Shown here: piece after piece, positions 1-64,000 of the stretch
How positions within the stretch are numbered: the first letter of the stretch is position 1
Layout: each line of letters begins with the position of its first letter
NCBI RefSeq assembly: GCF_016862995.1
Contig: NZ_BOOA01000031.1
Span: 1 to 64,000, forward strand
Length of the DNA stretch: 64,000 nt
Origin: Acrocarpospora phusangensis
GTDB lineage: Bacteria > Actinomycetota > Actinomycetes > Streptosporangiales > Streptosporangiaceae
Reading direction: 5' to 3'
Notes under the pieces: generated by a model
Seen by the model: only the letters and a program-made list of their open reading frames with translations
What the model was told of the DNA's origin: nothing
Database searches by the model: none
Position numbers and translations under genes: made by a program

Positions 1-39
1 GGCCCGCCGTACTTCGGTGCGGCAGTAAGGTCGCCAGAC

Positions 40-402
40 ATGACTGATGACCTGGGTGAGCTTTCCGCGCGGCTGCGGGAATTCGTGCGTGTACGGGAGT
101 GGGAGCAGTTTCACACGCCCAAGAATCTTGCGATGGCCCTTGCCGGAGAGGCGGGTGAGCTTCTCGCCGAATTTCAGTGGCTGACTGCTGCTGAGTCCCA
201 GAATCCGGATCCTGAAACGCTGGCGAGAATTCGTGCGGAAATCGCCGATGTGACCCTGTACCTACTCCGTCTGGCCGACGTTCTGTCCATTGACCTGATC
301 GAAGTCGCCACCACCAAGCTGGAAGAGAACAACCGCCGTTACGATCCCGCCAACTACCGAGGGTCGGCCAGAAAGGCCCCACCCGCTCACCCCCAAATCT
401 GA
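40..402 (+). CDS. MazG-like nucleotide pyrophosphohydrolase (small, single-domain)
   Basis: 120 aa. Motif 'EWEQFHTPKNLAMALAGEAGELLAEFQW' is typical of the MazG/NTP-PPase EExxE metal-binding helix. Balanced composition. Confidence 0.75.
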   Translation: MTDDLGELSARLREFVRVREWEQFHTPKNLAMALAGEAGELLAEFQWLTAAESQNPDPETLARIRAEIADVTLYLLRLADVLSIDLIEVATTKLEENNRRYDPANYRGSARKAPPAHPQI

Positions 403-487
403 CCTGGCTCCGTGCACGCTTGCGGGCGGGAGATGATGCGCAGCCACCGTGGCAGTTGGCGGTAGCGCAAGACCAGGTCAGGTTAGG

Positions 488-1370
488 TCAGGCTGGGTTT
501 GGCAGGGCGGGTTTGGTGTGGTTGGTGGCAGGGCGGTTGCGGCGGGTTTCGACGGTTTCGTTGTGGGTCCAGATGAGGGGGCGGAGGGTGGCTGGGTCGT
601 TTGGGGTGGGGTGGGTGGTCAGGGTTTCGCGGCGGGAGACTTTGGCGGTGGAGACCCGGCGGTGGTAGTCGGTGAACGTCTGGACCTCTCCGTTGGAGCG
701 GCAGAGTTCGTAGTCGGGGTGGTCGATTTCGGTGTAGGACATCCCGTAGTAGACGTCGTCGCGCATTGTCGCCACGAGTAGCGCCCAGTTCCGGAGGAGG
801 CTCGGGGTGCCGCGGAAGGTGAGCATGCCGCCGATCATGTCGACCTCGCCTCCCCGCCCGTCGGGGCTGGGGTGATACTCCCGCCACCAGGTGCGGTCGG
901 CGCGCATCGCGTGATAGCGGGCGACCTCGGCGTCCAGGCCCCACGTGTGCCAGCGCACCGTGCCGCGCGGCTCTCCCGGTGCGGCCAGGCTTTGCCGTAC
1001 GCGATGGGCGGTTTTGTGGAGGAGGTGGGTGAGGTCGGCGGGGACGAGGGCGATGGGGGCGGGGGGTTCCGCGTCGAAGGGGTTGGGGTCGAGGTGGGGG
1101 TGGCCGATGACGATCAGCGTGTCGGGGTGGCGCTGGTAGGAGAGGCCCCAGAGGAGGCGGGCCAGGAGATGGGCGCCGTGGGGGTCGGAGAGGATGTGCC
1201 AGGTCTGGTGGTAGTAGTTCGTGGAGAATCTGGCGCGTACGCCCGGCCGGGGCGTTATCACGTGGAATTCGCGGCCGTCGGCGCGAGAAGTGCGCAGGTG
1301 GAGTTTGAGGCGGTCGTCGATGTGGCGGGCGTTGGACGGTCGCAGCTGTTTGCGGCTCACGTTCCTCCAT
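488..1370 (-). CDS. hypothetical protein, possibly metallophosphoesterase-like; start uncertain (lies in the repeat region)
   Basis: Frame of ORF 488..1468 has diverse composition (W, Y, H rich). The co-located Pro/Arg-rich frame 483..1370 is rejected. 'WHILSDPHG' weakly resembles phosphoesterase motif I. The N-terminal ~30 codons of the listed ORF overlap the tandem hairpin repeats, so the true start is probably internal. Confidence 0.45.
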
Positions 1371-1497
1371 GGATCTGTGAAAAGGTGACCCAAGGAAGCG
1401 CGCGGCTCACGTTCCTCCACGGATCTGGGAAAGGTGATCCAAGGGAGCGCGGCCCACGTTCCTTCCATGGATCACACGGGTGATCCCATGGAAGCGC
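1357..1497. repeat. three tandem ~46-bp units, each an imperfect palindrome (e.g. TTCCATGGATCAC-acgg-GTGATCCCATGGAA)
   Basis: Direct reading: units begin near 1357, 1403 and 1449, all sharing 'CACGTTCCTCCATGGATC...GGTGA(C/T)CCAAGGAAGCGCG'. They lie between trpF (stop 1525) and the next minus-strand gene. Confidence 0.8.
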
Positions 1498-1524
1498 CCG
1501 TCCCGCGTCGCGCACAAACGAATT

Positions 1525-2112
1525 TCAGCCGCCGCGAGCCGCCGCGACGAATTCCCGGATGAGATCCGGGTCCTTCCTGCCGTCGCGTTCGACGCCGCTG
1601 GACACGTCCACACCCCAGGGCTGAGCTTCGGTAATCGCCCGGCGGACGTTCCCGGCGTCGAGTCCTCCGGCGAGCATCCATTTGCCGGACGGCCGCCCCC
1701 GCACCCCCGACCAGTCCCACGGCTCCCCGGACCCGGGCTTGGGCGCGTCCACGATCAGCAACTCCTCCCCGTACGCCCCGCACCGCAGATTCGCATGCGA
1801 AGCCACCGCCCGCACCAGCGTGACCCCCAGGTCCGCCAGCGCCAGAAAGTCGCCGTGCGGATGATCCCCATGCAGCTGCACGGCCCGCACCCCGGCCTCG
1901 GCCGCCATCGCCCGTACGACCTCCGGCGCCTCACCCGCGAACACCGCGACCGTCAGCACCCCCGGCGGAACCGCCTCCCCGAGCACCCGGGCCTCGTGCG
2001 GCGTGACCTGCCGTTTGCTGGCCGTCAGCACGAACCCGACCGCGTCGGCGCCCGCCTCCACGGCGGCGTCCACCTGCCCGGCTTCCCGCAACCCACAGAT
2101 CTTCACGTACAC
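1525..2112 (-). CDS. trpF: phosphoribosylanthranilate isomerase
   Basis: 195 aa. N-terminus 'MYVKICGL' and overall TrpF (PRAI) TIM-barrel signature. Clean composition. Confidence 0.85.
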   Translation of the reverse strand: MYVKICGLREAGQVDAAVEAGADAVGFVLTASKRQVTPHEARVLGEAVPPGVLTVAVFAGEAPEVVRAMAAEAGVRAVQLHGDHPHGDFLALADLGVTLVRAVASHANLRCGAYGEELLIVDAPKPGSGEPWDWSGVRGRPSGKWMLAGGLDAGNVRRAITEAQPWGVDVSSGVERDGRKDPDLIREFVAAARGG

Positions 2113-2252
2113 GAACGAAGAGACTATCCACCCGGAAACCCCGCCCGCTAACCTCTAGCTGACCATGTGATGCGGCCCGACGGGCTTCCGCGTACCAACT
2201 CCGGATAAGCCCCCACCCGCACGAGTCTTCTCGTGCTGCCTGGGGGAAGTCC

Positions 2253-4112
2253 GTGACGGCGTTGCGGCTGTCGGTTGGGAACCTGCTCGCCTCCCCGAAC
2301 GAGGTCGCGCTGGCGGCGGTGATCGCGGAACACGTGCGTACGGCCACCGGGCGCGGGCCGTCCCCGGCGGAGATCAGATCCTGGCAGCGGAGCCTGCCCG
2401 CGCTGGCCCGGGACCTGGCCGACGCCGGCCTGGACGGGGTCGAGATGCTGGTCGAGTACAAACTTCCGCTGACGAGCAGGCGCGCGGACGTCGTCCTCGC
2501 GGGTGTGCATCCGCGTACGGGCGCGGATTCCTACGTGGTGGTCGAACTCAAGCAGTGGAGCCGGGCCGAGCCGTCCGAACTGGGTGAGCACCTGGTCGTC
2601 GTGGAGGGTCACCCGGGTGGTGAGACGCTCAATCCGGCCGAGCAGGTCCGCCGCTACTGCGAATACATGCGGGACTTCCTGGGCGTCTTCAAGGACGAAC
2701 CCGATGCCGTGCACGGTGTGGCCTACCTGCACAACGCGATGGACATGGACGTGGACGGTCTGGCCGACCAGGTCCGTGACGAGAGAAGCCGGCTGTTCAC
2801 GAAACAACGGCGGGGCGATTTCCTCCGCTACCTGGGCGGACGGCTCTCCGGCGATTCCGGTGCGGCCGCCGCGGATCGGCTGCTGAAAAGCGTCGTGGCG
2901 CCGAGCAAGCAGCTCATGGCGTACGCGGCGAGGGAGATCCGCGAGCGGGAGCAGTTCACGCTGCTGGACGAGCAGCAGGTGGCCTTCGAAATGGTGATGC
3001 GCGCGGTGACCGACGCCCGCAGGGCCGACACCAAACAGGTCGTCCTGGTGACCGGTGGCCCGGGCAGTGGGAAGAGCGTCATCGCCCTCTCCCTGCTGGG
3101 CGAACTGTTCCGCCAGGGCCGCGCCGCTTTGTACGCCACCGGCTCCCAGTCCTTCACCCAGACCCTGCGGCGTTATCCCGGCCGGGGCAGCACCCGCATC
3201 AAGAACCTGTTCACCTACTTCAACAGTTTCGTCGACGCCGACCCGAACGACCTGGCCGTGCTGATCTGCGACGAGGCCCACCGGATCCGCGAGACGTCCA
3301 CCAACCGCTTCACTCCCGCCGCGAAACGCACCGGCCGCAGCCAGCTCGACGAACTGCTGTCCGCGGCGCGCGTGCCCGTCTTCCTGCTCGACCAGCACCA
3401 GGTCGTACGGCCCGGCGAAGTCGGCACCGTGGAGCGCATCGAGACCGGCGCCCGGGCCAGAGGCTACGACGTGCACCGCGTCTCCCTGGACGAGCAGTTC
3501 CGGTGCGGCGGCAGCCGGAAGTACGAACGCTGGGTGCTGAGCTTTCTCGGCCTGACCGAAGCGCAGCCCTTCGCCTGGGACGGCGACGAGGATTTCGAGG
3601 TGCGCTTAGCCGGCTCGCCGCACGAACTCGAAGCCGCGCTTCGCGCCAGGCACGGCACGGCCAGGATGACCGCCGGATTCTGCTGGCCGTGGAGCGACCC
3701 GACCCCGCACGACACCCTCGTGGACGACGTGGTGATCGGCGACTGGGCCCGCCCGTGGAACGTCAAGAAGGACCGCGCCGTGGGTGACGCGCCGCCCAGC
3801 ATGCTGTGGGCCAGCGAACCCGGGGGATTCGCCCAGGTGGGCTGCGTCTACACCGCCCAGGGCTTCGAGTACGACTGGAACGGCGTCATCCTCGGACCGG
3901 ACCTGACCGTCCGGGACGGGCGGCTGGCCACGGTGCGCGAGGCCAACCGGGACCCGGCCTTCAAGAGCCGCCGATCCGTCTCCGACGAGGAGTTCGACCG
4001 GCTTGTCCGCAACGTCTACAAGGTCCTGCTGACCAGGGGCATGCGCGGGACACTGATCTACGCGGTCGATCCCGGCCTGCGGGAGCACCTGGCGGGGATC
4101 GTCGCCGCCTAG
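2253..4112 (+). CDS. DUF2075-family protein: N-terminal PD-(D/E)xK/NERD-like nuclease motif plus P-loop NTPase/helicase-like core
   Basis: 619 aa. 'RRADVVLAGV...SYVVVELKQW' fits a D...E-x-K nuclease motif. Walker A 'TGGPGSGKS'. Walker B-like 'VLICDEAHR'. C-terminal UvrD-like region. Confidence 0.75.
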   Translation: MTALRLSVGNLLASPNEVALAAVIAEHVRTATGRGPSPAEIRSWQRSLPALARDLADAGLDGVEMLVEYKLPLTSRRADVVLAGVHPRTGADSYVVVELKQWSRAEPSELGEHLVVVEGHPGGETLNPAEQVRRYCEYMRDFLGVFKDEPDAVHGVAYLHNAMDMDVDGLADQVRDERSRLFTKQRRGDFLRYLGGRLSGDSGAAAADRLLKSVVAPSKQLMAYAAREIREREQFTLLDEQQVAFEMVMRAVTDARRADTKQVVLVTGGPGSGKSVIALSLLGELFRQGRAALYATGSQSFTQTLRRYPGRGSTRIKNLFTYFNSFVDADPNDLAVLICDEAHRIRETSTNRFTPAAKRTGRSQLDELLSAARVPVFLLDQHQVVRPGEVGTVERIETGARARGYDVHRVSLDEQFRCGGSRKYERWVLSFLGLTEAQPFAWDGDEDFEVRLAGSPHELEAALRARHGTARMTAGFCWPWSDPTPHDTLVDDVVIGDWARPWNVKKDRAVGDAPPSMLWASEPGGFAQVGCVYTAQGFEYDWNGVILGPDLTVRDGRLATVREANRDPAFKSRRSVSDEEFDRLVRNVYKVLLTRGMRGTLIYAVDPGLREHLAGIVAA

Positions 4113-4570
4113 CTCTGGCCCGTGCACATGCGGAGGCCGGACATCACTGAGGTGAGGGCGTCGGCGAGGGCGCGGGTCTGGGCGGGGTCGAGGTTGTCGA
4201 AGATGAGGCGGCGGACGTCTTCGACGTGTTCGGGGGCGATCTTCTCGACGAGGGTGCGGCCGCTGGGGGTGATCTCGGCGATGGTGACGCGGCCGTCGTC
4301 GGGGCATTGGCTGACGGAGACCCAGCCGTGGTCGCGGAGTTTGTTCATGCGGTGGCTGAGGCGGCTCTGCGACATGTTGAGCATCGAGGCGAGGTCGCTG
4401 AGGCGGTAGGCGCGTTCGCTGAGGGCGGCGAGCAGGCCGTACTCGATGTGGACGAGGCCGTGGCGGCGTTGGGCGCGCTCTAGTTCGGGGAGCGCGAGCA
4501 TGGCGAAGGCGAGGAGGCCCTGCCATGCCCGCTGTTCGGTGTCGTCCAGCCATCCACCCCGTGGTTCCAC
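4109..4570 (-). CDS. MarR family transcriptional regulator
   Basis: 153 aa winged-helix MarR pattern ('LSDLASMLNMSQSRLSHRMNKLRDHGWV'). Directly downstream of doxX on the same strand. Confidence 0.85.
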   Translation of the reverse strand: MEPRGGWLDDTEQRAWQGLLAFAMLALPELERAQRRHGLVHIEYGLLAALSERAYRLSDLASMLNMSQSRLSHRMNKLRDHGWVSVSQCPDDGRVTIAEITPSGRTLVEKIAPEHVEDVRRLIFDNLDPAQTRALADALTSVMSGLRMCTGQS

Positions 4571-4571
4571 A

Positions 4572-4949
4572 CTAGAAAGCGTACGGACCGAACCTCCCCC
4601 ACGCGACGACGGCCGCGAGAGCGAACAGGACCAGGGTGACGGCGATGGCCGGGGTCTCCTTGCGGCGCACGTGGGTGAGCACGGCGCCGAGCATGATGAT
4701 GGCGAGGCCGGCGGCGGCGAGGGGCGTGAGGATCGGCAGGATGCCGGTGAGGGCGGGCAGGATCAGCCCGATCCCGGCCAGGAGTTCGAGGGCGCCGATG
4801 GTCTTGATCTGGCCGGCCGAGAAGTCCTCGGTCCACGGCATCATCGGTTTGAGCTTCTCTTTGGGCTGAGTGGTCTTGGTGACGCCGGCGCCGGCGAAGA
4901 TGACGGCGAGCAGGCCCTGGAGGACCCAGAGGAACACGTTCACATACAC
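4572..4949 (-). CDS. DoxX family membrane protein
   Basis: 125 aa with four hydrophobic helices and the DoxX-like N-terminus 'VLQGLLAVIFAGAGVTK'. RBS AGGAG 5 nt upstream of the ATG. Confidence 0.8.
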   Translation of the reverse strand: MYVNVFLWVLQGLLAVIFAGAGVTKTTQPKEKLKPMMPWTEDFSAGQIKTIGALELLAGIGLILPALTGILPILTPLAAAGLAIIMLGAVLTHVRRKETPAIAVTLVLFALAAVVAWGRFGPYAF

Positions 4950-5010
4950 TCCTAGAAAACTTGATGCTTCAAGTTATCGGCTAAGTGATTGAAGCATCAA
5001 GTTCCTGGAG

Positions 5011-5214
5011 TCAGCTGGCGTTGCGGAAGGAGAGGCCCTTCTGCTGGAGGGCCTCGCGCAGGATTCCCACGGCCTTCGGGCCCATGCCGTGCAGCCGCAG
5101 CAGGTCGGCCTCGCTGACGTCGGCGAGCTGCTCAAGGTGCGTGTAACCGGCGGCGTCCAGCGCGCTCTGCGCCGGGCGGCTCGTCTTCGGGAACGGGGTG
5201 CCCATGCGGATCAC
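5011..5214 (-). CDS. small helix-hairpin-helix DNA-binding-like protein
   Basis: 67 aa. 'LLRLHGMGPKAVGILREAL' is a G-hP-G HhH motif (RNAP alpha-CTD-like fold). Composition acceptable. Confidence 0.5.
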   Translation of the reverse strand: MIRMGTPFPKTSRPAQSALDAAGYTHLEQLADVSEADLLRLHGMGPKAVGILREALQQKGLSFRNAS

Positions 5215-5278
5215 CGTACCCGCCCTGCCGCGGACAGGGCGGGTGACGGCGGGCCGGAGCGAGGTCAGGACGCTCCGG

Positions 5279-6733
5279 TCAGACCGGGTTGAGGGACCAC
5301 TGCTGGCAGTTGTTGTTCAGCCACGTCCACAGGCGGACGTCGGCGCCGTCGCCGGTGCCGCAGTTGGCGACGTCGGCCACCTTGCCGGTCGCCGCGTTGT
5401 GCAGCCGGACGAAGCCGCCCGTGGTGTGGATCAGCCGGAACCGCTGGCAGGTGTTGTTGAGCCAGGCCCACTGCCGGATGTCGGTGCCGTCGGCGGAGGC
5501 GCAGTTGGCCACGTCCAGGACCTTGCCGCTGGCCACGTTGACGAGCCTGCTCGTGTCGTCGGCCTGGTCCTCGATCCGCCAGCGCTGGTTGTTGCCGCCG
5601 GTGCAGGTCCACTGCTGCACGTTCGCGCCGTCGGCGCCGGACGAGCCGCTGACCTCCAGGCACTTCCCGCTGTTCCGGTTGACCAGTGTGTACGCGCTGG
5701 GCGTGCCGGCCGTCTCACCCGCCGGAGCCGCCAGAGAGACCCCGGTCGCGACCGGTGTGCCGAAGTTCGGGCTGCCGTCGGAGTTCCAGGTGAACCGCTG
5801 GGCGCGCGTGGTACGCCCGTTGTCGCACCCGCCGGAGGAGGAGCTGTTGGCGTGGTAGACGATCCAGTTCTCGGCGCCGTTGGGGGAGGTGAAGAAGCCG
5901 TTGTGGCCGGGGCCGTACACGCTGCCGGACTGCTGGAAGACCGGGGTGGACTTCTTCACCCAGGAGGAGGCGCTGAGCGGGTTCCCCCCGTTGAATGTGA
6001 GCTGCCCGAGCCGGTAGTTGGGCCCCCAGCAGGCGCTGGCGGAGTAGATGACGAACGTCTGCCCGTTGCGTTGCAGCGCCTCGGGGCCTTCGTTGACCGT
6101 GCCGCCCTGGGTCTCCCAGCTGTAGGTCGGGCTGGAGATCAGGCTGAAGGTGCTCCCGCTGACCGTGTACGGATTGCTCATCGGCGCGATCACCAGGCTC
6201 TGCGTGCTGCCGTTCACGAACCCGCTGCCGAGCAGGTAGAGCGACCCGTTGAGCTGCATCGGGCTGGCGTCGATGAGCCAACCCCCGATCCCGAGGTTCG
6301 ACCCGGTCAGCATGTTCCGGTACGTGTACGGCCCGAGCGGATCGCTCCCCGCGCTCTCCAGCACGTGCGTGCGCTGGCTGTCACAGCAGGTCGCGCCGAC
6401 CGCCCCGGCCGAGTAGTACAGGTACCAGCGGTTGTTGAACAGGTGGAGCTCCGGCGCCCACATGTTGGTGCCCCGGGACGCCGTGGTGTCCTGCCACACC
6501 TGCACGCTCGGCGCCGTCGCGAGACCTCCCAAAGTCGGAGATTTCCGGATCACGAGCGTGTTCGTGAACGAGGTGGTGATCAGGTAGTAGTTGCCATTGT
6601 AGTAGCGCAGCCAGGGATCGGCCCCCTTCTGGGCCTTGATGGGATTGCTGTACGACGTGGCCGCCGACGCCGGCAACCCGGGCATCAGCCCGAGCAGCAG
6701 CACGGCCAGCAGTACCAGGGATCTTCGGACCAC
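5279..6733 (-). CDS. secreted glycoside hydrolase family 43 (arabinofuranosidase/xylosidase-like) with C-terminal ricin-B (CBM13) lectin domain
   Basis: GH43 N-terminal 'ADPW' catalytic region. Triplicated QxW ricin-B repeats ('QQWTC', 'RQWAW', 'RLWTW'). Signal peptide. I place the start at the GTG (6733) preceded by RBS AAGGAGGAG, rather than the listed ATG at 6760, which lies inside a palindromic operator. Confidence 0.85.
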   Translation of the reverse strand: MVRRSLVLLAVLLLGLMPGLPASAATSYSNPIKAQKGADPWLRYYNGNYYLITTSFTNTLVIRKSPTLGGLATAPSVQVWQDTTASRGTNMWAPELHLFNNRWYLYYSAGAVGATCCDSQRTHVLESAGSDPLGPYTYRNMLTGSNLGIGGWLIDASPMQLNGSLYLLGSGFVNGSTQSLVIAPMSNPYTVSGSTFSLISSPTYSWETQGGTVNEGPEALQRNGQTFVIYSASACWGPNYRLGQLTFNGGNPLSASSWVKKSTPVFQQSGSVYGPGHNGFFTSPNGAENWIVYHANSSSSGGCDNGRTTRAQRFTWNSDGSPNFGTPVATGVSLAAPAGETAGTPSAYTLVNRNSGKCLEVSGSSGADGANVQQWTCTGGNNQRWRIEDQADDTSRLVNVASGKVLDVANCASADGTDIRQWAWLNNTCQRFRLIHTTGGFVRLHNAATGKVADVANCGTGDGADVRLWTWLNNNCQQWSLNPV

Positions 6734-6745
6734 GACTCCTCCTTG

Positions 6746-6759
6746 TGTTAGCGCTAACA
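6746..6759. promoter_or_regulatory. perfect 14-bp palindrome TGTTAGCGCTAACA (LacI-family-operator-like) just upstream of the GH43 RBS
   Basis: Direct reading. Resembles the symmetric lac-type operator TGTGAGCGCTCACA. Positioned between the presumptive promoter and the RBS of the GH43 gene. Confidence 0.55.
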
Positions 6760-6826
6760 TTTCGCGCCGGAAAAGTGCTCCGTCGTTTTCCTGGGATGGT
6801 CGGTCGCCAACACCGGCCTGTCAATA

Positions 6827-7597
6827 TCACTTGCGGGCGATGACGAACAGAACAGGCATGTCGCAGATGCCCGGATCATCGCCCAGTTCGGCCATCCGGG
6901 CCAGATAACGCGCCTCCGCCGCCGCAGGCACCTCCGGATGGAGCGGATTGCCCACGGCCTGCCGCCACAGCTCGTCCCCCGGCAGCGGTGGCCGGCGCAC
7001 CACGTCGACCGCGATCCGCTCGACCCGGAACCCGGCCCGTTCGCACGCGTCCCGGCTGGCGCGCTCACTGCCCAGCTGCGCCATCGGATCCGGAATCGGC
7101 ACGCCCGCCTCGGCCGCGCACTCCCGGAAGACCCGCATCGCGACCGGGAAACCCTCCCGCATGGCCGAATAGGCCAGCGTTCCCCCCGGCCTGAGCACCC
7201 GATGCCAGGCCGCCAGCGCGGGCGCGGCGTCCAGGTAGAGCACGCTCGACGAGCACAGCACGACATCGAACGACTCGGGAGCGAACTCCGGCAGAACGGT
7301 CACGTCTGCCTTCTGGTAGCGGACGTTGTCCAGTCCCGACTCCGCCAGCAGCGCTTCCGCCTCCCGGAGCATGCCCGACGAGATGTCCACCCCGACGACC
7401 CCGCCGGACGGCCCGACCGCCCGCGCGGCGGCCAGCGCGGCCAGCCCGGTCCCCGTCGCGGCGTCCAGCACCGAGGCCCCCGGCGGCAGCTCCGCCAACT
7501 CCACCAGCCGCTCCGCGTACCAGACGTGCCAGGTCAGCTTGGCGTACGTGCCGGCGCGCTGGTCGAAGTACGCCTCGTTGAGCTCCACGCCGATCAT
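6827..7597 (-). CDS. class I SAM-dependent methyltransferase
   Basis: Start at ATG 7597 ('MIGVELNEAYF...'). Motif I 'VLDAATGTGLAA'. The long upstream extension in the ORF track (to 8344) is Arg/Gly/Ala junk. ATGA overlap with the upstream gene. Confidence 0.8.
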   Translation of the reverse strand: MIGVELNEAYFDQRAGTYAKLTWHVWYAERLVELAELPPGASVLDAATGTGLAALAAARAVGPSGGVVGVDISSGMLREAEALLAESGLDNVRYQKADVTVLPEFAPESFDVVLCSSSVLYLDAAPALAAWHRVLRPGGTLAYSAMREGFPVAMRVFRECAAEAGVPIPDPMAQLGSERASRDACERAGFRVERIAVDVVRRPPLPGDELWRQAVGNPLHPEVPAAAEARYLARMAELGDDPGICDMPVLFVIARK

Positions 7598-8583
7598 GAT
7601 GCCGGATGCGCGGGCATCCGGTGGAGGCTGACCTCCAGGACGGTCGCCGTCGCCTTCGGCTCCTCGCTGAAGTAGAACTCGGCCGTCACGTCGCAGCTGT
7701 ACGGCGCGTCCGCCACCGCGACCCGGTACACCCGGGTGTGCGGGCTGTCCCAGTGCACCCGGGGCGGCACGAACCCGATCCCCAGCAGCGCGTCCAGGTC
7801 GGCCCGGATCAGCGCGGTCGAGGACGGCTGGACCTTCACGTACTTGAACCGGCCGGCCCGGCTGCTGATGAGGAGTTCGGCCACGCCGGGCGGCGGCGGC
7901 TCCACGGCGAACTCGCCCCGGCGCGGCACCAGTTCGCCCAGCAGGCCGAGCGAGCGTGCCACCAGCGCGGGATCGTCCGTGCTCAGCCGGCAGAGCGCCT
8001 GCGCCCACGCCTGGAGCAGCCCCGCGTCCAGCGGGACTTCCGCCCGCCGCCGTACGCGGGCCTCGGCCAGTTCCAGCAGCTGGCGCGGCATCGGCGGGCG
8101 CACCCACGACCGCGGCCAGTCGTCCAGGTCGAGGTGTTCGTGCCCGTTCACGATCAGCGTGTAGAGCGGTTCCGCCGGGAAGTCGTTCACCCGCAGCGTC
8201 AGCGCGTCGCCGCCGACGTCCGCCCGGTAGGGGAACTCGCCGTCCCCCGTGTGCGCCCACGCGATCGGCGCCGAGGCGAAGTCCGGCCGCGACCGGCCCG
8301 CCACCAGGCCCACCAGGAGCCCGCGCAGGTCCTCGGGCGCGCACCAGCCCTCCTGGCCGTGCAGGCTGACCCTGACCCTGTTGCCCAGCCGGTCGAAGGA
8401 GAGGTCCTGGAAGCCGATGTCATGCCCGGCGCGCAGCCGGACGACCACCTCGTGCACCTCGGCCGGGCCCAGCCAGCCCAGCTCGATGGCGCGGACCACG
8501 TGGTTCCAGCAGTCCCGCAGACCCGGATCCACCGGCCGCAGCAGCCTGGCCGAGGCCAGGAGCCGAGTGTCGATGTCTGGCAT
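7594..8583 (-). CDS. hypothetical protein (about 329 aa), co-operonic with the methyltransferase
   Basis: Balanced composition from 'MPDIDTRLLASARLL'. 4-nt overlap with the downstream methyltransferase start. No family recognised. Confidence 0.55.
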   Translation of the reverse strand: MPDIDTRLLASARLLRPVDPGLRDCWNHVVRAIELGWLGPAEVHEVVVRLRAGHDIGFQDLSFDRLGNRVRVSLHGQEGWCAPEDLRGLLVGLVAGRSRPDFASAPIAWAHTGDGEFPYRADVGGDALTLRVNDFPAEPLYTLIVNGHEHLDLDDWPRSWVRPPMPRQLLELAEARVRRRAEVPLDAGLLQAWAQALCRLSTDDPALVARSLGLLGELVPRRGEFAVEPPPPGVAELLISSRAGRFKYVKVQPSSTALIRADLDALLGIGFVPPRVHWDSPHTRVYRVAVADAPYSCDVTAEFYFSEEPKATATVLEVSLHRMPAHPAS

Positions 8584-8824
8584 GCAGTTGGTCCTTTCGA
8601 CGACCGGCCGCGGCGGACGGCCGGGTCGCCGACGGCTCACGACACCGGATCGGTGATGCGGAGGCCGAGAGTGGTGGTGGCGGAGGAAGCGGGGAGGCCG
8701 GACGTGCCGCTGATGGTCACGGTAGACGACTCACCGCGCGTTCGGGTGATTTGCGACCAGCGGTCAACCTGACCGTGACCGGCGGTGACGCCGGGCGTCG
8801 GAGCCGTCGCGGAGCGCCTCACCG

Positions 8825-9514
8825 TCAGGTGGAGCGTGGCGGGCCGAAGTCGGCGCTCAGGCAGGGCATGTCGTCCGCGCCGGTCAGGCTCACCTGGGCG
8901 ATTCGCGAGACCGGCACGTCGATCATGCGTCCCCACGCGCCCGACCCCGACTGCACGGTGATCGTCCCCAGCGTCTGGAACCCGCCGTCCCTGGTGCTCA
9001 GCCTGACCGTGTACGGCCCGGCGGTCGTCCCGTACTTCACCGTGATGAAGATCCACGAGGGTGCGCCCTGGTAGGCGAAGATGCGGCCGGCGGTGCTGCC
9101 GTCCGGGGCGGTGAACGTCTTGGCCGTCATGTACCGGCCGTTGGCCGCCTCCAGGGTGCGGCGGTAGCTGTCGGCCACCCGGCGGTCGTCGGCCGTGGCC
9201 TGCCACACCCCGACCCCGCCGAGCGCCATCGCCACCAGGATCGCCGCCGCCAGCCGCAGCAGCCTCGGCCACCGCCGCCGCGGCGGGTTCAGCGCGGCCA
9301 GCACGCCGACCTCGAAACCCGGCGGCGGCTCCACCGCCGGCGCCAGCGGCAGCAGTTCGTCCACCACGAACGCGGCGGCGTCCAGTTCGCGGTTGCAGTC
9401 GGTGCAGGTGGCCACATGCCTGAGCGCGCGGGCCCGCTCGTCGCCCGCGGCCACCCCGGCCGCGAGTTCGGGAATCAGCTCCCGGACGGCCGCGCATTCC
9501 GGTGTCTCAGTCAT
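8825..9514 (-). CDS. anti-sigma factor (zinc-finger HxxxCxxC type, single-pass membrane)
   Basis: 'RHVATCTDC' zf-HC2 motif. A transmembrane segment ('LLRLAAAILVAMALGGVGVW') after the first ~90 aa. 8-nt overlap with the upstream ECF sigma gene. Confidence 0.8.
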   Translation of the reverse strand: MTETPECAAVRELIPELAAGVAAGDERARALRHVATCTDCNRELDAAAFVVDELLPLAPAVEPPPGFEVGVLAALNPPRRRWPRLLRLAAAILVAMALGGVGVWQATADDRRVADSYRRTLEAANGRYMTAKTFTAPDGSTAGRIFAYQGAPSWIFITVKYGTTAGPYTVRLSTRDGGFQTLGTITVQSGSGAWGRMIDVPVSRIAQVSLTGADDMPCLSADFGPPRST

Positions 9515-10052
9515 CGGTCACCCCCAGTTCCTGCCTCAGTCTGGCCAGTCCACGCCTGATCCGGGTCTTGACCGTGCCCAGCGGAATGCCCTCCCGGTCG
9601 GCGATCTCTTTGGCGGTAAGTCCGTAAAATACTGACATCACGATGGGGCGGCTCTGTTCCAAGGGCAGCGCCCGCAGACCCGCGCGGAGCTGGTCGGATC
9701 CGTACGGCCCGGTCTCGAACGGATCCTCCGCCGGGGCGGCGTACATCGCCCGCAGCAGCGACTCCGGGTCGGACCGGTGTTTGTGGTTCAGCCGGATGGC
9801 GTCCACCGCCAGGTTGCGGGTGATCGTCAGCAGCCAGGTGGCCACCCGGCCCCGGCGGGGGTCGTAGGTGGCGGCATGCCGCCAGACGCGGACGAACGCC
9901 TCCTGGGCCACCTCCTCGGCCAGGCCGGTGTCCCCGACCACGCTCAGCGCGAGTCCGAAGACCCGTGCCTGAAACCTCCGGACGAAGGCCGCGGCGGCCT
10001 CCGCGTCGCCCGAAGCCATCCCCGCGACGAGAGATTCATCCGACAGCGCCAC
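9507..10052 (-). CDS. ECF (sigma-70 family) RNA polymerase sigma factor
   Basis: 181 aa. Region 2 'LALSVVGDTGLAEEVAQEAFVRVW' and region 4 'LTAKEIADREGIPLGTVKTRIRRG'. GTG start. Confidence 0.85.
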   Translation of the reverse strand: MALSDESLVAGMASGDAEAAAAFVRRFQARVFGLALSVVGDTGLAEEVAQEAFVRVWRHAATYDPRRGRVATWLLTITRNLAVDAIRLNHKHRSDPESLLRAMYAAPAEDPFETGPYGSDQLRAGLRALPLEQSRPIVMSVFYGLTAKEIADREGIPLGTVKTRIRRGLARLRQELGVTDD

Positions 10053-10060
10053 ACGTCTAC

Positions 10061-10085
10061 GACGAATCGCGGACGCCGTTGGTTC
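10061..10085 (-). promoter_or_regulatory. candidate ECF-type promoter (GAACC-N16-CGTC on the minus strand) immediately upstream of the sigma-factor GTG start
   Basis: Reverse complement of 10061-10085 reads 'GAACCaacggcgtccgcgattCGTC'. The -10 element lies about 9 nt from the GTG start, which implies a leaderless or near-leaderless autoregulated transcript. Confidence 0.3.
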
Positions 10086-10123
10086 AGTGAATCTTCTGAC
10101 GATTTTTCACCGTATAACCGGGC

Positions 10124-11188
10124 GTGGAGGCCATGGTGAATGTCCGGGACTTCGAGGGCGCGGCGAAAGCCGTACTCGATCCCGTCTATTACGACTATTT
10201 CGCTTCGGGCGCGCAGGACGAGGTCACCGTACGGGCCAACGAGGAGGCGTTCCGGCGTCTCGCCCTGGTGCCCCGAGTCCTGCGTGGTCACAAGCCCCCC
10301 CGTCTCGGTCATACCGTGCTCGGCAGTCAGGCCTCCATGCCGATCATGGTGTCGCCCACCGCGTTCCACCGGCTCGCCCATCCCGAGGGGGAACGGGCCA
10401 GCGCCAGGGCGGCGGCCGAGGCGGGGGTCATCATGATCGCCGCGATGCTGGCCACCGTGGCCGTCGAGGACATGGCCGCCGAGGCCCGCAAGGTCGCCGA
10501 CGACCCCGCCCTCTGGTTCCAGCTCTACCTCCAGCCCGACCTGGGCTTCACCGAGGCGCTCGTACGCCGGGCCGAGGCGGCTGGCTGCGCCGCCCTGGTC
10601 GTCACCGTGGACTCCCCGGCGCTCGGCCGCAACGAGCGCGGCGACCGCAACGGCTTCCACGACCTGCCGCCCGGCATCCGCTGCGAGAACCTCCGCGAGG
10701 CCGGCGGCGACGTCCGGAGTGTGGTGCTCTCGCCGGAGATCTCCTGGCGGCACATCGACTGGCTGCGCGGCGTCACCGCCCTGCCGATCGTGCTCAAGGG
10801 AGTGCTCCACCCGGCCGACGCCGCCCTCGCGCTGCGCCACGGCGTGGACGCGATCCTGGTGTCCAACCACGGCGGCCGCCAGCTGGACGGCACGCCCGCC
10901 GCCGTCGACCGGCTGCCCGTGCTCGCGGACGCGGTCGGCGGCGAGATCCCGCTGCTGCTCGACGGCGGGATCCGGCGCGGCACCGACGTCGTCAAGGCCC
11001 TCGCCCTGGGGGCCAGCGCCGCCGCGATCGGCCGGCCGGTGCTGTGGGGGCTCGCGGCGGACGGCGAGCAGGGCGTCAGCCGGGTGCTCGGCCTGCTCCG
11101 CACCGAACTGCTCAACGCGCTCACGTTGTGCGGCTGCGACTCGGCCGAGTCGGTGCCGCGTGATCTCGTCGTCCGAGGAGCCATGTGA
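10124..11188 (+). CDS. FMN-dependent alpha-hydroxy-acid oxidase/dehydrogenase (glycolate oxidase / lactate oxidase / hydroxymandelate oxidase family)
   Basis: 354 aa. TIM-barrel FMN-dependent dehydrogenase signature ('SNHGGRQLDG', 'LLDGGIRRGTDVVKALALGA'). The start may be at MVNV (10133). Confidence 0.85.
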   Translation: MEAMVNVRDFEGAAKAVLDPVYYDYFASGAQDEVTVRANEEAFRRLALVPRVLRGHKPPRLGHTVLGSQASMPIMVSPTAFHRLAHPEGERASARAAAEAGVIMIAAMLATVAVEDMAAEARKVADDPALWFQLYLQPDLGFTEALVRRAEAAGCAALVVTVDSPALGRNERGDRNGFHDLPPGIRCENLREAGGDVRSVVLSPEISWRHIDWLRGVTALPIVLKGVLHPADAALALRHGVDAILVSNHGGRQLDGTPAAVDRLPVLADAVGGEIPLLLDGGIRRGTDVVKALALGASAAAIGRPVLWGLAADGEQGVSRVLGLLRTELLNALTLCGCDSAESVPRDLVVRGAM

Positions 11189-11850
11189 AGATCATCGGGG
11201 CCGGCGTCGGCCGGACCGGGACGTTGTCGCTCAAATCCGCCCTGGAAGTGCTCGGGCTCGGCCCGTGCTTCCACGGCCGGCACGTGCTCGACCACCCCGA
11301 CCGGCTCGCCCTCTGGGAAGCCGCCGCCGAGGGCAGGCCGGTCGACTGGACGGCCGTCTTCGACGGCTACCGCGCCAGTGTGGACTGGCCGGGCGCCGCG
11401 TACTGGCGGGAGCTGCTCGCCGCCTTCCCCGACGCCAAGGTCATCCTCACCGTCCGCGAACCCCAGGGCTGGTACGACAGCGTCAACCGCACCATCTACC
11501 CCATGTTCGGCAGCGGCGCCGACCCCCGCGCCCAGCACGCCCTGCGCGTCGTGCCCGGACTCGACGTGTTCACCGCCTTCCACCGGCGGATGATCTGGGA
11601 CGGCTTCTTCGGCGGCAGGTTCGCCGACCGCGACCACGCCGTCGCCGTCTACGAGGAGCACAACGCGGCCGTGCTGCGGGAGGTGCCGGCCGAGCGGCTG
11701 CTGGTCATCCAGCCGGGGGACGGGTGGCAGCCGCTCTGCGACTTCCTCGGGCTGCCGGTGCCGGTGGAGCCGTACCCGCATCTGAACGATCCCGACCGGT
11801 TCTGGGGGCGGGTGGCGGCCCGGATGGCGGAAGCCACGCGGGAAGGATGA
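11185..11850 (+). CDS. sulfotransferase family protein (Stf0-like, PAPS-dependent)
   Basis: 221 aa. 5'-PSB P-loop 'GVGRTGTLSL'. ATGA overlap with the upstream oxidase gene. Confidence 0.75.
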   Translation: MKIIGAGVGRTGTLSLKSALEVLGLGPCFHGRHVLDHPDRLALWEAAAEGRPVDWTAVFDGYRASVDWPGAAYWRELLAAFPDAKVILTVREPQGWYDSVNRTIYPMFGSGADPRAQHALRVVPGLDVFTAFHRRMIWDGFFGGRFADRDHAVAVYEEHNAAVLREVPAERLLVIQPGDGWQPLCDFLGLPVPVEPYPHLNDPDRFWGRVAARMAEATREG

Positions 11851-13196
11851 TGCTGCTCGCCGGGCTTCTGGTGGCGGTGGGGAGCCTGCCGTACTGGATG
11901 CCGAGGGCGGTGGTGGGCCTGCGGATGTGGATCTTCACGAGGATCAACGGCGAGGAGGGCATCCCGATCCCCGGGCCGCTCGTGCCCGTCGAGCGGTTCC
12001 GGCAGGTCTACGCCGACCCCGCCGCCAGCGGGCGCAGCCGCGGCGCCGCCCTCTCCGACCTGTTCTGGTACTGGCTGTCGCCCGGCGCCCACCTCCACCA
12101 GGAGCACCTGGAACCCGGCGAACGCTACGACGAGGTGGCCCGCGCCACCCGCCGTTTCCTCTCCCTGCCCACCGCCGAGGTCACCGCCCTCGCCGAACGC
12201 TGCGCCGCCCGCGTCCACCCATCCCGGCGGGTACGCCTCCGCGACCTGATGATGCCGCTCTGGGCGGAGTTCTTCTACGAGGTGGTCTTCGCCGAACGCT
12301 GCCCACCCGACGCCCGCGACCTGATCGTCGCCAACGCCGACGACGTGGTCACCGCGCTCAAGGGCTGCGGCCTGCGCCACATGGACCGCCGCCACCGCCT
12401 CACCGCCTACCTGGAAACCCGCCTCGGCGACGTACGGCATCCGCTCCCCGCCGGCCTCACCCCCCGCGAGCAGGCCCTCTACCTGCAGGGCACGTTCTTC
12501 AACACCGCCGTCGTGCAGCAGTCCGAGGCGTCCGCGCACATCCTGATGGCGCTGGCCCGGCATCCCGAGTCCCAGCAGGCTTCACTGGCCCACGTCATCG
12601 ACGAGACCTTCCGGCTCTACCCGTTGTTCGGCGTCGCCCACCGGGTCACCTCCGCCGACATCGCCGTCGACGAGCGCACGGTGCTGCCCGCGGGCTCCGT
12701 GCTCTGCTTCAACTACCCGGCCTTCCACCGCGCCGGCTTCGACCGTCCCGGCGACTTCGACCCCGGCCGGTGGGAAGGCGTGTCGGCCAAGAACGCCAAC
12801 CACATTCCGTACGGGATGGCCGCCAACCGGCCCTGCCCGGCCTGGCGGCTCTCCCCGATCGCCCTGCGCGCGGTCGTCGCCGAGCTGACGCGGCGCCACT
12901 CCTTCCACAGCACGGCCGCGCAGACGCGCTCCCTGCCCAACCGCGGGCCGTGCCTCGTGCTGCCGGCGGGGGCCAGGCCCTCCGCGCTCGCTCTGCTGTT
13001 CATCCGGGTCAGGGACCGCTGGGAGGACGTCGGGCGCGGGCTCGTGCAGCTCGTGCTCGGCAGCTACATGGTCTGGGACGCCCGGCGGGAGCGCCTGTGC
13101 GAACGCCACTTCGCGGCGAGTGGCAGCAGCAGTCCGGCTCCCGCGACCAGCATCAGCGACGTGACGATCCACTCGTTGGAGCCACCGGGGCCGTAG
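11847..13196 (+). CDS. cytochrome P450
   Basis: ExxR motif 'DETFRLYP'. Heme loop 'PYGMAANRPCPA' (degenerate FxxGxxxCxG). ATGA overlap with the sulfotransferase stop. The long upstream ORF 10719.. is an alternative-frame artefact. The C-terminal ~45 aa overlap a convergent ORF. Confidence 0.7.
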   Translation: MMLLAGLLVAVGSLPYWMPRAVVGLRMWIFTRINGEEGIPIPGPLVPVERFRQVYADPAASGRSRGAALSDLFWYWLSPGAHLHQEHLEPGERYDEVARATRRFLSLPTAEVTALAERCAARVHPSRRVRLRDLMMPLWAEFFYEVVFAERCPPDARDLIVANADDVVTALKGCGLRHMDRRHRLTAYLETRLGDVRHPLPAGLTPREQALYLQGTFFNTAVVQQSEASAHILMALARHPESQQASLAHVIDETFRLYPLFGVAHRVTSADIAVDERTVLPAGSVLCFNYPAFHRAGFDRPGDFDPGRWEGVSAKNANHIPYGMAANRPCPAWRLSPIALRAVVAELTRRHSFHSTAAQTRSLPNRGPCLVLPAGARPSALALLFIRVRDRWEDVGRGLVQLVLGSYMVWDARRERLCERHFAASGSSSPAPATSISDVTIHSLEPPGP

Positions 13197-13450
13197 ACGT
13201 ACGCGCGGCGGCCGATGTCGACGGCCGGGATGCGCTGGCCCTGGGTGAGGGCGGGGCTGCCGTACAGGTAGACGTCGCGGCGTTCGCCGCCGGCCGTGAA
13301 CGTGCCGTACCAGGAGCAGGCCTCGTGGCCGAGGTGGGAGACGCACCGGGAGTAGGTCGCGGTGAACGTGCCGGGCACCCCTTCGGCGCGGGCCGCGCGC
13401 AGCGCCGGGCCCATCGCCGGGACCGCCAGCACCAGCAGGAGCACCGCCGC
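13064..13450 (-). CDS. small membrane protein (N- and C-terminal TM segments); start approximate
   Basis: Only the C-terminal ~128 aa of ORF 13064..13993 look protein-like ('FTVAVSTTAAVLLLVLAVPAMGP...'). The upstream part is an alternative frame of the 13489..14022 gene. Confidence 0.35.
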   Translation of the reverse strand, partial: AAVLLLVLAVPAMGPALRAARAEGVPGTFTATYSRCVSHLGHEACSWYGTFTAGGERRDVYLYGSPALTQGQRIPAVDIGRRAYVYGPGGSNEWIVTSLMLVAGAGLLLPLAAKWRSHRRSRRASQTM

Positions 13451-13488
13451 CGTGGTGGACACGGCGACGGTGAACCCGGACGGCCCGC

Positions 13489-14022
13489 TCAAGCGGGCGC
13501 GCACGTGCAGGCGGCGTTCTCGGACTGCCTGCGGTGCAGGACCATGGCGACGATCATGGGGATGAAGACCAGGGTGTTGTAGAACAGGTGCAGCTCCACC
13601 CGGGGCACGATCAGCTGCGCGATGCTGGTGGGCACGGCCTTGCCGGCCAGGAAGAGGCCCGACTGCGCCTGGAAGAGCAGAAGCAGGTGCTCCAGGTGGT
13701 GCCAGACCTGGATGCCGAGCGAGATGTTCCACCACGTGCGAGCCGTTCCGGTGAACCCCTTGCGAAGCACGATCAGACCGACGAGCATGATCAACGCGTA
13801 CCCGTAGTGCAGCGCCTCGGACTTGACGACCCACGGGAAGAACTGCCCGAGAACGCCGCGCGATTCGGGGACCGGCCAGCCCAGACCCCAGATCTGGATG
13901 GCTTGGACGATGTGTTCGGCCCAGTGGGCGATGACGATGAACAGGAAGACATTGAGCGCTGTGCGGTGACCACCCGCGTTGAGCGACTGCCACCTACCTC
14001 CACGGATCGGGATCGCTGTCAT
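13489..14022 (-). CDS. integral membrane protein (about 4 TM), unknown family
   Basis: 177 aa with hydrophobic helices rich in W, H and F. Balanced composition. Confidence 0.6.
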   Translation of the reverse strand: MTAIPIRGGRWQSLNAGGHRTALNVFLFIVIAHWAEHIVQAIQIWGLGWPVPESRGVLGQFFPWVVKSEALHYGYALIMLVGLIVLRKGFTGTARTWWNISLGIQVWHHLEHLLLLFQAQSGLFLAGKAVPTSIAQLIVPRVELHLFYNTLVFIPMIVAMVLHRRQSENAACTCAPA

Positions 14023-14155
14023 CCAGGTCTCCTTGGTAATTGCCTACCTTCTCACCATGTTGTACGGGAAATCGGTGGCGGCGAGATTCCTCGACATGGT
14101 CTGAATCCCGTGACTTTCCCCCGCCGTACTACCGAATGACCCCAGGAGGAGATCG

Positions 14156-15613
14156 ATGTTCCCCGCCCCCGTTCTTGACGCGCTGCGGATGTCGCCGGAC
14201 CGTACCGCCATCGAGTACGGAGGGCGCGAGATCTCCTGCGGTGAGCTGCTCACCACCGTCGCGCGCATGGCCGCGGGACTGCGCGCCGCCGGGCTCGGCC
14301 GCGGCTGCGGCGTCGCCCTCATGACCGCCACCAACCCCGACGCGTACGCCGCCCACCTGGCCGCGCACGCCCTCGGCTGCCGGGTCGCCGCCTTCCGCCC
14401 GCGCTGGAGCGGCAAGCAGATCGCGCACGCCCTCGGCTACCAGTTCGACGCCCTCATCGTCGACCCCGGCGCTCGCCCCGGCGATCTGGACGTCCCCGTC
14501 CTCGACACCGCCACCCTGCGCGCCAACCCCGCAGGACCCCTCACCGCCGGCGCGCGCCCCGACGACATCGCCCGGCTGACCTTCACCAGCGGCAGCACCG
14601 GCCAGCCCAAGGGCTGCGCCCAGACCTACCGGGCCTTCAGCCTCGCCTACCAGCGCGACGACTGGCCGCCGCAGCTGGCCTCGCTCATGACGGCCTTCCA
14701 GCGCTGCCTCATCCACGAGAGTCTCGCCAGCCCCGTCATGATGACCTACCTCGGCCGCTGCCTCGTCGCCGGCGGCACCGTCGTCATGAGCAACGAGGAA
14801 CTCACCCCCGAGCTGCTGGAACGCCACCGCGTCACCGCCACCATGATGCCGCCGCCGCGCCTGCACGTCCTGCTCGCGACCCTGCACCAGCGCCCCGCCG
14901 ACCTCAGCGCCCTGCGCGCGGTCGTCCTCGGCGGCTCACCCGCCGACCCCGGCCTCCTCGCCGCCGCCATCGACCGCTTCGGCCCCATCGTCTGGCAGGG
15001 GTACGGCCAGGCCGAAGGCGGCGTCATCTCCATGCTCACCCCCACCGACATCGCCACCCACCCCGACGCCCTCACCACCGTCGGCCGCCCCCTCCCGACC
15101 GTCGAACTCAGCGTCCGCAACTACGAGGACCACGCCTCCGTACCCGGCCAGATCTGGGTACGCAGCCCGCACATGATGTCCCGCTACTGGAACGACCCCG
15201 ACCAGACCGCGGAGGTCCTCCAGGACGGCTGGCTCCACACCCGCGACATCGGCTACCTCGGCCCCGACGGCCTGCTCCGCCTGACCGGCCGCAGCCGCGA
15301 CGTCATCCTCGTCAACGCCGAGGTCTGCTACCCCACCGCCATCGAACGCGTCCTCGCCTCCCACCCCTCCGTCTCCGCCGCGTACGTCACCAGCACCCCC
15401 GATCCCGCCACCGGCGAAGCCGTACACGCCTTCGTCGTCCCCACCCCCGGCCACCCCATCGACAACGAAGCCCTCCTCTCCCTGGTCACCTCCTCCCTCA
15501 GCAAAGCCCACACCCCCAAAACCATCACCGTCCTCACCTCAGTCCCCACCACCCCCGCCGGCAAACCCGACAAACACGCCCTAACCACCCTCCTCCCCCT
15601 CCTCAACCCCTGA
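14156..15613 (+). CDS. AMP-dependent synthetase/ligase (acyl-CoA synthetase family)
   Basis: 485 aa. AMP-binding motif 'TFTSGSTGQPKG' and 'GYGQAEGG'. Confidence 0.85.
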   Translation: MFPAPVLDALRMSPDRTAIEYGGREISCGELLTTVARMAAGLRAAGLGRGCGVALMTATNPDAYAAHLAAHALGCRVAAFRPRWSGKQIAHALGYQFDALIVDPGARPGDLDVPVLDTATLRANPAGPLTAGARPDDIARLTFTSGSTGQPKGCAQTYRAFSLAYQRDDWPPQLASLMTAFQRCLIHESLASPVMMTYLGRCLVAGGTVVMSNEELTPELLERHRVTATMMPPPRLHVLLATLHQRPADLSALRAVVLGGSPADPGLLAAAIDRFGPIVWQGYGQAEGGVISMLTPTDIATHPDALTTVGRPLPTVELSVRNYEDHASVPGQIWVRSPHMMSRYWNDPDQTAEVLQDGWLHTRDIGYLGPDGLLRLTGRSRDVILVNAEVCYPTAIERVLASHPSVSAAYVTSTPDPATGEAVHAFVVPTPGHPIDNEALLSLVTSSLSKAHTPKTITVLTSVPTTPAGKPDKHALTTLLPLLNP

Positions 15614-15628
15614 CCCTTAAGGCACCGT

Positions 15629-16168
15629 TCAGTTTGGGCATAGACGCGGAGCGTGATGGACGGGTCGGCGTGGCGTTCGGGACACGCGGATGAAGACGGT
15701 CGTCGCCGTGGGCGTGAACTGGTTCGTGCTCATCCGCTGCCAGATCCAACTCCCGCCGCGGAGCCGCTCATGACCTCGATGTTGAAGTACTGGTTGCCCG
15801 ATCTGGTCCAGGCCGAGAACTGGCAGTTGGCTTGGGCCCCGTTCGCCACCGGGGTGATCCTCAAGCTCCGGCCCACCGAGGACCACGTCCCGTAGAGACC
15901 GCCCGAGGACAGATCGGCATAATACGAGGGGCTGTGCGCGCCGGAGGGTTCCTCCGCTGTCCCCTGGCGAGGAGACGAACTTCCCGGCGCCGCCATCGTG
16001 GTCGAAGGTGAAGCGCGACTGGGGCGGCATGAAAGTGCGGACCTCCATGTCATCGGAGAAGCTCCACGAGGCCGCCTGCGCATTCCCGGGCATTCCCACG
16101 ATCACGGATGCGACTACGGTGACCACGGCGACCGTCGTACGAGCCAGACGATGCGCGGCGCTTCTCAT
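15629..16168 (-). pseudogene. frameshifted small secreted protein (signal peptide in one frame, conserved-looking C-terminus in another)
   Basis: ORF 15629..16168 begins with a signal peptide ('TTVAVVTVVASVIVGMPGNAQAAS'), then turns Arg/Gly-rich. Overlapping ORF 15730..16083 carries a protein-like C-terminus ('ITPVANGAQANCQFSAWTRSGNQYFNIEVM'). Consistent with a +1/-1 frameshift, real or a sequencing error. Confidence 0.4.
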
Positions 16169-16589
16169 GCACGCTGCCTTCCGACGGCGGCGGCGACGAC
16201 GTCAGCAACTTCTCCCATCTCCGAGGCTCAATCTGACGAGAGGGGCACATCAGGGGTTAGACCGGGGAACTGGATCGGCCGCACAGGCGACACCACAGAC
16301 GGGGTATTGCGAGCCAACCCGCCCGCCGCCCGCCAGGAGATTCGCGTGTCTGCTTCTCTCTATCGGAGGTGCCTACCCAGACCGCCGGACGGCCCGCTCA
16401 AGCTGCTCCCGGCCTTTGGGTTGGGTTCGAGGTCGCGAGTGGTGCACCGCTGACCGGTCCACATGATTAATAGACGGATTTTGTCGGTCATTTGAAATTG
16501 CATTCGAAAATGTCAATATTTTGATTTGTCGGATGATTTGTTAACGTCCCTGTGATGTCAATGATCATTTCCGCGTCTTAAGGAACTCG

Positions 16590-17945
16590 ATGATGTCTGT
16601 GCCATCCCTCCTGCGGAGGAGGGCCCTGTCCCTGATGACCGCCGTCGTGACGGCGGTCGGGCTGGCCATCGTCCCGTCCACCGCCTCGGCCGACGTGCCG
16701 ACGCTCGTCGTCGTGCAGGATCTCCTGCTGAGGGACGACATCCACGTCACCTCCACGCACGACGAGGATTCCCCCGCGTCGTCGCTCCACGAGATTCTCC
16801 TTTCAGGCACCAAGCGCGGTCTGACGGCCCGGAGCTATCTGAAGTTCGACATGTCCTATCTGCCTGAAGGCGTCATCCGGTCGGCTACGCTGCGGCTCAC
16901 CGGGCTCGGCGCGCCGGCCTGCGGGCCCGTGGTCGGGGAGGGCGTCCAGGTGCGCCGCGTCACCGATCCCTGGTCCGGCGACTTCCTGCACTGGGACAAC
17001 AAGCCCGATTCGACCGACGAGGACGCCCAGATCGCCACCAAGGGGGTGACCACGCAGTGCGCGGTCTACCCCGACCAGGTGGAGTGGCCGATCACGGACA
17101 TCGTCAACGCCTGGGCTGGTGGCGCGGAGAACCACGGCCTGGTGCTTCAGTCCCCGGACGAGAGCACCGACGACGGCCTCTGGGCCTTCTCCTCATGGGA
17201 GAACCCTGCTGACGCCATACCCGTTCTCACGGTCACCATGGACGTGCCCTCCGTTCCGTACACGAGAGCGTCGTCCATCGCGAGTCATGAGGACGGCGCT
17301 AACACCTGGGTGGCCGGGCTGACGCCCCGTATCCAATCGCAAGTGGTCGACCCCGCCGGTGGCAGCCTGACCGCCGAGTTCGAGGTCGAGCACGATCCCG
17401 ACGCCCCCGGTCAGGGCAGCGGGCAGATCTGGACCGCCACCTCCGCCCCGGCGTCCAGCTTCGGCAGGCCCTCGGTGCTCGTGCCCGTGGGGCTTCTGGA
17501 GGACGGCTGGCGTATCCGCTGGCGGGTCCGCGCCCACAACGTGACGGCGGGCACGGTCTCCGACTGGTCGGCGTGGAACTCCGGCACTGTGGCCGCCCAC
17601 GTCCCCCAGATCAGCGCCCGTCAGGTCGTCCCGTCGTGGGAGAGCGAGGACTCGACGGTGAGCATGAGCCTGACTCCCGAACTGCGGGCCACGGTGACGC
17701 ATCCGCTCCTCGACTCGACGCGGGTGGTGTTCCAGATGGCGTACGATCCGGACGCGCCGTTGCAGGGAACCGGCCTGATCTGGGAAGAGACCGTCCTGGA
17801 CGTTCCCTCGGGCGGCCAGGCGGTGGTGACCGTCCCCGATGGCCTCGTCGACGGCGGCTTGCAGGTCCGCTGGCGGGTGGGCGCGTATGGCGGGCCGTTC
17901 CAGTCGGGCTGGTCGGACTGGCAGAAGCTCACCATCGACATGTAG
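16590..17945 (+). CDS. secreted DNRLRE-domain protein
   Basis: Signal peptide. 'SYLKFDMSYLPEGVIRSATLRL' is the DNRLRE-domain hallmark. Two internally similar C-terminal beta-rich repeats. AT-rich promoter island upstream. Confidence 0.7.
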   Translation: MMSVPSLLRRRALSLMTAVVTAVGLAIVPSTASADVPTLVVVQDLLLRDDIHVTSTHDEDSPASSLHEILLSGTKRGLTARSYLKFDMSYLPEGVIRSATLRLTGLGAPACGPVVGEGVQVRRVTDPWSGDFLHWDNKPDSTDEDAQIATKGVTTQCAVYPDQVEWPITDIVNAWAGGAENHGLVLQSPDESTDDGLWAFSSWENPADAIPVLTVTMDVPSVPYTRASSIASHEDGANTWVAGLTPRIQSQVVDPAGGSLTAEFEVEHDPDAPGQGSGQIWTATSAPASSFGRPSVLVPVGLLEDGWRIRWRVRAHNVTAGTVSDWSAWNSGTVAAHVPQISARQVVPSWESEDSTVSMSLTPELRATVTHPLLDSTRVVFQMAYDPDAPLQGTGLIWEETVLDVPSGGQAVVTVPDGLVDGGLQVRWRVGAYGGPFQSGWSDWQKLTIDM

Positions 17946-18217
17946 ATGCACCGACGAGTGACGTATAGATGACATGAAGCTCGCGATGGGCCCTCAGCAC
18001 GGTCACGGCGTGATCGCCGATGTCGCCGGGAATCTCCGGCGGCCGGGTCGTGCTGAGGGCGGAAACGTTGTACGCGTTCCTCGATCGTCTCACCGGTGAA
18101 AGTGCGACCGCCGCCGGGAGGCCGAGCGTCTCACCCGGTTCCGGCATGCCCGGGGCCCGTCATAAGGCTCGAGAGGCGGGTGACACTCCGGCTAGATGAT
18201 TTGTCGTTCTCCGACGC

Positions 18218-18535
18218 CTATTGAATCGGAAACTTGTGGTCGGGCATCTGCCATTCGGACGGGAGTTCTTCGATCTGCAGGTCGGAGAAGACCAGGGTCA
18301 GATCGTGGGCGTTGGTCTGGATCCGGATCTCGTGGAAGTCGATGCCGACGGCTGCGGCCCAGTTCTGGGCGGTCGGCGAGTCGGTGACGAGCGTGGCTCC
18401 GGGATAAAGCAGCTGCCAGTTGACGCCCCAGACGTATCCGTCGAGGTCGGCGCCGGTTCGGTAGGTGGTGAGCCGGTCATCGAGGGACTCTCGCCAGATG
18501 CCGGCCGGCACGGTTGTGGTGCAGTCGGCTTGCAC
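18218..18535 (-). CDS. hypothetical protein (105 aa)
   Basis: Balanced composition (W, Y, Q, T rich). No recognisable family. Confidence 0.4.
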   Translation of the reverse strand: MQADCTTTVPAGIWRESLDDRLTTYRTGADLDGYVWGVNWQLLYPGATLVTDSPTAQNWAAAVGIDFHEIRIQTNAHDLTLVFSDLQIEELPSEWQMPDHKFPIQ

Positions 18536-18735
18536 GCAGAAGCGGAACAGGTAGCGCAGCGTCGATGGTGTGATCCCGCTGCGCGGGTCTACGATCGCCG
18601 CGATGGGCTTTTTCGATCTTCAGGCAGAGCGCAATGGACCGTTTGGCCTGGACCCGCCTCCCCATCAGGGCACGGCGACGGTCATCACCACGACCATCAT
18701 CATCACAAGCACAGTGCGTGTGGCGAGTAGGGCGA

Positions 18736-19578
18736 CTAACGGAGCCGCCCCGTGACGGCCTGGGCCGGACCCGGCGTACGGAGACCGTGCAGCACCTCCA
18801 CCCGGTGCACTATGCGCGGCGCGGTCAGCGGCACTCCGACCGCCACCGACGAGGGCAGCAAGGTCAGGCCGTGTCCAGCGGCGGCGAGATTCAGGAGGGT
18901 GTGCACATCTTCGCCGCCGTAGCGGAATCCGACACGGAACCCGTCCGTACCCGCCACTTCGCGCAACCGCTCCACCGACACGGCGGCAGGGGCCTGCAGC
19001 CACAGTGCGTCGGCCAGGTCGGTCAGCGCGAGCCCGCGCCTGCGGGAGAGCGGGTGATCGCTGGGCAGGACCACCACCAGCTCCTCCTCGGCCACGCCGA
19101 TGGCGGTCAGCGGTCCCACGTCCGGCAGGCGCAGCGGATCGCTGGGCGCGGCGATCCCGTCGACGAATCCGAGGTCGACAGTGCCGGAGGCGACCTGCTC
19201 GGCGACATTCTCACGTCCGACCGTGTGAAGGGTCACCGCCAGCCGCTCCTGCGTCAGGCTCCTGGCGATCGTCGGAGTGCACGCCAGCGGCGAGGCCGCT
19301 ACGGTCAGCCGCTCGATCGGGCCGGCAGCGGCACGCAGGACGTCGGCGCGGACGGCTCGATGGCGTAGCAGCAGCGGACCGGCGTGTTCCAGCAGGCGTT
19401 CCCCCGCCGGGGTGAGCGTCACCGGACGGCGATGCAACAGAGCCAGTCCCAGGTCCGCCTCCAGCACGGCGATCTGCTGCGAGACCGCCGACTGGGTGTA
19501 GCCGAGATCCTCGGCCGCGGCGGAGAAGGACCGCCGATGAACGACGGTGATGAACGTGCGCAGCAGATGCGGATCCAC
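18736..19578 (-). CDS. LysR family transcriptional regulator
   Basis: N-terminal HTH 'LRTFITVVHRRSFSAAAEDLGYTQSAVSQQIAVLE' plus a LysR substrate-binding domain. Divergent from the GATase gene. Confidence 0.85.
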   Translation of the reverse strand: MDPHLLRTFITVVHRRSFSAAAEDLGYTQSAVSQQIAVLEADLGLALLHRRPVTLTPAGERLLEHAGPLLLRHRAVRADVLRAAAGPIERLTVAASPLACTPTIARSLTQERLAVTLHTVGRENVAEQVASGTVDLGFVDGIAAPSDPLRLPDVGPLTAIGVAEEELVVVLPSDHPLSRRRGLALTDLADALWLQAPAAVSVERLREVAGTDGFRVGFRYGGEDVHTLLNLAAAGHGLTLLPSSVAVGVPLTAPRIVHRVEVLHGLRTPGPAQAVTGRLR

Positions 19579-19592
19579 GATGCATCAGTATC

Positions 19593-19607
19593 GCTTATCC
19601 AGATAGC
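19593..19607. promoter_or_regulatory. imperfect palindrome GCTTATCCAGATAGC (LysR T-N11-A-like box) in the LysR/GATase divergent intergenic region
   Basis: Direct reading of the 77-bp intergenic region. Confidence 0.35.
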
Positions 19608-19655
19608 AAGAATCATCGTTGGCGCTTACCGCGGTGTTCCGGTGAAGGTGAGGAT

Positions 19656-20366
19656 ATGACGATCGCCAGAGTCGCCCTGATCGGCGACAGATCCCCGAGT
19701 GTCCAGGCCCATGTGCGCATCCCGTCGATCTTCGGAGCGCTGCGTGGGCGCGACGGGCTGACGCTGGACGGCTATTGGATCCCCACGACCGAGGCTCAGG
19801 ATCTGGAGGGGTTCGACGGCATCTGGATGATGCCCGGCAGCCCGTATCGCAGCGAGGCAGGCGCGGTGAACGCCGCCCGGGTTGCCCGCGAGCGCGGTAT
19901 CCCGTTCCTGGGCACCTGCGGCGGCTTCCAGCACACCCTCCTGGAATACGCGCGTAACGTCCTCGGCCTGCCGGTCGCGCACGCCGAGAACGATCCGGAC
20001 GCCGACGACTTCCTGCTGCTGCCGCTGGCGTGCTCGCTCGCTGGCCATGAAGAGGAGGTCCAGTTGACGCCCGGCTCTCTGGTCGAGAAGATCATCGGCT
20101 TCGACAGGAGTGTGGAGAAGTACTCCTGCAGCTTCGGCCTCAACCCCGACTACGTGTCCGTGCTGGAGGAGGGTGGCCTGAGCTTCACCGGCCGCGACAG
20201 CGCGGGCGCCGTGCGAGTGCTCGAATTGCCCGGTCACCCGTTCTTTCTGGCCACGCTCTTCCAGCCGGAGTTGGCCGGGGACGGCACCCGGCCGCACCCG
20301 ATCATCACCGCATTCGCCTCGGCCTCCGTGGCGCGGGCCGCCTCGAGAGTTCCGGCCCCGCTCTAG
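19656..20366 (+). CDS. class I glutamine amidotransferase-like protein (CTP-synthase C-terminal-domain type)
   Basis: Catalytic 'GTCGGFQH' nucleophile elbow. 236 aa. Confidence 0.8.
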   Translation: MTIARVALIGDRSPSVQAHVRIPSIFGALRGRDGLTLDGYWIPTTEAQDLEGFDGIWMMPGSPYRSEAGAVNAARVARERGIPFLGTCGGFQHTLLEYARNVLGLPVAHAENDPDADDFLLLPLACSLAGHEEEVQLTPGSLVEKIIGFDRSVEKYSCSFGLNPDYVSVLEEGGLSFTGRDSAGAVRVLELPGHPFFLATLFQPELAGDGTRPHPIITAFASASVARAASRVPAPL

Positions 20367-20902
20367 CCACCGCTGCGACACTATTTCCGCGTGGCGAGTC
20401 GGCATTTCGGTGCGTACGTGGATCGTCCGGGCTGATCGAGCCGCGACGCTCAGTTCCGTGCGGCTCAGGTCCACGCGGCTCAGTTCCGCGTCGCCCAGGT
20501 TGGCTTGATCTTCGGCCTGTTCGTGCGACGGCTCGCCTTGGTCGCAGGGCGATGTGGCCGGGGGTGCTGGTGGAGGTCGCGGAACGTGCGTCGGGTCCGT
20601 CGGGGAGCGGGCGCGGGTAACGCGGCGCCGAGCTGCTGCCCGGATGGCCGCGCACACACGCCTGCGGGCCCCGCCGCGAGGCGCTGATGGTAGTGGCCTC
20701 GCGGTAGATCCACAGACTCGTTATCAGGCCCTCGGGCCAGCCACGATAACGCGGCTCCGGCCGATCCCGCGGGGACGGCGACCGCAGGATGCGCCCCCCG
20801 ATCTCTCCGGAGAGCGGGGGCGCTGTCGTGATCTACACTGCCGGAGGTCGCTGGATCACGGCTTGAGTACTCGCCGCTGAAAGCAGGCCACCACGAGGTG
20901 CA

Positions 20903-22564
20903 ATGGGTGACATGGGCTTACTCCGCCGCTCCTCCGATCCGCCTGCCCGGCCCCCAGACCTGCGCCCGCCCCGCTCGATGTGGTGGTGGATCATCCCCGG
21001 AGCGCTGCTCATCGGTGCTGCCGCCTGGGCCACCATGCAATGGCTGCTCGGGGACCTGACAACCCTGACCCCCGAGCAGGCCACCATCCGCATCGAGGCG
21101 GCCCGCACCGCGCTGGCTGCCGCGGCCGGTGTCGGTGCCGCGGTGACGCTAATGCTGGCGGTGCGCCGGCAGCGGCACCAAGAGCTGGCCACCGCGCACA
21201 CCACCCATGACGCCACCGAGCGGCGGGTCACCGAGCTGTACACCAAGGCCGTGGAACAGCTCGGCAATGCCCAGGCCCCTGTCCGGCTCGGAGGGCTGCA
21301 CGCACTGGAACGCCTCGCCCAGGACACCCCTCAACTCCGCCAGACGATCGTGGACGTGATCTGCGCCTATCTCCGCATGCCCTACACCCCACCGCCCGAG
21401 CATGAGGACCGGCAGGCGAAGATCCGGGCAGCGCACCGCGCCGTCCGGGCCCGAACCCGGCCATCCACTGATACGCCATGGCGTGATCCCGCGGAGGAGC
21501 GGCAGGTCCGCCTCTCCGCTCAGCGCATCCTGCGCGCCCACCTGCACTATCTGCAATCGAACGCACGCCGACGCTGGTGGCAGCGCCCATCTACGCCACC
21601 ACGGCTCTTCTGGCCCGACATCCGGCTCGACCTGACCGGAGCTACCCTCCTCGATCTGGACCTCTCCGCCTGCCGCATTGGCAACGCCCAGTTCGGCATG
21701 GTGGCCTTCTCCGGGGACGCCAGGTTCGACGGCACGACCTTCTCCGAGTCCGTCACGTTCGACCAGGCGACGTTCTCCGAGTCCGTCACGTTCGACCAGG
21801 CGACGTTCTCCGGGTCCGCGGTGTTCGACGAAGCGACGTTCTCCGGGTCCGCCAGGTTCGAAGGGGCGATCTTCTCCGGGTACACCAGGTTCGGCCAGGC
21901 GACCTTCTCCGAGGGCGCCGGGTTCGAGGGGGCGATCTTCTCCGGGTACGCCACGTTCGGCCAGGCGGCCTTCTCCAGGTCCGCCGTGTTCGGTCGGGCG
22001 GCCTTCTCCGGGTACGCCGTGTTCGACCAGGTGACCTTTTCCGGGTCCGCCGGGTTCGACGGGGCGACCTTCTCCAAGGACGCCAGGTTCGGCGGGACGA
22101 CCTTCTCGGGGTACGCCGTGTTCGGCGGGGCGATCTTCTCCGGGTACACCACGTTCGACGAAGCGACCTTCTCCGAGGACGCCTTGTTCGACAAGGCGAC
22201 CTTCTCCGGTCCCACCAGGTTCGACGAGGTGACTTTCTCCAGGTCCGTCAGGTTCGGCGGGGTGACCTTCTCCGAGTCCGTCACGTTCGACGAGGCCACC
22301 TTCTCCGAGGGTGCCGTGTTCGGCGGGGCGGCCTTCTCCGGGCACGCCGTGTTTAGTCAGGATGAGCAATCCAGGAATGTCGATCTCGACGGGGCGGCGG
22401 TATCTCCGGCGTCGGAAGCGAAGCGGGTGTGGCCAACTGGGTGGCGCGTAGAAAAGGCATCAGATGGACAGAGCGACGTCCTTAAGAAAGCCGACTCGGC
22501 AGCTACCGAGGGCGAAGCCCCACAACACTCCAGCGAGGCTATTTCAGATCCTCAGCGGGAGTAG
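20903..22564 (+). CDS. membrane-anchored pentapeptide-repeat protein
   Basis: Two N-terminal TM helices. About 45 consecutive pentapeptides of A(D/N/T)(F/L)S(G/E)-type, written as near-identical 10-aa units ('ATFSGSAVFDEATFSGSARFEG...'). Acidic C-terminal tail. Confidence 0.8.
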   Translation: MGDMGLLRRSSDPPARPPDLRPPRSMWWWIIPGALLIGAAAWATMQWLLGDLTTLTPEQATIRIEAARTALAAAAGVGAAVTLMLAVRRQRHQELATAHTTHDATERRVTELYTKAVEQLGNAQAPVRLGGLHALERLAQDTPQLRQTIVDVICAYLRMPYTPPPEHEDRQAKIRAAHRAVRARTRPSTDTPWRDPAEERQVRLSAQRILRAHLHYLQSNARRRWWQRPSTPPRLFWPDIRLDLTGATLLDLDLSACRIGNAQFGMVAFSGDARFDGTTFSESVTFDQATFSESVTFDQATFSGSAVFDEATFSGSARFEGAIFSGYTRFGQATFSEGAGFEGAIFSGYATFGQAAFSRSAVFGRAAFSGYAVFDQVTFSGSAGFDGATFSKDARFGGTTFSGYAVFGGAIFSGYTTFDEATFSEDALFDKATFSGPTRFDEVTFSRSVRFGGVTFSESVTFDEATFSEGAVFGGAAFSGHAVFSQDEQSRNVDLDGAAVSPASEAKRVWPTGWRVEKASDGQSDVLKKADSAATEGEAPQHSSEAISDPQRE

Positions 22565-22569
22565 TTGAA

Positions 22570-23210
<641 letters not shown>

Positions 23211-23332
23211 GCAGATCATGCCCGTAACCCTCGCACCGCGCCATGGTCGCCTCGGTCCGCTCGGTCTCGATCAATCGATTGGCCAGCGCCCAGCTGCCGT
23301 TCTGACAGCGAGGGTTCCCGATATCCGGCCGG

Positions 23333-24748
23333 TCAGGCGACGGTTCTGGTGTGGCGGGGGAGGCCGTGGGTGTCGAGGGTGGTGGTGAGGGTGCGGAGGG
23401 CGCGGCGGAGGGTCATTTCGTCGAGGTGGGCGTAGCCGAGGACGATGCCGTTCTTGGGGTGGGAGTGGGGGTGGTAGTAGTCGGCGAGGGTGGCGGTGAT
23501 GACGCCCCGGTCGTGGAGGGTGCGGGTGAGGTGGGCGGCGGGGAGTGAGGGTGGGAGGAGCAGGGTGGCGGTTGTGCCGGTGTGGGAGCCGAGAAGGGTG
23601 GTGTCGGGGTAGGCGGCGAGGGACTGGCGGAGGAGGGTACGGCGCTGGGCGTACAGGGTGGAGAGGCGGTCGAGGCGGCGGGTGGCGCAGCCGGAGCGGA
23701 GCAGGTCGGCGGTGACCTGCTGGGCCATGGCGGACGGGGGTTCGGGGCCGTACGGGACGCGGGCTCGGATGGTCGGCGCCAGGGGGCGGGGGAGGACGAG
23801 GAAGGCCAGGCGCAGGGACGGGGTGAGGATGTCGCTGAACGAGCCGTACATGAGGGTGCGGGTGGGGTCGCCGGAGGCGAGGACGCTGGGGCGCGGGTTG
23901 ACGCTCGGGTTGTAGACGCCGTCGAAGGCGGGTTCGACGATCAGGGCGTCGTGGTCGGCGGCCCAGGCGGAGAGGGCGTGGCGGCGTTCCATGGACATGC
24001 GGGCCCCGAGGGGGTCGTTGCGTTCGGGGGAGATGACGACGGCGTCGCAGCCGGTCGGGATCAGGTCGACGCGGGCGCCCGCGCCGTCCACGGGCACAGG
24101 ACGTACGGTGGCGTGCCGGGCCAGCGCGTTGCGGAAGCCGGCGGGGGACGGGTCTTCGAGGGCGACGGTGACCGGTCGTTCGCCGCCGCCGGGGAGGGCG
24201 AGGCGGAGGGCTTCGGCGTACCCGGAGACGACGATGATCTCGTGGTGATCGAGGACGAGACCGCGGGTGTCACGGAGCAGGGCGGCGATCGCGTAGCGGA
24301 GTTCGAGGAGGCCGGCGAGGGGCGGCTCGTCGGCGGGCGGGGCGTGGTGGCTGGCGCGGCGCCAGGCCGCGCGCCAGGCGGCGATGGGGAAGGCTTCGGC
24401 GGTGCGCCGGCCCGGGGTCAGGTCGACCGGGCCTCGCGCGGGCGCCGAGGGGGCGGTCCGGGGCGTGCGGTCGTTCTCGGCGCGGGTACGGGTCGCCACG
24501 TACGTGCCGGAGCCGTGTTTGCCGGTGACGTACCCCTCGGCGAACAGGATCTCGTACGCGGAGAGCGCGACCCCGCGCGATATCCCGAGCACCTCGGCCA
24601 TGGTCCGGGTGGACGGCATGCGGGTGGCCGCGGCCAGCTGGCCGGAGTCGATGGCCTGCCGCAGCTGGTCCGCCATCTGGTCGTGGAGCGGGGTGGGCAG
24701 GCTTCGGTCCAGTCGGATCGGAACACGTAGTCCCTGCGGGTTGCGCAT
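23333..24748 (-). CDS. MocR/PdxR-type transcriptional regulator (GntR HTH plus aminotransferase-like domain)
   Basis: N-terminal GntR wHTH ('LRQAIDSGQLAAATRMPSTRTMAEVLGISRGVALSAYEIL') and a class-I aminotransferase fold domain. 471 aa. Confidence 0.85.
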   Translation of the reverse strand: MRNPQGLRVPIRLDRSLPTPLHDQMADQLRQAIDSGQLAAATRMPSTRTMAEVLGISRGVALSAYEILFAEGYVTGKHGSGTYVATRTRAENDRTPRTAPSAPARGPVDLTPGRRTAEAFPIAAWRAAWRRASHHAPPADEPPLAGLLELRYAIAALLRDTRGLVLDHHEIIVVSGYAEALRLALPGGGERPVTVALEDPSPAGFRNALARHATVRPVPVDGAGARVDLIPTGCDAVVISPERNDPLGARMSMERRHALSAWAADHDALIVEPAFDGVYNPSVNPRPSVLASGDPTRTLMYGSFSDILTPSLRLAFLVLPRPLAPTIRARVPYGPEPPSAMAQQVTADLLRSGCATRRLDRLSTLYAQRRTLLRQSLAAYPDTTLLGSHTGTTATLLLPPSLPAAHLTRTLHDRGVITATLADYYHPHSHPKNGIVLGYAHLDEMTLRRALRTLTTTLDTHGLPRHTRTVA

Positions 24749-25015
24749 CCATTCCCCCTGTTCACGACAGCATGGCCGCCACGGTCAGGGACGGCGGCAG
24801 CGGTGGTCCCGGGTGCGGGCCCACCGGCCGCCTCCCTCATCAGGAAGGCGTGACATCCCGTTCCATCCGATGGAACCCCGCCGGCGAGGCCTCACACACC
24901 CAACAGAGCGACCCAAAGCCGACGATTCTCGCCGTCATCCAGCGCCGTCGACGCAGGCTTGGCCGGTTCACGCGGCACCGCCGAGAGCGACCGGGTTTCG
25001 TCCCGTTTGGGCCTC

Positions 25016-26953
25016 TTAGCGGTCCGAGGGGCGGTAGCAGCAGCGGAGGCCGGTCTGGACCGTGGTGCGGAGTTCCTCGCCGATGATGGGGTCGGCCTCG
25101 GTGATGCGGGCCAGGGCCCGGCGGATGGCCTTGCCGACGGCGATCCTGGCGCGCTCCTCGCTGCCGGTGAACCGGCGGACCCGGCCGCTCATGCCGGTGG
25201 CGGCGGCCAGCTCGTCGACCAGCCAGTCGCGTTCGGCGCGCAGCGCCTCGGTGCGGCCGAGGTCGTGCTGCGACTCCAGCTCGTCGATCTCGGCCTGCAA
25301 CTGGGCCAGGCGCTGCTTGTACGTGCGCTTGGCCTGCTCGTCCAGGAGCGGCTGCCCGGTGTCGGTCTCGCCCTCCGTCATGCCGGGCCCGGCGGCCAGG
25401 TCGGTGGCGCGGATCTCACTGCCGGGGTTGGAGATGAGGGTGGCCAGGTGGCGCATGCCGACGCTGTGGTCGACCAGCACGCTGCGGCCGCTGAGCTCGA
25501 TCAGCCAGTGGCGGCCGTGGCGGCGGCACTTGCCGGCGTCCTTGGACTTGACCGGGGTGCGCGCCTCCGGAGCGGCCGGCAGCAGCATGCCGAGCTCGTC
25601 CGCCTCCTCCTGCGCCTGCGCGAGCTCCCGGTTGGCGGCCTCGTCGTTCGGGCCGCCGCGCCGGGCGAGCGCCTGCCCGAGCCGCCACCGCGACAGCACC
25701 GCGGCCGGCCAGTGCCCGAGCGCCAGATTGTCCTGTACGGCCCCGCGCAGATGCTCCACCGCCCGGTCCACGTCGCCGACCGTGAGGCTGGCCATGCCGA
25801 GCGTGTGCCGGGTGGAGCCGAAGCAGGAGACGCCCAGACTCACGATCATGGGCAGCCGGGCGAACGGGGTGAGCAGGTGGTACGCCTGGGCCGCGGTCTC
25901 GGCGTCGTCGAGCAGGTGGGCGGCTTCCACGATGCCGTACATGGTGGTGAGCCAGCTGCTGGAGCGGGGCAGGTCGCCGAGGTCGCGGCCGCGCAGGCGC
26001 GCCACCATGCCGGCGGCGAGCCGTTTGTCGCCGTTGCTGGCGGCGGCGACGGCGAGGGCGGCGAAGTAGGAGTTGTCGACGGCGCTCAGCATCGGCGAGT
26101 TGACCATCTCCATCAGCACCGGGACGAGTTCGGCGATCCGGCCCTGGTACCAGCGGATGGTGCCGAGCTGGCCGCCGTACCAGCCGGTGGTGTCGACGTC
26201 GCCGGCGGTGGCGCCGCGCTCGGCGGCGACGTTGGCGAGGGTCTCGGCGTGGCCGAAGCGGCCGGTCCTGATGGCGAGCATGACGTCGATGGCGCTGACC
26301 ACGAAGCCGACGGCGCGGTGGTCGTGCAGGTCCAGCCGGCCGCGCAGCTCCTCCAGGGCGCGCTCGGCGTGCGGGTCGGCGGCCAGGAAGCGGTCCACGG
26401 TCTGCCAGAGCAGGCCCATGAGCAGGTCGCCGCGGCGGCCGGTGCTCCCGGCGTGGGCGACGAGCTCTTCGGCCAGGTCGGCGCGGAGCATGCCGTGCTC
26501 GGGGGCGAGCAGGCAGTGGTGGGCCAGGCTGAGGGCTTCGGCGAGGGCCTGCGCGTCGCCGGCCCTGCGGGCCTCCGCGACGACCTTGATGATGGCGGCG
26601 TGCTCACCGTTGCGGTAGTCCTCCTCGCCGGTGAGCCGGGCCCGCAGGCGGAGGGCGAGGGTGGAGCGCGGGTCGATGCCGGACAGGGCGTGCCGCTGGC
26701 GCATCCGGACCAGGCCGGCGTCGACGGTGGTGCGGTGCTCGTGCACCCAGACCCCGCCGAGCCCGAGCGCGGCCCGTGCCATCGCGATGGAGTTGTCCTC
26801 CCCCTGCGCCATCCGGTACGCGTCGTCGAACCACCGTCTGGCCGCCTGCAGGTCCCCGTCCACGTAGAGCGCGCGTTCGCCGGCGACGAGCGTGAATTCG
26901 ATGCCGTCGCCGAAGTCGGCTGATAAGGTCTCCAGCCCTTGTACCAAGCTCAC
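25016..26953 (-). CDS. hypothetical helical-repeat (TPR-like) protein, 645 aa
   Basis: Balanced, Ala/Leu-rich composition. The antisense ORF 24959..26923 is Gly/Ala/Val junk. Confidence 0.55.
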   Translation of the reverse strand: MSLVQGLETLSADFGDGIEFTLVAGERALYVDGDLQAARRWFDDAYRMAQGEDNSIAMARAALGLGGVWVHEHRTTVDAGLVRMRQRHALSGIDPRSTLALRLRARLTGEEDYRNGEHAAIIKVVAEARRAGDAQALAEALSLAHHCLLAPEHGMLRADLAEELVAHAGSTGRRGDLLMGLLWQTVDRFLAADPHAERALEELRGRLDLHDHRAVGFVVSAIDVMLAIRTGRFGHAETLANVAAERGATAGDVDTTGWYGGQLGTIRWYQGRIAELVPVLMEMVNSPMLSAVDNSYFAALAVAAASNGDKRLAAGMVARLRGRDLGDLPRSSSWLTTMYGIVEAAHLLDDAETAAQAYHLLTPFARLPMIVSLGVSCFGSTRHTLGMASLTVGDVDRAVEHLRGAVQDNLALGHWPAAVLSRWRLGQALARRGGPNDEAANRELAQAQEEADELGMLLPAAPEARTPVKSKDAGKCRRHGRHWLIELSGRSVLVDHSVGMRHLATLISNPGSEIRATDLAAGPGMTEGETDTGQPLLDEQAKRTYKQRLAQLQAEIDELESQHDLGRTEALRAERDWLVDELAAATGMSGRVRRFTGSEERARIAVGKAIRRALARITEADPIIGEELRTTVQTGLRCCYRPSDR

Positions 26954-27186
26954 GGCTTCCTCTCATCCTGCAGGTCGTTTCGGTTCCCCCAGGCCCCACG
27001 CCTGTACGACTCAAGTGATAGACGACCCGGGTTGCATGTCCCTTGACGGCCGCTTGCTGTGACCCGTGTTGGAACAGCGTGGAACGCCCTATCTGGAGAA
27101 GCCCCGCCGGACGCCGGATTTCGGCACAGAGGAACACTCGTTGGTCACAACGGTCCCGAGCGGTGAGCGGTTCATTGAAATGAGAA

Positions 27187-28890
27187 TTATTTGCGCCTGG
27201 GCGGGCGGCGGTGCGCGGCCCGGTGCGAGCCGGTGCCGGTCAAAGCGCGGACCGACAGTTCGTCGTACCGCTCCTGGTCGGCTTTCTCCCTGCTCAGCAG
27301 GGTGCCGGCGACGGCGCACAGGAAGCCGAACGGGATGGAGACCAGGCCGGGGTTCTCCAGCGGGAAGACGTGGAAGTCCACTCCGGCGGGGAGCAGTGAC
27401 AGGCTGGCCCCCGTCGCCGGGTCGATCTTGCCGGAGACCACGGGGGAGAAGGCCATCAGCAGCAGCGAGCCGAGCAGCCCGCCGTAGATTCCTGCGACCA
27501 CGCCGGTGGAGTTGAACCGGCGCCAGAACAGCGACAGCACGATGGCGGGCAGGTTGGCGGAGGCGGCCATGGCGAAGGCGAGCGCCACCAGGAAGGCCAC
27601 GTTCAGGTTCCTGGCCACCACCGCCAGCACCACGGCCAGCGCGCCGACCAGGAAGGCGGCGAACCGCGCCACCGCGACCTCCTGCGACTCACGCGGCCGG
27701 CCCAGCATCAGCACGTGCCCGAAGTAGTCGTGCGCGAGCGAGGTGGAGGAGGCCAGCACCAGGCCGGAGACGACGGCCAGGATGGTGGCGAAGGCGACCG
27801 CGCCGATGAAGGCGAGCAGGATGTCGCCGCCGAGCGGCCCGCCCGCGAACTCGCCGAGGGTGTGCGCGAGTTGCAGGGCGGCGGTGTTGCCCGCCGGGTC
27901 CTGGGCGGTGATGGCCTCCTGGCCGACGACGGCGGTGGCGCCGAAGCCGAGGGCCAGGGTCATCAGGTAGAAGAGGCCGACCAGGCCGATCGCCCAGTTC
28001 ACGGAGGTACGGGCGGCGCGGGCGTCGGGCACGGTGAAGAACCGGCTGACGATGTGCGGCAGCCCGGCCGTGCCGAGCACCAGGGCGACGGCCAGGCTGA
28101 TGAAGTCCAGCTTGTTGATGAGCGTGCGCAGCGGGTCGCCCTCGATCTCCCTGCCGTACTTGAGGCCCGGCTGGAGGAAGTCGGCGGAGCGGCCGCTGGC
28201 CTCGGCGGCGGCGCCGAGCATGTCGCTCAGGTTGAAGCCGAACCGGCCGAGCACGAGCACGGTCAGCACGGTCGTGCCGGCCATCAGCAGCACGGCCTTG
28301 ATGATCTGCACCCAGGTGGTGCCCTTCATCCCGCCGTACGTGACGTAGAAGACCATCATCATCCCGACCACGATGATGGTCAGGACCTTGGCCGAGCCGG
28401 CGGACAGGCCGAGGAAGGTCTCGCCGGGGTGGATGCCGAGCAGCAGGGAGACCAGCGCGCCCGCGCCGACCATCTGGGCCAGCAGGTAGAAGACCGAGAC
28501 GGTGACGGTGGAGACGGCGGCGGCGGTGCGCACCCGAGGCTGCCGCCTGGCCCGGTAGGAGAGCACGTCTGCCATGGTGAAGCGGCCCGCGTTGCGCATC
28601 AGCTCGACCAGCAGCAGGGTCAGCAGCCAGGCGACCAGGAAGCCGATGGAGTAGAGGAAGCCGTCGTAGCCGGACAGGGCGATGATGCCGGCGATGCCGA
28701 GGAAGGACGCGGCGGACATGTAGTCACCGGCGAGGGCGAGGCCGTTCTGCGGTCCGGAGAAGGCCCGGCCACCGGCGTAGAAGTCGTCGGCGTCACGGGT
28801 GTTGGCCCGCGCCCAGAGAGTGATGCCCAGGGTGATCAGGATGAACACCACGAACAGGCCGAACGTCAGGAAACGGCCGTCGCTGTGCAT
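27187..28890 (-). CDS. actP: cation/acetate symporter (sodium:solute symporter family)
   Basis: 567 aa, about 13 TM. SSF signature region. Preceded by its obligate DUF485 partner. Confidence 0.85.
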   Translation of the reverse strand: MHSDGRFLTFGLFVVFILITLGITLWARANTRDADDFYAGGRAFSGPQNGLALAGDYMSAASFLGIAGIIALSGYDGFLYSIGFLVAWLLTLLLVELMRNAGRFTMADVLSYRARRQPRVRTAAAVSTVTVSVFYLLAQMVGAGALVSLLLGIHPGETFLGLSAGSAKVLTIIVVGMMMVFYVTYGGMKGTTWVQIIKAVLLMAGTTVLTVLVLGRFGFNLSDMLGAAAEASGRSADFLQPGLKYGREIEGDPLRTLINKLDFISLAVALVLGTAGLPHIVSRFFTVPDARAARTSVNWAIGLVGLFYLMTLALGFGATAVVGQEAITAQDPAGNTAALQLAHTLGEFAGGPLGGDILLAFIGAVAFATILAVVSGLVLASSTSLAHDYFGHVLMLGRPRESQEVAVARFAAFLVGALAVVLAVVARNLNVAFLVALAFAMAASANLPAIVLSLFWRRFNSTGVVAGIYGGLLGSLLLMAFSPVVSGKIDPATGASLSLLPAGVDFHVFPLENPGLVSIPFGFLCAVAGTLLSREKADQERYDELSVRALTGTGSHRAAHRRPPRRK

Positions 28891-28891
28891 G

Positions 28892-29329
28892 TCAGCCCCT
28901 CGTCCAGTTCTCGATCCGCCGGCGCTCGGCCATGACCCGCTCGATGTGCTCGCGTTCGGCCTGGCGGCGGCCCGCCTCGTCGCGCAGTTGCGCGGAGAGC
29001 GGGTCCAGCATGCGGCGGGCGTACCGGGTGTAGCGCCAGGCCAGCAGGAAGGTCGAGACGAACTGCAGCACGCCGAGGAGCAGGGCCATGTTGATGTGGC
29101 CGAAGGCCGGGCGGGCCATGAAGTCGCGGGCGAACGCGGACAGCGCGATGTACAGGAAGTACCAGCCCAGGAAGGACGCGACGAGCGTGCAGGCCAGGCG
29201 GCGGAACCTGGTCCTGAGCAGGCGGAACCGGTCGTCTTGGGCGAGGGCGGTGAATTCGCCGGGGACGGCGGCGCGGCGCGGCGTCTCGGCCATCGGCCCT
29301 CCCATGGTCACCGTCTGTGCTCGTGTCAC
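28892..29329 (-). CDS. DUF485 (YjcH-like) membrane protein, actP partner
   Basis: Two TM helices. Conserved operon partner of ActP. The true start is probably internal (MGGPMAE or MAETPRR). Confidence 0.75.
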   Translation of the reverse strand: MTRAQTVTMGGPMAETPRRAAVPGEFTALAQDDRFRLLRTRFRRLACTLVASFLGWYFLYIALSAFARDFMARPAFGHINMALLLGVLQFVSTFLLAWRYTRYARRMLDPLSAQLRDEAGRRQAEREHIERVMAERRRIENWTRG

Positions 29330-29389
29330 TTCACAACGAAACCAAACGATAAGGGCGGGTGCTGGCTTTTTCCGGAAAACGCCGAATAA

Positions 29390-30253
29390 CTAATCGGCTT
29401 CGGCGCTGCCGCTCACCCGGAGCTTGCGCCGGGCCCGCTCGTAGAAGGTGGTGGTGCCGAGCCGTACGACATGGGCGGCCGAACGCCGGGCGCTCACGGT
29501 GATCGACTCGCCGGGGTCGAGGTGGCCGCCGACCTGGCCGTCCACCTCGACGGCGAGGCGACCGCTGGAGGGCAGCACGTCCAGGGTGACCTCCTCGTCG
29601 ATGGAGAGCACCAGGGCCCGGTTGAAGGTGGAGTGGGCGGCGGCGGGCACCACCAGGAAGCCCTCCACGGTGGGCGAGACGATCGGCCCCCCGGCCGAGA
29701 AGCTGTACGCGGTGGACCCCGTCGAGGTGGCCACGATGACCGCGTCGGCGGCGAGCCGGACGAACGGGTGACCCTCCACCGAGACCGACACGGCGGCCAG
29801 GCCGTCGCCGGGCGTGCGGACCAGGGCGATGTCGTTGAAGGCCCGCCGCTCGCCCTCCCGGGGGAGCATGGCCTGGATGGCCATCCGCGGCTCGATCGTG
29901 TACTGGCGGTTGTCGATGGCGGACAGGGCGGGCTGGAGCTCGTGCACGTCGATCTCGGCGAGGAAGCCGAGTTTGCCCAGGTTGACGCCGAGCACGGGGG
30001 TGCTGCGGCCGGCGTTGAGGCGCATCGCGCGCAGCATGGTGCCGTCGCCGCCCAGGCTCACCAGCAGGTTGGAGCGCCCGGCGAGCGCGGCCGCGTCCAC
30101 GGGGACGGCGCTGCAGTCGATGCGGTCGACCTCCTCGTGCAGGCCGAGCACGGTCACGTCGCGGCTCCTGGCCCAATCGATGATCGTCTGGATGGCCTCT
30201 CTGGAGTCCCGCTTCGGGTGCAGGACCATACCGACCGTACTCACCATGCCCAT
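29390..30253 (-). CDS. nadK: NAD(+) kinase
   Basis: 'VSLGGDGTMLRA' GGDG motif. 287 aa. Confidence 0.85.
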   Translation of the reverse strand: MGMVSTVGMVLHPKRDSREAIQTIIDWARSRDVTVLGLHEEVDRIDCSAVPVDAAALAGRSNLLVSLGGDGTMLRAMRLNAGRSTPVLGVNLGKLGFLAEIDVHELQPALSAIDNRQYTIEPRMAIQAMLPREGERRAFNDIALVRTPGDGLAAVSVSVEGHPFVRLAADAVIVATSTGSTAYSFSAGGPIVSPTVEGFLVVPAAAHSTFNRALVLSIDEEVTLDVLPSSGRLAVEVDGQVGGHLDPGESITVSARRSAAHVVRLGTTTFYERARRKLRVSGSAEAD

Positions 30254-30338
30254 GGGGTAACTCTAGGTGAACCATCTGAACCCCGACTCATCGGCCGTAG
30301 TCCCATAAGGACAGAAATCAGATGAAATATTGATCTCC

Positions 30339-30365
30339 GGAACCCGTGTAAGTAGATTTCACGTT
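30339..30365 (+). promoter_or_regulatory. candidate ECF-sigma-type promoter (GGAAC-N18-CGTT) about 40 nt upstream of the NfeD-like/flotillin operon
   Basis: Direct reading: 'GGAACccgtgtaagtagatttcaCGTT' in the AT-richer 150-bp intergenic region before 30404. Confidence 0.35.
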
Positions 30366-30403
30366 CAGCTGTCCAGGGGGCTTGGCGACGGCCGGAGGGC
30401 GGC

Positions 30404-30946
30404 ATGAGCGACTTGGTGGAAACGGCGCTGGAGTTTCCCGCCGTCCTGTTCACGTTCGCGCTGCTGGTCGTGCTGGTGTTCTGGGTGCTCGTGGTGACCG
30501 GGCTGGCCGATCTGGACGACGGCGAATTGCTGAGCATTCCGATGGCCGCGGCGGTCTCGTTTTTCGTGGCCGTGGCCTGGTTCGTCACGCTCGCCGGAAC
30601 ACATCTCTTCACTGGTGGCCCGGCCCGGGTCGCCGTGCTCGCCGTCGCGCTGGCCGGGGGCTGGCTCAGCGCGCGCCTGCTGCTGTCCGCCGTGCGCAAG
30701 GCGCTGCCCGCGGTCCGGGCGCCGTCCCGTACGGACTTCGTCGGCCGCCTCTGCGTGCTCCGCACCAGCACGGTGACCCGGGATTTCGGCCAAGCCGAAG
30801 TGCACGCCGAGGACGGCTCCTCCGCGGTGATCCAGGTCCGGCAGACCGGCACCGACACCTTCCGCGCGGGCGGCACCGCGCTGATCTTCGACTATGACGC
30901 GGAAGGCGAGTTCTTCTGGGTCATGCCCTACGAGGGGGAACTCTGA
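30404..30946 (+). CDS. NfeD-like / YqiJ-family membrane protein (TM helices plus C-terminal OB-fold)
   Basis: Three N-terminal TM helices. C-terminal beta-rich segment typical of NfeD OB domains. Stop TGA immediately abuts the flotillin ATG. Confidence 0.7.
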   Translation: MSDLVETALEFPAVLFTFALLVVLVFWVLVVTGLADLDDGELLSIPMAAAVSFFVAVAWFVTLAGTHLFTGGPARVAVLAVALAGGWLSARLLLSAVRKALPAVRAPSRTDFVGRLCVLRTSTVTRDFGQAEVHAEDGSSAVIQVRQTGTDTFRAGGTALIFDYDAEGEFFWVMPYEGEL

Positions 30947-33031
30947 ATGGACGTCATCTCCGCCGGGTTCGGCATCTTAGTCGCCGTCATCCTGCTGATC
31001 GTGATCGGTCTGGTGTTCATCATCAGCCGCCTGTTCCGCAAGGTGGAGCAGGGTAAGGCGCTGATCGTCTCCAAGGTGCGCCGGGTGGACGTGACGTTCA
31101 CGGGCGCGGTCGTGCTGCCCGTGGTGCACAAGGCCGAGGTGATGGACATCTCGGTCAAGACCATCGAGATCGAGCGGTCCGGCAACGAGGGGCTGATCTG
31201 CCGGGACAACATCAGGGCCGACATCCGGATCACCTTCTTCGTCCGGGTCAACAAGACCGCGGAGGACGTGGTGAAGGTGGCCCAGGCCATCGGCACCGCC
31301 AGGGCCAGCGACGAGGGCACCCTGCAGACGCTGTTCAACGCCAAGTTCTCCGAGGCGCTCAAGACGGTCGGCAAGCACCTGGACTTCGTCGACCTGTACA
31401 CCAAGCGGGACGAGTTCCGGGACCAGATCCTGCGCGTCATCGGCACCGACCTCAATGGGTACAGCCTGGAGGACGCGGCCATCGACTACCTGGAGCAGAC
31501 GCCGCTGGCCAAGCTGGACCCGGCCAACATCCTGGACGCCCAGGGCATCCGCAAGATCACCGAGTTGACCGCCATCGAGCACGTGCGCACCAACGAGTTC
31601 CAGCGCAACGAGGAGAAGGAGATCACCCGGCAGAACGTGGACGCCCGGGAGGCCATCCTGGAGCTGGAGCGCCGCCAGGCCGACGCGGAGACCAAGCAGA
31701 AGCGCGAGGTCGAGACCATGCAGGCGCGCGAGGAGGCGGAGACCGCCAAGGTGCGCGCCGAGGAGCGCCTCAAGGCCGAGGCCGCGGCGGTGCGGACGGA
31801 CGAGCAGCTGGGCATCCAGCGGCAGAACCGGGACCGGGAGATCGCCGTCGCGCAGAAGAACCGCGAGCGGGTCATCGCCATCGAGACCGAGCGCATCGAG
31901 AAGGACCGCCTGCTCGAGGTGATCGCCAGGGAGCGGGAGACCGAACTCTCCACGATCGCCAAGGACAAGGAGATCGAGGTCGAGAGGCGGGCCATCGCCG
32001 AGGTGACGCGGGAGCGCATCGCGGTCGACAAGACGGTGGCCGAGCAGGAGGAGCACATCAAGCGGCTGCGCGTGGTGGAGGAGGCCGAGCGCACCCGCCA
32101 GGCCGTCATCATCGGCGCCGAGGCCGAGGCCCAGGAGAACCTGGTCAAGGACATCAAGGCGGCCGAGGCCGCCGAGCAGGCCGCCAAGTTCCGGGCCCGC
32201 GAGGAACTGGTGCTGGCCGAGGCCCGGCAGCAGGCGGCCGAGCTGGACGCCCGCGCCAAGATCCGGCTGGCCGAGGGCGTGCAGGCCGAAGCGGCCGCGG
32301 CCGGCCTGGCCGAGGTGCAGGTCAAGGAGCGGGACGCGGCCGCCATCGAGAAGGTGGGCCGGGCCCAGGCCGCCGTCGAGCGGGAGAAGGCCCTGGCGAG
32401 CGCGGAGGGCACCCGGGAGCGGCTGAAGGCCGAGGCGGACGGCGAGCAGGCCAAGGCCCTGTCCGCCGCCATGATGGTGGGCGAGAAGCTGAAGGCCGAG
32501 GCGGAGGGCCTGACCGAGAAGGCCGCCGCGATCGCCGCGATGACCGACGCGGGCCGGGGCCACGAGGAGTACCGGCTGCGCCTTGAGGCCGAGAAGGAGA
32601 TCCGGCTGGCCGGGGTCAAGGCGCATCGCGAGGTCGCCGAGGCGCAGGCCGCCGTGCTCTCCGCGGGGCTCCAGCAGGCCAGCATCGACATCGTCGGCGG
32701 CGACTCGGTGTTCCTGGACAAGCTGGTCGGCTCGGTCGCGCTGGGCAAGAGCGTGGACGGGTTCCTGGACAGCTCCGAGGCGGCGCGGTCGATCGCGGCG
32801 CCGTACCTGAACGGGACGGGGAGCCTGGCCGACGACCTGGCGAAGATCGTCAATGGGGTGGACAGCGCGGACGTGCGGAACCTGACGCTGTCGGCGTTCC
32901 TGCTGCGGCTGATCCAGACCGGTGGCGCGGACACCGACAAGCTGCGTGAGCTGCTGACCACCGCGCAGCGGCTCGGCGTGGCCGAGGCCCCCATGGCCAC
33001 GGTCGCCGCGCTCGACCCGGCCAAGTCGTGA
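30947..33031 (+). CDS. flotillin-family SPFH/Band-7 protein (YqiK/FloT-like)
   Basis: N-terminal TM. SPFH domain ('ALIVSKVRRVDVTFTGAVVLPVVHKAEVMDISVKTIEIE'). About 400 aa of Glu/Ala/Arg-rich coiled coil. Flotillin C-terminal region. Confidence 0.85.
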   Translation: MDVISAGFGILVAVILLIVIGLVFIISRLFRKVEQGKALIVSKVRRVDVTFTGAVVLPVVHKAEVMDISVKTIEIERSGNEGLICRDNIRADIRITFFVRVNKTAEDVVKVAQAIGTARASDEGTLQTLFNAKFSEALKTVGKHLDFVDLYTKRDEFRDQILRVIGTDLNGYSLEDAAIDYLEQTPLAKLDPANILDAQGIRKITELTAIEHVRTNEFQRNEEKEITRQNVDAREAILELERRQADAETKQKREVETMQAREEAETAKVRAEERLKAEAAAVRTDEQLGIQRQNRDREIAVAQKNRERVIAIETERIEKDRLLEVIARERETELSTIAKDKEIEVERRAIAEVTRERIAVDKTVAEQEEHIKRLRVVEEAERTRQAVIIGAEAEAQENLVKDIKAAEAAEQAAKFRAREELVLAEARQQAAELDARAKIRLAEGVQAEAAAAGLAEVQVKERDAAAIEKVGRAQAAVEREKALASAEGTRERLKAEADGEQAKALSAAMMVGEKLKAEAEGLTEKAAAIAAMTDAGRGHEEYRLRLEAEKEIRLAGVKAHREVAEAQAAVLSAGLQQASIDIVGGDSVFLDKLVGSVALGKSVDGFLDSSEAARSIAAPYLNGTGSLADDLAKIVNGVDSADVRNLTLSAFLLRLIQTGGADTDKLRELLTTAQRLGVAEAPMATVAALDPAKS

Positions 33032-36000
33032 CCGCCGATGTCGAGAAGGCCGATGTCGAGAAGGCCGATGTCGTGACGGCCGGTCTGGACGCGGGCACGT
33101 ACGAGATCCTGCGGGCCCGGCTGGCCGGGCAGGCCGGCGAGCTGGCCGCCGCGGCGGAGCAGCTCAACCAGCGGCGGCTCGGCGTGTTCGGCAGCTCCGA
33201 GCTGCGGCTGATCGGGACCGAGCGGATCAGGACCGAGAACAACTGCGTGCCCAGGGACATCGTCTCGGCCGGGGACACGATGGTGTTCGGCTACAACGTG
33301 TTCATCGGGCTGAAGCCGCAGACCGCGGTGGCGGACGTCTTCGCCTTCCACCGGTTCTCCCGGGACGGGGACGCCTTCCGGTTCGACGACGCGCCCAGCC
33401 TGTTCACCGACCCGCAGTTCGAGCGGGACTTCGGCGAGCTGTACCGGTACTACAAGGAGACGCGCCTGCTGCAGCTGCGCCGGGTGGAAGGGCGGCTGCT
33501 GGCGGTCTTCCAGACCGGGCCGCAGGACATCCGGGTGCTGCGCTGGGCGGTCGGCAACGACGGCGGGCTCACCTACCTGGACAACCGGGGCGAGCGCGAC
33601 CACGTGTTCCCGCCCGCGCACGACTTCGAGTGGGTGGAGACCACCCGGGACGACCACGTGCTGGGACGGCATCCGCACATCTCGATCGGGGGCGAGGTGT
33701 TCGTCGAGACGGTCGGCGGCGACCTCACCATCAAGGTCGAGAACAACACGGAGACGGGGGAGGGCGTCTACCGGGAGCCGGTGGCGGAGCCGCTGCAGAG
33801 CCTGGCCGACGCGGACGTCTGGCACGCGCGGGTGGGGCCGCTGATCCTGCTGAAGATCAGGCCGTACAAGGAGACCGAGTGGCGGTACCTGGTGTTCAAC
33901 ACCAGGACCAGGGAGGTCGTACGGCTGGACGGCATCGGGCAGGCGTGCCGGCGGCTGCCGGAGGACCAGGGGATCATCTTCCCGGGCGGCTACTACCTGA
34001 CGACCGGCGTCGTGAAGACCTTCGAGACCGACGTGGCCAGCCTGGAGTACGAGCGGGTCATCCGGGCCGAGGAGGACGTGCTCTACGTCTTCCACGCCCG
34101 GGAGGAGGGGCGCTCGCTGCTGCTGCCGTACAACGTGATCCGCAAGGAGGTGGCGACGCCGATCTCCTGCCACGGCTACTCGCTGTTCGACGACGGCACG
34201 CTCGTGGTGTTCAAGGCGGTGTCGGACGAGCCGACCCGGGTGCATCCGATGCAGGTGTGGCAGACGCCGTACCAGACGGAGACGGCGGCGCCGACCGGGA
34301 CCGGGCCGCTGGAGCGGATCGGCAACGGGGAGCTGGTCCGGGGCATCTCGGACTGCCTGTCGATCACCCGGATGGTGCGGGAGATGTCGCCGGCCGCGCC
34401 GGTCTTCGAGGCGCTGATCGCGGCCTGCGAGCGGGCCTTCGACGCCTACCACTGGCTGGGCGAGCACGGGCTGCGGGAGCCGCTGACCGCGCTGCGGGCC
34501 ACCGCCGAGCAGGTGCTCGACGAGTTCGAGAACGTGCAGGAGATGACCGCGCAGGCCGTGCTCGCGCTGGACGAGGCGGCGGCGCGGATCAAGGCCGTCG
34601 ACGGGGACGGGGTGACCCGGCTGGCCGAGCTGCGGCGGGCGCAGGGGCACCTGGTGACGCTGCGGGAGCGGCGGCACATGGACCTGGCCCGGCTGGACGG
34701 CATGGCGGCGGGCCTAGCCGAGGAGCTGGCCGCGACCGCCGGGCGGGTGGTCGGGCAACTGCGGGACGCGGACGCGTTCACCGGCTACCACGACGAGGTG
34801 AACCGGCTGGCCGCCGACGCGGAGGCGATCACCACCGTGGCCGGGGCGGGACCGGTCACCGACCGGCTCGACCGGCAGGCGACCGGCCTGGAGACCCTCG
34901 TCGAGGTCGTCGGCACGCTCGACGTCGACGCCACCGCGCGCACCGCCATCCTGGAGCACGTCGGATCGGTGCTGGCCGGGATCAACCGGGCCAGGGCCAC
35001 CCTGGACGCGCGCCGCCGCGAACTGCTGGGCAGCGAGGGACGCGCGGCCTTCGCCGCCGAGTTCGCGCTGCTCGGACAGGCCGTCGCCGCCGCGCTCGCC
35101 GGGTCCGGCACGCCGGAGCGCTGCGACGAGCAACTCGGGCGGCTGCTGCTCCAGCTGGAAGGGCTGGAGTCGCGGTTCACCGACTTCGACGACTTCCTCG
35201 CCCAGCTGGAACGCAAACGGGAGGACGTCTACGAGGCGTTCTCGGCGCGCAAGCAGACCCTGCTGGACGAGCGGGCGCGCCGGGCCGACCGCCTGGTGGA
35301 GTCCGCGGACCGCATCCTCGGCAGCGTACGGCGTCGCTCGGCCGCCCTGGCAAGCCTCGACGAGGTCAACACCTACTTCGCCACCGACCCGATGGTGGGC
35401 AAACTGCGCGGGGTCGCCGAGGAGCTGCGCGAACTCGGCGACCAGGTGCGGGCCGAGGAGCTGGACGGCCGGGTACGGGCCGCCCGCCAGGAGGCCGGGC
35501 GCAGCCTCCGCGACCGCCTCGACCTGTTCGACGGCGACGCCGTACGGCTGGGCAGGCACCGGTTCGCCGTCAACACCCAGCCCGCGGACCTGACCCTGGT
35601 GCCGCACGAGGGCGGCCTGGCCTTCGCCATCACCGGCACCGACTACCGCTCGCCCGTCGCCGACCCGGCCTTCGCGGACACCCGGCCGTTCTGGAACCAG
35701 CTCCTGATCTCCGAGACCGCCGAGGTCTACCGCGCGGAGCACCTGGCCACCGCCGTGCTCGCGGCCGGGAACCCGCCCGAGGGCGACCTGCTGGCGCACG
35801 TACGGCGGGCCGCCGAGGAACGTTTCGACGAGGGCTACGAGCGGGGCGTGCACGACCACGACGCCGCCGCGATCCTGGACGTGCTCCGCCACCTGCACGC
35901 GGGCGCCGGCCTGCTGCGCTACCCCGCGCCGGCCCGCGCCGCCGCCCAGTTCTTCTGGGCCTTCGGCACGGACGAGCCCGCCCGCGCCCGCTGGACGACA

Positions 36001-37806
36001 CGGGCGCGCTCGCTCGCGCGGGCCCGGGAGCTGTTCGGCGGGACGGCGGCGGCCATCGCGGAGCTGCGCGGCGAACTGGCCGAGGCCGTCACCGCCTTCG
36101 CGGGCGAACACGGGCTCACGGCCGACCAGGACGCGGCCGAGTATCTCGTCGAGGAACTGGCCGACCACGCCGACGGGTTCGTGACCAGCGCCGAAGTCCG
36201 CTCATTCCTGGACAGATTCCGCGGCTCACTCGGACCGGAACGGGCGGCGGCGCTCACCGGGGAACTGGGCACGCTCGACCTGTGGGCCCGCCACCAGCTC
36301 GCCCTGGCCTGGCTGACCGCCTACGCGACGACCGCCGGCGGGACGGACCTGCTGCCGGAGGCGGTCGCGGTGCTCCTGTGCGACCTGCCCCGGCAGGAGT
36401 CGTCGGCGGCGCTGACCGGCACGGCCGACGGGCTGCTCGGCGCGCACCCCCGCATCGACGGGCGGCGGCTGGAGATTCGGCTGGACGAGATCCTGGCGCG
36501 CACCCGGCGGTTCCGCGACGAGCGCATGCCCGCCTACCGCGACTACCAGCGCCGGCGGGGCGAACTCGTCGAGGCGGAGCGGCTGCGGCTGCGGCTGGCG
36601 GAGTTCCGGCCGAACGTGATGAACGCCTTCGTACGCAACCGGCTGCTGGACGAGGTCTACCTGCCGCTGATCGGCGACAACCTGGCCAAGCAGCTGGGGG
36701 ACGGGAACCGCGTCGACCAGATGGGCATGCTGCTGCTCATCTCGCCGCCCGGCTACGGCAAGACCACCCTGATGGAGTACGTGGCCGGCCGCCTCGGGCT
36801 GGTCTTCGTCAAGGTCAACGGCCCGGCGCTCGGTCACACGGTGACCTCCGTGGACCCGGCCGAGGCGCCCAGCGCGACCGCGCGGCAGGAGATCGAGAAG
36901 ATCTCGTTCGCGCTGGAGTGCGGCAACAACGTGCTGCTCTACCTGGACGACATCCAGCACACCTCGCCGGAGCTGCTGCAGAAGTTCATCTCGCTGTGCG
37001 ACGCGCAGCGCCGGATGGAGGGCGTCTGGAACGGGCGCGCCCGGACGTACGACCTGCGCGGCAAACGCTTCGCGGTGTGCATGGCGGGCAATCCGTACAC
37101 CGAGTCGGGGCAGCGGTTCCGCATCCCCGACATGCTGGCCAACCGGGCCGACGTCTGGAACCTCGGCGAGGTCCTGTCCGGCAGGGACGAGCTGTTCGCG
37201 CTCAGCTACATCGAGAACGCGCTGACCTCCAACGACGTGCTGGCCCCCGGCGCCGACCGCGGCGACATCGCCCAGCTCGTACGGCTCGCGCGCGGCGAGG
37301 GCAACGCCGACCAGCTCGACCATCCGTACGGGGCGGCCGAGCTGGAGCAGGTGCTGGGCGTGCTGCGGAACCTGCTGCGCGTGCAGGAGGTGGTGCTGGC
37401 GGTGAACCGCGCCTACATCGCGTCGGCTGCGCAGGCGGACGCCAGCCGTACCGAGCCGCCGTTCCTGCTGCAGGGCTCGTACCGGAACATGAACAAGCTC
37501 GCCCAGCGGGTGGTGCCGGTGATGAACGAGACCGAGCTCAACGCCATGATCGACGATCACTACCTGGGGGAGGCGCAGACGCTCACCTCGGGCGCGGAGG
37601 CCAACCTGCTGAAGCTGGCCGAGCTGCGCGGCACGCTTGGCCCGGCCCAGAGTGCCCGGTGGGCGGAGGTCAAGGCCGGCTACCTCAGGGAGCGCGCCCT
37701 CGGCGGGGACGGCGACGACCCGATGAGCCGGGCGGTGGGCGCGATCGGCCTGCTCGCCGACCGCGTCTCCGGCATCGAGAAGGCCCTCACCAGAGGCGAG
37801 ACCTAG
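33028..37806 (+). CDS. giant (1592 aa) multidomain protein with C-terminal AAA+ (AAA_5/MoxR-like) ATPase; function unknown
   Basis: GTGA overlap with the flotillin stop. N-terminal ~450 aa beta-rich domain(s). A long helical middle. Walker A 'ISPPGYGKTT' and Walker B-like 'VLLYLDDIQH' near aa 1240-1310. Sensor-1 'CMAGNP'. The alternative frame 33630..38000 is Gly/Arg junk. Confidence 0.8.
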   Translation: MTADVEKADVEKADVVTAGLDAGTYEILRARLAGQAGELAAAAEQLNQRRLGVFGSSELRLIGTERIRTENNCVPRDIVSAGDTMVFGYNVFIGLKPQTAVADVFAFHRFSRDGDAFRFDDAPSLFTDPQFERDFGELYRYYKETRLLQLRRVEGRLLAVFQTGPQDIRVLRWAVGNDGGLTYLDNRGERDHVFPPAHDFEWVETTRDDHVLGRHPHISIGGEVFVETVGGDLTIKVENNTETGEGVYREPVAEPLQSLADADVWHARVGPLILLKIRPYKETEWRYLVFNTRTREVVRLDGIGQACRRLPEDQGIIFPGGYYLTTGVVKTFETDVASLEYERVIRAEEDVLYVFHAREEGRSLLLPYNVIRKEVATPISCHGYSLFDDGTLVVFKAVSDEPTRVHPMQVWQTPYQTETAAPTGTGPLERIGNGELVRGISDCLSITRMVREMSPAAPVFEALIAACERAFDAYHWLGEHGLREPLTALRATAEQVLDEFENVQEMTAQAVLALDEAAARIKAVDGDGVTRLAELRRAQGHLVTLRERRHMDLARLDGMAAGLAEELAATAGRVVGQLRDADAFTGYHDEVNRLAADAEAITTVAGAGPVTDRLDRQATGLETLVEVVGTLDVDATARTAILEHVGSVLAGINRARATLDARRRELLGSEGRAAFAAEFALLGQAVAAALAGSGTPERCDEQLGRLLLQLEGLESRFTDFDDFLAQLERKREDVYEAFSARKQTLLDERARRADRLVESADRILGSVRRRSAALASLDEVNTYFATDPMVGKLRGVAEELRELGDQVRAEELDGRVRAARQEAGRSLRDRLDLFDGDAVRLGRHRFAVNTQPADLTLVPHEGGLAFAITGTDYRSPVADPAFADTRPFWNQLLISETAEVYRAEHLATAVLAAGNPPEGDLLAHVRRAAEERFDEGYERGVHDHDAAAILDVLRHLHAGAGLLRYPAPARAAAQFFWAFGTDEPARARWTTRARSLARARELFGGTAAAIAELRGELAEAVTAFAGEHGLTADQDAAEYLVEELADHADGFVTSAEVRSFLDRFRGSLGPERAAALTGELGTLDLWARHQLALAWLTAYATTAGGTDLLPEAVAVLLCDLPRQESSAALTGTADGLLGAHPRIDGRRLEIRLDEILARTRRFRDERMPAYRDYQRRRGELVEAERLRLRLAEFRPNVMNAFVRNRLLDEVYLPLIGDNLAKQLGDGNRVDQMGMLLLISPPGYGKTTLMEYVAGRLGLVFVKVNGPALGHTVTSVDPAEAPSATARQEIEKISFALECGNNVLLYLDDIQHTSPELLQKFISLCDAQRRMEGVWNGRARTYDLRGKRFAVCMAGNPYTESGQRFRIPDMLANRADVWNLGEVLSGRDELFALSYIENALTSNDVLAPGADRGDIAQLVRLARGEGNADQLDHPYGAAELEQVLGVLRNLLRVQEVVLAVNRAYIASAAQADASRTEPPFLLQGSYRNMNKLAQRVVPVMNETELNAMIDDHYLGEAQTLTSGAEANLLKLAELRGTLGPAQSARWAEVKAGYLRERALGGDGDDPMSRAVGAIGLLADRVSGIEKALTRGET

Positions 37807-38669
37807 AGGGCGGCGCGGTAGACGTCCCCGACGAGCTTGGTGATCTTCTTCGTGGCGTCGGCCCAGGGGGTGGTCTGGGTCGTCAGCAGGACCATGATGT
37901 AGCGGTCGCCGAGCACGCCGGTGGTGTGCAGGACCGGGTGCACGAAGTCCACGTCGGCCGACGCGGCGCGGGCGCGTACGCACGTGGAGGGCGGCACTGA
38001 GCCGTACCCGGACCAGCCCTGCTTGACCGCCCAGGGCTTGGGCACGGCCCGGGGAATGCCGAAGAACTGGTCGAAGCCGTCGCTGCCGCACTGGCCGGCC
38101 TTGCGCAGCTGAGTCATGATCGTGTCGCGGACCTTGGGCTCGGCCTTCTCCAGCAGGTAGCGGTAGACCTTGGCGATGTCGAGCGCGCTGATGGCGGTGT
38201 AACCCCAGAAGCCCGGTTTGTCGGCGGGCGGCGGGCCGGTGTCGGTCAGGCCGAGGCGCTTGGACATCCGCAGAATGATCTTGCCTTGGCCGCCGCGCCG
38301 CCACAGGGCGGTGGCCGCGTTGTCGTCGCTGACGCGCAGCATCGGCTGGAGCAGTGCCAGGTCGGGCTTGGCGACGTCCTCAAGGTGGTCGATGGCGATC
38401 AGCAGCTTGACGACCGAGGCGGACCGGAAACGTTTGTGCACGTTCCGGAAGACGGTCACCTTGCGGGCCTGGCGGTCGAAGACGACGTAGCCCGCCGTCA
38501 CTCCCTTGGGCACGAGCACGGGCTTGCGCGCGGTCCGGGTGGGGGAGGGCGTGGCCTCGGAGACGAACGAGGCCGCCTTCGACACCGGGACTTCCGCCTC
38601 CGGCGCGCAGCCGGCGACGGCGGGAGCGGCGAGAAGAAGGGCAACGGAGGCCACCATGGTCGGGCGCAC
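37803..38669 (-). CDS. class A beta-lactamase-like serine hydrolase lipoprotein
   Basis: Lipobox 'VAGCAP'. SxxK 'SASVVK', SDN 'VSDDN' and KTG-like 'KQGWSG' motifs. Confidence 0.65.
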   Translation of the reverse strand: MRPTMVASVALLLAAPAVAGCAPEAEVPVSKAASFVSEATPSPTRTARKPVLVPKGVTAGYVVFDRQARKVTVFRNVHKRFRSASVVKLLIAIDHLEDVAKPDLALLQPMLRVSDDNAATALWRRGGQGKIILRMSKRLGLTDTGPPPADKPGFWGYTAISALDIAKVYRYLLEKAEPKVRDTIMTQLRKAGQCGSDGFDQFFGIPRAVPKPWAVKQGWSGYGSVPPSTCVRARAASADVDFVHPVLHTTGVLGDRYIMVLLTTQTTPWADATKKITKLVGDVYRAAL

Positions 38670-38788
38670 GCGCCCAAGCTAGCCGAGGATCACAGTTCGG
38701 CGTGACGATATGAATCACTTTCGGGTTGCGCGGGACAGCGGCTTCGCGGTTGTTCGCGCGCCCGGTGAGCTATTGCCACTAACCTTCT

Positions 38789-40459
38789 GTGCTCATGCTG
38801 CTACTGCGGGTCATCGCATCCTTCGTCCTGTTATCGCCGCCCGTTCCCAGCACGGAGGTGGGCCAGCTGCTGGGGGTGCCCGCGTACTTCGCGCCCGCCA
38901 CCTGGGGGCGGCTGAGCGGCCCCGGGATCGCGGTCGCCAACCCGGTCTCCGGGCCGGGACGCACCGTGGACGCCGAGCTCGCGCAGGCCATGCGGGCGGC
39001 GCACGAGCGCGGCGTCACCGTGCTCGGCTACGTGACCACCGGCTACCTCGGGCGGACCGGCAGAGTCACCCGGTTCGGCGAGACCGGCCGCGCCGCCTGG
39101 CTGGCCCAGACCCAGCAGGAGATCGCCGCCTGGTACCGCCTCTACGGCGAGCACGGCCTGACCGGCGTCTTCCTGGACGAGGTCGCCGACGACTGCGCCT
39201 CCGCCGACGGCTACCGCGACCTGCGCGCCTTCACCCGCCGGTACGACCCGGCCGCCCGCCTGGCCGCCAACCCCGGCACCGGCGTGCCCGAATGCTTCTC
39301 CGACGTCGCCGACGTGCTCGTCTCCTTCGAGGGCGACCTGGAGACCTACCGCGGCTGGCAGCCCCCGCAGTGGCAGCTCACCCAGGACCCCCGCCGCTTC
39401 TGGCACCTCGTCCACGACGCCCCCGCCCCGGCCGAGGCCATGAACCTGGGCAAACAACGCAACGCCGGATACATGTACGTGACCCCCGACGTCCTCGCCA
39501 ACCCCTGGGACACCCTGCCCGGCGACGACTACCTGGCGGCCGAGAAACAGGCGGCGCAGGCCACCGACACCGTGCCGCCGTCCCGTCCGGGCCAGCCGGA
39601 GGCGGTCCGCCGCGACCTGGTCAGCCTGTCGCTGCGCTGGTCCGCGTCGCCGGACGCCGTCGCGTACGAGGTCTACGTGGACGGCCAGCACGTCACCGGC
39701 ACCCTCGGCGCGACCCCCGCCGTCGAACTCGCCCAGCTCAGGTCCGGCCGGCCGTACGAGATCCGGGTCCGGGCCAGGGACCACGCCGGCAACCTCTCCC
39801 ACTTCAGCCCGCCGGCCCGGCTCTCCACGCTCCCGTGCCCCGGCGTACGGCCCGCGCCGCCGGAGGACCTCGCCGCCGCCCAGATCCGCCCGTCCGGGCT
39901 GCGCCTGAGCTGGACGGCCTCCCCGGGCGCGCACGCCTACGACGTCTACCGCGACGGCCGCCTCATCTCCACCACCCCCGGTACGGCTCTCGCCGTCGGC
40001 GCGCTCAGCCCCGCCACGCCGTACACCTTCACGGTCGTCGCCAGGAACGACGCGGGCGGCGCGTCCGGACCCGACCTGACCGTCACCACCGCCACGGCCG
40101 GAAGCGCCCCCATCACCGACCCGGCGGGCGAGATCGGCCCCGACTCGGTCGTCTACTCCGTCCGGTACGGCACCGCCTTCGACGTGCACCAGGTCCTCCT
40201 CGACCTGGACGGCGACGAGACCACCGGCCTGCCCGTGCTCGGCCTGGGCGCCGACCACCTGGTGGAGAGCGGCTGGCTGTTCCGCCACCAGGGCCCGGCG
40301 TGGGCCTGGACCCCGGTCGCGCCCGTGGACCTGGACGTCTCCGACGACCTGCACGTGTGGCGTGTCCCCAAGTCCGCCCACCCGGCGATCTCCGCGCATC
40401 GGGCGGTCTTCCGCGGCGCCACCCCGGACTCCTACAGCGAGGTGATCACCGTCGAGTGA
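38789..40459 (+). CDS. spherulation-specific family 4 (spherulin-4-like) protein with two fibronectin type III domains
   Basis: N-terminal spherulin-4-like region ('VTVLGYVTTGYLGRTG'). Two FN3-like repeats ('YEVYVDGQHVTG', 'YDVYRDGRLIS'). The start may be internal. Confidence 0.65.
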   Translation: MLMLLLRVIASFVLLSPPVPSTEVGQLLGVPAYFAPATWGRLSGPGIAVANPVSGPGRTVDAELAQAMRAAHERGVTVLGYVTTGYLGRTGRVTRFGETGRAAWLAQTQQEIAAWYRLYGEHGLTGVFLDEVADDCASADGYRDLRAFTRRYDPAARLAANPGTGVPECFSDVADVLVSFEGDLETYRGWQPPQWQLTQDPRRFWHLVHDAPAPAEAMNLGKQRNAGYMYVTPDVLANPWDTLPGDDYLAAEKQAAQATDTVPPSRPGQPEAVRRDLVSLSLRWSASPDAVAYEVYVDGQHVTGTLGATPAVELAQLRSGRPYEIRVRARDHAGNLSHFSPPARLSTLPCPGVRPAPPEDLAAAQIRPSGLRLSWTASPGAHAYDVYRDGRLISTTPGTALAVGALSPATPYTFTVVARNDAGGASGPDLTVTTATAGSAPITDPAGEIGPDSVVYSVRYGTAFDVHQVLLDLDGDETTGLPVLGLGADHLVESGWLFRHQGPAWAWTPVAPVDLDVSDDLHVWRVPKSAHPAISAHRAVFRGATPDSYSEVITVE

Positions 40460-41374
40460 TCAGCTGTCCCACAGGTCGGGCACCCGGCTGCTGAGCTTCT
40501 CGGCCGCGGACCACAGTTCCAGCAGCCAGGGCACGGCCTCCCCGGTGCCCGCCACCAGCGAGCGGTCCTCCGTGAGCGTGCCCACCCGCGGGTCGAAGGC
40601 GCGCCCGGAGGGGTCGGTGACCCGCAGGCCCGCCTCGGTGGCGATCAGCGCGCCCGCGTGCAGGTCCAGCTCGCCGATCTCGTAGCCGACGATGCCGTCC
40701 AGGTCGCCCCTGGCCAGCATGACCCAGCTCAGCAGCGGCGCCCACAGCCGCAGCACCCGGGTGGACTCCCGGTCGAGCACCAGCCGCAGCGCGGTCGCGG
40801 TCGGGTCCTCCGGCGTGACCCGGTAGCCCTGGTTCCACGCCAGCGTCGGGCGGCTGCGCGGGGGCCGCTCCCGCCGGACGAGCGGGCGGTCCCGGCCCGC
40901 GAACGCGCCCTGGTGGCGCACGGCCGACCAGGTGTGCCCGGAGCCCGGCTCGTGCACCGCCGCCACGACCGGCAGGCCGCGCAGGCAGAGCGTGATCCCC
41001 ACCGTGTAGACGTTGAGGCCCATCGCGATGTTGTTGGTCCCGTCCAGCGGGTCGACCAGCCAGTTCCACCGCACGTCGCCGCTGAGCGTGCCCGCCTCCT
41101 CCGAGACGATCTGGTGGTGCGGGTAGCGGGCCCTGATCCGGTCCACGATCAGCCGCTCGGCGGCCAGGTCCAGCTCGGTGACCAGGTCGCCCTCGCTCTT
41201 CGCCCAGACGTCGAAGTGCCGGTCGGACCGGCCGCGCAGCAGGCTCCCGGCGCTCTCGGCCGCGTCGATCGCCACATACCGGGCCTGTTGAAGGTCAACC
41301 GTCTCCCGCCGCATCCCTGAAGCCCTTCTCGCCGGGATCACCGGTCCAGTCCCAAGACTTTCGCCGCGATGCAC
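40460..41374 (-). CDS. inositol monophosphatase family protein
   Basis: 'WLVDPLDGTNN' IMPase motif. Confidence 0.8.
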   Translation of the reverse strand: MHRGESLGTGPVIPARRASGMRRETVDLQQARYVAIDAAESAGSLLRGRSDRHFDVWAKSEGDLVTELDLAAERLIVDRIRARYPHHQIVSEEAGTLSGDVRWNWLVDPLDGTNNIAMGLNVYTVGITLCLRGLPVVAAVHEPGSGHTWSAVRHQGAFAGRDRPLVRRERPPRSRPTLAWNQGYRVTPEDPTATALRLVLDRESTRVLRLWAPLLSWVMLARGDLDGIVGYEIGELDLHAGALIATEAGLRVTDPSGRAFDPRVGTLTEDRSLVAGTGEAVPWLLELWSAAEKLSSRVPDLWDS

Positions 41375-41931
41375 AGTTCGTCGTGTCCCCCGGGATGCCT
41401 GATCACGTCATGTGAGGGCGCCGCTACGTCTCCCAGACTAAGTTCCTGGTTCTCGCGATGGTTGTCGGCCATCACAAGTGTGGCGGTCGCGCCAAGGGCG
41501 GCGGTGGCGTGGAAGCGGCCCGCCGCGAGGCCGTAGAACTGGCCGGCGCCGAAGTGCTCGGAGGCGACCGTGGTCTGCCGGACCAGCCGGGAGGTGCGCC
41601 GCAGCCGGTCCCCCGCCGAGCCGGGCCGGATGGTGAAGACCCGGTGGGTGGGCGCGGTGTCGTCCGGCACCACGTCGATCAGGTCGTTGCGGAGCGTCCC
41701 GGTGAGCACGTAGCTGGTCAGGCCCCAGCTGTGGGCGTGCACCGGGGAGGTGGTGGGCGCGTCGAACACCAGGTCGTCCGACCAGACGTGCAGGCAGAGG
41801 CCGAACCTCGGGCCGCGGTGCATGGGCACGCACAGGAAGCCGAGCGGGTGCCGGACCGTGACGGGGCTCGATCTGAGCAGGTCGTGCGCGGCGGCCAGGA
41901 ACGCGCCGTCGGGGGAGGCGGCCAGCAGCAT
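41338..41931 (-). CDS. hypothetical protein (possibly cupin-like); start approximate
   Basis: Protein-like composition from 'MLLAASPDGAF...'. Paired His motifs 'HVW...HAHSW'. The upstream 55 codons of the listed ORF are Arg/Ser/Pro junk. Confidence 0.45.
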   Translation of the reverse strand: MLLAASPDGAFLAAAHDLLRSSPVTVRHPLGFLCVPMHRGPRFGLCLHVWSDDLVFDAPTTSPVHAHSWGLTSYVLTGTLRNDLIDVVPDDTAPTHRVFTIRPGSAGDRLRRTSRLVRQTTVASEHFGAGQFYGLAAGRFHATAALGATATLVMADNHRENQELSLGDVAAPSHDVIRHPGGHDELCIAAKVLGLDR

Positions 41932-41983
41932 GCGCCGCAGGCCCGCCGCGTGTTCGCCGGCCTGGTGCGGCCCGCCGGTCCGC

Positions 41984-42967
41984 TCAGGAGTACGGGTTCT
42001 TCGGCCGGATCGCCTTGGCGACGATCTGCGGTATGAGGTCATGGGAAACCACCAAGGGGACGTCGAGTGCGTCGAAGAGCCGGAGGACCTCATCGACGGT
42101 CGGCTCGGCGCTGAGCGCGATTCCGTCTGCTTTATCGAGATGGACCGGCCTGGCCTGATCGAGACTGGTCCGCAGTTCGGTTTCGTACGAGGCGTAGAGG
42201 AAACTCTGCCGGGGCACGACCATGGCGGGCCCGTCGTCCTGGGTGATCACCAATCTGTCGTCGGACATATCACACCGGAAGATTCCCATGGTGGTGGCCA
42301 GGCCGATCCGCACGTCCAGCAGGCTGTACATGGCCTGGTACCAGCAGGCCGCGAAAATCGTGGCGTACGACTCCAGCTGGGTGCGCTCGGTCGTCCATAT
42401 TTCGCCGGTTCCGTCCGGGAGTTCCGAGACTGAGCGGCGAAAACGGGCGTACCGATCGCACACGGTTAAGTCGGTGGGGTCCAGGATTTCCAGGCGGACG
42501 TTGAGCGGGCGGCGTTCCAGACGGGCGCGGCGAATCAGCTCCGGCAGGGTCACGGCGCGGATGTACGTTCCGGTGCCGCCGCGGAACAGCCACCGCCCGG
42601 TGTTCTCCCGCGCCCGGGCGAGTTCCTCGGCCACCGACTCCCGACGTGACCTGATCTGGGCCAGCGACTGCTCGCCGAGCGCCACCGTGGCCTGCGCGAG
42701 CACCGTGTTGGCGCGGGCCATCTCGGCGGCCACGCCGTCCATGCCGCGCAGCGTCTCGACGATCTCCTCGGTCATCTCGGCCCGCCGCCAGCGGTCCCGC
42801 AGAATCGACAGGGAAAGCACGCCCAATGTGACCAGAACGGCATTTCCGGTCACTGCTTCCGACGCGACGGACGTGATACCCAGGATGCCCACCACGACCG
42901 CGATGCCCAGAGCCAGTACGGCGTCCGCCTCGTTGGCGAGCCTGCCGAGTATTCGCAGCAACGTCAC
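41984..42967 (-). CDS. membrane-anchored hypothetical protein (2 TM, then a coiled coil, then an unknown C-terminal domain)
   Basis: 327 aa, balanced composition, N-terminal TM helices. Confidence 0.55.
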   Translation of the reverse strand: MTLLRILGRLANEADAVLALGIAVVVGILGITSVASEAVTGNAVLVTLGVLSLSILRDRWRRAEMTEEIVETLRGMDGVAAEMARANTVLAQATVALGEQSLAQIRSRRESVAEELARARENTGRWLFRGGTGTYIRAVTLPELIRRARLERRPLNVRLEILDPTDLTVCDRYARFRRSVSELPDGTGEIWTTERTQLESYATIFAACWYQAMYSLLDVRIGLATTMGIFRCDMSDDRLVITQDDGPAMVVPRQSFLYASYETELRTSLDQARPVHLDKADGIALSAEPTVDEVLRLFDALDVPLVVSHDLIPQIVAKAIRPKNPYS

Positions 42968-43093
42968 CCGACCCCCAGGAATGGTGATGCGAGTAGGGTA
43001 ACAGGGAAATAGCGGGAAATGCAGTCCTAGTTACTCGGAAATCGGGGCGGGGGGAATCTGGGGAATTACACCGATGTATGCGATCCCGGGAAA

Positions 43094-43564
43094 TCACCGT
43101 TCGAAGATTGTCACGGTGATCCGGGTGGGGGCCTCAATCCGGATGATTCGCGTCACCCGGGGGTTGCGCTCCAGTAATGGCCGCTCGATGAGCGTCCAGA
43201 AGTTCAGGGTGGCCAGGTCGTAATCCATCGGCAGGATCACCCGCACCTCCCCGGAACAGGCCACCGCGAACCGCGCCGACAACATCGCCCACGCGTCCTC
43301 GGCTTCCTCGCCCGGCGCGGACGGCGGGAGCACGACCCCGCGCAGCGACATGACGGCTCCGATGGTCTCGCCGCCGAGCGTCCGGGCGAGTTCCTCCGCG
43401 TAGGCGGCGTCCACGCCCGACCAGAAGATCGCCCGGTTGGGGGAGGTGCGGACATCGAGCAGGGCGACGCGGTCACACAGTCCGCCGGGGGCGACGCGGG
43501 GTCTGTCCAGCACAATCGCGTGTGCCATGGTCTGAGAATGCGGCAGCGACCCAGCTGATCTCAA
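43094..43564 (-). CDS. hypothetical protein
   Basis: 156 aa, balanced composition. The start is possibly at MAHAIV. Confidence 0.45.
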   Translation of the reverse strand: MRSAGSLPHSQTMAHAIVLDRPRVAPGGLCDRVALLDVRTSPNRAIFWSGVDAAYAEELARTLGGETIGAVMSLRGVVLPPSAPGEEAEDAWAMLSARFAVACSGEVRVILPMDYDLATLNFWTLIERPLLERNPRVTRIIRIEAPTRITVTIFER

Positions 43565-43599
43565 GGGGAGCCCGTCCGGGCCCGCCGATCACGACGGAA

Positions 43600-44230
43600 C
43601 CGATCTCCCCCACCGCCCACCCTGCGCTTTGGAGGGTTGACCAGGCCTGCGGGGCCTGCCCTGCCTGGGTGTGGTTCTGGCGGGGACGTTTCCACGTTTT
43701 GGCCAGCGGTGGTTGTTCCCGCCCGCCCACCCCGTTGCCCTGGCGGGCTGCCTGGCCTCACGGGGTGTACCCGCCCGGAGTAACTCCGACCGGGATACCC
43801 GTGCGCGATTTGCCGGCAGTGGCAGTTCCCGCCCGCCACCCCACCGAACCGGCAGGCAGAGCCAGGGCCGGGCAGGCTGGCCGACGGGGATAGCACCCGT
43901 GCCGCTTCCGGAGGTCTCGGCAGGGGGTCGATGGTCGCGCGTCCGGGGGCCTGGCTGTGTGTCAGGCTGCGCGAGCGTGAAAGGGGTGGGTGGGGCAGCA
44001 CCCGTGCCGCTTCTGGGGGTCTCCGCAGGGGGTCGATGGTCGTGTGTCCGGGGGCCTGGCTGTGTGGCCGGCTGCGCGCGAGCGCGAATAAGGGTGGGTG
44101 GGTGGGGCAGCAACTGTGCCGCCTTCGGAGGCCTGCGCAAGGGGGCCCGGCCGTGTGTCCGGGGGCCCGGCCGTGTGGCCGGCTGCGCGCGAGCGCGAAC
44201 AAGGGTGGGAGAACCACGGTAAGCCGTCGC
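43600..44230. repeat. degenerate tandem repeats (period about 105-110 bp; three clear units at 43889-44215) containing G-quadruplex-type motifs
   Basis: Direct reading: units start near 43889, 43996 and 44108 ('GCACCCGTGCCGCTTC...GGGGGTCGATGGTCG...GTCCGGGGGCCTGGCTGTGTG...GCTGCGCG(CG)AGCG...GGGTGGGTGGG'). Older, more diverged copies lie at 43700-43880. G4-type motifs 'GGGGTGGGTGGGG' and 'GGGTGGGTGGGTGGGG'. Confidence 0.8.
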
Positions 44231-44303
44231 GCAGCGACAAAGAGGGGACATGCGAGGCAGCCCGGGATGGGGGTGCCATCCCGGGCTGGGTGGTGTGGAG
44301 GGG

Positions 44304-44570
44304 TCAGTTGTGCTGGGGGCGCTGGGGCTCCCGGAACGGTGACGAGGACTGTGAGCGCGAGGATGGTGTGGACGAGGTCGACTGCGTGGTTGAGGTGCGC
44401 GATGTCGACGAGGCCGCCGACGTGCGCGAAGAGGATGAGCGTGCCGCCGAGGAGCGGCTGGCCGATGAGTCCTGGGAGCCTTCCCGCCGGGCGGTCCGGG
44501 CTTCCTTGATCGCGGCCTTCTTGGCCTTACCCGTGGCCTTGGCGGACTTCTTCTTCGGAGTGTCAGGCAT
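44304..44570 (-). CDS. small basic lysine-rich protein with Ser-rich tail (speculative)
   Basis: 88 aa 'MPDTPKKKSAKATGKAKKAAIKEARTARREG...'. G-rich RBS-like stretch upstream. GC3-rich codons. The low-complexity tail lowers confidence. Confidence 0.3.
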   Translation of the reverse strand: MPDTPKKKSAKATGKAKKAAIKEARTARREGSQDSSASRSSAARSSSSRTSAASSTSRTSTTQSTSSTPSSRSQSSSPFREPQRPQHN

Positions 44571-44703
44571 CTTGCCCCCGTTTGTCGTGTTATGCGGCCT
44601 ATGGAGCGGTTGATACCCATTTCAGCCAGTTAACACCCGTAACCTGGAGTCATGCCAGAATGATCCCGACGATTATTCTGGATGATTGTTCTGGAGGCCT
44701 CGC

Positions 44704-46221
44704 GTGTTCGATCTGGCGACGTTGCACGAGGCGCTCGCGGCAGCCGTACCGGACCGGGACTGCCTGGTCTGGCGGGACCGGCGGCTGAGCTGGCGGCAGG
44801 TGCACGAGCGTACGAACCGGCTCGGGAACCTGCTGCACGGCCACGGCCTGGGCGTGCCCGACCGCGTCGCCGTGTACCTGCACAACGGCCCCGAGTACCT
44901 GGAAACCCTGCTCGCCGCCCACAAGGCCCGCACGGTGCCCTTCAACGTGAACTACCGGTACACCGAACACGAACTCGCCTACCTGTTCGCCGACGCGAAG
45001 CCCCGCGCGGTCGTCTACCACGCGACCTTCGCGCCCCTCGTGGAGAAGGCCGCCAAGGACGCGCTCCTCATCCAGGTGCCGGACGAATCCGGCAACCCGC
45101 CTCCCGCGGGCGCGCTCGACTACGAGGAGGCCATCGCCGCCGCCGCACCGGACCCCGTCCCCGTCCGGCCCACCCCGGACGACCTGCACATCATGTACAC
45201 CGGCGGCACCACCGGCATGCCCAAAGGTGTGCTCTGGCGCATCGGCGACCTCCTCGACGGACCCCTCGGCGTCCGGTTCCCGTCCCTGGACGCGCTGGTC
45301 GCCCACGCCGTGGCCGCCCGCCGCAAGGTGCTCCCCGCGGCCCCGCTCATGCACGGCACCGGCCTGTGGTTCTCCCTCAGCGGCTGGTGCCTCGGCTCCA
45401 CCGTCGTGATCGCGGACCAGGTGGACCGCTTCGACCCGGCGGGCCTGCTGACCACCCTCGAACGCGAACAGGTGACCGGCACGATCATCGTCGGAGACGC
45501 GTTCGCGCGCCCGCTGGCCGAGGAGCTGGAGCGGCGCCCGTACCGGCTGGCGCTGGGCATGATCGGCACGTCGGGCGCGATGCTCGGGGACGGCCTGGCC
45601 GCGCGACTGGCCGAACTGATCCCCGGCGTGCGGATCGTGGACACCCTGGGCTCCTCGGAGTCCGGCAACAGCGCGGTCCGCCTGGACGGCGGGCCCTTCG
45701 TGGCGGGCCCGGACACCGTCGTGCTGAGCGCGGACAAGACCAGGCGCCTGGAGCCCGGCGGCGAGGAGATCGGCTGGCTGGCCAGAGGCGGCCCCATCCC
45801 GCTGGGCTACCTCGGCGACCCGGAGAAGACCGCCGACACGTTCGTGGAGATAGCGGGCGAGCGCTACGCCATCCCCGGAGACCGGGCCAGGCTCCGCGCC
45901 GACGGCACCGTCGAGCTGTACGGCCGCGAGGCCACCGTGATCAACACCGCCGGCGAGAAGGTCTACGCCGAGGAGGTCGAGGTCGCGCTCCGCGAGGTGC
46001 CCGGCGTGGTGGACGCCGTGGTCGTGGGCCGCCCAAGCGAGCGGTGGGGCCAGGAGGTGGTGGCGGTCGTCCAGAGCGACGTGCCCGACGAGGTGCTGCG
46101 CGCGGCGTGCGCGGAGCGCCTGGCCCGCTTCAAGCTACCGAAGGCGTTCGTCAGGGTCCCGCATGTGCGCCGTCATCCGAACGGGAAGGCTGACTACGCC
46201 TGGGCTCGTGAGGTGATCTAG
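44704..46221 (+). CDS. long-chain acyl-CoA synthetase (AMP-binding, FadD-like)
   Basis: 'YTGGTTGMPKG' AMP-binding motif. A GTG start at 44704 ('VFDLATLHEALAAAVPDRD') is more plausible than the listed ATG at 44686. Confidence 0.8.
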   Translation: MFDLATLHEALAAAVPDRDCLVWRDRRLSWRQVHERTNRLGNLLHGHGLGVPDRVAVYLHNGPEYLETLLAAHKARTVPFNVNYRYTEHELAYLFADAKPRAVVYHATFAPLVEKAAKDALLIQVPDESGNPPPAGALDYEEAIAAAAPDPVPVRPTPDDLHIMYTGGTTGMPKGVLWRIGDLLDGPLGVRFPSLDALVAHAVAARRKVLPAAPLMHGTGLWFSLSGWCLGSTVVIADQVDRFDPAGLLTTLEREQVTGTIIVGDAFARPLAEELERRPYRLALGMIGTSGAMLGDGLAARLAELIPGVRIVDTLGSSESGNSAVRLDGGPFVAGPDTVVLSADKTRRLEPGGEEIGWLARGGPIPLGYLGDPEKTADTFVEIAGERYAIPGDRARLRADGTVELYGREATVINTAGEKVYAEEVEVALREVPGVVDAVVVGRPSERWGQEVVAVVQSDVPDEVLRAACAERLARFKLPKAFVRVPHVRRHPNGKADYAWAREVI

Positions 46222-46600
46222 TCACCTCGAACCAGACGGTGGTGCCGTGGTCGGTGGTCATCGCCCCCCAGAGCGGGGTGAACTGGGAGACCAGGTGCAC
46301 GCCCCGGCCGAGCGCGGGCCGGGTCCAGCACGCGCAGCGGGACTGCGCGGAGAGCACCACCCGGCAGGTGTCCCGCGTGGTGGTGACCGCGATCGTGTAG
46401 CCCGCGAGATCGCCGCAGGCGACCGCGTGGCGGAGCGACTCGGAGATCAGCTCGCCGGCCAGCTGGACGGCGTCGTCCCGGCACGGATGGGCGGCGCCGA
46501 GGGAGTGCGAGATGAACCGGCGGGCCGCGCCCGCCTCCGCCGCGTCCCCGAAATAGGGTCGCGAGATCACGGTTCTCCCCGCGCGGTTGAGAATTGTCAT
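46151..46600 (-). CDS. ATP-binding protein (histidine-kinase-like ATPase / anti-sigma-factor-like)
   Basis: About 150 aa from 'MTILNRAG...'. Typical partner of XRE/DUF397 pairs in actinomycetes. The 3' end overlaps the convergent FadD gene by about 70 nt. Confidence 0.55.
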   Translation of the reverse strand: MTILNRAGRTVISRPYFGDAAEAGAARRFISHSLGAAHPCRDDAVQLAGELISESLRHAVACGDLAGYTIAVTTTRDTCRVVLSAQSRCACWTRPALGRGVHLVSQFTPLWGAMTTDHGTTVWFEVTRSPHEPRRSQPSRSDDGAHAGP

Positions 46601-46745
46601 TCCCTGATAACTCCCTGTGCACCCATGAAGGCAGCGCTCACTTGAGTCCGTGGCAGACTTCGATTCATCCTGCACCGTGGATTACATCTTTGCAATCCTG
46701 CGAATGCAATATTGCAAAGTGTCGTTTGTGGGGAGTTGTCCGCTT

Positions 46746-47588
46746 ATGAGCGTGGGACGTAGTCCTTCGGTCCGGTTGAGGCGCCTGGCCGGCGAACTCA
46801 TCCGGATGCGCTGTGAGGCGGGCTATTCACGCGAAGAAGTGGCCCAGATACTCGGACTGGCCAGTTCCACGGTGTATCGGATCGAGACCGGGCACACCCG
46901 GCCGCAGGGCCGGACCATGCGGGATCTCCTCGCTCTCTACGGCGCCAACGGACACGAGCGGGACGCCCTGCTCGAGCTGATCCGGGACGCCGGGCGTCGT
47001 GGGTGGTGGCACCATTTCGGGGACGTGCTCCCCGGGCCGTATGTCGGACTGGAAGCGGAAGCCGCCAGTGTCCGGAACTACGAGCCGGTGATGCTGCCCG
47101 GACTCCTGGAGACCGAGGCGTACGCCCGCGCGGTGATCGGTGCGGCTCTCGTGGAGGACCCCGAAGAGATCGAGCGGCGGATCACCGTACGGCTGGAGCG
47201 GCAACGGCGCCTGTCCGACCCGGCCTTCGAACTCTGGGTGGTTCTCGACGAGGCAGCCCTGCGGCGTCCCGTCGGGGGACCGTACGTCATGGCCGAGCAG
47301 TTGCGCAGGCTCCAGGAGATCGCCGTCCAGTCGAACGTCACCATCCAGGTGCTGCCGTTCGACGCGGGGGCGTACCTGGGGATGGGCAACCCGCTGGCGA
47401 TCCTCACCTTCGCGCATCCCGAGGATTCGGACGTGGTCTTCCTGGAGAGCGCGGGCGGTGAGCTCTACCTGGAGAGCGCCGACGACGTGCGCCGCTACGC
47501 CACGGTCTTCGATCATCTCCGCGCGGCCGCGCTCAGCCCGGAGAAGTCCAGAGAGAAGATCGAATCGGTCGAGAAGGAGATGGCATGA
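46746..47588 (+). CDS. XRE-family helix-turn-helix regulator with DUF5753 domain
   Basis: HTH 'REEVAQILGLASSTVYRIETG' from 'MSVGRSPSV'. ATGA overlap with the downstream DUF397 gene. Confidence 0.75.
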   Translation: MSVGRSPSVRLRRLAGELIRMRCEAGYSREEVAQILGLASSTVYRIETGHTRPQGRTMRDLLALYGANGHERDALLELIRDAGRRGWWHHFGDVLPGPYVGLEAEAASVRNYEPVMLPGLLETEAYARAVIGAALVEDPEEIERRITVRLERQRRLSDPAFELWVVLDEAALRRPVGGPYVMAEQLRRLQEIAVQSNVTIQVLPFDAGAYLGMGNPLAILTFAHPEDSDVVFLESAGGELYLESADDVRRYATVFDHLRAAALSPEKSREKIESVEKEMA

Positions 47589-47803
47589 AGGGCGTTCAGC
47601 CTACGGATCTGGCCGACGCTACGTGGCGGAAGGCCACCCGATCGAACACCCAGGGCAACCAGTGCGTCGAGGTCGCCCAGCTCAAGCACGGTATCGCCGT
47701 GCGCGACTCCAAGGACCCCGACGGTCCGAAGCTGATGTTCACCCCGGGCGAGTGGGACGCCTTCGTGCACGGGGTTAAGGGCGGGGAATTCGACCTCTCC
47801 TGA
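47585..47803 (+). CDS. DUF397 domain protein
   Basis: 'WRKATRSNTQGNQCVEVA' is the DUF397 hallmark. 72 aa. Confidence 0.8.
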   Translation: MKGVQPTDLADATWRKATRSNTQGNQCVEVAQLKHGIAVRDSKDPDGPKLMFTPGEWDAFVHGVKGGEFDLS

Positions 47804-47880
47804 CCCTGCATAGAAACCCGTACGGCCCGTGCGCCAGACCTCCCGGAGCGCGGGCCGTACGTCATGGTTGACCAGCCGGG

Positions 47881-48237
47881 TCAGCTGCAGGCGGCGCGCA
47901 GTTCCGAGTCGAAGTTGGCGCTCTTGGTGGTGAACTCGGTGATGGAGTTCGGGTCGGCCGGGTCGATCTTGAGGTCGCCCCAGGTGGTGGCCATGGTGTC
48001 GAGGGTCTTCTTGAGGTCACCGTCGGCCTTGGCGGAGATGTCGTTGAGCTTGCCGGCCAGGTCGGTGTTGGCCTTGTTGATGGCCTCGATGTCGGTGCCC
48101 GCGCCGGTGACCTGAGAGGTGTAGTCGAGCAGGGCCTTGGTGGCCTCGGCGCACAGCGCGGTGTTGGCTCCCAGTCCGCAGGCGGTCAGGAACGTGGTCG
48201 CGGCGACGGCGACGACAGTGAGGCGAACGATTCTCAT
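47881..48237 (-). CDS. hypothetical lipoprotein
   Basis: Signal peptide with lipobox 'LTAC'. 118 aa. Confidence 0.6.
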   Translation of the reverse strand: MRIVRLTVVAVAATTFLTACGLGANTALCAEATKALLDYTSQVTGAGTDIEAINKANTDLAGKLNDISAKADGDLKKTLDTMATTWGDLKIDPADPNSITEFTTKSANFDSELRAACS

Positions 48238-48506
48238 TGGGACGGAAGCCTTCCTAGTGATCTCGGGACATCAGTAACACTAGGGAGGTCGGCTTGCGGG
48301 TTGCTTTCACCTGGCTTACAGCTCTTTATACGGAACTTATCTGCACGAAGAGTTCTGAAAGATTCAGGTATTTCCGCTGGGTCTGACGGGGTTTTCAAGG
48401 GCAGACAAGCATGATCACTGGGAGCGCTCCCATACGAGAGCCTAATTAGACGCGTTTGTCAACCCCCGTTCCGGTGCGGCTCGCGACCCGCGAGCCGCAC
48501 CGGCCG

Positions 48507-50015
48507 TCAGGTTCCCCGCGCGTCGAACGCGGCCTTGACGCGATCCAGCGCCGCGTCCAGCTTCGACTTCAGTCCCGGCGTCAGCGCGCCCTCGCGCAGC
48601 CGGTCGTTGAGCTTGATCCGGATGTTCCCCACGGCACTCGGATCATTGTTCGCGATCATGTTCTGCACCAGGGTGCGCAGGTCCTGGACGGCCAGTGAAG
48701 TGATCTCCCCGCTCCCGGCCCCGGAGTCCAGCAGCGCCACGAAGGCCGCCGCCTCCTCCTCGACCGAGCCCGAGCTCACCGGGCTGGCCAGGGGCAGCGG
48801 CGCCAGCGTCCTGGTAGCGCCCGGCTTCTTGCCCGTCGGCGAGGGCTGCGGCCGGGTGCCGGGCGTCGGGTCGGGATCCGGATCGGCACCGGACCCGCCG
48901 CCGTCGTTGTCACCGTCGTCACCGGCGTCGGCGGAGCCGGTGTCCCGGTCGGGTTCCGGCTCGCCGGTGCGATCCGGGTTGAGGATCGGCCTGGCCCGGT
49001 CGGTGGCGCGCGGGGTCGACTCCGCGGCCTCCCCGGTGCGCTGGGTGGCGTGGGCCGCCGGGGTCGGCAGGGTCTCGGCGGCCACGCCCGCGGGGGCGAG
49101 GGTGGGCTGCTGCCAGAGCAGCACCCCGAGCGCCAGCACGCCGGCCACCCCGGCCGCCCACTTCAGCCAGCCGGGCTCCCGCCCGGTCTCGCCGGGCATC
49201 AGGGCCTCGGCCACCTCGCGCGCGCTCGGCCGTACGGTCGGGTCGGGGGACAGGCACTGCCGGCACAGCGCCGCGATCTCCGGCGGCAGCCCCGGCACGC
49301 TGTCCGGGCTGGGCGGCGGGCCCTCCCTGCGGGCCGCCTCGATCCCCTCCCAGGTCGTCTCCGGGTACGGCGGGACGCCGGTGAGCATCTCGTACAGCAG
49401 GACGCCCAGCGAGTAGACGTCCACGGCCGGGGCGGCGGGTAGCTCCTTGAGCCGCTCCGGCGCCACGTAGGGCGGGGTGCCGAAGTCGGCCACCAGCTCG
49501 TCGTCGGCCTCGCCGGCGAACACGGCGATGCCGAAGTCGAGCAGCTTCGCCCCGTCCGAGGCGAGCAGCACGTTCTCCGGTGTGACGTCGCGGTGCACGA
49601 TGCCCCGCTCGTGGGCCGCGGCCAGCACCAGGGCCAGCCGGGCGGCGATGGCGGTGGCCTCCGCCCACGGCAGCGGGCCCTCGCTGAGCCGGTCGGCCAG
49701 TGACCTGCCTTCCAGGAGCCGCATCACGACGTACGCGGCGAGCCGGCCACGGGGGGTGACCGTCTCGCCGTAGTCGTACACCTCGATGGCGTCCGGATGG
49801 ATCAGCCGGGCGGTGGCCCGGGCCTCGCGCCTGATCAGCTCGCGGCCCGGGTTGTCGCCGTCCAGTGCCCCGTCCAGCACCTTGATCGCCACAGTCCGCT
49901 GTAAGGACTGGTCGAAGGCACGCCAGATCACCGACATGCCTCCCGTGGCGATCCGCTCCTGAAGCAGATAGCGACGGGTCAGGACGTCGCCTTCGGCCAG
50001 CTCAGGTTGATTCAC
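48507..50015 (-). CDS. Ser/Thr protein kinase (Hanks-type), single-pass membrane with Pro/Asp-rich extracellular linker
   Basis: Kinase subdomains 'AIKVL', '[11 protein letters not shown]', 'DFGIA' and 'GTPPYVAPE'. TM '[16 protein letters not shown]'. Confidence 0.85.
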
Positions 50016-51006
50016 GGACGACCAGTTCCGTGGGCAGCACGGGGTTGCCCTTGGGTATCTCGTCCTCGGCGAGGGCCATGAGCAGCATGCGCGCCGCCAG
50101 GGCGGCGAGCTCCTCGACCGGTTGGCGGACGGTGGTGAGGGCGGGGGTGGTGTGCCTGGCGATGGGCGCGTCGTCGAAGCCGATCACCGCGACGTCGTCG
50201 GGCACCTTGCGCCCGGCCCGTCGCAGCGCCTGCATCGCGCCGGCGGCCATCACGTCGGACGCCGCGAAGACGGCGTCCAGGCGCGGCGCGCGCTGCAGCA
50301 GCCACTGCATCGCGTGCGCGCCGGAAGCGTGGGTGAAGTCGCCGTAGGCCACGGGCATGTCGGTGATGCCCGCGTCCCTGAGCGTCTCCCGGAAGCCGTC
50401 GAGACGGTCCCGGGCGGCGGGCAGGGTCGGCGGCCCGGCGATGGTGGCGATCACGCGGCGGTTGCCCAGCAGCAGGTGTTCCGCGGCCTGCCGCCCGCCG
50501 TCCCGGTTGTCCATGTCGACGTACGGGAGATCCACGCCGTCCGGCGGCCGGCCCGCGCTGCGCACCGGGATGCCGGACGCGGCGAGGGTGACGGCCAGTG
50601 GGTGCCTGGCCCGGGCGCCCACCAGGAGCACCCCGTCCACGGCCCCCGCGACCAGCGGTGGGGCCGCGATCGCCGCGGTGGCGGGGGTGGCCGTCATCAC
50701 CACGAGGGGGACCCCGTGGGCGGCGAACACCTCCTCGGCCGCCGACAGCAGTCGGGCGTAGAAGGGTTCGCTGAACAGCCGTGGAGTCTGCTCGCAGATC
50801 ACGGCGGCCACGATCTGGTCGGTGCGTCTGGCGGTCGAGCCCCGAGGGGCGCGGCGCCTTACATAACCAAGGCGGGACATGGCGTCGTGCACCTGTCGCC
50901 TGGTCGATGTAGTGACGCGTACCGAGCCCGTCAGGACTCGGGAAGCGGTTGCCGGGGAGACGCCAGCAGCGGCGGCTACCTCTGCGAGGGTGGGAAGATC
51001 GGCCAT
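50002..51006 (-). CDS. LacI family transcriptional regulator
   Basis: HTH 'TLAEVAAAAGVSPATASRVL' plus a periplasmic-binding-protein-like domain. 14-nt overlap with the downstream kinase gene. Confidence 0.85.
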   Translation of the reverse strand: MADLPTLAEVAAAAGVSPATASRVLTGSVRVTTSTRRQVHDAMSRLGYVRRRAPRGSTARRTDQIVAAVICEQTPRLFSEPFYARLLSAAEEVFAAHGVPLVVMTATPATAAIAAPPLVAGAVDGVLLVGARARHPLAVTLAASGIPVRSAGRPPDGVDLPYVDMDNRDGGRQAAEHLLLGNRRVIATIAGPPTLPAARDRLDGFRETLRDAGITDMPVAYGDFTHASGAHAMQWLLQRAPRLDAVFAASDVMAAGAMQALRRAGRKVPDDVAVIGFDDAPIARHTTPALTTVRQPVEELAALAARMLLMALAEDEIPKGNPVLPTELVVREST

Positions 51007-51042
51007 CCGGTCTCCTCAGGCCCGAAGTGTGTCACGCGGCGG

Positions 51043-51060
51043 CTTGGGAGCGCTCCCAAG
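51043..51060. promoter_or_regulatory. perfect 18-bp palindrome CTTGGGAGCGCTCCCAAG (LacI-type operator) 37 bp upstream of the LacI start
   Basis: Direct reading. Core GAGCGCTC is the same as the symmetric lac operator. Confidence 0.55.
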
Positions 51061-51100
51061 AACGTATCACTGTTTCGGGCGTGTCAACAGAGGTTTCATA

Positions 51101-51120
51101 GCGATGAAACCTTTCATCGT
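51101..51120. promoter_or_regulatory. perfect inverted repeat GGTTTCAT-agcg-ATGAAACC
   Basis: Direct reading. AT-rich palindrome in the 640-bp LacI/DUF4331 intergenic region. Confidence 0.45.
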
Positions 51121-51709
51121 TTTTCACCGGCCTTGCACACACGGGCAGGGTAGATGAATACCTGCCAATCTGTGGGGATATCGGGGCAATCGAGACTCTA
51201 AAAACTGGAAAAATGACGTTTTGTAGTCAAAGATGTACATAATGTAGTCAAATATCTTGACATCGAGAATTCACATGTTTCCCCGGCTATTTGTCCGAGT
51301 CGGCGGGGGCGCGGCCGGCTCGATCTCCTACACAGCGCAGGAGCAGGCACTCTGTTCGACAAAGTGTTTGATGATTATCGGAGGGCCGCGGTGGGTCCGG
51401 GTCAGAGCGGGGGGACTGGACAGCGGAGGGGCGGCCCCGCGCAAATTGCCGGAGGGGTGAGAGGGGTCGCCGGCGCCCGCCATCCGGCCGGTTTGACCTC
51501 CCCCTGGGTACGTTCACAGGCCCGGCGTTACCACCGTCCGTTAGACGCCGGGTGTTTCGGTGCTCAAGTGGAGCGTATGTACCCGATCTTTCATATCCGT
51601 CCCGATTGCCATGGGCGATAGGGGGGACGATCACCACTGATCACCCTGTGTAATGGAAATCGTTACACATCGTGATACTGGAAACTGGTACATCTCGATG
51701 AGGAAAAGC

Positions 51710-53008
51710 ATGAATCAGGCCTCGAAGCGGATCGCGGCTGGAGGAGTCGCGGGCTCGATGCTCGCCGCGGGCTTCCTGGCGGGTCCCGGCACCCTTCCCG
51801 GTCAGGCGTCCAACCACCTCGCCGCCCCGACCCAGATTCTCGACCCGCGTACGGACGTCACCGACCTGTACGCCTTCACCAGCCCCGACCGCCCCGACAC
51901 GGTCACCGTCATCTGGAACCACCTGCCCTTCGAACTGCCGGACACCCCGCTGCCCTGGTACCGCTTCGCCACCCAGGGCTTCTACGACCTGCACTTCGAC
52001 AACACCGGCGACGGCAGACCCGAGCTGACCTACCGGTGGCGGTACCACGACGGCCGACCGGACCTCCGCGAGCAGCCGCCGCAGAGCTACCGGCTGGAGG
52101 TCCTCCAACCGGGGCGCGGGCTTGAGGTGCTGCTGGCGGACGCGCCGGTCGGGCCGTACCCCGTCGAGGACCCCGTCGAGGACACCGTCGGGGCCGGGTT
52201 CGCGGTGGAGTGGAAGCGGGCCGTCGTGCCGCTGCCCGGGGGCGGGCAGACCTTTTCCGGCCAGGTCAGGGACCCGTACGCGGAATTCCGCGTGCTCGCA
52301 GGCGGCACGCCGTTCAACGTGCACTCCATCGCCGTCCAGCTGCCGAAGACGGAGCTGGCGCTCAACGGGGACGTCGGACGCAACCCGGTCGTGGGGATCT
52401 GGGCGACCTCGTCGCGGCGGTCGCTCGACCTGCGGGACGCGGCGGCGCGGCCGTACCGGCAGGTGTCGCGGGAGGGGTCGGCCATGTTCGGGGACGGTCT
52501 GCTGCCGCAGCCGCTGCGGGACGCGTACCAGAACGTGTCCTCGCCGCACACCGACCACGCGTGGGCGGAGCTGCGGGCGGCGGTGCACCACCCGCTCGTG
52601 TCCAGGACGCTCGCGACGGGGCTGCCGCCGAAGGAGCCGCGCATCGACCTGGAGCAGGTCTTCCTCACCGGCATCGCCGAGGCCACCGGGCCGATCAGGA
52701 TCGACCTCAACGCGCACCTGCTCAACCGGGACGCCGATCCCGCCAGGATCGTCCCGGCCGAGATGACCCGGCTGAACATGACGACGCCGGTCACCGCCAG
52801 GCCCGACCCGTACGGACTGGCCGGCGGCGACCCGCAGGGCTGGCCGAACGGGCGGCGGCTGACCGACAACGTGACCGTGGCGTTCACGCGCCTGGCCAGA
52901 GGCGAACCCGTGGGCGGGGGCGCGCCGCCGGCGGCCTGGCTGAGCCCGGCCAAGGGCGTCACCGGCTTCCCGTACGAGGCCGCCCCAGAACTCCGGAGGC
53001 AGCCATGA
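51710..53008 (+). CDS. secreted DUF4331 domain protein
   Basis: 'TDVTDLYAFTSPDRPD' is the DUF4331 hallmark. Signal peptide. RBS AGGAAAAG before the ATG at 51710 (the alternative ATG 51698 is also in frame). Confidence 0.7.
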   Translation: MNQASKRIAAGGVAGSMLAAGFLAGPGTLPGQASNHLAAPTQILDPRTDVTDLYAFTSPDRPDTVTVIWNHLPFELPDTPLPWYRFATQGFYDLHFDNTGDGRPELTYRWRYHDGRPDLREQPPQSYRLEVLQPGRGLEVLLADAPVGPYPVEDPVEDTVGAGFAVEWKRAVVPLPGGGQTFSGQVRDPYAEFRVLAGGTPFNVHSIAVQLPKTELALNGDVGRNPVVGIWATSSRRSLDLRDAAARPYRQVSREGSAMFGDGLLPQPLRDAYQNVSSPHTDHAWAELRAAVHHPLVSRTLATGLPPKEPRIDLEQVFLTGIAEATGPIRIDLNAHLLNRDADPARIVPAEMTRLNMTTPVTARPDPYGLAGGDPQGWPNGRRLTDNVTVAFTRLARGEPVGGGAPPAAWLSPAKGVTGFPYEAAPELRRQP

Positions 53009-54249
53009 GACGCGCCGCGTCCGTGCTGGTCACCATCGCCGCCCTGGTGGCCGTGGCGCTCATCGTGTACGGCGACCCGGACGAGGACACCGGCCCGCCC
53101 CCGATCCGCGCGTTCGCGTTCGACCTGCCCGGGCGCATCGAAGCCGACCGGCGCTACCTGACGCGGGCCCCGGGCGACGCCACGGTCTGGGCCGAGCTGG
53201 GCCTCGGCTACCTCGAGCAGGCCCGGGTCACCGCGAACCCGGCCTACTACCCGAAGGCCGAGAACGCGCTGCGCGAGTCGCTGCGGCTGCGGCCCGCCGG
53301 CAACGACACGGCCCTGGTGGGCATGGCCGCGCTGACCGGCGCCCGGCACGAGTTCGACGGCTCCCGGGACTGGGCGATCAAGGCCGCCGCCGCCAACCCG
53401 GCCAACCCGCTCGCCCACGGCCTGCTCTCCGACGCGTACCTGCAGCTCGGCGACCCGCGCAAGGCCCACAAGGCCCTCCAGGCCATGCTGGACACCAAAC
53501 CCGGCGTGGCCTCCTTCGTCCGCGCCGCCCACCTCTTCCGGCTGAAGAACCAGTACGGCCGGGCCTCCGACGCCCTCAAGATGGCCCTGGACTCGGCCGC
53601 CGGCATGACCGACATCGCCGACATCCACTGCCGCAGGGGCGACCTCGCCTGGCACACCGGCCGCCCGTCGCTGCGCTCGTACGAGCTGGCGCTGGCCGCC
53701 CACCCCGGCTACCCGGCCGCGCTGGCCGGCCGGGCCCGCGCGCTGGTTTCACTCGGCCGCGACCGGGAAGCCGTCCGCGCGTACGCGACCGCGGTCGCCC
53801 GCAACCCGGAGCCGCAGACCCTCATGGAATACGGCGAACTGCTCAAGTCCCTGGGCCGCGAGGCCGAGGCCGAGACCCAGTTCCGGGTCTTCCGCGCGGC
53901 GCTCAAGCTGTTCGCCGCCGGCGGCGTCATCGACGACCTGACGGCGGGCCGGTTCGAGGCCGACCACGGCGACCCGATGACCGCGGTCGTGTATCTGGCC
54001 GGGGAGTGGTCGCGCCGCCCCACGAGCGAGGTGTCCGACGCGTACGCTTGGGCGCTGCACCGGGCGGGACGGGACCGGGACGCGATCAGGTTCGCGCGCG
54101 CCGACAGCGCGCTGGCGGCCTACCACCGGTCCGAGATCGAGCGCGCCCTGGGCCGGCGGGCCGCCGCGAAGCGCAGCCTGGCCCGGGCGCTGGAGCTCAA
54201 CCCGAACCTGCCTGTCCTGCGGAGAATGGAGGTGGCGCGTGGACGGTGA
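53005..54249 (+). CDS. membrane-anchored tetratricopeptide-repeat protein (DUF4331 partner)
   Basis: ATGA overlap with the DUF4331 stop. N-terminal TM 'VLVTIAALVAVALIVY'. TPR-like helical repeats. Confidence 0.7.
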   Translation: MRRAASVLVTIAALVAVALIVYGDPDEDTGPPPIRAFAFDLPGRIEADRRYLTRAPGDATVWAELGLGYLEQARVTANPAYYPKAENALRESLRLRPAGNDTALVGMAALTGARHEFDGSRDWAIKAAAANPANPLAHGLLSDAYLQLGDPRKAHKALQAMLDTKPGVASFVRAAHLFRLKNQYGRASDALKMALDSAAGMTDIADIHCRRGDLAWHTGRPSLRSYELALAAHPGYPAALAGRARALVSLGRDREAVRAYATAVARNPEPQTLMEYGELLKSLGREAEAETQFRVFRAALKLFAAGGVIDDLTAGRFEADHGDPMTAVVYLAGEWSRRPTSEVSDAYAWALHRAGRDRDAIRFARADSALAAYHRSEIERALGRRAAAKRSLARALELNPNLPVLRRMEVARGR

Positions 54250-54607
54250 TCTGCTTCGCCGACTGGTGGACGAGGTGGCCGAGCAGTTCGGCGGCCGGGC
54301 CGAGGTGCAGCTGGACGAGGTCGAGGAGTGCGACCCCTACTGGGAACCCGGCCCGGACGGCACCGCGCCGGCCTCGGTCCGGCACAGCTACGTGGTGCAC
54401 GTGCACAGCGACCTGCCCGACGTCTCGGAGACCGTCTTCGGCGCCGTACGGCAGCGCATGGGCGCCGAGTGGCAGATCGCGGAACGCCCGGTGGGGGAGA
54501 CGTACGCGGTGGACTTCACCGGCCGGGACGGGACCTTCCTCGGCGTCGTCTTCGACCCCAAGGGCAACGGCCCGATCGTGGTGATCGGCCGGACCGCGAA
54601 CTCGTAG
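54239..54607 (+). CDS. hypothetical protein (122 aa)
   Basis: Balanced composition. 11-nt overlap with the TPR gene. Confidence 0.45.
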   Translation: MDGDLLRRLVDEVAEQFGGRAEVQLDEVEECDPYWEPGPDGTAPASVRHSYVVHVHSDLPDVSETVFGAVRQRMGAEWQIAERPVGETYAVDFTGRDGTFLGVVFDPKGNGPIVVIGRTANS

Positions 54608-54734
54608 CGGGAGCTCCCACGGGTCCGCTCGTGGGAGCTCCAGCCAGACGTATACGGCGTGGCGGCGGACAATTCATCTCCCGCCTTATCGGTCTGAGCT
54701 TCCTCTTATCCGGCTTTCGGTAAGGTCCAAGCCC

Positions 54735-55415
54735 ATGACGACCTACCGGTGGATCGCCGTGCCCGTCCTGATGGCCCTGCTGACCGCGTGCAGCCAGGAG
54801 ACGCCTGCGGCGGCCCCCGCCAGCCCGCCGGCCACCGCCGAGACCTCCGCCGCGGCCTCTCCCCCTGCGGCATCTTCCCCCGCGGCCACGCCCGAAGCCG
54901 AGCCCAGCGCGACGGCCGGCGCAGAAGCCAGTCCCGCGGCGGCCGTGACCACCCCGGCCGCCGGCTACAACGACGCCGACGTCACCTTCGCGGCCTCGAT
55001 GATCCCGCACCACCTGCAGGCCCTGGACCTGACCCAGCTGGCCGCCACCCGCGCCGACGACCTGTGGGTCAGGGACCTGGCCGGTCGCGTCCGCAGCCAG
55101 CGCGAGCCCGAGATCCGCCTGCTCAAGGGCCTGCTGGACGGCTGGGGCGAGGAGCCGCTGCCCCGCGACCACGACCTGCCCGGCGGCGTCTCGAAGGCCG
55201 AGATGGACAAGCTGGCCGCCGCCTCGGGCGCCGCCTTCGACCGCATGTTCGTCACGCTGCTGATCGCGCACCACGAGGGTGCGCTCACCCTGGCCAGGGC
55301 GGAGCAGGAGCAGGGCGCGCACGCGGACGCCAAGGCCATGGCCGGCGGCATGGTGGTCACCCAGGAGTCCGAGCTCAAGGAGATGAAGAAGTACCTGACC
55401 CGGCTGAAGAAGTGA
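54735..55415 (+). CDS. DUF305 family lipoprotein (metal/copper-homeostasis associated)
   Basis: Lipobox 'LLTACS'. Paired 'HH' motifs ('MIPHHLQA', 'LIAHHEGA') typical of DUF305. Confidence 0.75.
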   Translation: MTTYRWIAVPVLMALLTACSQETPAAAPASPPATAETSAAASPPAASSPAATPEAEPSATAGAEASPAAAVTTPAAGYNDADVTFAASMIPHHLQALDLTQLAATRADDLWVRDLAGRVRSQREPEIRLLKGLLDGWGEEPLPRDHDLPGGVSKAEMDKLAAASGAAFDRMFVTLLIAHHEGALTLARAEQEQGAHADAKAMAGGMVVTQESELKEMKKYLTRLKK

Positions 55416-55419
55416 CCGG

Positions 55420-56028
55420 TCAGTTCTCGTAGGTGTCCAGGCGCGGGGGGAGCGTGTTCCAGGTGCAGAAGGCCGAGGACTCCGTGCCGCCCTTCAGGAA
55501 CGTGATCCGCAGCCAGAACGCCTCCTCCCAGACCTTCAGCTCGTAGCCGTCGGCGGGCGTGGCCGACACCATCCGGCAGTCCTTCTCCCGTACGGCCACG
55601 GTCGCCCGGCCGCCCCTGAGCGTGAACGTGTGCAGGACCTCGCCGGGCGTCGGGCTGGGGGTGGTACGCGGGGTCCTCGGGCGCGGCGGGCTCGTGGCCC
55701 CGGGCGTGGAGCTGGGCCGTACGGGCTGGGGGGTCGCGGTCGGGCGGCGAGCCGGGGACTTGGACGGCCGGGGCCCGCGCGCGGACGGGGACGGCGACGC
55801 GGCCGGCGGTGACGACGACGAGGCGGGGATCGAGGGCGGGGGCGAGAGGGCGCGGGACACGCCCGACACCGCGGTGGGCGGGGCCGCCACGAGGAGGGGC
55901 GCGGGCGGGTCCTCCCCGAGGACGGTGGCGTGCAGCACCTCGCCGACACCCAGCCAGGCCACGGTCACCGCGAGCGCCGTCGCGCCGCACCAGGCGAGTG
56001 TGTACCCGATTGCCCTTGGTAGGTGCAT
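55420..56028 (-). CDS. membrane-anchored hypothetical protein with Pro/Ser-rich linker
   Basis: N-terminal TM, then a Pro-rich low-complexity linker, then a C-terminal globular segment ('FTLRGGRATVAVREKDCRMVSATPADGYELKVWEEAFWLRI'). Confidence 0.45.
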   Translation of the reverse strand: MHLPRAIGYTLAWCGATALAVTVAWLGVGEVLHATVLGEDPPAPLLVAAPPTAVSGVSRALSPPPSIPASSSSPPAASPSPSARGPRPSKSPARRPTATPQPVRPSSTPGATSPPRPRTPRTTPSPTPGEVLHTFTLRGGRATVAVREKDCRMVSATPADGYELKVWEEAFWLRITFLKGGTESSAFCTWNTLPPRLDTYEN

Positions 56029-56070
56029 AGGTCGGAATTATGACCTAGAAGTGCCGTAGCGTACTGGCTC

Positions 56071-56745
56071 ATGGCTACCGTGCTGGTGGTGGAGGACGAC
56101 GAGTTCGTCCGTTCGGCGATCATCCGGGACCTGGTCGGGCGCAGCCACGCGGTGCGCAGCGCGGGACGCGCCCTCGACGCGCTCCGCGACATCGCGCACT
56201 ACCCGCCCGACGTGGTCGTGCTCGACCTGGGGCTGCCCGACCTGGACGGTGCCGAGGCGCTGAAGATGCTGCGCGCGATCTCCGATGTGCCGGTGATCGT
56301 GGCCACGGCGCGCGACGACGAACGCGAGATCATCCGGCTGTTGCGGGCGGGTGCGGACGACTACCTGATCAAGCCTTTCTCCGGCGACCATCTGAACGCC
56401 CGGCTGGAGGCGTTGCTGCGGCGGGCCAGGGCCGTACCGGTCACCAGGACGATCCGGGTGGGCGGGCTGAGTGTGGATCCGGATCGGCGGGAGGCGTACC
56501 TGGACGGGACGCAGCTGGAGCTGACCCGGCGGGAGTTCGACCTGCTCGCCTACCTGTGCGCGCGGCCCGGCACCGTGGTGTCCCGCAAGGAGCTGCTGGC
56601 CGAGGTGTGGCAGCAGTCCTACGGCGACGACCAGACCATCGACGTGCACCTGTCCTGGCTGCGGCGCAAACTCGGCGAGAGCGCGTCCCAGCCGCGCTAC
56701 CTGCACACCGTGCGGGGCGTCGGCGTACGCATCAGCGCGCCGTGA
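56071..56745 (+). CDS. OmpR-family two-component response regulator
   Basis: Receiver 'VLVVEDDEFV...DVVVLDLGLPDLDG' plus a winged-helix effector domain. Confidence 0.9.
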   Translation: MATVLVVEDDEFVRSAIIRDLVGRSHAVRSAGRALDALRDIAHYPPDVVVLDLGLPDLDGAEALKMLRAISDVPVIVATARDDEREIIRLLRAGADDYLIKPFSGDHLNARLEALLRRARAVPVTRTIRVGGLSVDPDRREAYLDGTQLELTRREFDLLAYLCARPGTVVSRKELLAEVWQQSYGDDQTIDVHLSWLRRKLGESASQPRYLHTVRGVGVRISAP

Positions 56746-58037
56746 GGCGGGGCCTGGCGCTGGTCGCGGTGGCCGTCACCGCGATGGTGGCGCTGGCGTT
56801 CCTGATCCCGCTGGCCGCCGTGGTGAAGGAGGTCGCCGAGACCAGGGCGCTGGCCGAGGCCGAGCGGCAGGCGACCGCGATCGTGCCCGCGCTGGTGCTG
56901 ACCGTGGACGCCAAACGGCTGGAACGGGCGCTGGCCAGCACTCCCGCCGGGGCCGCCGGGCGGCTGGCCGTACACCTGCCCACCGGCACGGTCGGGCGCG
57001 GCCGGGCGCCCGGCACGGCGGTCGCGTCGGCGCGGGCCACGACGCTGCGGCTCCCCGGCGGCTACGTGCTGCTGCGGCCGGTCGCGCTGGATCGCGGCCG
57101 CACCGCGGTGATCGAGGTGTACGCCCCCGAGTCGGACCTGACCAGGGGCGTCGCCACGTCGTGGGCGGTGCTCACCGGGGTCGCGGTGGTCCTGGTGGCC
57201 GGGTCCGTGGTGGTCGCCGACCGGCTGGGCGCGCGGGTGGTGCGGGCCACCCGGCGGCTCGGCGACGCCGCGACCTCGCTCGGCTCCGGCGACCTGTCGG
57301 TACGGATCGAGCCCGACGGGCCGCCCGAGCTGGTCGCGGCAGGGCAGGCGTTCAACACCATGGCCGACCAGGTGGCCGGGCTGCTCGCCGCCGAGCGTGA
57401 GATGGCCGCCGACCTGTCCCACCGCCTCCGTACGCCCCTGACCGCGCTCCGCCTCCAGCTCGGCGACCACGGCCCGGCGGCCGAGCAGGTGGACCGGCTG
57501 GAACGGGAGGTGGACGCCATCATCGAGGCCGCCCGCCGCCCGTCCCGTCCGATGCCCGGGCGCTGCGACGCGGCCGAGGTGCTGCGCGAACGGCTGGTCT
57601 TCTGGTCGGCGCTGGCCGAGGACCAGGGCCGGCCGTGGGAGCTGATCGGGGCGGACGCCCCCGCCCCGGTCCCGGTGGCCGCCGCCGAACTCAGCGCGGT
57701 CGTGGACGCCACCCTCGGCAACGTGTTCCGGCACACCCCGCAGGGCACGCCCTTCGCCGTCACCCTGCACCAGGGCAGCGGCATGGTCGGCATCCTGGTC
57801 GCCGACGCGGGGCCCGGCATCGCCGACCCGGAGGGCGCCCTGAAACGCGGCCACAGCGGGGCCGGATCCACCGGGCTCGGCCTGGACATCGCCCGCCGCC
57901 TGGCCGAGTCCACCGGCGGGTCGGTCCGCGTCGAACGCTCCGCCCTCGGCGGCGCGGGCGTGCAGCTCTGGCTGCGTACCTCGCCGCAGACGCCGAAGCC
58001 GCGTACGCGCAGGCTGCTGGGCCGAGCCCTGAGTTGA
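56742..58037 (+). CDS. two-component sensor histidine kinase (HAMP, HisKA, HATPase_c)
   Basis: GTGA overlap with the response-regulator stop. H-box 'ADLSHRLRTPLTAL'. G-boxes 'GSTGLGLDIARRLAE'. Two TM helices. Confidence 0.85.
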   Translation: MRRGLALVAVAVTAMVALAFLIPLAAVVKEVAETRALAEAERQATAIVPALVLTVDAKRLERALASTPAGAAGRLAVHLPTGTVGRGRAPGTAVASARATTLRLPGGYVLLRPVALDRGRTAVIEVYAPESDLTRGVATSWAVLTGVAVVLVAGSVVVADRLGARVVRATRRLGDAATSLGSGDLSVRIEPDGPPELVAAGQAFNTMADQVAGLLAAEREMAADLSHRLRTPLTALRLQLGDHGPAAEQVDRLEREVDAIIEAARRPSRPMPGRCDAAEVLRERLVFWSALAEDQGRPWELIGADAPAPVPVAAAELSAVVDATLGNVFRHTPQGTPFAVTLHQGSGMVGILVADAGPGIADPEGALKRGHSGAGSTGLGLDIARRLAESTGGSVRVERSALGGAGVQLWLRTSPQTPKPRTRRLLGRALS

Positions 58038-58065
58038 TGTGACATATCCCGATAGAGTCGGCGGC

Positions 58066-61000
58066 GTGGAATTCCGGGTTCTGGGGCCTATCGCGGTGAT
58101 CGGCGCGGACGGCGGCCCGCTCGACATCGGCCCCGCCCAGCAGCGTGCGGTGCTGGCGCTCTGCCTCCTGGCCGCGCCCCGTCCGATGAGCGTGAGCCGC
58201 CTCATCGACGCCCTCTGGGAGGACGGCGCTCCCGCCGGCGCCGTCAACACCGTCCAGGCGTACGTGTCGAAGCTGCGCCGCGTGCTCGAACCCGGCCGGG
58301 CCCGCAGAGGCGCGGCCTCCATCCTGGTGAGCAGACCCGGCGGGTACGCGCTGGACATCCCCGACGAGGTCGTGGACCGCCGCCGGGTCACCGCACGGGC
58401 GGCCGAAGGCCGGCGGCTCCTGGCCGCCGGAGATCCCGCCAAAGCGGTCAGAGAACTCCGCCTGGCCCTCAGCGAATGGCGCGGCGAACCGCTGGCCGGC
58501 TTCGAGGACCAGAGCTGGGCCAAAGACGAACGCCTCGCCCTCACGGAACTGCGCCTCTCCCTGGTCGAGGACGCCGCTGAAGCCGACCTGGCGCTGGCCC
58601 GAGGCTCCGACCTGGTCCCCGACCTCACGCTCCTGGTCTCCGCCCACCCCCTGCGCGAACGCCTCCGCCGCCTCGCCGCCCACGCCCTCTACCAGTCCGG
58701 CCGCCAAGCCGACGCCCTCGCCACCCTCGCCGAGGGCCGCCGCCTCCTCGTCGACGACCTCGGCCTCGACCCCGACCCCCGTTCCCGCGACCTCGAATCC
58801 CGCATCCTCTCCCAGGACCCCGCTCTCACCCCGGTTCCCCTCTCCCCGGCCACCCCCACACCCGCCCCCACCGTCGTCCTCGGCCGCACTACCGAAACGG
58901 CCACCCTCCACCGCGCCATCACCACCCCCGGCCACCGCGTCGTCCTCATCTCCGGCGAACCCGGCATCGGCAAAACCAGCCTCGTGGAATCCGCGGCGCT
59001 CCAGCGCGAACCCGGTTCGCTCGGGGATGCCGTCCCCCCTTCCCGTCAACGGGACGAACCCGGCTTGTCCGGGTATGCCGGGCGCGGTGCGGACAGTCGA
59101 GTCGTATTCGGGCGGTGCTGGGATGGGGGTGGGGCGCCGCCGTTCTGGCCGTGGGTGCAGGTGGTTCGCGCGCTGACCGGGCAAGCCGGGGAACTGGCTG
59201 AGATCACCGGGGCGACCGGTGAGTTTCCGATGTTCGAGGCCGTGGCCCGGCTGCTCAACGCCGGGCCGGTGCTGGTGGTGCTGGACGACCTGCAGTGGGC
59301 GGACGCGTCCTCGTTGCGGCTGCTCGACTTTCTGGCGAGTACGCGGCCGTGTCCGGAGTTGACCGTGCTGGCCACGTACCGGGACACCGAGGTGAGTGAG
59401 CCGCTGGCGCGTACGCTGGCCACGCTGTCCCGGCTGCCGCATGTGGAGCGCGTCACGCTCGGCGGGCTTTCCGAGGACGCGGTCGCCGAGTACCTGGAGC
59501 GTTCCGGGGCGGATCCGGCGCGGGCGGCCGAGGAGTTGCGCAGGACCGGGGGCAATCCGTTCTTCCTGAGCCTGGGCGAGGAGGCTCCCGGGGCGGTGGC
59601 CGACGTGCTGCGGGGGAGGCTGGCCGCGATGCCGCCCGGCGCGCACGACGTGCTCAGCGCGGCGGCGCTGATCGGCCGGGAGGCCGAACTGGGAGTGCTG
59701 CTGGACGTGCTGGACCTGCCCCAGGACGACGTCCTCGACGTGCTCGACGAGGCCGTACGGTCCCGGCTGCTCACCGAACGCTCCCTCGTCTACGCCTTCT
59801 CGCACGACATCGTCAGGGACGTGCTGCGCGACGGGCTCGCGCCACTGCGCCGCCGTCGCCTGCACGCCCGGGTGGCGGCCGTCCTGGAGGGGCGTGGCAC
59901 CCACCTGGCCGAACTCGCCTACCACTACCGGGAAGGGCTGGTCATCGCCGGCATGGCGGCCAGGGCCATCGAGTACGCCAGGCAGGCCGCCCGGCACGCG
60001 ACCGAGCAGTTCGCGTACGAGGACGCGGCCGGGCATCTGGAGCAGGCCGTGGCGCTGACCGGGCAGCTGCCGGTGACCGACCTCGAGCTCAAGTGCGATC
60101 TGCTCCTGGAGCTGGCCGAGGCGCAGTCGGTGGCCGGGATGAACTCGCGCGTGCACGCCACCCTAGACGAGGCCGCGGCCCTGGCCGACCGGCTCGGGGA
60201 CGACGAACGGCTGGCCAAGGCCGCGCTCGGGTTCTCCGACCCGCTGGGCTGGGCGATGTACGAGGAGTGGGCGGCCTCGGAGGCGCTGCTGGGGCGGATC
60301 GACCGGGCGCTGGCTCAGGCGGGGGAGCGGTGGCGGTCGCCGCTGCTGGCGGCTTCGGCGATCATGGGGTCGTTCATCCGGCCGCCGGGGGAGAGCCGGG
60401 AGCTGGCGGCCCGGGCCGTACGGGAGGCGCGGGACGACCGGTCGCGGCTGCGGGCGCTGAGCGCGGTCGAGATCCTCTCGCGGGGGATCGCCGGGGCCGC
60501 GGAGCGGCGTGAGCTGGTGGCGCGGATGGCGGAGAGCGCGGCGGCCACCGGCGATCTCGTGGACGAATGGCTGGCCGGCGAGGCGCGCTACGTGGAGATG
60601 GTCTCCTCCGGAGAGTTCACGGCCGCGGGCCCGCTCCTGGACTGGCTGCGTCAGACCGCCCGACGCTTGCGCCAGCCCTCCCTGATCGGGCTCGCCGAAT
60701 GGCAGGCGGCGATCCGGGCCTACCTCGCGGGCGACCTGGACACGGCCATCGCCGAAGCCGAGGAAGCCGCCCGCGCCCACCCCGAAGGCGCCCTCGGCGG
60801 CGACGGCGCCCAACTACGCGCCCTGCTCATGCGCGCCCAGACCGCCCGCCTCCGCGGCGACCTCCACACCGCCCTGACCATCGCCGACAACGTCCTCGAA
60901 ACCCGCCCAGGCCAGCCCGTCTGGACCGTCCTGCGCTGCCACACCCTCCTCGACCTGGGCCGCCACGACGAAGCCGCCGCCATCTTCACAACCCTCGCCC

Positions 61001-61275
61001 AGGACGGCTTCGCCACCATCGCCAGCGACCTCACCTACCGTTTCATCCCCGACTCCCTCAGCCGCATCTGCGCCACCCTCCGCAACCCCCAAGCCGCCGA
61101 AGCCCTCTACACCCACTTCCACCCCAACAGCGGCCGCCTCCTCGGCTGGTCCATCACCGACCTCTGCCTGTCCCACCTGGCCCGAACCCTGAACCGCCCC
61201 ACCACCGCCACCCACCACCTCACCGCCGCCCACCACTTCCTCACAACCTCCGGCCTCCCAGCCCTCACCGAATAG
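58066..61275 (+). CDS. AfsR/SARP-family transcriptional regulator (BTAD plus NB-ARC ATPase plus TPR)
   Basis: SARP OmpR-like wHTH and BTAD N-terminus ('VEFRVLGPIAV'). P-loop 'GEPGIGKTSL'. C-terminal TPR. A GTG at 58066 is preferred over the AT-rich-codon ATG at 58039. Confidence 0.8.
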   Translation: MEFRVLGPIAVIGADGGPLDIGPAQQRAVLALCLLAAPRPMSVSRLIDALWEDGAPAGAVNTVQAYVSKLRRVLEPGRARRGAASILVSRPGGYALDIPDEVVDRRRVTARAAEGRRLLAAGDPAKAVRELRLALSEWRGEPLAGFEDQSWAKDERLALTELRLSLVEDAAEADLALARGSDLVPDLTLLVSAHPLRERLRRLAAHALYQSGRQADALATLAEGRRLLVDDLGLDPDPRSRDLESRILSQDPALTPVPLSPATPTPAPTVVLGRTTETATLHRAITTPGHRVVLISGEPGIGKTSLVESAALQREPGSLGDAVPPSRQRDEPGLSGYAGRGADSRVVFGRCWDGGGAPPFWPWVQVVRALTGQAGELAEITGATGEFPMFEAVARLLNAGPVLVVLDDLQWADASSLRLLDFLASTRPCPELTVLATYRDTEVSEPLARTLATLSRLPHVERVTLGGLSEDAVAEYLERSGADPARAAEELRRTGGNPFFLSLGEEAPGAVADVLRGRLAAMPPGAHDVLSAAALIGREAELGVLLDVLDLPQDDVLDVLDEAVRSRLLTERSLVYAFSHDIVRDVLRDGLAPLRRRRLHARVAAVLEGRGTHLAELAYHYREGLVIAGMAARAIEYARQAARHATEQFAYEDAAGHLEQAVALTGQLPVTDLELKCDLLLELAEAQSVAGMNSRVHATLDEAAALADRLGDDERLAKAALGFSDPLGWAMYEEWAASEALLGRIDRALAQAGERWRSPLLAASAIMGSFIRPPGESRELAARAVREARDDRSRLRALSAVEILSRGIAGAAERRELVARMAESAAATGDLVDEWLAGEARYVEMVSSGEFTAAGPLLDWLRQTARRLRQPSLIGLAEWQAAIRAYLAGDLDTAIAEAEEAARAHPEGALGGDGAQLRALLMRAQTARLRGDLHTALTIADNVLETRPGQPVWTVLRCHTLLDLGRHDEAAAIFTTLAQDGFATIASDLTYRFIPDSLSRICATLRNPQAAEALYTHFHPNSGRLLGWSITDLCLSHLARTLNRPTTATHHLTAAHHFLTTSGLPALTE

Positions 61276-61369
61276 CCGAGCCCCGCTGGGCGCCCGACTC
61301 CGCAGGCCTCTCCAACCTGGGCAAGTAGCCGCCAAGACGGAGGCAAGCCGCTTCCGCGACCCTGTCCGC

Positions 61370-62074
61370 ATGGTTGGACCACATCGCATCGCCCCCGACA
61401 CCGTGCTCATCCCGAGACTCGAACGGATCGAGGACGGCTACACCGCCATCAACACCATGGTGATCACCGGGCGGGAGCCGGTCCTGGTGGACACGGGCGC
61501 CGCGATGCACCGCGACGCCTGGCGTGAGGACGTCTTCTCCGTGGTCGACCCCGCGGACGTGCGCTGGATCTTCATCAGCCACGACGACCCCGACCACATC
61601 GGCAACCTCCCCCTGGCCCTGGACCTCTGCCCCAACGCCACCCTGGTCACCTCCCCCCGCCTGCTCCACCCCCTCAGCGACCGCACCCACCCGATCACCG
61701 ACGGCGACGCCTTCCACGCCGGCGACCGCGTCCTCACCGCCGTCCGCCCCCCGCTCTACGACAACTCCACCACCCTCGGCCTGTACGACGACCGCAGCGG
61801 CGTCTACTGGTCCGCCGACTGCTTCGGCGCCATCACCCCAACCCCCACCCTCGACGCCGCCGACCTCCCCCTGGACGACTACCTGGACTCCCTCCATCAC
61901 CACAGCACCACCCTCAGCCCCTGGCACGCCTGGCTGGACCCCCACGCCCACGGCCACTACCTGGACCACCTCGCCACCATGGAACTCACCGCCATCACCA
62001 CCGCCCACGGCCCCACCATCACCGGCCCCCACATCCCCCGCGCCTTCGACACCCTCCGCGACCTCCACCACTAA
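61370..62074 (+). CDS. MBL-fold metallo-hydrolase
   Basis: 'ISHDDPDH' (HxHxDH variant) metal-binding motif. 234 aa. Confidence 0.7.
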   Translation: MVGPHRIAPDTVLIPRLERIEDGYTAINTMVITGREPVLVDTGAAMHRDAWREDVFSVVDPADVRWIFISHDDPDHIGNLPLALDLCPNATLVTSPRLLHPLSDRTHPITDGDAFHAGDRVLTAVRPPLYDNSTTLGLYDDRSGVYWSADCFGAITPTPTLDAADLPLDDYLDSLHHHSTTLSPWHAWLDPHAHGHYLDHLATMELTAITTAHGPTITGPHIPRAFDTLRDLHH

Positions 62075-62315
62075 CCCTCACTCGACTTCGACCCCCAAGG
62101 TGCCGGCGCAGGCATCGCTCATGCTCGTCCCGGTGAGCAGTGTCCTCACGGCGGCGGGATTCACCTCGGGCGGGATGCACCGCGGTGGCGTGGATGGCGA
62201 GATGCGACTTCGGAGGATCACTGGTTGCTCTCGGTTGTCCACCGAAGGTGTGGTCACGTGGGCTTAACACGGGAACGGTGGGCAGGGAGTGGGGATGGCG
62301 TGGACGATGGGTGGC

Positions 62316-64000
62316 ATGCGGGAGATATGGCCGGGGGATCCCTATCCGTTGGGGGCTACCTATGACGGGGCGGGGACGAACTTCGCGTTGTTCAGTGAGG
62401 TGGCGGATGGGGTGGAGCTGTGTTTGTTCGACGCGGAGGGGGTGGAGGAGCGCGTCCCGCTGAGTGAGGTGGAGGCGTTCGTCTGGCACTGCTACCTGCC
62501 GGGGGTGCAGCCGGGGCAGCGGTACGGGTACCGGGTGCACGGGCCGTACGAGCCGGCGAAGGGGTTGCGGTCCAATCCGCGGAAGTTGCTGCTCGATCCG
62601 TACGCGAAGGCGATCGAGGGGGCGATCCAGTGGGACCAGGCGGTGTACGGCTACAACTTCGGGGAGCCGGACAGCCGGAACGACGAGGATTCGGCGCCCT
62701 TCATGCCGCGGTCGGTGGTGATCAATCCGTTCTTCGGGTGGGGGCATGACCGGCCGCCGGCGACGCCGTACCACGACACGGTGATTTATGAGGCCCATGT
62801 CAAAGGGCTGACGATCAATCATCCGCGGATTCCGGAGCGGATCAGGGGGACCTACGCGGCGCTCGGGCACCCGGAGATCATCGACCACCTGACCAGCCTG
62901 GGCGTGACGGCGATCGAGTTGATGCCGATTCACCAGTTCGTCAGCGATGACGTGCTGGAGAAGCGGGGGCTGACGAACTACTGGGGATACAACACCATCG
63001 GGTTCTTCGCGCCGCACAACGCGTATTCCAGTTCCGGGGAACTGGGCGGGCAGGTGCTGGAGTTCAAAGCCATGGTGAAGGCCATGCACGAGGCCAATAT
63101 CGAGGTCATTCTCGACGTGGTCTACAACCACACGGCCGAGGGCAATCATCTGGGCCCCACGCTGGGAATGCGCGGAATCGACAACCGGAACTACTACCGG
63201 CTGGTCGAGAGCGACCCGAAGCATTACATGGACACCACGGGGACCGGAAACAGCCTCCTGATGCGGTCGCCGCACGCGCTGCAGCTGATCATGGACTCGC
63301 TCCGGTACTGGGTCACCGAGATGCACGTGGACGGCTTCCGCTTCGACCTGGCCTCCTCGCTGGCCCGGGAACTGCACGACGTGGACCGGCTGAGCGCCTT
63401 CTTCGACCTGGTGCAGCAGGACCCGGTGCTGTCGCAGGTCAAGCTGATCGCCGAACCCTGGGACGTGGGGCCGGGCGGGTACCAGGTCGGGAACTTCCCG
63501 GCGCGGTGGACGGAATGGAACGGCCAGTACCGGGACACCATCCGGGACCTGTGGCGGGGTGAGCCCGCGCGGCTGCCGGAGTTCGCGTCCCGGCTGACCG
63601 GCTCCAGCGACCTGTATCAGGACGACAGCCGCAGACCAGCCGCATCCATCAATTTCGTGACATGTCATGACGGGTTCACGCTGGAGGACCTCGTCTCGTA
63701 CAACGAGAAGCACAACGAGGCGAACGGCGAGGACAACCGGGACGGCGCGAACGACAACCGGTCGTGGAACTGCGGGGTGGAGGGCCCGGCGACCGGGCCG
63801 GTGGCGCAGCTCAGAGAGCAGCAGAAGCGGAACTTCCTGGCGACGCTGTTCCTGTCCCAGGGCGTGCCGATGCTGTCGCACGGGGACGAACTCGGGCGTA
63901 CGCAACAAGGGAACAACAACGCCTACTGCCAGGACAACGAGATCAGCTGGGTGGACTGGCACGAGAACTGGCTGCTGCTGGACTTCACCCGGCGCGTGTC
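62316..64000 (+). CDS. glgX: glycogen debranching enzyme GlgX (5' part; runs off the window end)
   Basis: Not in the ORF track because no stop falls inside the window. Manual translation from ATG 62316 gives '[38 protein letters not shown]...' and GH13 regions ('GFRFDLAS', '[16 protein letters not shown]'). An alternative in-frame ATG lies at 62295. Confidence 0.85.

Follow-up and report, generated by a model that had tools for sequence, protein, structure and literature searches.

The window, by which we mean the whole 64-kb stretch of Acrocarpospora phusangensis DNA analysed here, carries on its forward strand three co-directional, overlapping open reading frames, encoding an FMN-dependent (S)-2-hydroxy-acid oxidase/dehydrogenase (10124..11188), a sulfotransferase of the Sulfotransfer_4 family (11185..11850), which lies between the other two and overlaps both, and a diverged cytochrome P450 (11847..13196). 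All three, which had been proposed in an earlier note on this DNA, were found at these positions, with GC3 values of 0.92–0.95, as is usual for real genes at a genome GC of ~70%. Overlaps at both junctions support the translational coupling suggested for the trio, and the second (11847–11850) reads ATGA as had been described. The first (11185–11188), for which the same tetranucleotide had been given, instead reads GTGA, because the last codons of the oxidase are ATG TGA and translation of the sulfotransferase begins at GTG 11185, with a GAGGAG ribosome-binding site ahead of it. The NCBI start of the P450 (448 aa) is 11850, one codon later than 11847. The true start of the oxidase is probably GTG 10136 rather than GTG 10124, judging from a GGAGG at 10126–10130 and from comparison with A. 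macrocephala, in which the intervening ATG is absent from the start region and the GTG is retained.

The enzyme families assigned to the trio by the earlier note were all recovered by Pfam, as FMN_dh, Sulfotransfer_4 and p450. The oxidase (354 aa) matches PF01070 over its full length (3.2e-118, residues 14–349 on profile positions 1–348 of 350), and its best solved matches are HAO1 (292 bits), glycolate oxidase (287 bits) and HAO2 (279 bits), Hmo scoring 230 bits and flavocytochrome b2 208 bits; the protein falls below every NCBIfam equivalog cut-off and belongs to a 12-member lineage-B clade. The glycolate-oxidase half of the proposed ‘Hmo/glycolate-oxidase type’ can therefore be kept on the strength of the HAO1 score, while the analogy with Hmo is weak. 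Tyr26, Tyr132, Lys236, His260 and Arg263, catalytic residues of HAO1, align with identical residues in the window oxidase, and the counterpart of Arg167, the second Arg that binds the substrate carboxylate, sits one position away (LGRNE versus LGNR). The window enzyme resembles glycolate oxidase, HAO1 and HAO2 in length, in these five catalytic residues and in having no long membrane-binding insert of the kind found in mandelate dehydrogenase and LldD. It differs from HAO1 in a loop 4 that is ~10–15 residues shorter and in a Leu at the size-gating position Trp110, and from all three in its fixed place beside a P450. The missing insert hints at an O2-reacting oxidase over a quinone- or cytochrome-reducing dehydrogenase, although this is only suggestive, and we know of no reliable sequence determinant that separates O2-reacting oxidases from electron-passing dehydrogenases. 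An apparent closest solved relative, the L-lactate oxidase 7f22 (1.5e-112), proved to be an artefact, 7f22 being a tandem fusion of which each copy scores 190 bits.

A comparison with glycopeptide-antibiotic clusters, in which Hmo, the Oxy P450s and StaL represent the same three broad enzyme classes, a likeness that probably led to the mention of Hmo, was rejected: Hmo scores below the glycolate oxidases, the window holds no NRPS and no recognisable gene of the Hpg pathway (no gene assignable to HmaS or HpgT emerged from Pfam scans of the 64 kb), and the window P450 is membrane-anchored. StaL also belongs to a different sulfotransferase family from the window enzyme.

The sulfotransferase matches PF17784 from end to end (2.1e-64, profile positions 1–215 of 215), and its solved relatives align over their full length, namely PDB 9kf1 (1.9e-61) and SgdX2 (8y9p, 4.8e-56), with Schistosoma sulfotransferases following at about 1e-26 to 1e-31. 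An N-terminal loop reads GAGVGRTGTLS in the window enzyme, GAGFGRTGTLS in 9kf1 and GVGFGRTGTAS in SgdX2, and the GRTGT common to all would, by analogy, be the putative PAPS/phosphosulfate-binding loop. The enzyme is predicted to be a PAPS-dependent member of the family, transferring sulfate to a hydroxyl. Identity to SgdX2 and 9kf1 is only ~50%, and the genomic contexts differ; our literature search found no paper on 9kf1, and SgdX2 comes from an enediyne-type cluster. The sulfotransferases of the gene set described below fall into two Sulfotransfer_4 lineages: the clade of the window enzyme, which follows the FMN_dh gene in three further loci (L087, L088 and L089), is separate from the divergently placed lineage-A sulfotransferases.

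The P450, with an N-terminal anchor helix and a family-specific C-terminal helix, is matched by the Pfam p450 profile (4e-11) over residues 248–363 only, but is recognised as having the P450 fold. E252 and R255 of the ExxR motif are invariant in its family, as are C329 and P330 within PFGxxxNRPCPA, which carries a one-residue insertion relative to CYP3A4. The acid-alcohol pair (D/E-T) of the I-helix is absent: in a profile alignment the family shows ‘vvQ’ opposite the ‘YET’ of CYP3A4, which places Val in the position of Glu and an invariant Gln223 in that of Thr. Beyond Gln223, at a distance of one and two helical turns, are Glu226 and His230, both nearly invariant, and an HQE motif at residues 83–85 is invariant or nearly so. 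The nearest profiles are those of eukaryote-type, membrane-bound P450s that use flavoprotein partners, and the protein is related to no particular soluble bacterial P450 family. Peroxygenases of the CYP152 family bind the substrate carboxylate through an Arg-Pro in the I-helix; the window P450 has no Arg in this segment, with Val-Gln at the corresponding positions, and showed no specific sequence or fold affinity to the family, which includes P450BSbeta, SPalpha and OleT. The clade is small and very diverged, to the extent that at least two annotated copies on record have no Pfam match.

Divergent from the oxidase operon, on the reverse strand, lie genes for an ECF sigma factor (9507..10052; Sigma70_r2 5e-20, r4_2 2e-13) and a membrane anti-sigma factor, the probable sensor (8825..9514; zf-HC2 2e-06). 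The sigma factor is SigK-like, with a score of 138 bits against the SigK subfamily that lies below the cut-off of 226 bits, and homologues of 58–92% identity adjoin the corresponding genes in four relatives’ loci (L004, L087, L088 and L032). The anti-sigma factor shows an HxxxCxxC motif (H33-x3-C37-x2-C40), one transmembrane segment (a hydrophobic stretch at about 83–104) and an extracytoplasmic C-terminal domain, and is kept beside the sigma factor in L004 (85%) and L032 (45%). On the other side of the trio, an acyl/aryl-CoA (AMP-forming) ligase is encoded on the forward strand at 14156..15613 (AMP-binding 3e-53, AMP-binding_C 5e-13), which confirms the ligase placed downstream by the earlier note; it is nearest to fatty-acid-CoA ligase models, below all cut-offs.

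These genes lie behind one candidate ECF-type promoter motif, TGAAYC-N16-18-CGTM, which precedes the sigma gene, the oxidase and the ligase both in the window and in L004. The candidate facing the sigma gene (TGAACC-N16-CGTC, 10061..10086, reverse strand), which would allow autoregulation, has its −35 and −10 elements conserved in A. macrocephala, with a variable spacer. The candidate facing the oxidase operon (TGAATC-N17-CGTA, 10088..10114, forward strand) leaves 11 nt between its end and the GGAGG ribosome-binding site, and the one facing the ligase (TGAATC-N17-CGTA, 14102..14128, forward strand), which was left out when the motif was defined, is followed by AGGAGG at 14144–14149 and ATG at 14156; it is conserved in L004 at 12238–12265, and the motif also precedes the ligase of L087. 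Three of the four matches in the window fall at this locus. Among relatives, the motif precedes genes of the set described below in L008, L019, L035, L070, L087 and L088, in the first four of these 39–50 nt upstream of an operon of flavoprotein, oxidase, in some cases sulfotransferase, and P450. Five genera together contribute 12 exact copies that stand 6–50 nt upstream of such genes, where the background rate is 1.4e-5 per bp-strand. The shared motif makes it probable that the oxidase operon and the ligase belong to one regulon, controlled by the neighbouring SigK-like sigma factor together with its membrane-bound anti-sigma partner. A scan of 9400–16300 for sigma-70 promoters and terminators gave nothing useful, and a literature search found no paper on an ECF group with such a context.

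The gene set extends well beyond this genome. A module comprising the ligase, an NAD(P)H flavoprotein, the oxidase, the sulfotransferase and the P450 occurs in at least 591 genomes, and of 82 loci anchored on the P450, 80 have the oxidase directly ahead of it, 72 hold the flavoprotein, 59 the ligase (counted as a homologue no more than 8 kb away) and 43 a sulfotransferase, so that the oxidase and P450 form the constant element and the sulfotransferase is found in only about half of the loci. The distance from oxidase stop to P450 start has a median of −4 nt and is ≤30 nt in 71 of 76 gaps; the flavoprotein, where the order is flavoprotein, oxidase, P450, precedes the oxidase with a median gap of about 1 nt. 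An unrelated metagenomic lineage, whose P450 is 51% identical, still has the trio, while distant P450 relatives of 31–36% identity have no adjacent oxidase, which limits the pairing to the actinobacterial clade and relatives down to ~50% identity. A search anchored on the sulfotransferase returned FMN_dh–sulfotransferase pairs accompanied by a ligase, a flavoprotein and a P450 in divergent orientation, and membership is thus kept though gene order varies. That the genes are unrelated neighbours, their overlaps reflecting ordinary operon packing and no shared function, is hardly credible: 4-nt overlaps are indeed common in high-GC actinobacterial operons, but an oxidase adjoining the P450 in nearly every relative’s locus argues against chance, the same members stay together in no fewer than four gene orders, in two lineages and in several bacterial families, and the module genes have a promoter motif in common. 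The earlier note had offered, as a ground for abandoning its proposal, a firm clustering of the oxidase with primary-metabolism lactate or glycolate oxidases together with a lack of synteny in relatives; the trio is strongly syntenic, and this ground falls away. No paper on this gene combination was found in a literature search.

The window copy is a reduced and rearranged version of the module. No NAD(P)H/FAD flavoprotein gene was found anywhere in the 64 kb, and the flavoprotein is dispensable in this lineage. A membrane ORF at 13489–14022 with two His-rich motifs was considered as its substitute and rejected, belonging as it does to a very widespread actinobacterial family (4781 matches).

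The flavoprotein bears on the proposal that the oxidase, with or without it, serves as redox partner of the P450, electrons passing from a 2-hydroxy acid such as lactate through FMN to heme as in flavocytochrome b2, or from NAD(P)H through FAD and FMN to heme. Such an electron supply would suit the translational coupling of flavoprotein, oxidase and P450 in that order, the inclusion of flavocytochrome b2, with its FMN-to-heme transfer, in the FMN_dh family, the nearness of the P450 to profiles of flavoprotein-dependent enzymes and the absence of a ferredoxin gene from the annotated neighbourhoods examined. We nevertheless regard it as improbable: an FMN_dh barrel reducing a P450 has no known precedent, the acid-alcohol pair on which ordinary reductive O2 activation depends is missing from the P450, the oxidase retains its hydroxy-acid catalytic residues, and the ligase and sulfotransferase are left unexplained.

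The earlier note had read the trio as a cryptic tailoring cassette, and had also stated that no core synthase is encoded nearby. The latter holds, no PKS or NRPS domain having been found by Pfam in any gene scanned across the window; nor does the window, or the locus in most relatives, contain a core synthase of the PKS, NRPS, terpene or RiPP type, the exception being a lone LanC-like gene in L008. The former finds no support, since no biosynthetic cluster is attached and the genes form a stable chromosomal locus across Streptosporangiales, with their own regulators, usually a transporter, and a flanking two-component system and CPA2 gene conserved across genera; this order-wide distribution is neither patchy nor strain-specific, as that of biosynthetic clusters tends to be. 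It is true that all three families are common among tailoring enzymes, and that SgdX2, the nearest solved sulfotransferase for which a role is described, acts in a secondary-metabolite pathway, being named as the ‘activating sulfotransferase’ of sungeidine biosynthesis in the title of reference 58 of PMC11677658. A P450 and a sulfotransferase also share an operon in Mycobacterium tuberculosis, where cyp128 and Rv2267c (stf3) are assigned to the synthesis of sulfomenaquinone S881, the P450 hydroxylating a membrane lipid and the sulfotransferase sulfating the new hydroxyl, as has been proposed (PMC6469627). The logic is that of the earlier note, but FMN oxidase, ligase and flavoprotein are all missing from the cyp128 operon, and the likeness is one of operon make-up and not of protein comparison; none of the best 120 P450 homologues listed is mycobacterial. 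A cassette decorating the product of a synthase encoded elsewhere, to give a sulfated secondary metabolite or signalling lipid, accordingly seems to us distinctly unlikely.

The reading we prefer, tentatively and at somewhat under an even chance, is that the trio is the core of a conserved, self-contained enzyme module, probably an ECF regulon, that acts on a carboxylic acid. Such a substrate, probably lipophilic and membrane-associated, is suggested by the ligase, the Leu in the oxidase, the membrane anchor of the P450 and the organic-anion or CPA2 transporters in relatives’ loci. In this scheme a hydroxyl group would be added by the P450 and a 2-hydroxy acid oxidised by the oxidase to its 2-oxo form, while the sulfotransferase would esterify a hydroxyl with sulfate, which might remain as the last modification or, as with SgdX2, serve as a leaving group; the order of hydroxylating, oxidising and sulfating a lipid or aromatic acid is plausible. 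Our best guess at the chemistry is that a carboxylic acid associated with the membrane is oxidised and sulfated, and the oxidase may at the same time supply the P450 with H2O2.

A related set of reactions could also serve catabolism or detoxification by alpha-oxidation, an exogenous fatty or aromatic acid being imported, 2-hydroxylated by the P450, converted by the oxidase to the 2-oxo acid and oxidatively decarboxylated by the flavoprotein, after which the ligase would activate the shortened acid for beta-oxidation and the sulfotransferase would provide an optional detoxifying side reaction. The enzyme set fits the steps of such a cycle, as does a ligase closest to fatty-acid-CoA ligases; in Actinoallomurus the gene after the P450 encodes an MFS transporter of the aromatic-acid/H+ symporter type, and regulation appears to respond to signals, through the ECF sigma factor here and a two-component system beside the module in 71–74 of 83 loci. 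The flavoprotein, however, has no BVMO or FMO fingerprint and its absence from the window would break the cycle, the transporter in most relatives’ loci is a CPA2-type cation/proton antiporter and no acid importer, beta-oxidation genes are not adjacent, and the tight insertion of the sulfotransferase between oxidase and P450 suggests a central rather than a side role. We consider this route unlikely.

Within the preferred reading, a self-contained module acting on a carboxylic acid, the sub-hypothesis that we favour, while holding it doubtful, is that H2O2 passes from the oxidase to the P450, which would be a peroxygenase without redox partners. It is favoured by the Val and Gln at the acid-alcohol positions together with Glu226, His230 and the HQE motif, by the lack of ferredoxin genes and the dispensability of the flavoprotein in the window lineage, and by the demonstration that an engineered cascade of a P450 peroxygenase and an alpha-hydroxy-acid oxidase works in vitro (PMC5768024). 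In that cascade, described by Gandomkar et al., a CYP152 peroxygenase 2-hydroxylates a fatty acid with H2O2 and an (S)-alpha-hydroxy-acid oxidase oxidises the product and regenerates H2O2 (PMC5768024). The two enzyme classes are those of the window pair, and the coupling is chemically workable, but the cascade is artificial and CYP152-based, whereas the window P450 is not a CYP152, has no I-helix Arg, is membrane-anchored and is a peroxygenase by prediction only. The fullest form of this idea, which we hold to be somewhat less probable again, is a natural oxidase–peroxygenase couple, in which the oxidase would burn a 2-hydroxy acid and pass H2O2 to a P450 that is anchored in the membrane, needs no redox partner and belongs to a clade not recognised before, with Gln, Glu and His of its I-helix replacing the acid-alcohol pair; the P450 would make a hydroxy acid or hydroxylated lipid that is then sulfated, and an envelope-sensing ECF sigma factor would switch on the genes. 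If true, nature would already possess a self-sustaining equivalent of the artificial cascade in which H2O2 is recycled.

Should the module function as a single unit, hundreds of Streptosporangiales, along with some other actinobacteria, would share an uncharacterised pathway, and these are groups that have been heavily mined for natural products. Genome-mining tools that rely on core synthases would probably miss it, because it contains none. The P450 clade, without the residues of normal O2 activation, has its fixed place beside an enzyme of a type that makes H2O2; if this points to peroxide-driven chemistry, the clade would offer a new supply, from nature, of P450 catalysts that work without partners. 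The predicted ECF regulon offers a practical handle, as overexpression of the sigma factor or deletion of the anti-sigma factor would be expected to induce the genes and reveal the product.

The window has a GC content of ~70%, and the oxidase, sulfotransferase and P450 frames, with a third-position GC of 0.92-0.95, stand out as real genes among its many spurious ORFs. The P450 gene product matches an annotated Acrocarpospora phusangensis protein at 100% identity, which places the window in this species. The three co-directional, overlapping plus-strand genes that an earlier sequence-only note had reported were borne out, and Pfam confirmed their families: an FMN-dependent 2-hydroxy-acid oxidase (10124-11188; FMN_dh, 3e-118, full length), a sulfotransferase (11185-11850; Sulfotransfer_4, 2e-64, full length) and a cytochrome P450 (11847-13196; p450, 4e-11, residues 248-363 only). 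The second junction, at the P450 start, is ATGA as described there, while the first, also given as ATGA, needs a one-base correction to GTGA, the oxidase ending in ATG-TGA and the sulfotransferase starting at GTG 11185, four bases past GAGGAG. Because GGAGG at 10126-10130 precedes GTG 10136, and because A. macrocephala, which keeps this GTG, no longer has an ATG where the window has one at 10133, the most likely oxidase start is GTG 10136. The ligase announced downstream of the trio was also recovered (14156-15613, plus strand; identity confirmed by Pfam), and, as the note had stated for core synthases, PKS and NRPS domains are absent from every gene scanned across the 64-kb window.

A genome scan with one genome per species found a relative in at least 591 genomes, and the best 80 loci, mostly from Streptosporangiales but including a few Pseudonocardiales as well as some metagenome-assembled genomes, were compared after homologues had been placed in every locus by tblastn (82 loci counted, window included). 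The oxidase adjoins the P450 in 80/82 loci, an NAD(P)H/FAD flavoprotein (Pyr_redox_3) is encoded in 72, the AMP-forming ligase in 59 and a Sulfotransfer_4 enzyme in 43. The most frequent order of these five genes, hereafter the module, is a minus-strand sulfotransferase gene followed by ligase, flavoprotein, oxidase and P450 (29 loci). A CPA2 transporter (62/83 loci) usually follows this commonest order, as do an OmpR-type response regulator (74/83) and a histidine kinase (71/83); in Actinoallomurus, an aromatic-acid-type MFS transporter takes the place of CPA2. The flavoprotein-oxidase-P450 trio is still together in a metagenomic lineage with a P450 of only 51% identity, and P450 relatives of 31-36% identity have no adjacent oxidase. 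In a distance tree of the oxidase, which carries no bootstrap support, a 12-member lineage B (the window, L004 from A. macrocephala, L044, the Spongiactinospora loci L008, L019 and L035, L088, L089, L018, L052, L060 and L062) stands apart from 67 lineage-A sequences. A second survey, anchored on the sulfotransferase, recovered the same gene set in other arrangements: oxidase-sulfotransferase, then an ECF sigma factor and the ligase on the opposite strand, in Allorhizocola (L087, at a contig edge); ligase, minus-strand P450, oxidase-sulfotransferase and minus-strand ECF sigma factor in a Nonomuraea strain (L088); and a minus-strand P450, flavoprotein-oxidase-sulfotransferase and a minus-strand ligase on a metagenome contig (L089). 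Constant membership with variable gene order is a classic sign of a functional unit, which the module, from these comparisons, appears to be.

Oxidase stop and P450 start typically overlap (median gap -4 nt), with a gap of <=30 nt in 71/76 loci, and so near-universal a translational coupling calls for explanation. Three explanations can be offered. Oxidase and P450 may act in turn on one molecule; the oxidase FMN may reduce the P450 heme, as FMN reduces heme in flavocytochrome b2; or, in the preferred though still tentative reading and possibly in combination with successive steps, the oxidase may hand H2O2 to a peroxygenase-type P450. In favour of H2O2 transfer, no ferredoxin gene occurs in any annotated module context, and the flavoprotein is dispensable in the window's lineage, its gene being found nowhere in the 64-kb window; its presence in most other loci nevertheless weighs against such a transfer, as it may simply be the reductase of the P450. 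The flavoprotein has FAD and NAD(P)H motifs, YpdA and ArsO are its nearest named families, and a search of it for a monooxygenase fingerprint found none. An engineered H2O2-recycling cascade combines the same pair, an oxidase and a P450 peroxygenase, and works (PMC5768024), which again speaks for H2O2 transfer.

The P450 itself bears on this question. Searched against 1.84 billion cluster representatives, it returned only 413 matches at E<=1e-3 and 103 at 1e-30, far below expectation from the size of the superfamily, so that its clade is small and strongly diverged. Domain-based annotation under-counts the family, since the members at L088 4643-5860 (-; 405 aa) and L089 3128-4384 (-; 418 aa), 58-60% identical to the window P450, have no Pfam match on record and were recognised through tblastn only. 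The ExxR motif and the Cys ligand are invariant in the clade, and the protein carries an anchor helix at its N-terminus and, at its C-terminus, a helix of about 36 residues specific to the family. P450s use an acid-alcohol pair of residues for O2 activation; in a profile alignment, the 'vvQ' of the family lies opposite the 'YET' of CYP3A4, so that this pair is replaced by Val and the invariant Gln223. Loss of the pair argues for H2O2 transfer, as does the spacing of conserved Gln, Glu and His along the I-helix, where Glu226 and His230, both nearly invariant, follow Gln223 at one and two turns of the helix. An HQE motif (residues 83-85; Glu85 invariant, His83 and Gln84 nearly so) falls between two early helices of the predicted model and would represent the B-C loop. 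By profile score, the nearest to the window P450 are eukaryote-type membrane P450s, with CYP3A4 at 72 bits and the CYP11/CYP24 group at about 51-56, whereas the CYP152 peroxygenases reach about 42. The lack of a specific link to CYP152 counts against H2O2 transfer, and the module is not a CYP152 system.

Among solved structures, human HAO1 comes closest to the oxidase (292 bits), then spinach glycolate oxidase (287) and HAO2 (279); Hmo scores lower (230), as do flavocytochrome b2, at about 208, and the lactate oxidases, at 190-207. The structure 7f22 was rejected as top match, being a tandem fusion in which each copy scores 190 bits. All NCBIfam equivalog cut-offs lie above the scores of the oxidase (LldD 245 vs 376, lactate oxidase 236 vs 645, MftD 235 vs 471). 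Aligned with HAO1, it has identical catalytic Tyr, Tyr, Lys, His and Arg, a shorter loop 4, a second carboxylate-binding Arg displaced by one position and a Leu opposite the Trp that limits substrate size in glycolate oxidase; the roles of these residues are those established for the family. The enzyme might be a dehydrogenase instead, a further point against H2O2 transfer.

The combination of a ligase and a 2-hydroxy-acid oxidase suggests that the substrate is a carboxylic acid, and the Trp-to-Leu exchange and shorter lid of the oxidase, the P450 membrane anchor and the profile affinity of the P450 toward lipid- and steroid-oxidising P450s point to one larger and more lipophilic than glycolate or lactate. 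Sulfotransferases require a hydroxyl, which a P450 can supply, and in the module the P450 would provide this group for the sulfotransferase. The Mycobacterium tuberculosis cyp128 operon with its Rv2267c sulfotransferase is a precedent for hydroxylation by a P450 followed by sulfation (PMC6469627).

The closest solved bacterial Sulfotransfer_4 enzymes to that of the window are 9kf1 (2e-61) and SgdX2 (8y9p; 5e-56), both of which share its GRTGT loop; SgdX2 is termed an 'activating sulfotransferase' in the title of reference 58 in PMC11677658. Sulfotransferases inserted between oxidase and P450 form a separate clade, with only 43-49% identity to the divergently placed lineage-A enzymes and at least as close to 9kf1/SgdX2, so that two distinct Sulfotransfer_4 lineages have joined the module. 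Three unrelated loci carry extra sulfur-ester enzymes close to it, namely a Sulfotransfer_3 gene and a sulfatase (L088 1-2156), a Sulfotransfer_3/1 gene with a LanC-like gene close by (L008 2937-3923) and two sulfatases (L086 11790-15437); these may hint at sulfate-ester turnover around the pathway. The window also encodes, 27 kb from the sulfotransferase, an inositol-monophosphatase-family protein (40460-41374 (-); 8e-42). PAP phosphatases of the CysQ type, which clear the by-product that PAPS-dependent sulfation leaves, belong to this family, and a tie between this gene and sulfation is speculative.

Divergent from the oxidase lies a gene whose sequence is that of a SigK-like ECF sigma factor (9507-10052), followed by one for a membrane anti-sigma factor (8825-9514) with HxxxCxxC and a predicted single transmembrane segment and extracytoplasmic domain. 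Between the sigma factor gene and the oxidase, 71 bp of intergenic sequence contain two similar candidate ECF-type promoters, TGAACC-N16-CGTC toward the sigma factor gene and TGAATC-N17-CGTA toward the oxidase, and TGAAYC-N16-18-CGTM has four matches in the whole window against 1.07 expected. The third (14102-14128), which played no role in defining the motif, is directly upstream of the ligase ribosome-binding site and ATG. The fourth (62906-62932 (-)) falls within the plus-strand ORF 62289-63998, has no obvious minus-strand gene downstream and is probably a chance match. A. macrocephala keeps the other three sites, with identical -35/-10 elements and varying spacers. Three Spongiactinospora loci and the Actinophytocola-labelled L070, a locus in which no sulfotransferase was found, also carry the motif, 39-50 nt ahead of the flavoprotein-oxidase-(sulfotransferase)-P450 operon. 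Allorhizocola has it upstream of the ligase, and Nonomuraea L088 has it in front of the divergent P450, together with a copy of one mismatch toward the oxidase. Altogether, 12 exact copies, all in lineage-B or related loci, lie correctly oriented 6-50 nt upstream of module genes, where a background of 1.4e-5 per bp-strand predicts <1, and in L004, L087, L088 and L032 the module has a neighbouring homologue of the sigma factor (58-92% identity). The shared motif and these homologues make it probable that a single ECF regulon comprises the oxidase operon and the ligase, a level of control that is new relative to the earlier note.

Three lineage-B loci without a sulfotransferase (L018, L052 and L062) have no ECF motif; the palindrome CTCAGAAccTTCTGAG, which precedes the flavoprotein gene of their flavoprotein-oxidase-P450 operon by about 60-90 nt, suggests a different, repressor-type control. 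In lineage A, TGAAYC-N16-18-CGTM recurs at L001 12696-12721 (-) and at the same position in about 15 Actinomadura/Spirillospora loci, intergenic between the CPA2 and response-regulator genes and antisense to the module. Candidate explanations are an antisense promoter, a binding site for the response regulator and the shared ancestry of close relatives.

Two minus-strand genes between the P450 and the ligase are probably outside the module. One (13489-14022 (-)) encodes a multi-pass membrane protein of 177 aa that contains the motifs AHWAEH and WHHLEH and belongs to a family that is very widespread in actinobacteria (4781 matches; 'HXXEE domain-containing' per one source); in A. macrocephala its counterpart (L004 11625-12158; 94% identity) adjoins a coding-like ORF (L004 11200-11646). 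The other (about 13190-13480 (-)) may encode a small secreted protein with a signal-peptide-like N-terminus, as read by eye. Elsewhere in the window, the 619-aa product of 2253-4112 (+) contains a Schlafen group-3 DNA/RNA helicase domain (7e-85), whose family has often been tied to defence. A three-gene run at 30404-37806 (+), with GC3 of 0.96-0.98, encodes a 180-aa protein, a 694-aa protein without a Pfam match and a third protein, of 1592 aa, that combines DUF3686 ('ATPase involved in DNA repair', 3e-210) with DUF7902 and an AAA domain. A SARP/AfsR-type regulator of 1078 aa (58039-61275 (+); Trans_reg_C, BTAD and NACHT/AAA_16) directly follows an OmpR-type response regulator and histidine kinase (56071-58037), and no biosynthetic genes were seen beside it within the window.

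Each module enzyme is a member of a known superfamily, and the enzyme families, the linked ligase and the lack of a core synthase are as the earlier note had them, which bears out its interpretation in part; its view of the set as a tailoring cassette is not supported, as the module is not that of a biosynthetic cluster. A Hmo/glycopeptide-type set was likewise rejected, on the lower score of Hmo than of HAO1 and the absence of NRPS genes from the window. A literature search of incomplete coverage found no description of the gene combination, the P450 clade or the regulon. The module is an uncharacterised, widely conserved oxidative and sulfating set built on a new P450 clade, and its interest would rise considerably if the oxidase-P450 pair were a natural peroxide-driven couple.

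Follow-up and report, generated by a model that had tools for sequence, protein, structure and literature searches.

The 64,000-nt stretch of Acrocarpospora phusangensis DNA analyzed here (contig NZ_BOOA01000031.1 of assembly GCF_016862995.1; hereafter, the window) carries a three-gene module that encodes a predicted YqiJ-like membrane protein, a flotillin, and a giant AAA+ ATPase. The locus is the three-gene, PspA-less form, termed "abbreviated", of an operon described by Ravi et al. (mSystems, 2024). The ATPase belongs to the DUF3686/DUF7902 families and has a PGAP name; the module is uncharacterized yet not undescribed, which corrects the original prediction of an undescribed system. A membrane-associated role in stress or remodeling, also raised there, is the best reading: the locus probably represents a conserved bacterial membrane-stress and membrane-remodeling operon, whose ATPase would remodel flotillin or PspA assemblies.

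Gene organization of the locus

The features of the locus, all on the forward strand, are as follows:

30339–30365, +, tentative ECF-sigma-like promoter, GGAAC-N18-CGTT, 39 nt upstream of gene 1
30404–30946, +, gene 1, predicted YqiJ/DUF1449-type, short NfeD-like membrane protein, 180 aa
30947–33031, +, gene 2, YqiK-type flotillin, 694 aa
33028–37806, +, gene 3, soluble multidomain AAA+ ATPase; 1592 aa if started at GTG 33028, 1577 aa if started at GTG 33073
33034–33082, +, in-frame 15-nt tandem repeat GCCGATGTCGAGAAG, 3.3 copies (TRF score 84)
33139–34452, +, N-terminal helix and seven-bladed beta-propeller of the ATPase (Pfam DUF3686, residues 38–475; AF2, Foldseek)
34306–36591, +, middle region of the ATPase, with long antiparallel helices/coiled coil, two small beta inserts, and a second helical domain (AF2)
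34771–35022, +, DUF7902, inside the middle region (Pfam)
36730–37803, +, AAA+ module and conserved C-terminal lid (motif alignment of 19 orthologs)
36742–36768, +, Walker A, SPPGYGKTT (ortholog alignment)
36946–36951, +, invariant Asp-Asp of Walker B, LYLDDIQH (ortholog alignment)

The three predicted open reading frames, the abutment of TGA and ATG at 30946/30947, and the GTGA overlap at 33028–33031 are confirmed in the sequence, and GC3 values of 0.90–0.98 are usual for genuine genes in this 70% GC window. The module is bordered upstream by a divergent NAD kinase gene and downstream by a convergent beta-lactamase-like gene and thus consists of exactly three genes. A sigma-70 scan of the region upstream of gene 1 found no promoter. 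The GGAAC-N18-CGTT element, which might tentatively serve as an ECF-sigma-like promoter, occupies the same position in two Herbidospora loci (L002 and L003), with the common core TAGATTyCACGTT; 7 of 67 upstream regions contain the pattern, compared with 2.0 ± 1.3 in shuffles.

Two start codons come into consideration for the ATPase. The GenBank protein Aph01nite_39710, which is 100% identical to the gene 3 product, comprises 1577 aa, implying that it starts at GTG 33073, a codon that follows the flotillin gene after a 41-nt gap and has an AAGG/GAGAAGG Shine–Dalgarno motif 8 nt upstream. The 45 nt that separate both candidate starts are made up of the repeat GCCGATGTCGAGAAG, which encodes (ADVEK)n; Herbidospora orthologs are devoid of this insert, and their overlapping GTG aligns with GTG 33073 of the window. 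In Herbidospora, Streptosporangium, Amycolatopsis, and Actinokineospora, the GTG overlapping the flotillin stop codon is the sole possible ATPase start; since these are the closest relatives, an overlapping start at GTG 33028 is plausible, though not proven, in A. phusangensis.

Architecture of the encoded proteins

The gene 1 product is modeled as a YqiJ/DUF1449-type protein with three transmembrane (TM) helices and a cytoplasmic C-terminal NfeD-like OB domain. The AF2 model (pLDDT 88) contains helices at residues 12–31, 45–68, and 72–100, in agreement with three hydrophobic segments in the protein, followed by five strands at residues 116–175 that form the OB domain (pLDDT about 94). The NfeD C-terminal domain 1510-C (PDB 3wwv) ranks second among the Foldseek matches (prob 1.0, TM 0.75 on target), where it stands among generic OB folds, with every E-value at least 5e-3. 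A direct Pfam scan returned no YqiJ match even at E = 10, and hhalign gave a probability of 4% (E 0.0095) when the gene 1 alignment was compared directly with E. coli YqiJ. The same alignment matches orthologs from distant loci (prob 99.8, E 8.5e-28), which in turn match E. coli YqiJ (prob 94.3, E 1e-7); sub-threshold Pfam matches to YqiJ_N occur in the orthologs of loci L084 and L087. Homologs are named DUF1449 or OB-fold-containing protein in UniRef/PGAP.

Judged from profile comparisons, gene 2 encodes a YqiK-type flotillin with one N-terminal TM anchor and with the SPFH domain, coiled coil, and family-specific tail in the cytoplasm. Its hhalign match to E. coli YqiK (prob 99.6, E 3e-24) covers 417 columns, including the TM segment, the SPFH domain, and the coiled coil up to residue 460, at an identity of only about 25%. 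The protein has a single hydrophobic segment (residues 1–34). The SPFH domain is followed by a long coiled coil rich in Glu, Ala, and Arg, and the C terminus is extended by about 70–90 aa that find no match in E. coli YqiK. Band_7/SPFH was below detection in the Pfam scan of the window protein itself and was matched in 6 of 25 close homologs (best E 2.6e-8), as well as in the orthologs from Vibrio and from loci L089 and L091. The homologs are named "flotillin family protein/YqiK". Searches of Pfam, NCBIfam, and PADLOC gave no direct match for the gene 1 or gene 2 products. The labels NfeD/YqiJ-like, flotillin, and AAA+ of the original prediction survive the homology and fold tests.

Gene 3 encodes a soluble ATPase of about 175 kDa in which a seven-bladed beta-propeller is followed by a long array of helices and one AAA+ module; a scan for TM segments found no credible one. 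It is a full-length, high-scoring member of two curated Pfam families of unknown function, DUF3686 (PF12458; E 3e-210, 698.7 bits, cut-off 25) and DUF7902 (PF25472; residues 582–665, E 4.5e-28, 97.7 bits, cut-off 26), and matches AAA/AAA_5 at 28 bits in its C-terminal part. More than 7000 homologs were found; clustering at 50% identity leaves 1344 representatives, almost all of them 1500–1900 aa long.

The AF2 model of the ATPase extends over 1175 residues (pLDDT 87) and covers the propeller and the helical regions, with the AAA domain lying outside. The N-terminal part, singled out in the original prediction for structural modeling, forms the seven-bladed propeller, with about 28 strands within model residues 45–397 (pLDDT about 90) and with Foldseek matches to WD40 and prolyl-oligopeptidase propellers (prob 0.99–1.0). 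It is followed by helices (412–818), strands (823–861), helices (887–1102), strands (1107–1136), and a helix (1137–1173), with pLDDT values of 66–96. The succession of a beta-propeller and a long alpha-helical array resembles the architecture of eukaryotic membrane-coat and tether proteins.

The nucleotide-binding motifs of the AAA+ module are intact. In an alignment of 19 orthologs from 6 phyla, the AAA+ motifs are invariant or nearly so, including the sensor-1 motif MAGNPYTE, the Arg in PDMLANRAD, and GSYRNMNK besides Walker A and Walker B. A PDB profile search with the AAA+ module matched Rix7/NVL, p97, midasin, and RuvB in the Walker A region only, over 35–70 residues. Assignment to the classical AAA clade (Vps4, p97, katanin, and FtsH) was considered and finds no support in the sequence, the homology being confined to the Walker A region and Walker B reading DD rather than DE. 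An Asp-Asp Walker B is also present in DnaA, and the invariant Asp-Asp pair suggests, by analogy, that the ATPase works as a slow switch rather than as a fast unfoldase.

The family is called "DNA repair ATPase" by PGAP and "ATPase involved in DNA repair" in Pfam PF12458. Taken at its word, this name would imply a DNA-repair enzyme that adjoins membrane genes by chance, which we regard as most improbable. Apart from the names, it can draw on a sub-threshold similarity to the RuvB P-loop and on a flotillin-less copy in Aureibacter (L083) with ada/alkA-like genes at a distance of about 5 kb. However, the RuvB matches are confined to about 45 residues at Walker A, with scores of 16–18 bits against cut-offs of 282–299, and neither Pfam nor the confident 1175-residue model contains a DNA-binding, nuclease, or helicase domain. 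Moreover, the obligate partners of the ATPase are two membrane proteins, no repair genes are conserved in its neighborhood, and the name found no support in the literature searched, in which DUF3686 and DUF7902 go unmentioned and no paper couples "DNA repair ATPase" with flotillin. The name is probably a legacy annotation.

Conservation and genomic context

The pairing of the giant ATPase with flotillin is not peculiar to this genome. Among the best 80 genome loci by match to the query, the flotillin gene lies directly 5' of the ATPase gene in all 77 for which upstream DNA is available, and it does so in 10 of 11 distant loci (L082, L084–L087, and L089–L093), the exception being the Aureibacter family member mentioned above. 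The pair occurs in taxa that include Actinomycetota, Myxococcota, Acidobacteriota, Bacteroidota, and Gammaproteobacteria; overall, the ATPase stands beside flotillin almost always, in at least 584 species-level genomes from at least six phyla, across which the two genes are co-inherited. The identities of flotillin and ATPase co-vary across loci (r = 0.94), which, together with the constant synteny, argues for one functional unit, in line with the earlier claim, which withstands the synteny check set out with it. The conservation of the flanking genes does not reach beyond the genus, and the module is judged from this to be an autonomous unit.

The order YqiJ-like gene, flotillin, and ATPase on one strand, as seen in the window, recurs in L084, L090, and L093. 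A small ORF with at least two TM segments lies directly 5' of flotillin in 66 of the 80 loci, and the YqiJ-like gene is absent from about 14 Streptomyces loci and is an optional member of the module. The original prediction had taken the tight junctions as evidence of stoichiometric co-expression. The junctions are present, but they are lineage-specific: translational coupling is limited to close relatives, whereas gaps of 40–420 nt with separate ribosome-binding sites are found in Streptomyces, Myxococcus, Vibrio, and Bacteroidota, and the loss of the YqiJ-like gene in Streptomyces likewise tells against this use of the coupling.

Outside Actinomycetota, the trio is often clustered with PspA and a CesT/Tir chaperone, and the flotillin–ATPase pair lies repeatedly inside PspA/CesT or PspA/polyamine (yjfJKLMC-like) clusters. 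PspA is encoded in the same cluster in L084, L090, L091, the megaplasmid pQBR103 (L092), and a Hymenobacter plasmid (L093), and TelA (PF05816) near the module in L082 and L086. Neither PspA nor CesT nor TelA was found in the window or in any of the 80 best genome loci, and the link of the module to the phage-shock proteins is indirect in Actinomycetota.

Such surroundings also bear on a role in anti-phage defense or abortive infection, in which the flotillin complex would sense that a phage perturbs the membrane and the giant ATPase would set off a response that protects or kills the cell. Defense systems often contain large multidomain ATPases, PspA was first discovered as a phage-induced protein, the flanks differ between genera, megaplasmids such as pQBR103 carry copies, and the Vibrio locus L082 has genes for a Dam-type methyltransferase and for a ClpX-like ATPase nearby. 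Nevertheless, this role, which the original prediction had left open, is improbable. PADLOC-DB v2 returned only chance-level IetA and mad8 P-loop fragments for the ATPase (E about 4e-3, 30 residues) and nothing for genes 1 and 2; nuclease, protease, TIR, SIR2, and pore-forming effector domains are absent from the Pfam matches and the AF2 model. The ATPase family has no match in 50,697 phage records; of 72,556 plasmid records, only 13 match, and several of these 13 are multi-megabase records as large as chromosomes. The flanks in the window are housekeeping genes. Within the best-80 sample, the higher identities belong to the phylum of the query, and 30 Streptomyces loci retain a conserved divergent regulator; this suggests that the module is stably inherited on the chromosome and does not undergo the turnover of defense islands. 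No paper was found that links such an SPFH module to defense.

Relation to known systems

Ravi et al. (2024) reported the operon in a genome survey that covers the membrane-stress (phage-shock protein) repertoire of bacteria, either with a CesT/Tir–PspA dyad or as widely distributed "abbreviated operons" of only these genes, and proposed a chaperone-like role in assembling membrane-linked complexes. The window shares the three proteins, their order, and their architectures (beta-propeller, coiled coil, and AAA+) with this operon, and its DUF3686 ATPase is orthologous to that of the full PspA-containing loci L084 and L093; unlike the full form, it is devoid of the CesT/Tir–PspA dyad and a phospholipase D gene. 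Their account is computational, spans about one paragraph, and names no Pfam family or ATPase mechanism.

In E. coli yqiJK and B. subtilis yuaFG (floT), a small protein with multiple TM segments and an OB domain is likewise encoded directly 5' of a flotillin that has an N-terminal anchor, an SPFH domain, and a coiled coil, as in gene 2. The homology to YqiK is strong, and that to YqiJ is detectable via an intermediate profile. However, no ATPase gene follows yqiK in E. coli K-12, the gene 2 flotillin is about 140 aa longer than YqiK and has its own C-terminal tail, and the YqiJ-like gene of the ATPase module is dispensable in some Streptomyces loci.

At the cytoplasmic membrane, HflK/C–FtsH likewise pairs a scaffold of the SPFH family with an AAA+ ATPase, and it is tied to stress adaptation. 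FtsH, however, belongs to the classical clade as a membrane-anchored AAA+ metalloprotease and sits inside a periplasm-facing cage, whereas the gene 3 ATPase is soluble, has no protease domain, and joins a divergent AAA+ core to a beta-propeller and to a helical arm that spans about 700 residues. By extension of this system, the module might serve in membrane-protein quality control as a protease-less analogue: the flotillin cage would corral damaged or unfolded membrane proteins, and the ATPase would work on these clients, by extraction, unfolding, or hand-over to a protease, and not on the scaffold. An SPFH cage enclosing an AAA+ machine is established for HflK/C–FtsH, and flotillin is reported to stabilize unfolded proteins (sources for both include PMC11222466 and PMC13220708). 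Moreover, beta-propellers are typical platforms for binding substrates or adaptors, and a rhomboid protease gene lies in or beside the cluster in pQBR103 and L087. Even so, we consider this function rather unlikely: the ATPase has neither a protease domain nor a TM anchor, no protease is conserved in the module among the 80 best genome loci, and the Asp-Asp Walker B and the lack of likeness to the pore-loop regions of unfoldases do not suggest a processive translocase. This proposal overlaps with remodeling of the scaffold itself, from which it is inseparable in silico.

A further parallel is offered by Vps4/CdvC acting on ESCRT-III, where an AAA+ ATPase is likewise genomically coupled to membrane-remodeling polymers, PspA, an ESCRT-III homolog, being a frequent neighbor of the module. 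Unlike Vps4/CdvC, no MIT domain was found in the ATPase, membership of the classical AAA clade is not demonstrable, and the constant partner is flotillin, not PspA. According to a 2025 review, a Vps4-like ATPase for bacterial PspA appears to be absent, and the roles of Band-7 partners are undetermined.

Proposed mechanism and implications

For the favored role in membrane stress and remodeling, the following course of events is proposed. Solved flotillin and HflK/C complexes form membrane-attached SPFH cages, and the flotillin of the module may, by analogy, oligomerize into such a cage or scaffold. The YqiJ-like OB domain would bind this scaffold, for which the NfeD–stomatin and YuaF–FloT pairs provide a precedent. 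The ATPase would dock on the cytoplasmic face via its beta-propeller or helical arm, plausibly at the extra C-terminal tail of flotillin at the cage apex, and ATP binding and hydrolysis would cause the flotillin scaffold to be assembled, opened, disassembled, or recycled during envelope stress. Where PspA is present, the ATPase may act likewise on its ESCRT-III-like polymers. A narrower proposal, which we put forward only tentatively, is that DUF3686 ATPases could be dedicated ATP-driven assembly and disassembly factors for flotillin cages and co-encoded PspA/ESCRT-III polymers, i.e., a bacterial counterpart of Vps4.

The A. phusangensis instance adds only one more member to the operon family. 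The name "DNA repair ATPase", though probably wrong, passes on to new genome annotations. To our knowledge, bacterial flotillin scaffolds and PspA polymers have no known energy-consuming partner, and the giant ATPase is an obvious candidate for assembling, remodeling, and recycling them. Since the module is found in tractable organisms, including Streptomyces, Myxococcus, Vibrio campbellii, Proteus mirabilis, and Pseudomonas fluorescens with the megaplasmid pQBR103, this hypothesis is directly testable.

Operon layout and the ATPase start

The three genes of the module have coding-type GC3 (0.90-0.98 over all three open reading frames) in a window with a GC content of 70%, and their products match Aph01nite_39690, 39700 and 39710, respectively, at 100% identity:

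30404-30946, + strand: gene 1, YqiJ-like membrane protein
30947-33031, + strand: gene 2, YqiK-type flotillin
33028-37806, + strand: gene 3, giant AAA+ ATPase

The original prediction of these frames, of a TGA stop abutting an ATG start at the gene 1/gene 2 junction, and of a GTGA overlap at the gene 2/gene 3 junction was confirmed throughout in the sequence. The GenBank annotation places the ATPase start at GTG 33073, yielding 1577 aa; this codon is preceded by a Shine-Dalgarno motif (AAGG/GAGAAGG), which GTG 33028 lacks. The 45 nt separating the two codons consist of an in-frame repeat, from which the GAGAAGG motif itself comes:

33034-33082: tandem repeat GCCGATGTCGAGAAG, in-frame, 15-nt unit, 3.3 copies, encoding (ADVEK)n

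The repeat is absent in the Herbidospora orthologues, and in close relatives the sole available ATPase start is the GTG overlapping the flotillin stop. The operon is tight with either start. At its distal end, the ATPase stop codon (TAG, 37804-37806) shares two bases with the stop of the convergent beta-lactamase-like gene (37803-38669, - strand), and no terminator-like structure was found at this overlap (37803-37806).

The module is bordered by this gene and by a divergent NAD kinase gene, with an acetate-permease pair, a spherulin-like protein and an inositol monophosphatase in the outer flanks. The defence function originally offered as one option is poorly supported, as the flanking genes in the window form no defence island; a literature search tying SPFH modules to anti-phage function also returned nothing relevant. 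Elsewhere in the window, two reading frames on the - strand, 25016-26953 (645 aa) and 41338-42093 (251 aa), show strong coding-type GC3 and no Pfam match at E <= 1e-3.

Upstream signals and a Streptomyces regulator

The promoter scan found no sigma-70 promoter, and terminator-like matches occurred at chance level. A candidate ECF-sigma-type element was recognized by its sequence pattern:

30339-30365: ECF-sigma-like motif GGAAC-N18-CGTT, 39 nt 5' of gene 1

It is kept in two Herbidospora loci (L002 and L003) with a TAGATTyCACGTT core, and the pattern is modestly enriched in upstream regions (7 of 67, vs 2.0 +/- 1.3 in shuffles). The Nonomuraea and Streptosporangium loci have a different conserved element in common, GGGAAC...CTTTATCTGTATATAGTC. 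In 30 Streptomyces loci (L031-L078), a PucR/CdaR-like regulator of ~365 aa lies next to the flotillin-ATPase pair, in most cases just upstream and divergently transcribed, for example:

L048, 4371-5477, - strand: PucR/CdaR-like regulator
L076, 4580-5659, - strand: PucR/CdaR-like regulator

No such regulator is present in the window.

Membrane protein and flotillin

Scanned directly against Pfam, NCBIfam and PADLOC, genes 1 and 2 gave no match even at E = 10; their identities were settled by hhalign against E. coli YqiJ and YqiK along with fold prediction. The AF2 model of gene 1 (pLDDT 88) has three TM helices followed by a C-terminal beta domain of five strands, for which the NfeD C-terminal domain 1510-C is the second-best PDB match in Foldseek (prob 1.0, TM 0.75 on target), standing among generic OB folds. 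Gene 1 homologues are named DUF1449 in PGAP and UniRef. The link to YqiJ is transitive, through an intermediate profile built from distant loci: the gene 1 homologue profile matches the small proteins of these loci (hhalign prob 99.8), which in turn align with YqiJ of E. coli (prob 94.3, E 1e-7), and the direct comparison of the actinobacterial profile with YqiJ is non-significant.

Gene 2 aligns with E. coli YqiK over 417 columns (hhalign probability 99.6) and has a single N-terminal TM segment, along with an extra C-terminal extension not present in YqiK. Band_7 matches are present in some of its orthologues, gene 2 itself being below Pfam detection. A search of PDB sequences with the flotillin homologue profile gave no match, probably because of coiled-coil composition.

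Architecture of the giant ATPase

Gene 3 matches DUF3686 (E 3e-210), DUF7902 and AAA in Pfam and contains no TM segment. Its description as a giant multidomain protein was borne out by the AF2 model of residues 16-1190 (window 33073-36597; pLDDT 87), in which an N-terminal helix is followed by a beta-propeller of ~350 residues, long helices spanning ~400 residues, a pair of small beta inserts and a second helical domain. The propeller is matched by WD40 and prolyl-oligopeptidase structures (Foldseek prob 0.99-1.0). The longest alignments of the whole model are with nucleoporins, clathrin heavy chain, IFT-A and Vps11, at TM scores of ~0.1; thus, the predicted beta-propeller plus alpha-solenoid likeness to nucleoporins, clathrin and IFT-A is one of architecture only.

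In the AAA+ core, the Walker A, sensor-1 and arginine motifs are invariant. Walker B (36946-36951) reads LYLDDIQH, in which an Asp-Asp pair invariant in six phyla takes the place of the usual Asp-Glu; it resembles the Walker B of DnaA, IDDIQF. The Asp-Asp pair may mean slow, switch-like hydrolysis by the predicted ATPase. Assignment to an AAA+ clade by sequence was dropped because similarity to solved AAA+ proteins is limited to the Walker A region. The reading of gene 3 as a DNA-repair ATPase, which follows its PGAP name, is poorly supported; the literature search on DUF3686 or DUF7902, or tying 'DNA repair ATPase' to flotillin, found nothing relevant.

Conservation of the flotillin-ATPase pair

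The N-terminal 1175 residues of the ATPase retrieved 1344 cluster representatives, 435 of them at E below 1e-30 and almost all full length (1500-1900 aa). A scan with one genome per species yielded at least 584 ATPase loci, of which the best 80, along with locus L001, were compared. A flotillin orthologue lies immediately 5' of the ATPase in all 77 loci having upstream DNA, including Myxococcus, Corallococcus, Acidobacteriota, and MAGs labelled Clostridia and Deltaproteobacteria, and the identities of the two proteins are correlated across this set (r = 0.94). A small ORF with at least two TM segments precedes flotillin in 66 of 80 loci; ~14 Streptomyces loci are without it and have the divergent PucR-like regulator directly upstream instead. 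Among eleven distant loci (ATPase identity 26-44%), flotillin is kept in ten, the exception being Aureibacter. The synteny anticipated for the pair holds in 77/77 of the best loci with upstream DNA and in 10/11 distant loci.

The Aureibacter tunicatorum ATPase (L083, 10001-14830) is the sole member among those examined without a flotillin or YqiJ-like neighbour; its upstream neighbour codes for a protein with a PRiA4_ORF3 domain, and genes resembling ada/alkA are ~5 kb off.

Tight coupling of flotillin and ATPase genes is confined to relatives of Acrocarpospora phusangensis. Elsewhere, gaps of 40-420 nt separate them and the ATPase has its own ribosome-binding site, so that the earlier use of coupling as an argument for stoichiometry does not generalise. 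Flanking genes are otherwise unrelated between loci. The NAD kinase gene adjoining the module, with a weak NAD_kinase gene near the distant locus L091, was rejected as a conserved neighbour: it is common to Herbidospora only and therefore reflects local synteny.

Linkage to PspA and TelA

PspA occurs in the module cluster in five of the eleven distant loci, accompanied by a CesT/Tir chaperone in L084 and L093 (a Hymenobacter plasmid), by DUF2170 in L091, and by a yjfJKLMC-like polyamine set in pQBR103. On this 425 kb megaplasmid of Pseudomonas fluorescens SBW25 (L092, record 85112-97641), the module is fused to the downstream end of a cluster of PspA, rhomboid, DUF2491, DUF350, DUF1190 and glutathionylspermidine-synthase-like genes and is followed by an MvaT/MvaU gene. 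TelA lies nearby in two of the eleven:

L082 (Vibrio genome), 15502-16608, - strand: TelA (PF05816, toxic anion resistance family), adjoining the module
L086 (metagenomic contig), 15001-16221, + strand: TelA (PF05816), directly downstream of the module on the same strand

No PspA, CesT, TelA or ClpX-like genes were found near the actinobacterial loci.

Prior description and proposed mechanism

A survey of phage-shock proteins described an operon of CesT/Tir-PspA with three further genes, one a 3TM YqiJ/YuaF protein, and abbreviated operons without CesT/Tir-PspA are said to be more widespread (Ravi et al. 2024, PMC11237479). L084 and L093 match the full operon and carry a DUF3686 ATPase; therefore, the ATPase family of that operon is that of gene 3. 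We found no experimental work on the module in the literature, and the Streptomyces flotillin literature returned only a paper whose subject is a stomatin-like protein that is unrelated. According to a 2025 review, the roles of Band-7 partners have yet to be determined, and bacteria appear to lack an equivalent of Vps4.

The analysis establishes the topology, domain content, intact ATPase motifs, obligatory flotillin co-inheritance and recurring PspA-system linkage. On this basis, we propose that flotillin would form a membrane scaffold bound by the OB domain of the YqiJ-like protein, while the soluble ATPase would dock at the cytoplasmic face, possibly onto the subfamily-specific flotillin C-terminal tail. 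Nucleotide-dependent oligomerisation and hydrolysis might then remodel flotillin and/or PspA assemblies in envelope stress. The main rival holds that the ATPase acts on client membrane proteins instead of the scaffold.

Full-length members of the ATPase family (39-45% identity) also occur in Proteus mirabilis, Halomonas, Vibrio campbellii and Photobacterium, in plasmid-collection records of 1.7-4.1 Mb.

The original interpretation is partly supported: that of one conserved, membrane-linked machine holds, and the claim of an undescribed system does not stand beside the 2024 survey (PMC11237479). The module is known computationally, its function being experimentally uncharacterised, and the Proteus, Halomonas, Vibrio and Photobacterium copies point to genetically tractable hosts.

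Follow-up and report, generated by a model that had tools for sequence, protein, structure and literature searches.

Several described systems are built from repeated DNA and bear comparison with the locus analyzed here. The mycobacterial MIRUs are a dispersed family found at many loci and oriented within operons, with short ORFs that overlap the flanking stop and start codons. CRISPR arrays consist of short repeats (~23–55 bp) separated by unique spacers, and the repeats of type III antitoxins (i.e., of ToxI/ToxN-like systems) measure ~34–47 nt and lie immediately upstream of a gene for a ToxN-like endoribonuclease. Among human minisatellites, CEB1 and CEB25 have units of 39–52 bp in tens of copies, with a G-quadruplex (G4) motif in every unit. 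For CEB1, G4 motifs have been found to drive repeat instability when G4 unwinding fails (PMC2673046; PMC5491262).

We analyzed a tandem array in a 64,000-nucleotide stretch of the Acrocarpospora phusangensis genome (hereafter the window; 70% GC), where it occupies a 720-bp spacer between a 145-aa gene and a small Lys-rich ORF. The array is known from one genome, the sole A. phusangensis genome on record. Related DNA for comparison comprised 80 loci (L001–L080; 1.53 Mb) from Streptosporangiales and other actinomycetes, with syntenic loci retrieved by a contig search using the fadD-like neighbor; by amino acid identity of fadD, the nearest available relative is A. corrugata (84%), followed by Herbidospora (73–75%). 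The explanation that we favor, and that we hold to be reasonably probable, is a locally generated, non-coding and probably functionless minisatellite (i.e., a potential VNTR).

Architecture of the array and its spacer

The spacer is bounded on the left by the 145-aa gene (43094–43531, minus strand; GC3 0.87), which lies outside the repeat and is assigned an ADP-ribosyl cyclase (ARC) domain on the basis of PDB sequence matches, and on the right by the small Lys-rich ORF (44304–44570, minus strand). Farther right, a fadD-like acyl-CoA synthetase gene begins at a GTG at 44704 (plus strand), with GGAGG before the start codon; its product has 100% identity to an A. phusangensis protein. These are the flanks given by an earlier sequence-only reading of the window (a hypothetical gene, a Lys-rich ORF and a fadD-like gene), and we confirm them here. 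In minus-strand order, the small ORF (44570→44304) is followed by a hairpin (44288–44258), the repeat units proper (hereafter B units), an upstream periodic block (the A block) and the 145-aa gene (43531→43094), which places the B units ~355 bp upstream of the ARC gene in that sense.

The array (43887–44215, plus strand) is made up of three contiguous head-to-tail units of 105–112 bp without spacers, all of which were delimited by Tandem Repeats Finder (TRF) and a repeat search of the window, and B1 also by alignments. Unit B1 (43887–43991, 105 bp) has a G-rich end, GGGGTGGGTGGGG, at 43983–43995 that runs into B2; B2 (43992–44103, 112 bp) ends in GGGTGGGTGGGTGGGG (44092–44107), which runs into B3; and B3 (44104–44215, 112 bp) ends in GGGTGGGAG. 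TRF, which had been proposed as a check with the sequence-only reading, detects the array at 43892–44209 with a period of 105, 2.9 copies, 85% matches, 5% indels and a score of 387, and in the repeat search the three copies line up in register, 105 and 111–112 bp apart. In a blastn self-comparison the array matches itself at E = 6e-63, and a 32-nt core of the unit is seen three times vs 0.00 expected from shuffles. The sequence-only reading had described a longer tandem array; its three contiguous units stand, whereas the part that it placed upstream does not consist of direct copies (see below).

Pairwise identity between units is 89% for B1–B2, 81% for B2–B3 and 76% for B1–B3. With 11–24% divergence, the duplications are not recent, and as the differences are mostly transitions (T↔C, G↔A) with no base-specific bias, they follow the pattern expected from undirected decay. 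Repetition is also nested within the units. Specifically, every B unit holds two sub-repeats of ~21 bp (20–22 bp) of the form GGGGG..GG..GTGTG.CC, and B3 contains an internal 20-bp tandem duplication (GGGGGCCCGGCCGTGTGGCC ×2.1; 44141–44182, plus strand; TRF, 95% identity). The sub-repeat pair of B3 is thus re-duplicated or homogenized, and a unit that is itself made of such sub-repeats is slippage-prone at several scales.

Copies elsewhere and the synteny breakpoint

The array is unique in the data searched. Neither the 64-kb window nor the 80 related loci (1.53 Mb) yielded a further B-unit copy in pattern, blastn and nhmmer searches, and blastn of the array against PLSDB plasmids and INPHARED phages returned no copy. 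Viral searches gave either no match or three 17-mer chance matches, and a metagenome pattern search gave one match (L081), which we rejected as a relative of the array: it has ~30 nt in common, carries no repeat and is a chance match. These searches of the window and of the related-locus, plasmid, phage, viral and metagenome collections gave no support to a dispersed or mobile family, although further copies may lie elsewhere in the A. phusangensis genome.

While this sequence is unique, arrays of its kind are common. The 1.53 Mb of related DNA contain 14 loci with tandem arrays whose period is at least 40 bp (~1 per 110 kb), including 89-, 99- and 141-bp arrays with 2–2.6 copies, and the window itself holds a second such array. 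This second intergenic repeat (1352–1473; 50 bp ×2.5, 86% identity, lower GC) lies between two minus-strand genes, one of them for PRA isomerase (1525–2154), and its internal inverted motifs (CCATGGATC / GATCC..GG) may represent a set of operator sites. A coding tandem repeat is also present in the window: a 553-aa ORF (20903–22564, plus strand) contains 33 nt ×19.5 at 21705–22348, i.e., ~20 copies of the 11-residue ATFSGxAxFDx, which is pentapeptide-repeat-like and follows an N-terminal membrane segment; the opposite-strand translation of 20903–22564 has no match in Pfam.

To the right of the array, the sequence is shared with A. corrugata. The small Lys-rich ORF (MPDTPKKKSAKATGKAKKAAIKEAR...REPQRPQHN) has both termini conserved in that species (L001 3543–3764, minus strand) around a variable Ser/Thr/Gln-rich middle, and encodes 88 aa here vs 73 aa there. 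It has no match in Pfam, NCBIfam or PADLOC, and is a real gene. Just downstream of it lies a hairpin with a perfect 13-bp stem and a 5-nt loop (44258–44288, minus strand; repeat search), which we treat as a terminator and which is kept in A. corrugata (aligned with L001 3497–3526). Farther right, a 13-bp direct repeat, GATT(A/G)TTCTGGAT, occurs twice at 44671–44695, directly before the fadD-like start codon, and is shared with A. corrugata (L001 3874–3898). A regulator of the acyl-CoA synthetase gene probably uses this repeat as its operator.

To the left of the hairpin, A. corrugata has, within ~20 bp, a different gene of 1047 aa and no array. Homology with A. corrugata on this side is not significant (570 of 1000 shuffles score equally well), and on the same count we rejected the apparent alignment by which the right array end would be a leftover of the A. 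corrugata neighbor gene. Synteny extends only rightward (44707–54101), and since the A. corrugata homology ends at the hairpin, the array sits ~40 bp inside a synteny breakpoint. The segment at 38.7–44.26 kb (38700–44257, ~5.5 kb) is absent from the syntenic A. corrugata and Herbidospora loci. Its genes encode a Spherulin4/fn3 protein, an inositol monophosphatase, unknown proteins of 251 and 327 aa (the 327-aa one having TM helices at its N-terminus and a lower GC3) and the ARC protein. No mobility gene is recognizable in this variable region.

This position raises the question of whether the array could be the trace or terminus of a segment that moves or recombines, such as a MITE-like element with sub-terminal repeats, an accretion of att sites or a hotspot of cassette exchange. 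More specifically, the 5.5-kb species-specific segment would have brought in the ARC gene, with the array at its right edge. Both the general proposal and this specific form of it we consider unlikely. The array does end ~40 bp from the exact stop of A. corrugata homology, the segment is missing at the syntenic loci, the A and B blocks are in inverted orientation, and recombination moves polymorphic-toxin cassettes, of which ARC domains are typical (PMC12356396; PMC3482391). However, no tRNA, integrase or transposase gene was found near the array, and neither convincing terminal inverted repeats nor a target-site duplication were seen, only short inverted matches of G/C motifs (73–87%). The folding of the whole spacer (z = -0.65 and -1.24) likewise counts against terminal inverted repeats, as does the lack of a second copy in any collection searched against mobility.

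The upstream block and G-quadruplex motifs

Upstream of the B units, the spacer is also periodic. The A block (43589–43886, minus strand) comprises ~2.7 decayed units of ~110 bp, as delimited by the repeat search, alignment statistics and a junction alignment. Its core of 32–34 nt is found at 43699–43733 and 43809–43845, and more weakly at 43589–43622; in alignments against shuffles, A2 vs A3 reaches z = 7.2 over this 32–34-nt block and A1 vs A2 reaches z = 3.8. These motif-bearing 32–34 nt are far better kept than the rest of the unit, and the CCCGCCCGCC(C)ACCCC with which they end is reverse-complementary to the G-rich motif of the B units.

The sequence-only reading had taken this region for older direct copies of the B unit on a gradient of divergence. 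Direct copies are not borne out: a local alignment of 43540–43886 with the B units in direct orientation does not score significantly above shuffles (z = 0.16; 134 of 300 do equally well), the region shows a separate ~110-bp periodicity instead, and the gradient falls with the direct copies. In inverted orientation, similarity between the A block and the B units is marginal (z = 1.8), with the best segment in the right register up to the G motif at its end. Most simply, the A block may be read as an array of this kind that was copied in inverted orientation long ago and has since largely decayed.

A textbook G4 had also been proposed at the end of each B unit. This holds for B2, the only unit end with a complete set of four G3 tracts (44092–44107, plus strand; pattern search), but B1 has three tracts and B3 has two. 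A second tight motif, GGGGTGGGCGGGCGGG, lies inside the A block (43718–43733, minus strand; regex and pattern search). Loose G4 motifs (loops ≤7 nt) number 23–24 in the window and 19 per 100 kb in the related loci. The tight form, (GGGN)3GGG, occurs twice in the window, both times in the 720-bp spacer and on opposite strands, vs an expectation of 0.29 per window; 2 of 100 shuffles reach two. It is absent from both strands of the 1.53 Mb of related loci, where ~7 would be expected from dinucleotide shuffles of the window (~0.3 per 64 kb), which suggests that very stable short-loop G4s are possibly selected against in these related genomes. Thus, with only one unit carrying the full motif and the tight form nonetheless rare, the G4 argument is weaker per unit than first proposed, but not empty.

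The motifs are also regularly spaced, at 110 and 110 bp for the C-rich and 108 and 111 bp for the G-rich ones, and both blocks share a period of ~105–112 bp, roughly ten helical turns. With three sites per orientation, there are six G/C-rich sites, and complete G4 motifs stand at only two of them.

These patterns could be taken as a cis-acting structural or regulatory element of DNA or RNA, in which six G/C-rich sites phased at ~ten helical turns form G4s or bind a protein. Such an element would insulate the ARC gene from read-through of the small ORF, or tune ARC expression. We find the element improbable, and these proposed roles equally so. It would account for the regular motif spacing, for tight G4 motifs on both strands that are otherwise missing from 1.53 Mb of related DNA, for the motif block being the best-conserved part of the A block, and for the minus-strand location of the array between terminator hairpin and ARC gene. 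On the other hand, four of the six sites lack a complete G4 motif, and the ARC gene has a plausible promoter of its own (read by eye, not flagged computationally) directly upstream of its start, which is predicted to be leaderless at 43531; some 355 bp separate it from the B units. Nothing similar was seen at any comparator locus, the ARC homologs examined are without such repeats, and a simple inverted duplication also predicts an equal period in both blocks.

Coding potential and the neighboring ARC gene

The array is non-coding. The codon-position GC signal over 43540–44250 is flat (0.6–0.8 in all three phases), in contrast to the flanking genes (GC3 0.87–0.97, GC2 ~0.5). A query that concatenated all six frames of the array has no homolog among 5.8 billion proteins, and the eight ORFs that overlap the array have no Pfam match at E ≤ 1. 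The sequence-only reading had anticipated this result: it held the array to be non-coding and the overlapping Pro/Arg-rich ORFs to be unlikely to be real, and named a gene for a repeat-domain protein as the alternative, for which we find no coding support. Indeed, long Pro/Arg-rich open frames are expected by chance in repeats that are T-poor and 72% GC.

The 145-aa protein next to the array has high-identity matches only in A. phusangensis and no match in Pfam, NCBIfam or PADLOC. In sequence searches of the PDB, it matches 9OUF (E = 1.4e-11), the toxin domain of Tac1 (PMC12356396), and 9RO8 (E = 8e-10), whose record reads “ADP-ribosylcyclase toxin.” A single-sequence AlphaFold2 model was unusable (pLDDT 36), and the fold assignment rests on these sequence matches to solved structures. 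A HMMER search returned 472 remote homologs, most of which carry the domain at the C-terminal end of a longer protein, as is characteristic of polymorphic-toxin domains. The “hypothetical” gene is therefore predicted to encode a standalone, previously unannotated ARC-domain protein of CD38/Tac1 fold.

In an alignment with Tac1, the protein keeps the essential Glu573 (IERP) and Trp540, and has Gly at the position of Tac1 Glu516 (CD38 Glu146). This Glu promotes hydrolysis of the cyclic intermediate, and is Ala in the non-toxic, cADPR-producing Nac1 (PMC12356396). Two close ARC homologs are followed by an Imm74 immunity gene; no Imm74 gene follows the ARC gene in the window. With the catalytic Glu and Trp kept, Gly at the Glu516 position and no Imm74, the protein is a candidate Nac1-like, non-toxic cADPR-forming enzyme, i.e., a possible member of the recently proposed bacterial ARC enzymes that produce cADPR (PMC12356396). 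This neighboring standalone gene is a more useful by-product of the analysis than the array.

The usual C-terminal position of the ARC domain, often after Pro/Gly/Thr-rich linkers, also admits the idea that the array is a decayed coding repeat. On this view, the 145-aa gene would be what survives of a polymorphic toxin, namely its C-terminal ARC domain, and the array would derive from the low-complexity linker or N-terminal part of that toxin. The B1–B2 spacing is exactly 35 codons, and a minus-strand ORF (43589–44620) is open across the whole array in the frame of the ARC gene, with a single stop codon between them. Nevertheless, we regard this origin as very unlikely. There is no leftover GC3 signal in any frame of the array, the flat codon statistics argue against coding repeats, and the array ORFs lack Pfam matches. 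The N-terminal regions of 149 ARC homologs did not match the array (tblastn with composition correction; best E = 0.03), and the B2–B3 spacing of 112 bp is no multiple of 3. The long ORF partly overlaps the conserved small ORF in another frame and is thus spurious in that part, and open frames are in any case expected from the composition of the repeats.

Origin of the array

Our favored explanation, the locally generated minisatellite, supposes that replication slippage or unequal recombination twice duplicated a unit of ~105 bp in the 720-bp, fast-evolving spacer of a species-specific, rearranged segment of the A. phusangensis chromosome. The G-rich unit junctions, (GGGT)n, belong to the repeated sequence and may stall replication and so favor slippage. 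The upstream 110-bp periodic block would be an older, inverted and decayed copy of the same kind of array, and neither an encoded product nor a sequence-specific function would be needed; no result of the analysis indicates a function. We count in its favor the three head-to-tail units with a nested sub-repeat, unit differences of the kind left by undirected decay, the lack of a coding or RNA signal, the lack of other copies in the collections searched, the lack of the array in A. corrugata and of the surrounding segment at syntenic loci, and the commonness of such arrays in related DNA. Counted against it are the 11–24% divergence, a copy number known from a single genome, and the presence of the rare tight (GGGN)3GGG twice and on opposite strands. 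In the A block, the better-kept motif might owe its state to selection instead of neutral decay, and a period of ~105–112 bp, close to ten helical turns, would also suit phased binding sites.

Those last points can be pressed further. The two opposed blocks would then be one functional element, with six sites capable of G4 or i-motif formation phased at ~ten turns on the edge of a recently acquired segment. We think this a long shot, and equally so that the element would be a structural insulator, a regulator or a recombination hotspot for an orphan ARC (CD38-fold) gene. If true, a conflict-system or cADPR-producing gene would here be linked to a bacterial cis-element based on G4s.

An RNA product finds little encouragement in the folding data. 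At gathering score, no Rfam family matches the window, and at E ≤ 10 only unrelated sub-threshold families, all well below gathering score, are found at 43300–44800. On both strands, the B units fold no better than shuffles (z -0.5 to +1.2) and RNAalifold on the three units finds no compensatory pairs; two A units fold at z of only -2.2 and -2.6. We thus rejected a structured RNA family, with no Rfam match, a unit fold at z ~0 and no covariation. A repeat-built non-coding RNA, e.g., a transcript from upstream of the ARC gene that resembles a type III antitoxin array, is barely credible: the minus-strand layout of terminator, tandem repeats and small toxin-family gene without a recognizable immunity gene loosely recalls ToxI/ToxN, but units of 105–112 nt contrast with the ~34–47 nt of type III arrays, ~355 bp of other sequence intervene before the ARC gene, the array has no Rfam match, stable or conserved fold, or covariation, and the neighbor is predicted to be an NAD-utilizing ARC enzyme, not a ToxN-type endoribonuclease.

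Comparison with known systems

Like CRISPR arrays, the locus has regularly spaced repeated motifs, but its units are contiguous, 105–112 bp long and without unique spacers; we rejected a CRISPR array on these grounds, as the sequence-only reading had done from the contiguity of the units. A diversity-generating retroelement (TR/VR) was also rejected, there being no adenine bias between units and no reverse-transcriptase domain among the genes scanned (37.8–46.7 kb).

The array resembles type III toxin–antitoxin loci (ToxI/ToxN) in that its tandem direct repeats precede a small toxin-family gene and have a terminator close by. Unlike those loci, the unit here is ~3 times longer and shows no RNA structure or covariation, and a 355-bp gap separates it from a neighbor assigned to the ADP-ribosyl cyclases. 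The unit length, the gap and the ARC-fold gene led us to reject a type III array.

With the human CEB1 and CEB25, the array shares a GC-rich repeat with G3 runs and very short loops, and G-rich junctions plausibly promote slippage here by analogy with CEB1 (PMC2673046). However, it has no more than three copies, of which B2 alone carries four G3 tracts, and we thus rejected membership of the G4-forming minisatellite class, in which every unit carries a G4.

The closest likeness in kind is to bacterial VNTRs (e.g., mycobacterial MIRU-VNTR), with which the array shares head-to-tail, spacer-free, non-coding units in an intergenic, actinobacterial setting and a presumed origin by slippage or recombination. 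It differs from MIRUs in being confined to one locus in the 64-kb window and 1.53 Mb of related loci, and in its longer unit of 105–112 bp. By its features, the array belongs with intergenic VNTRs and minisatellites, and is of an ordinary kind. As one more species-specific intergenic minisatellite in a high-GC actinomycete it matters little; at most, it could serve as a VNTR marker in A. phusangensis and illustrate how very tight (GGGT)n G4 motifs occur in nature.
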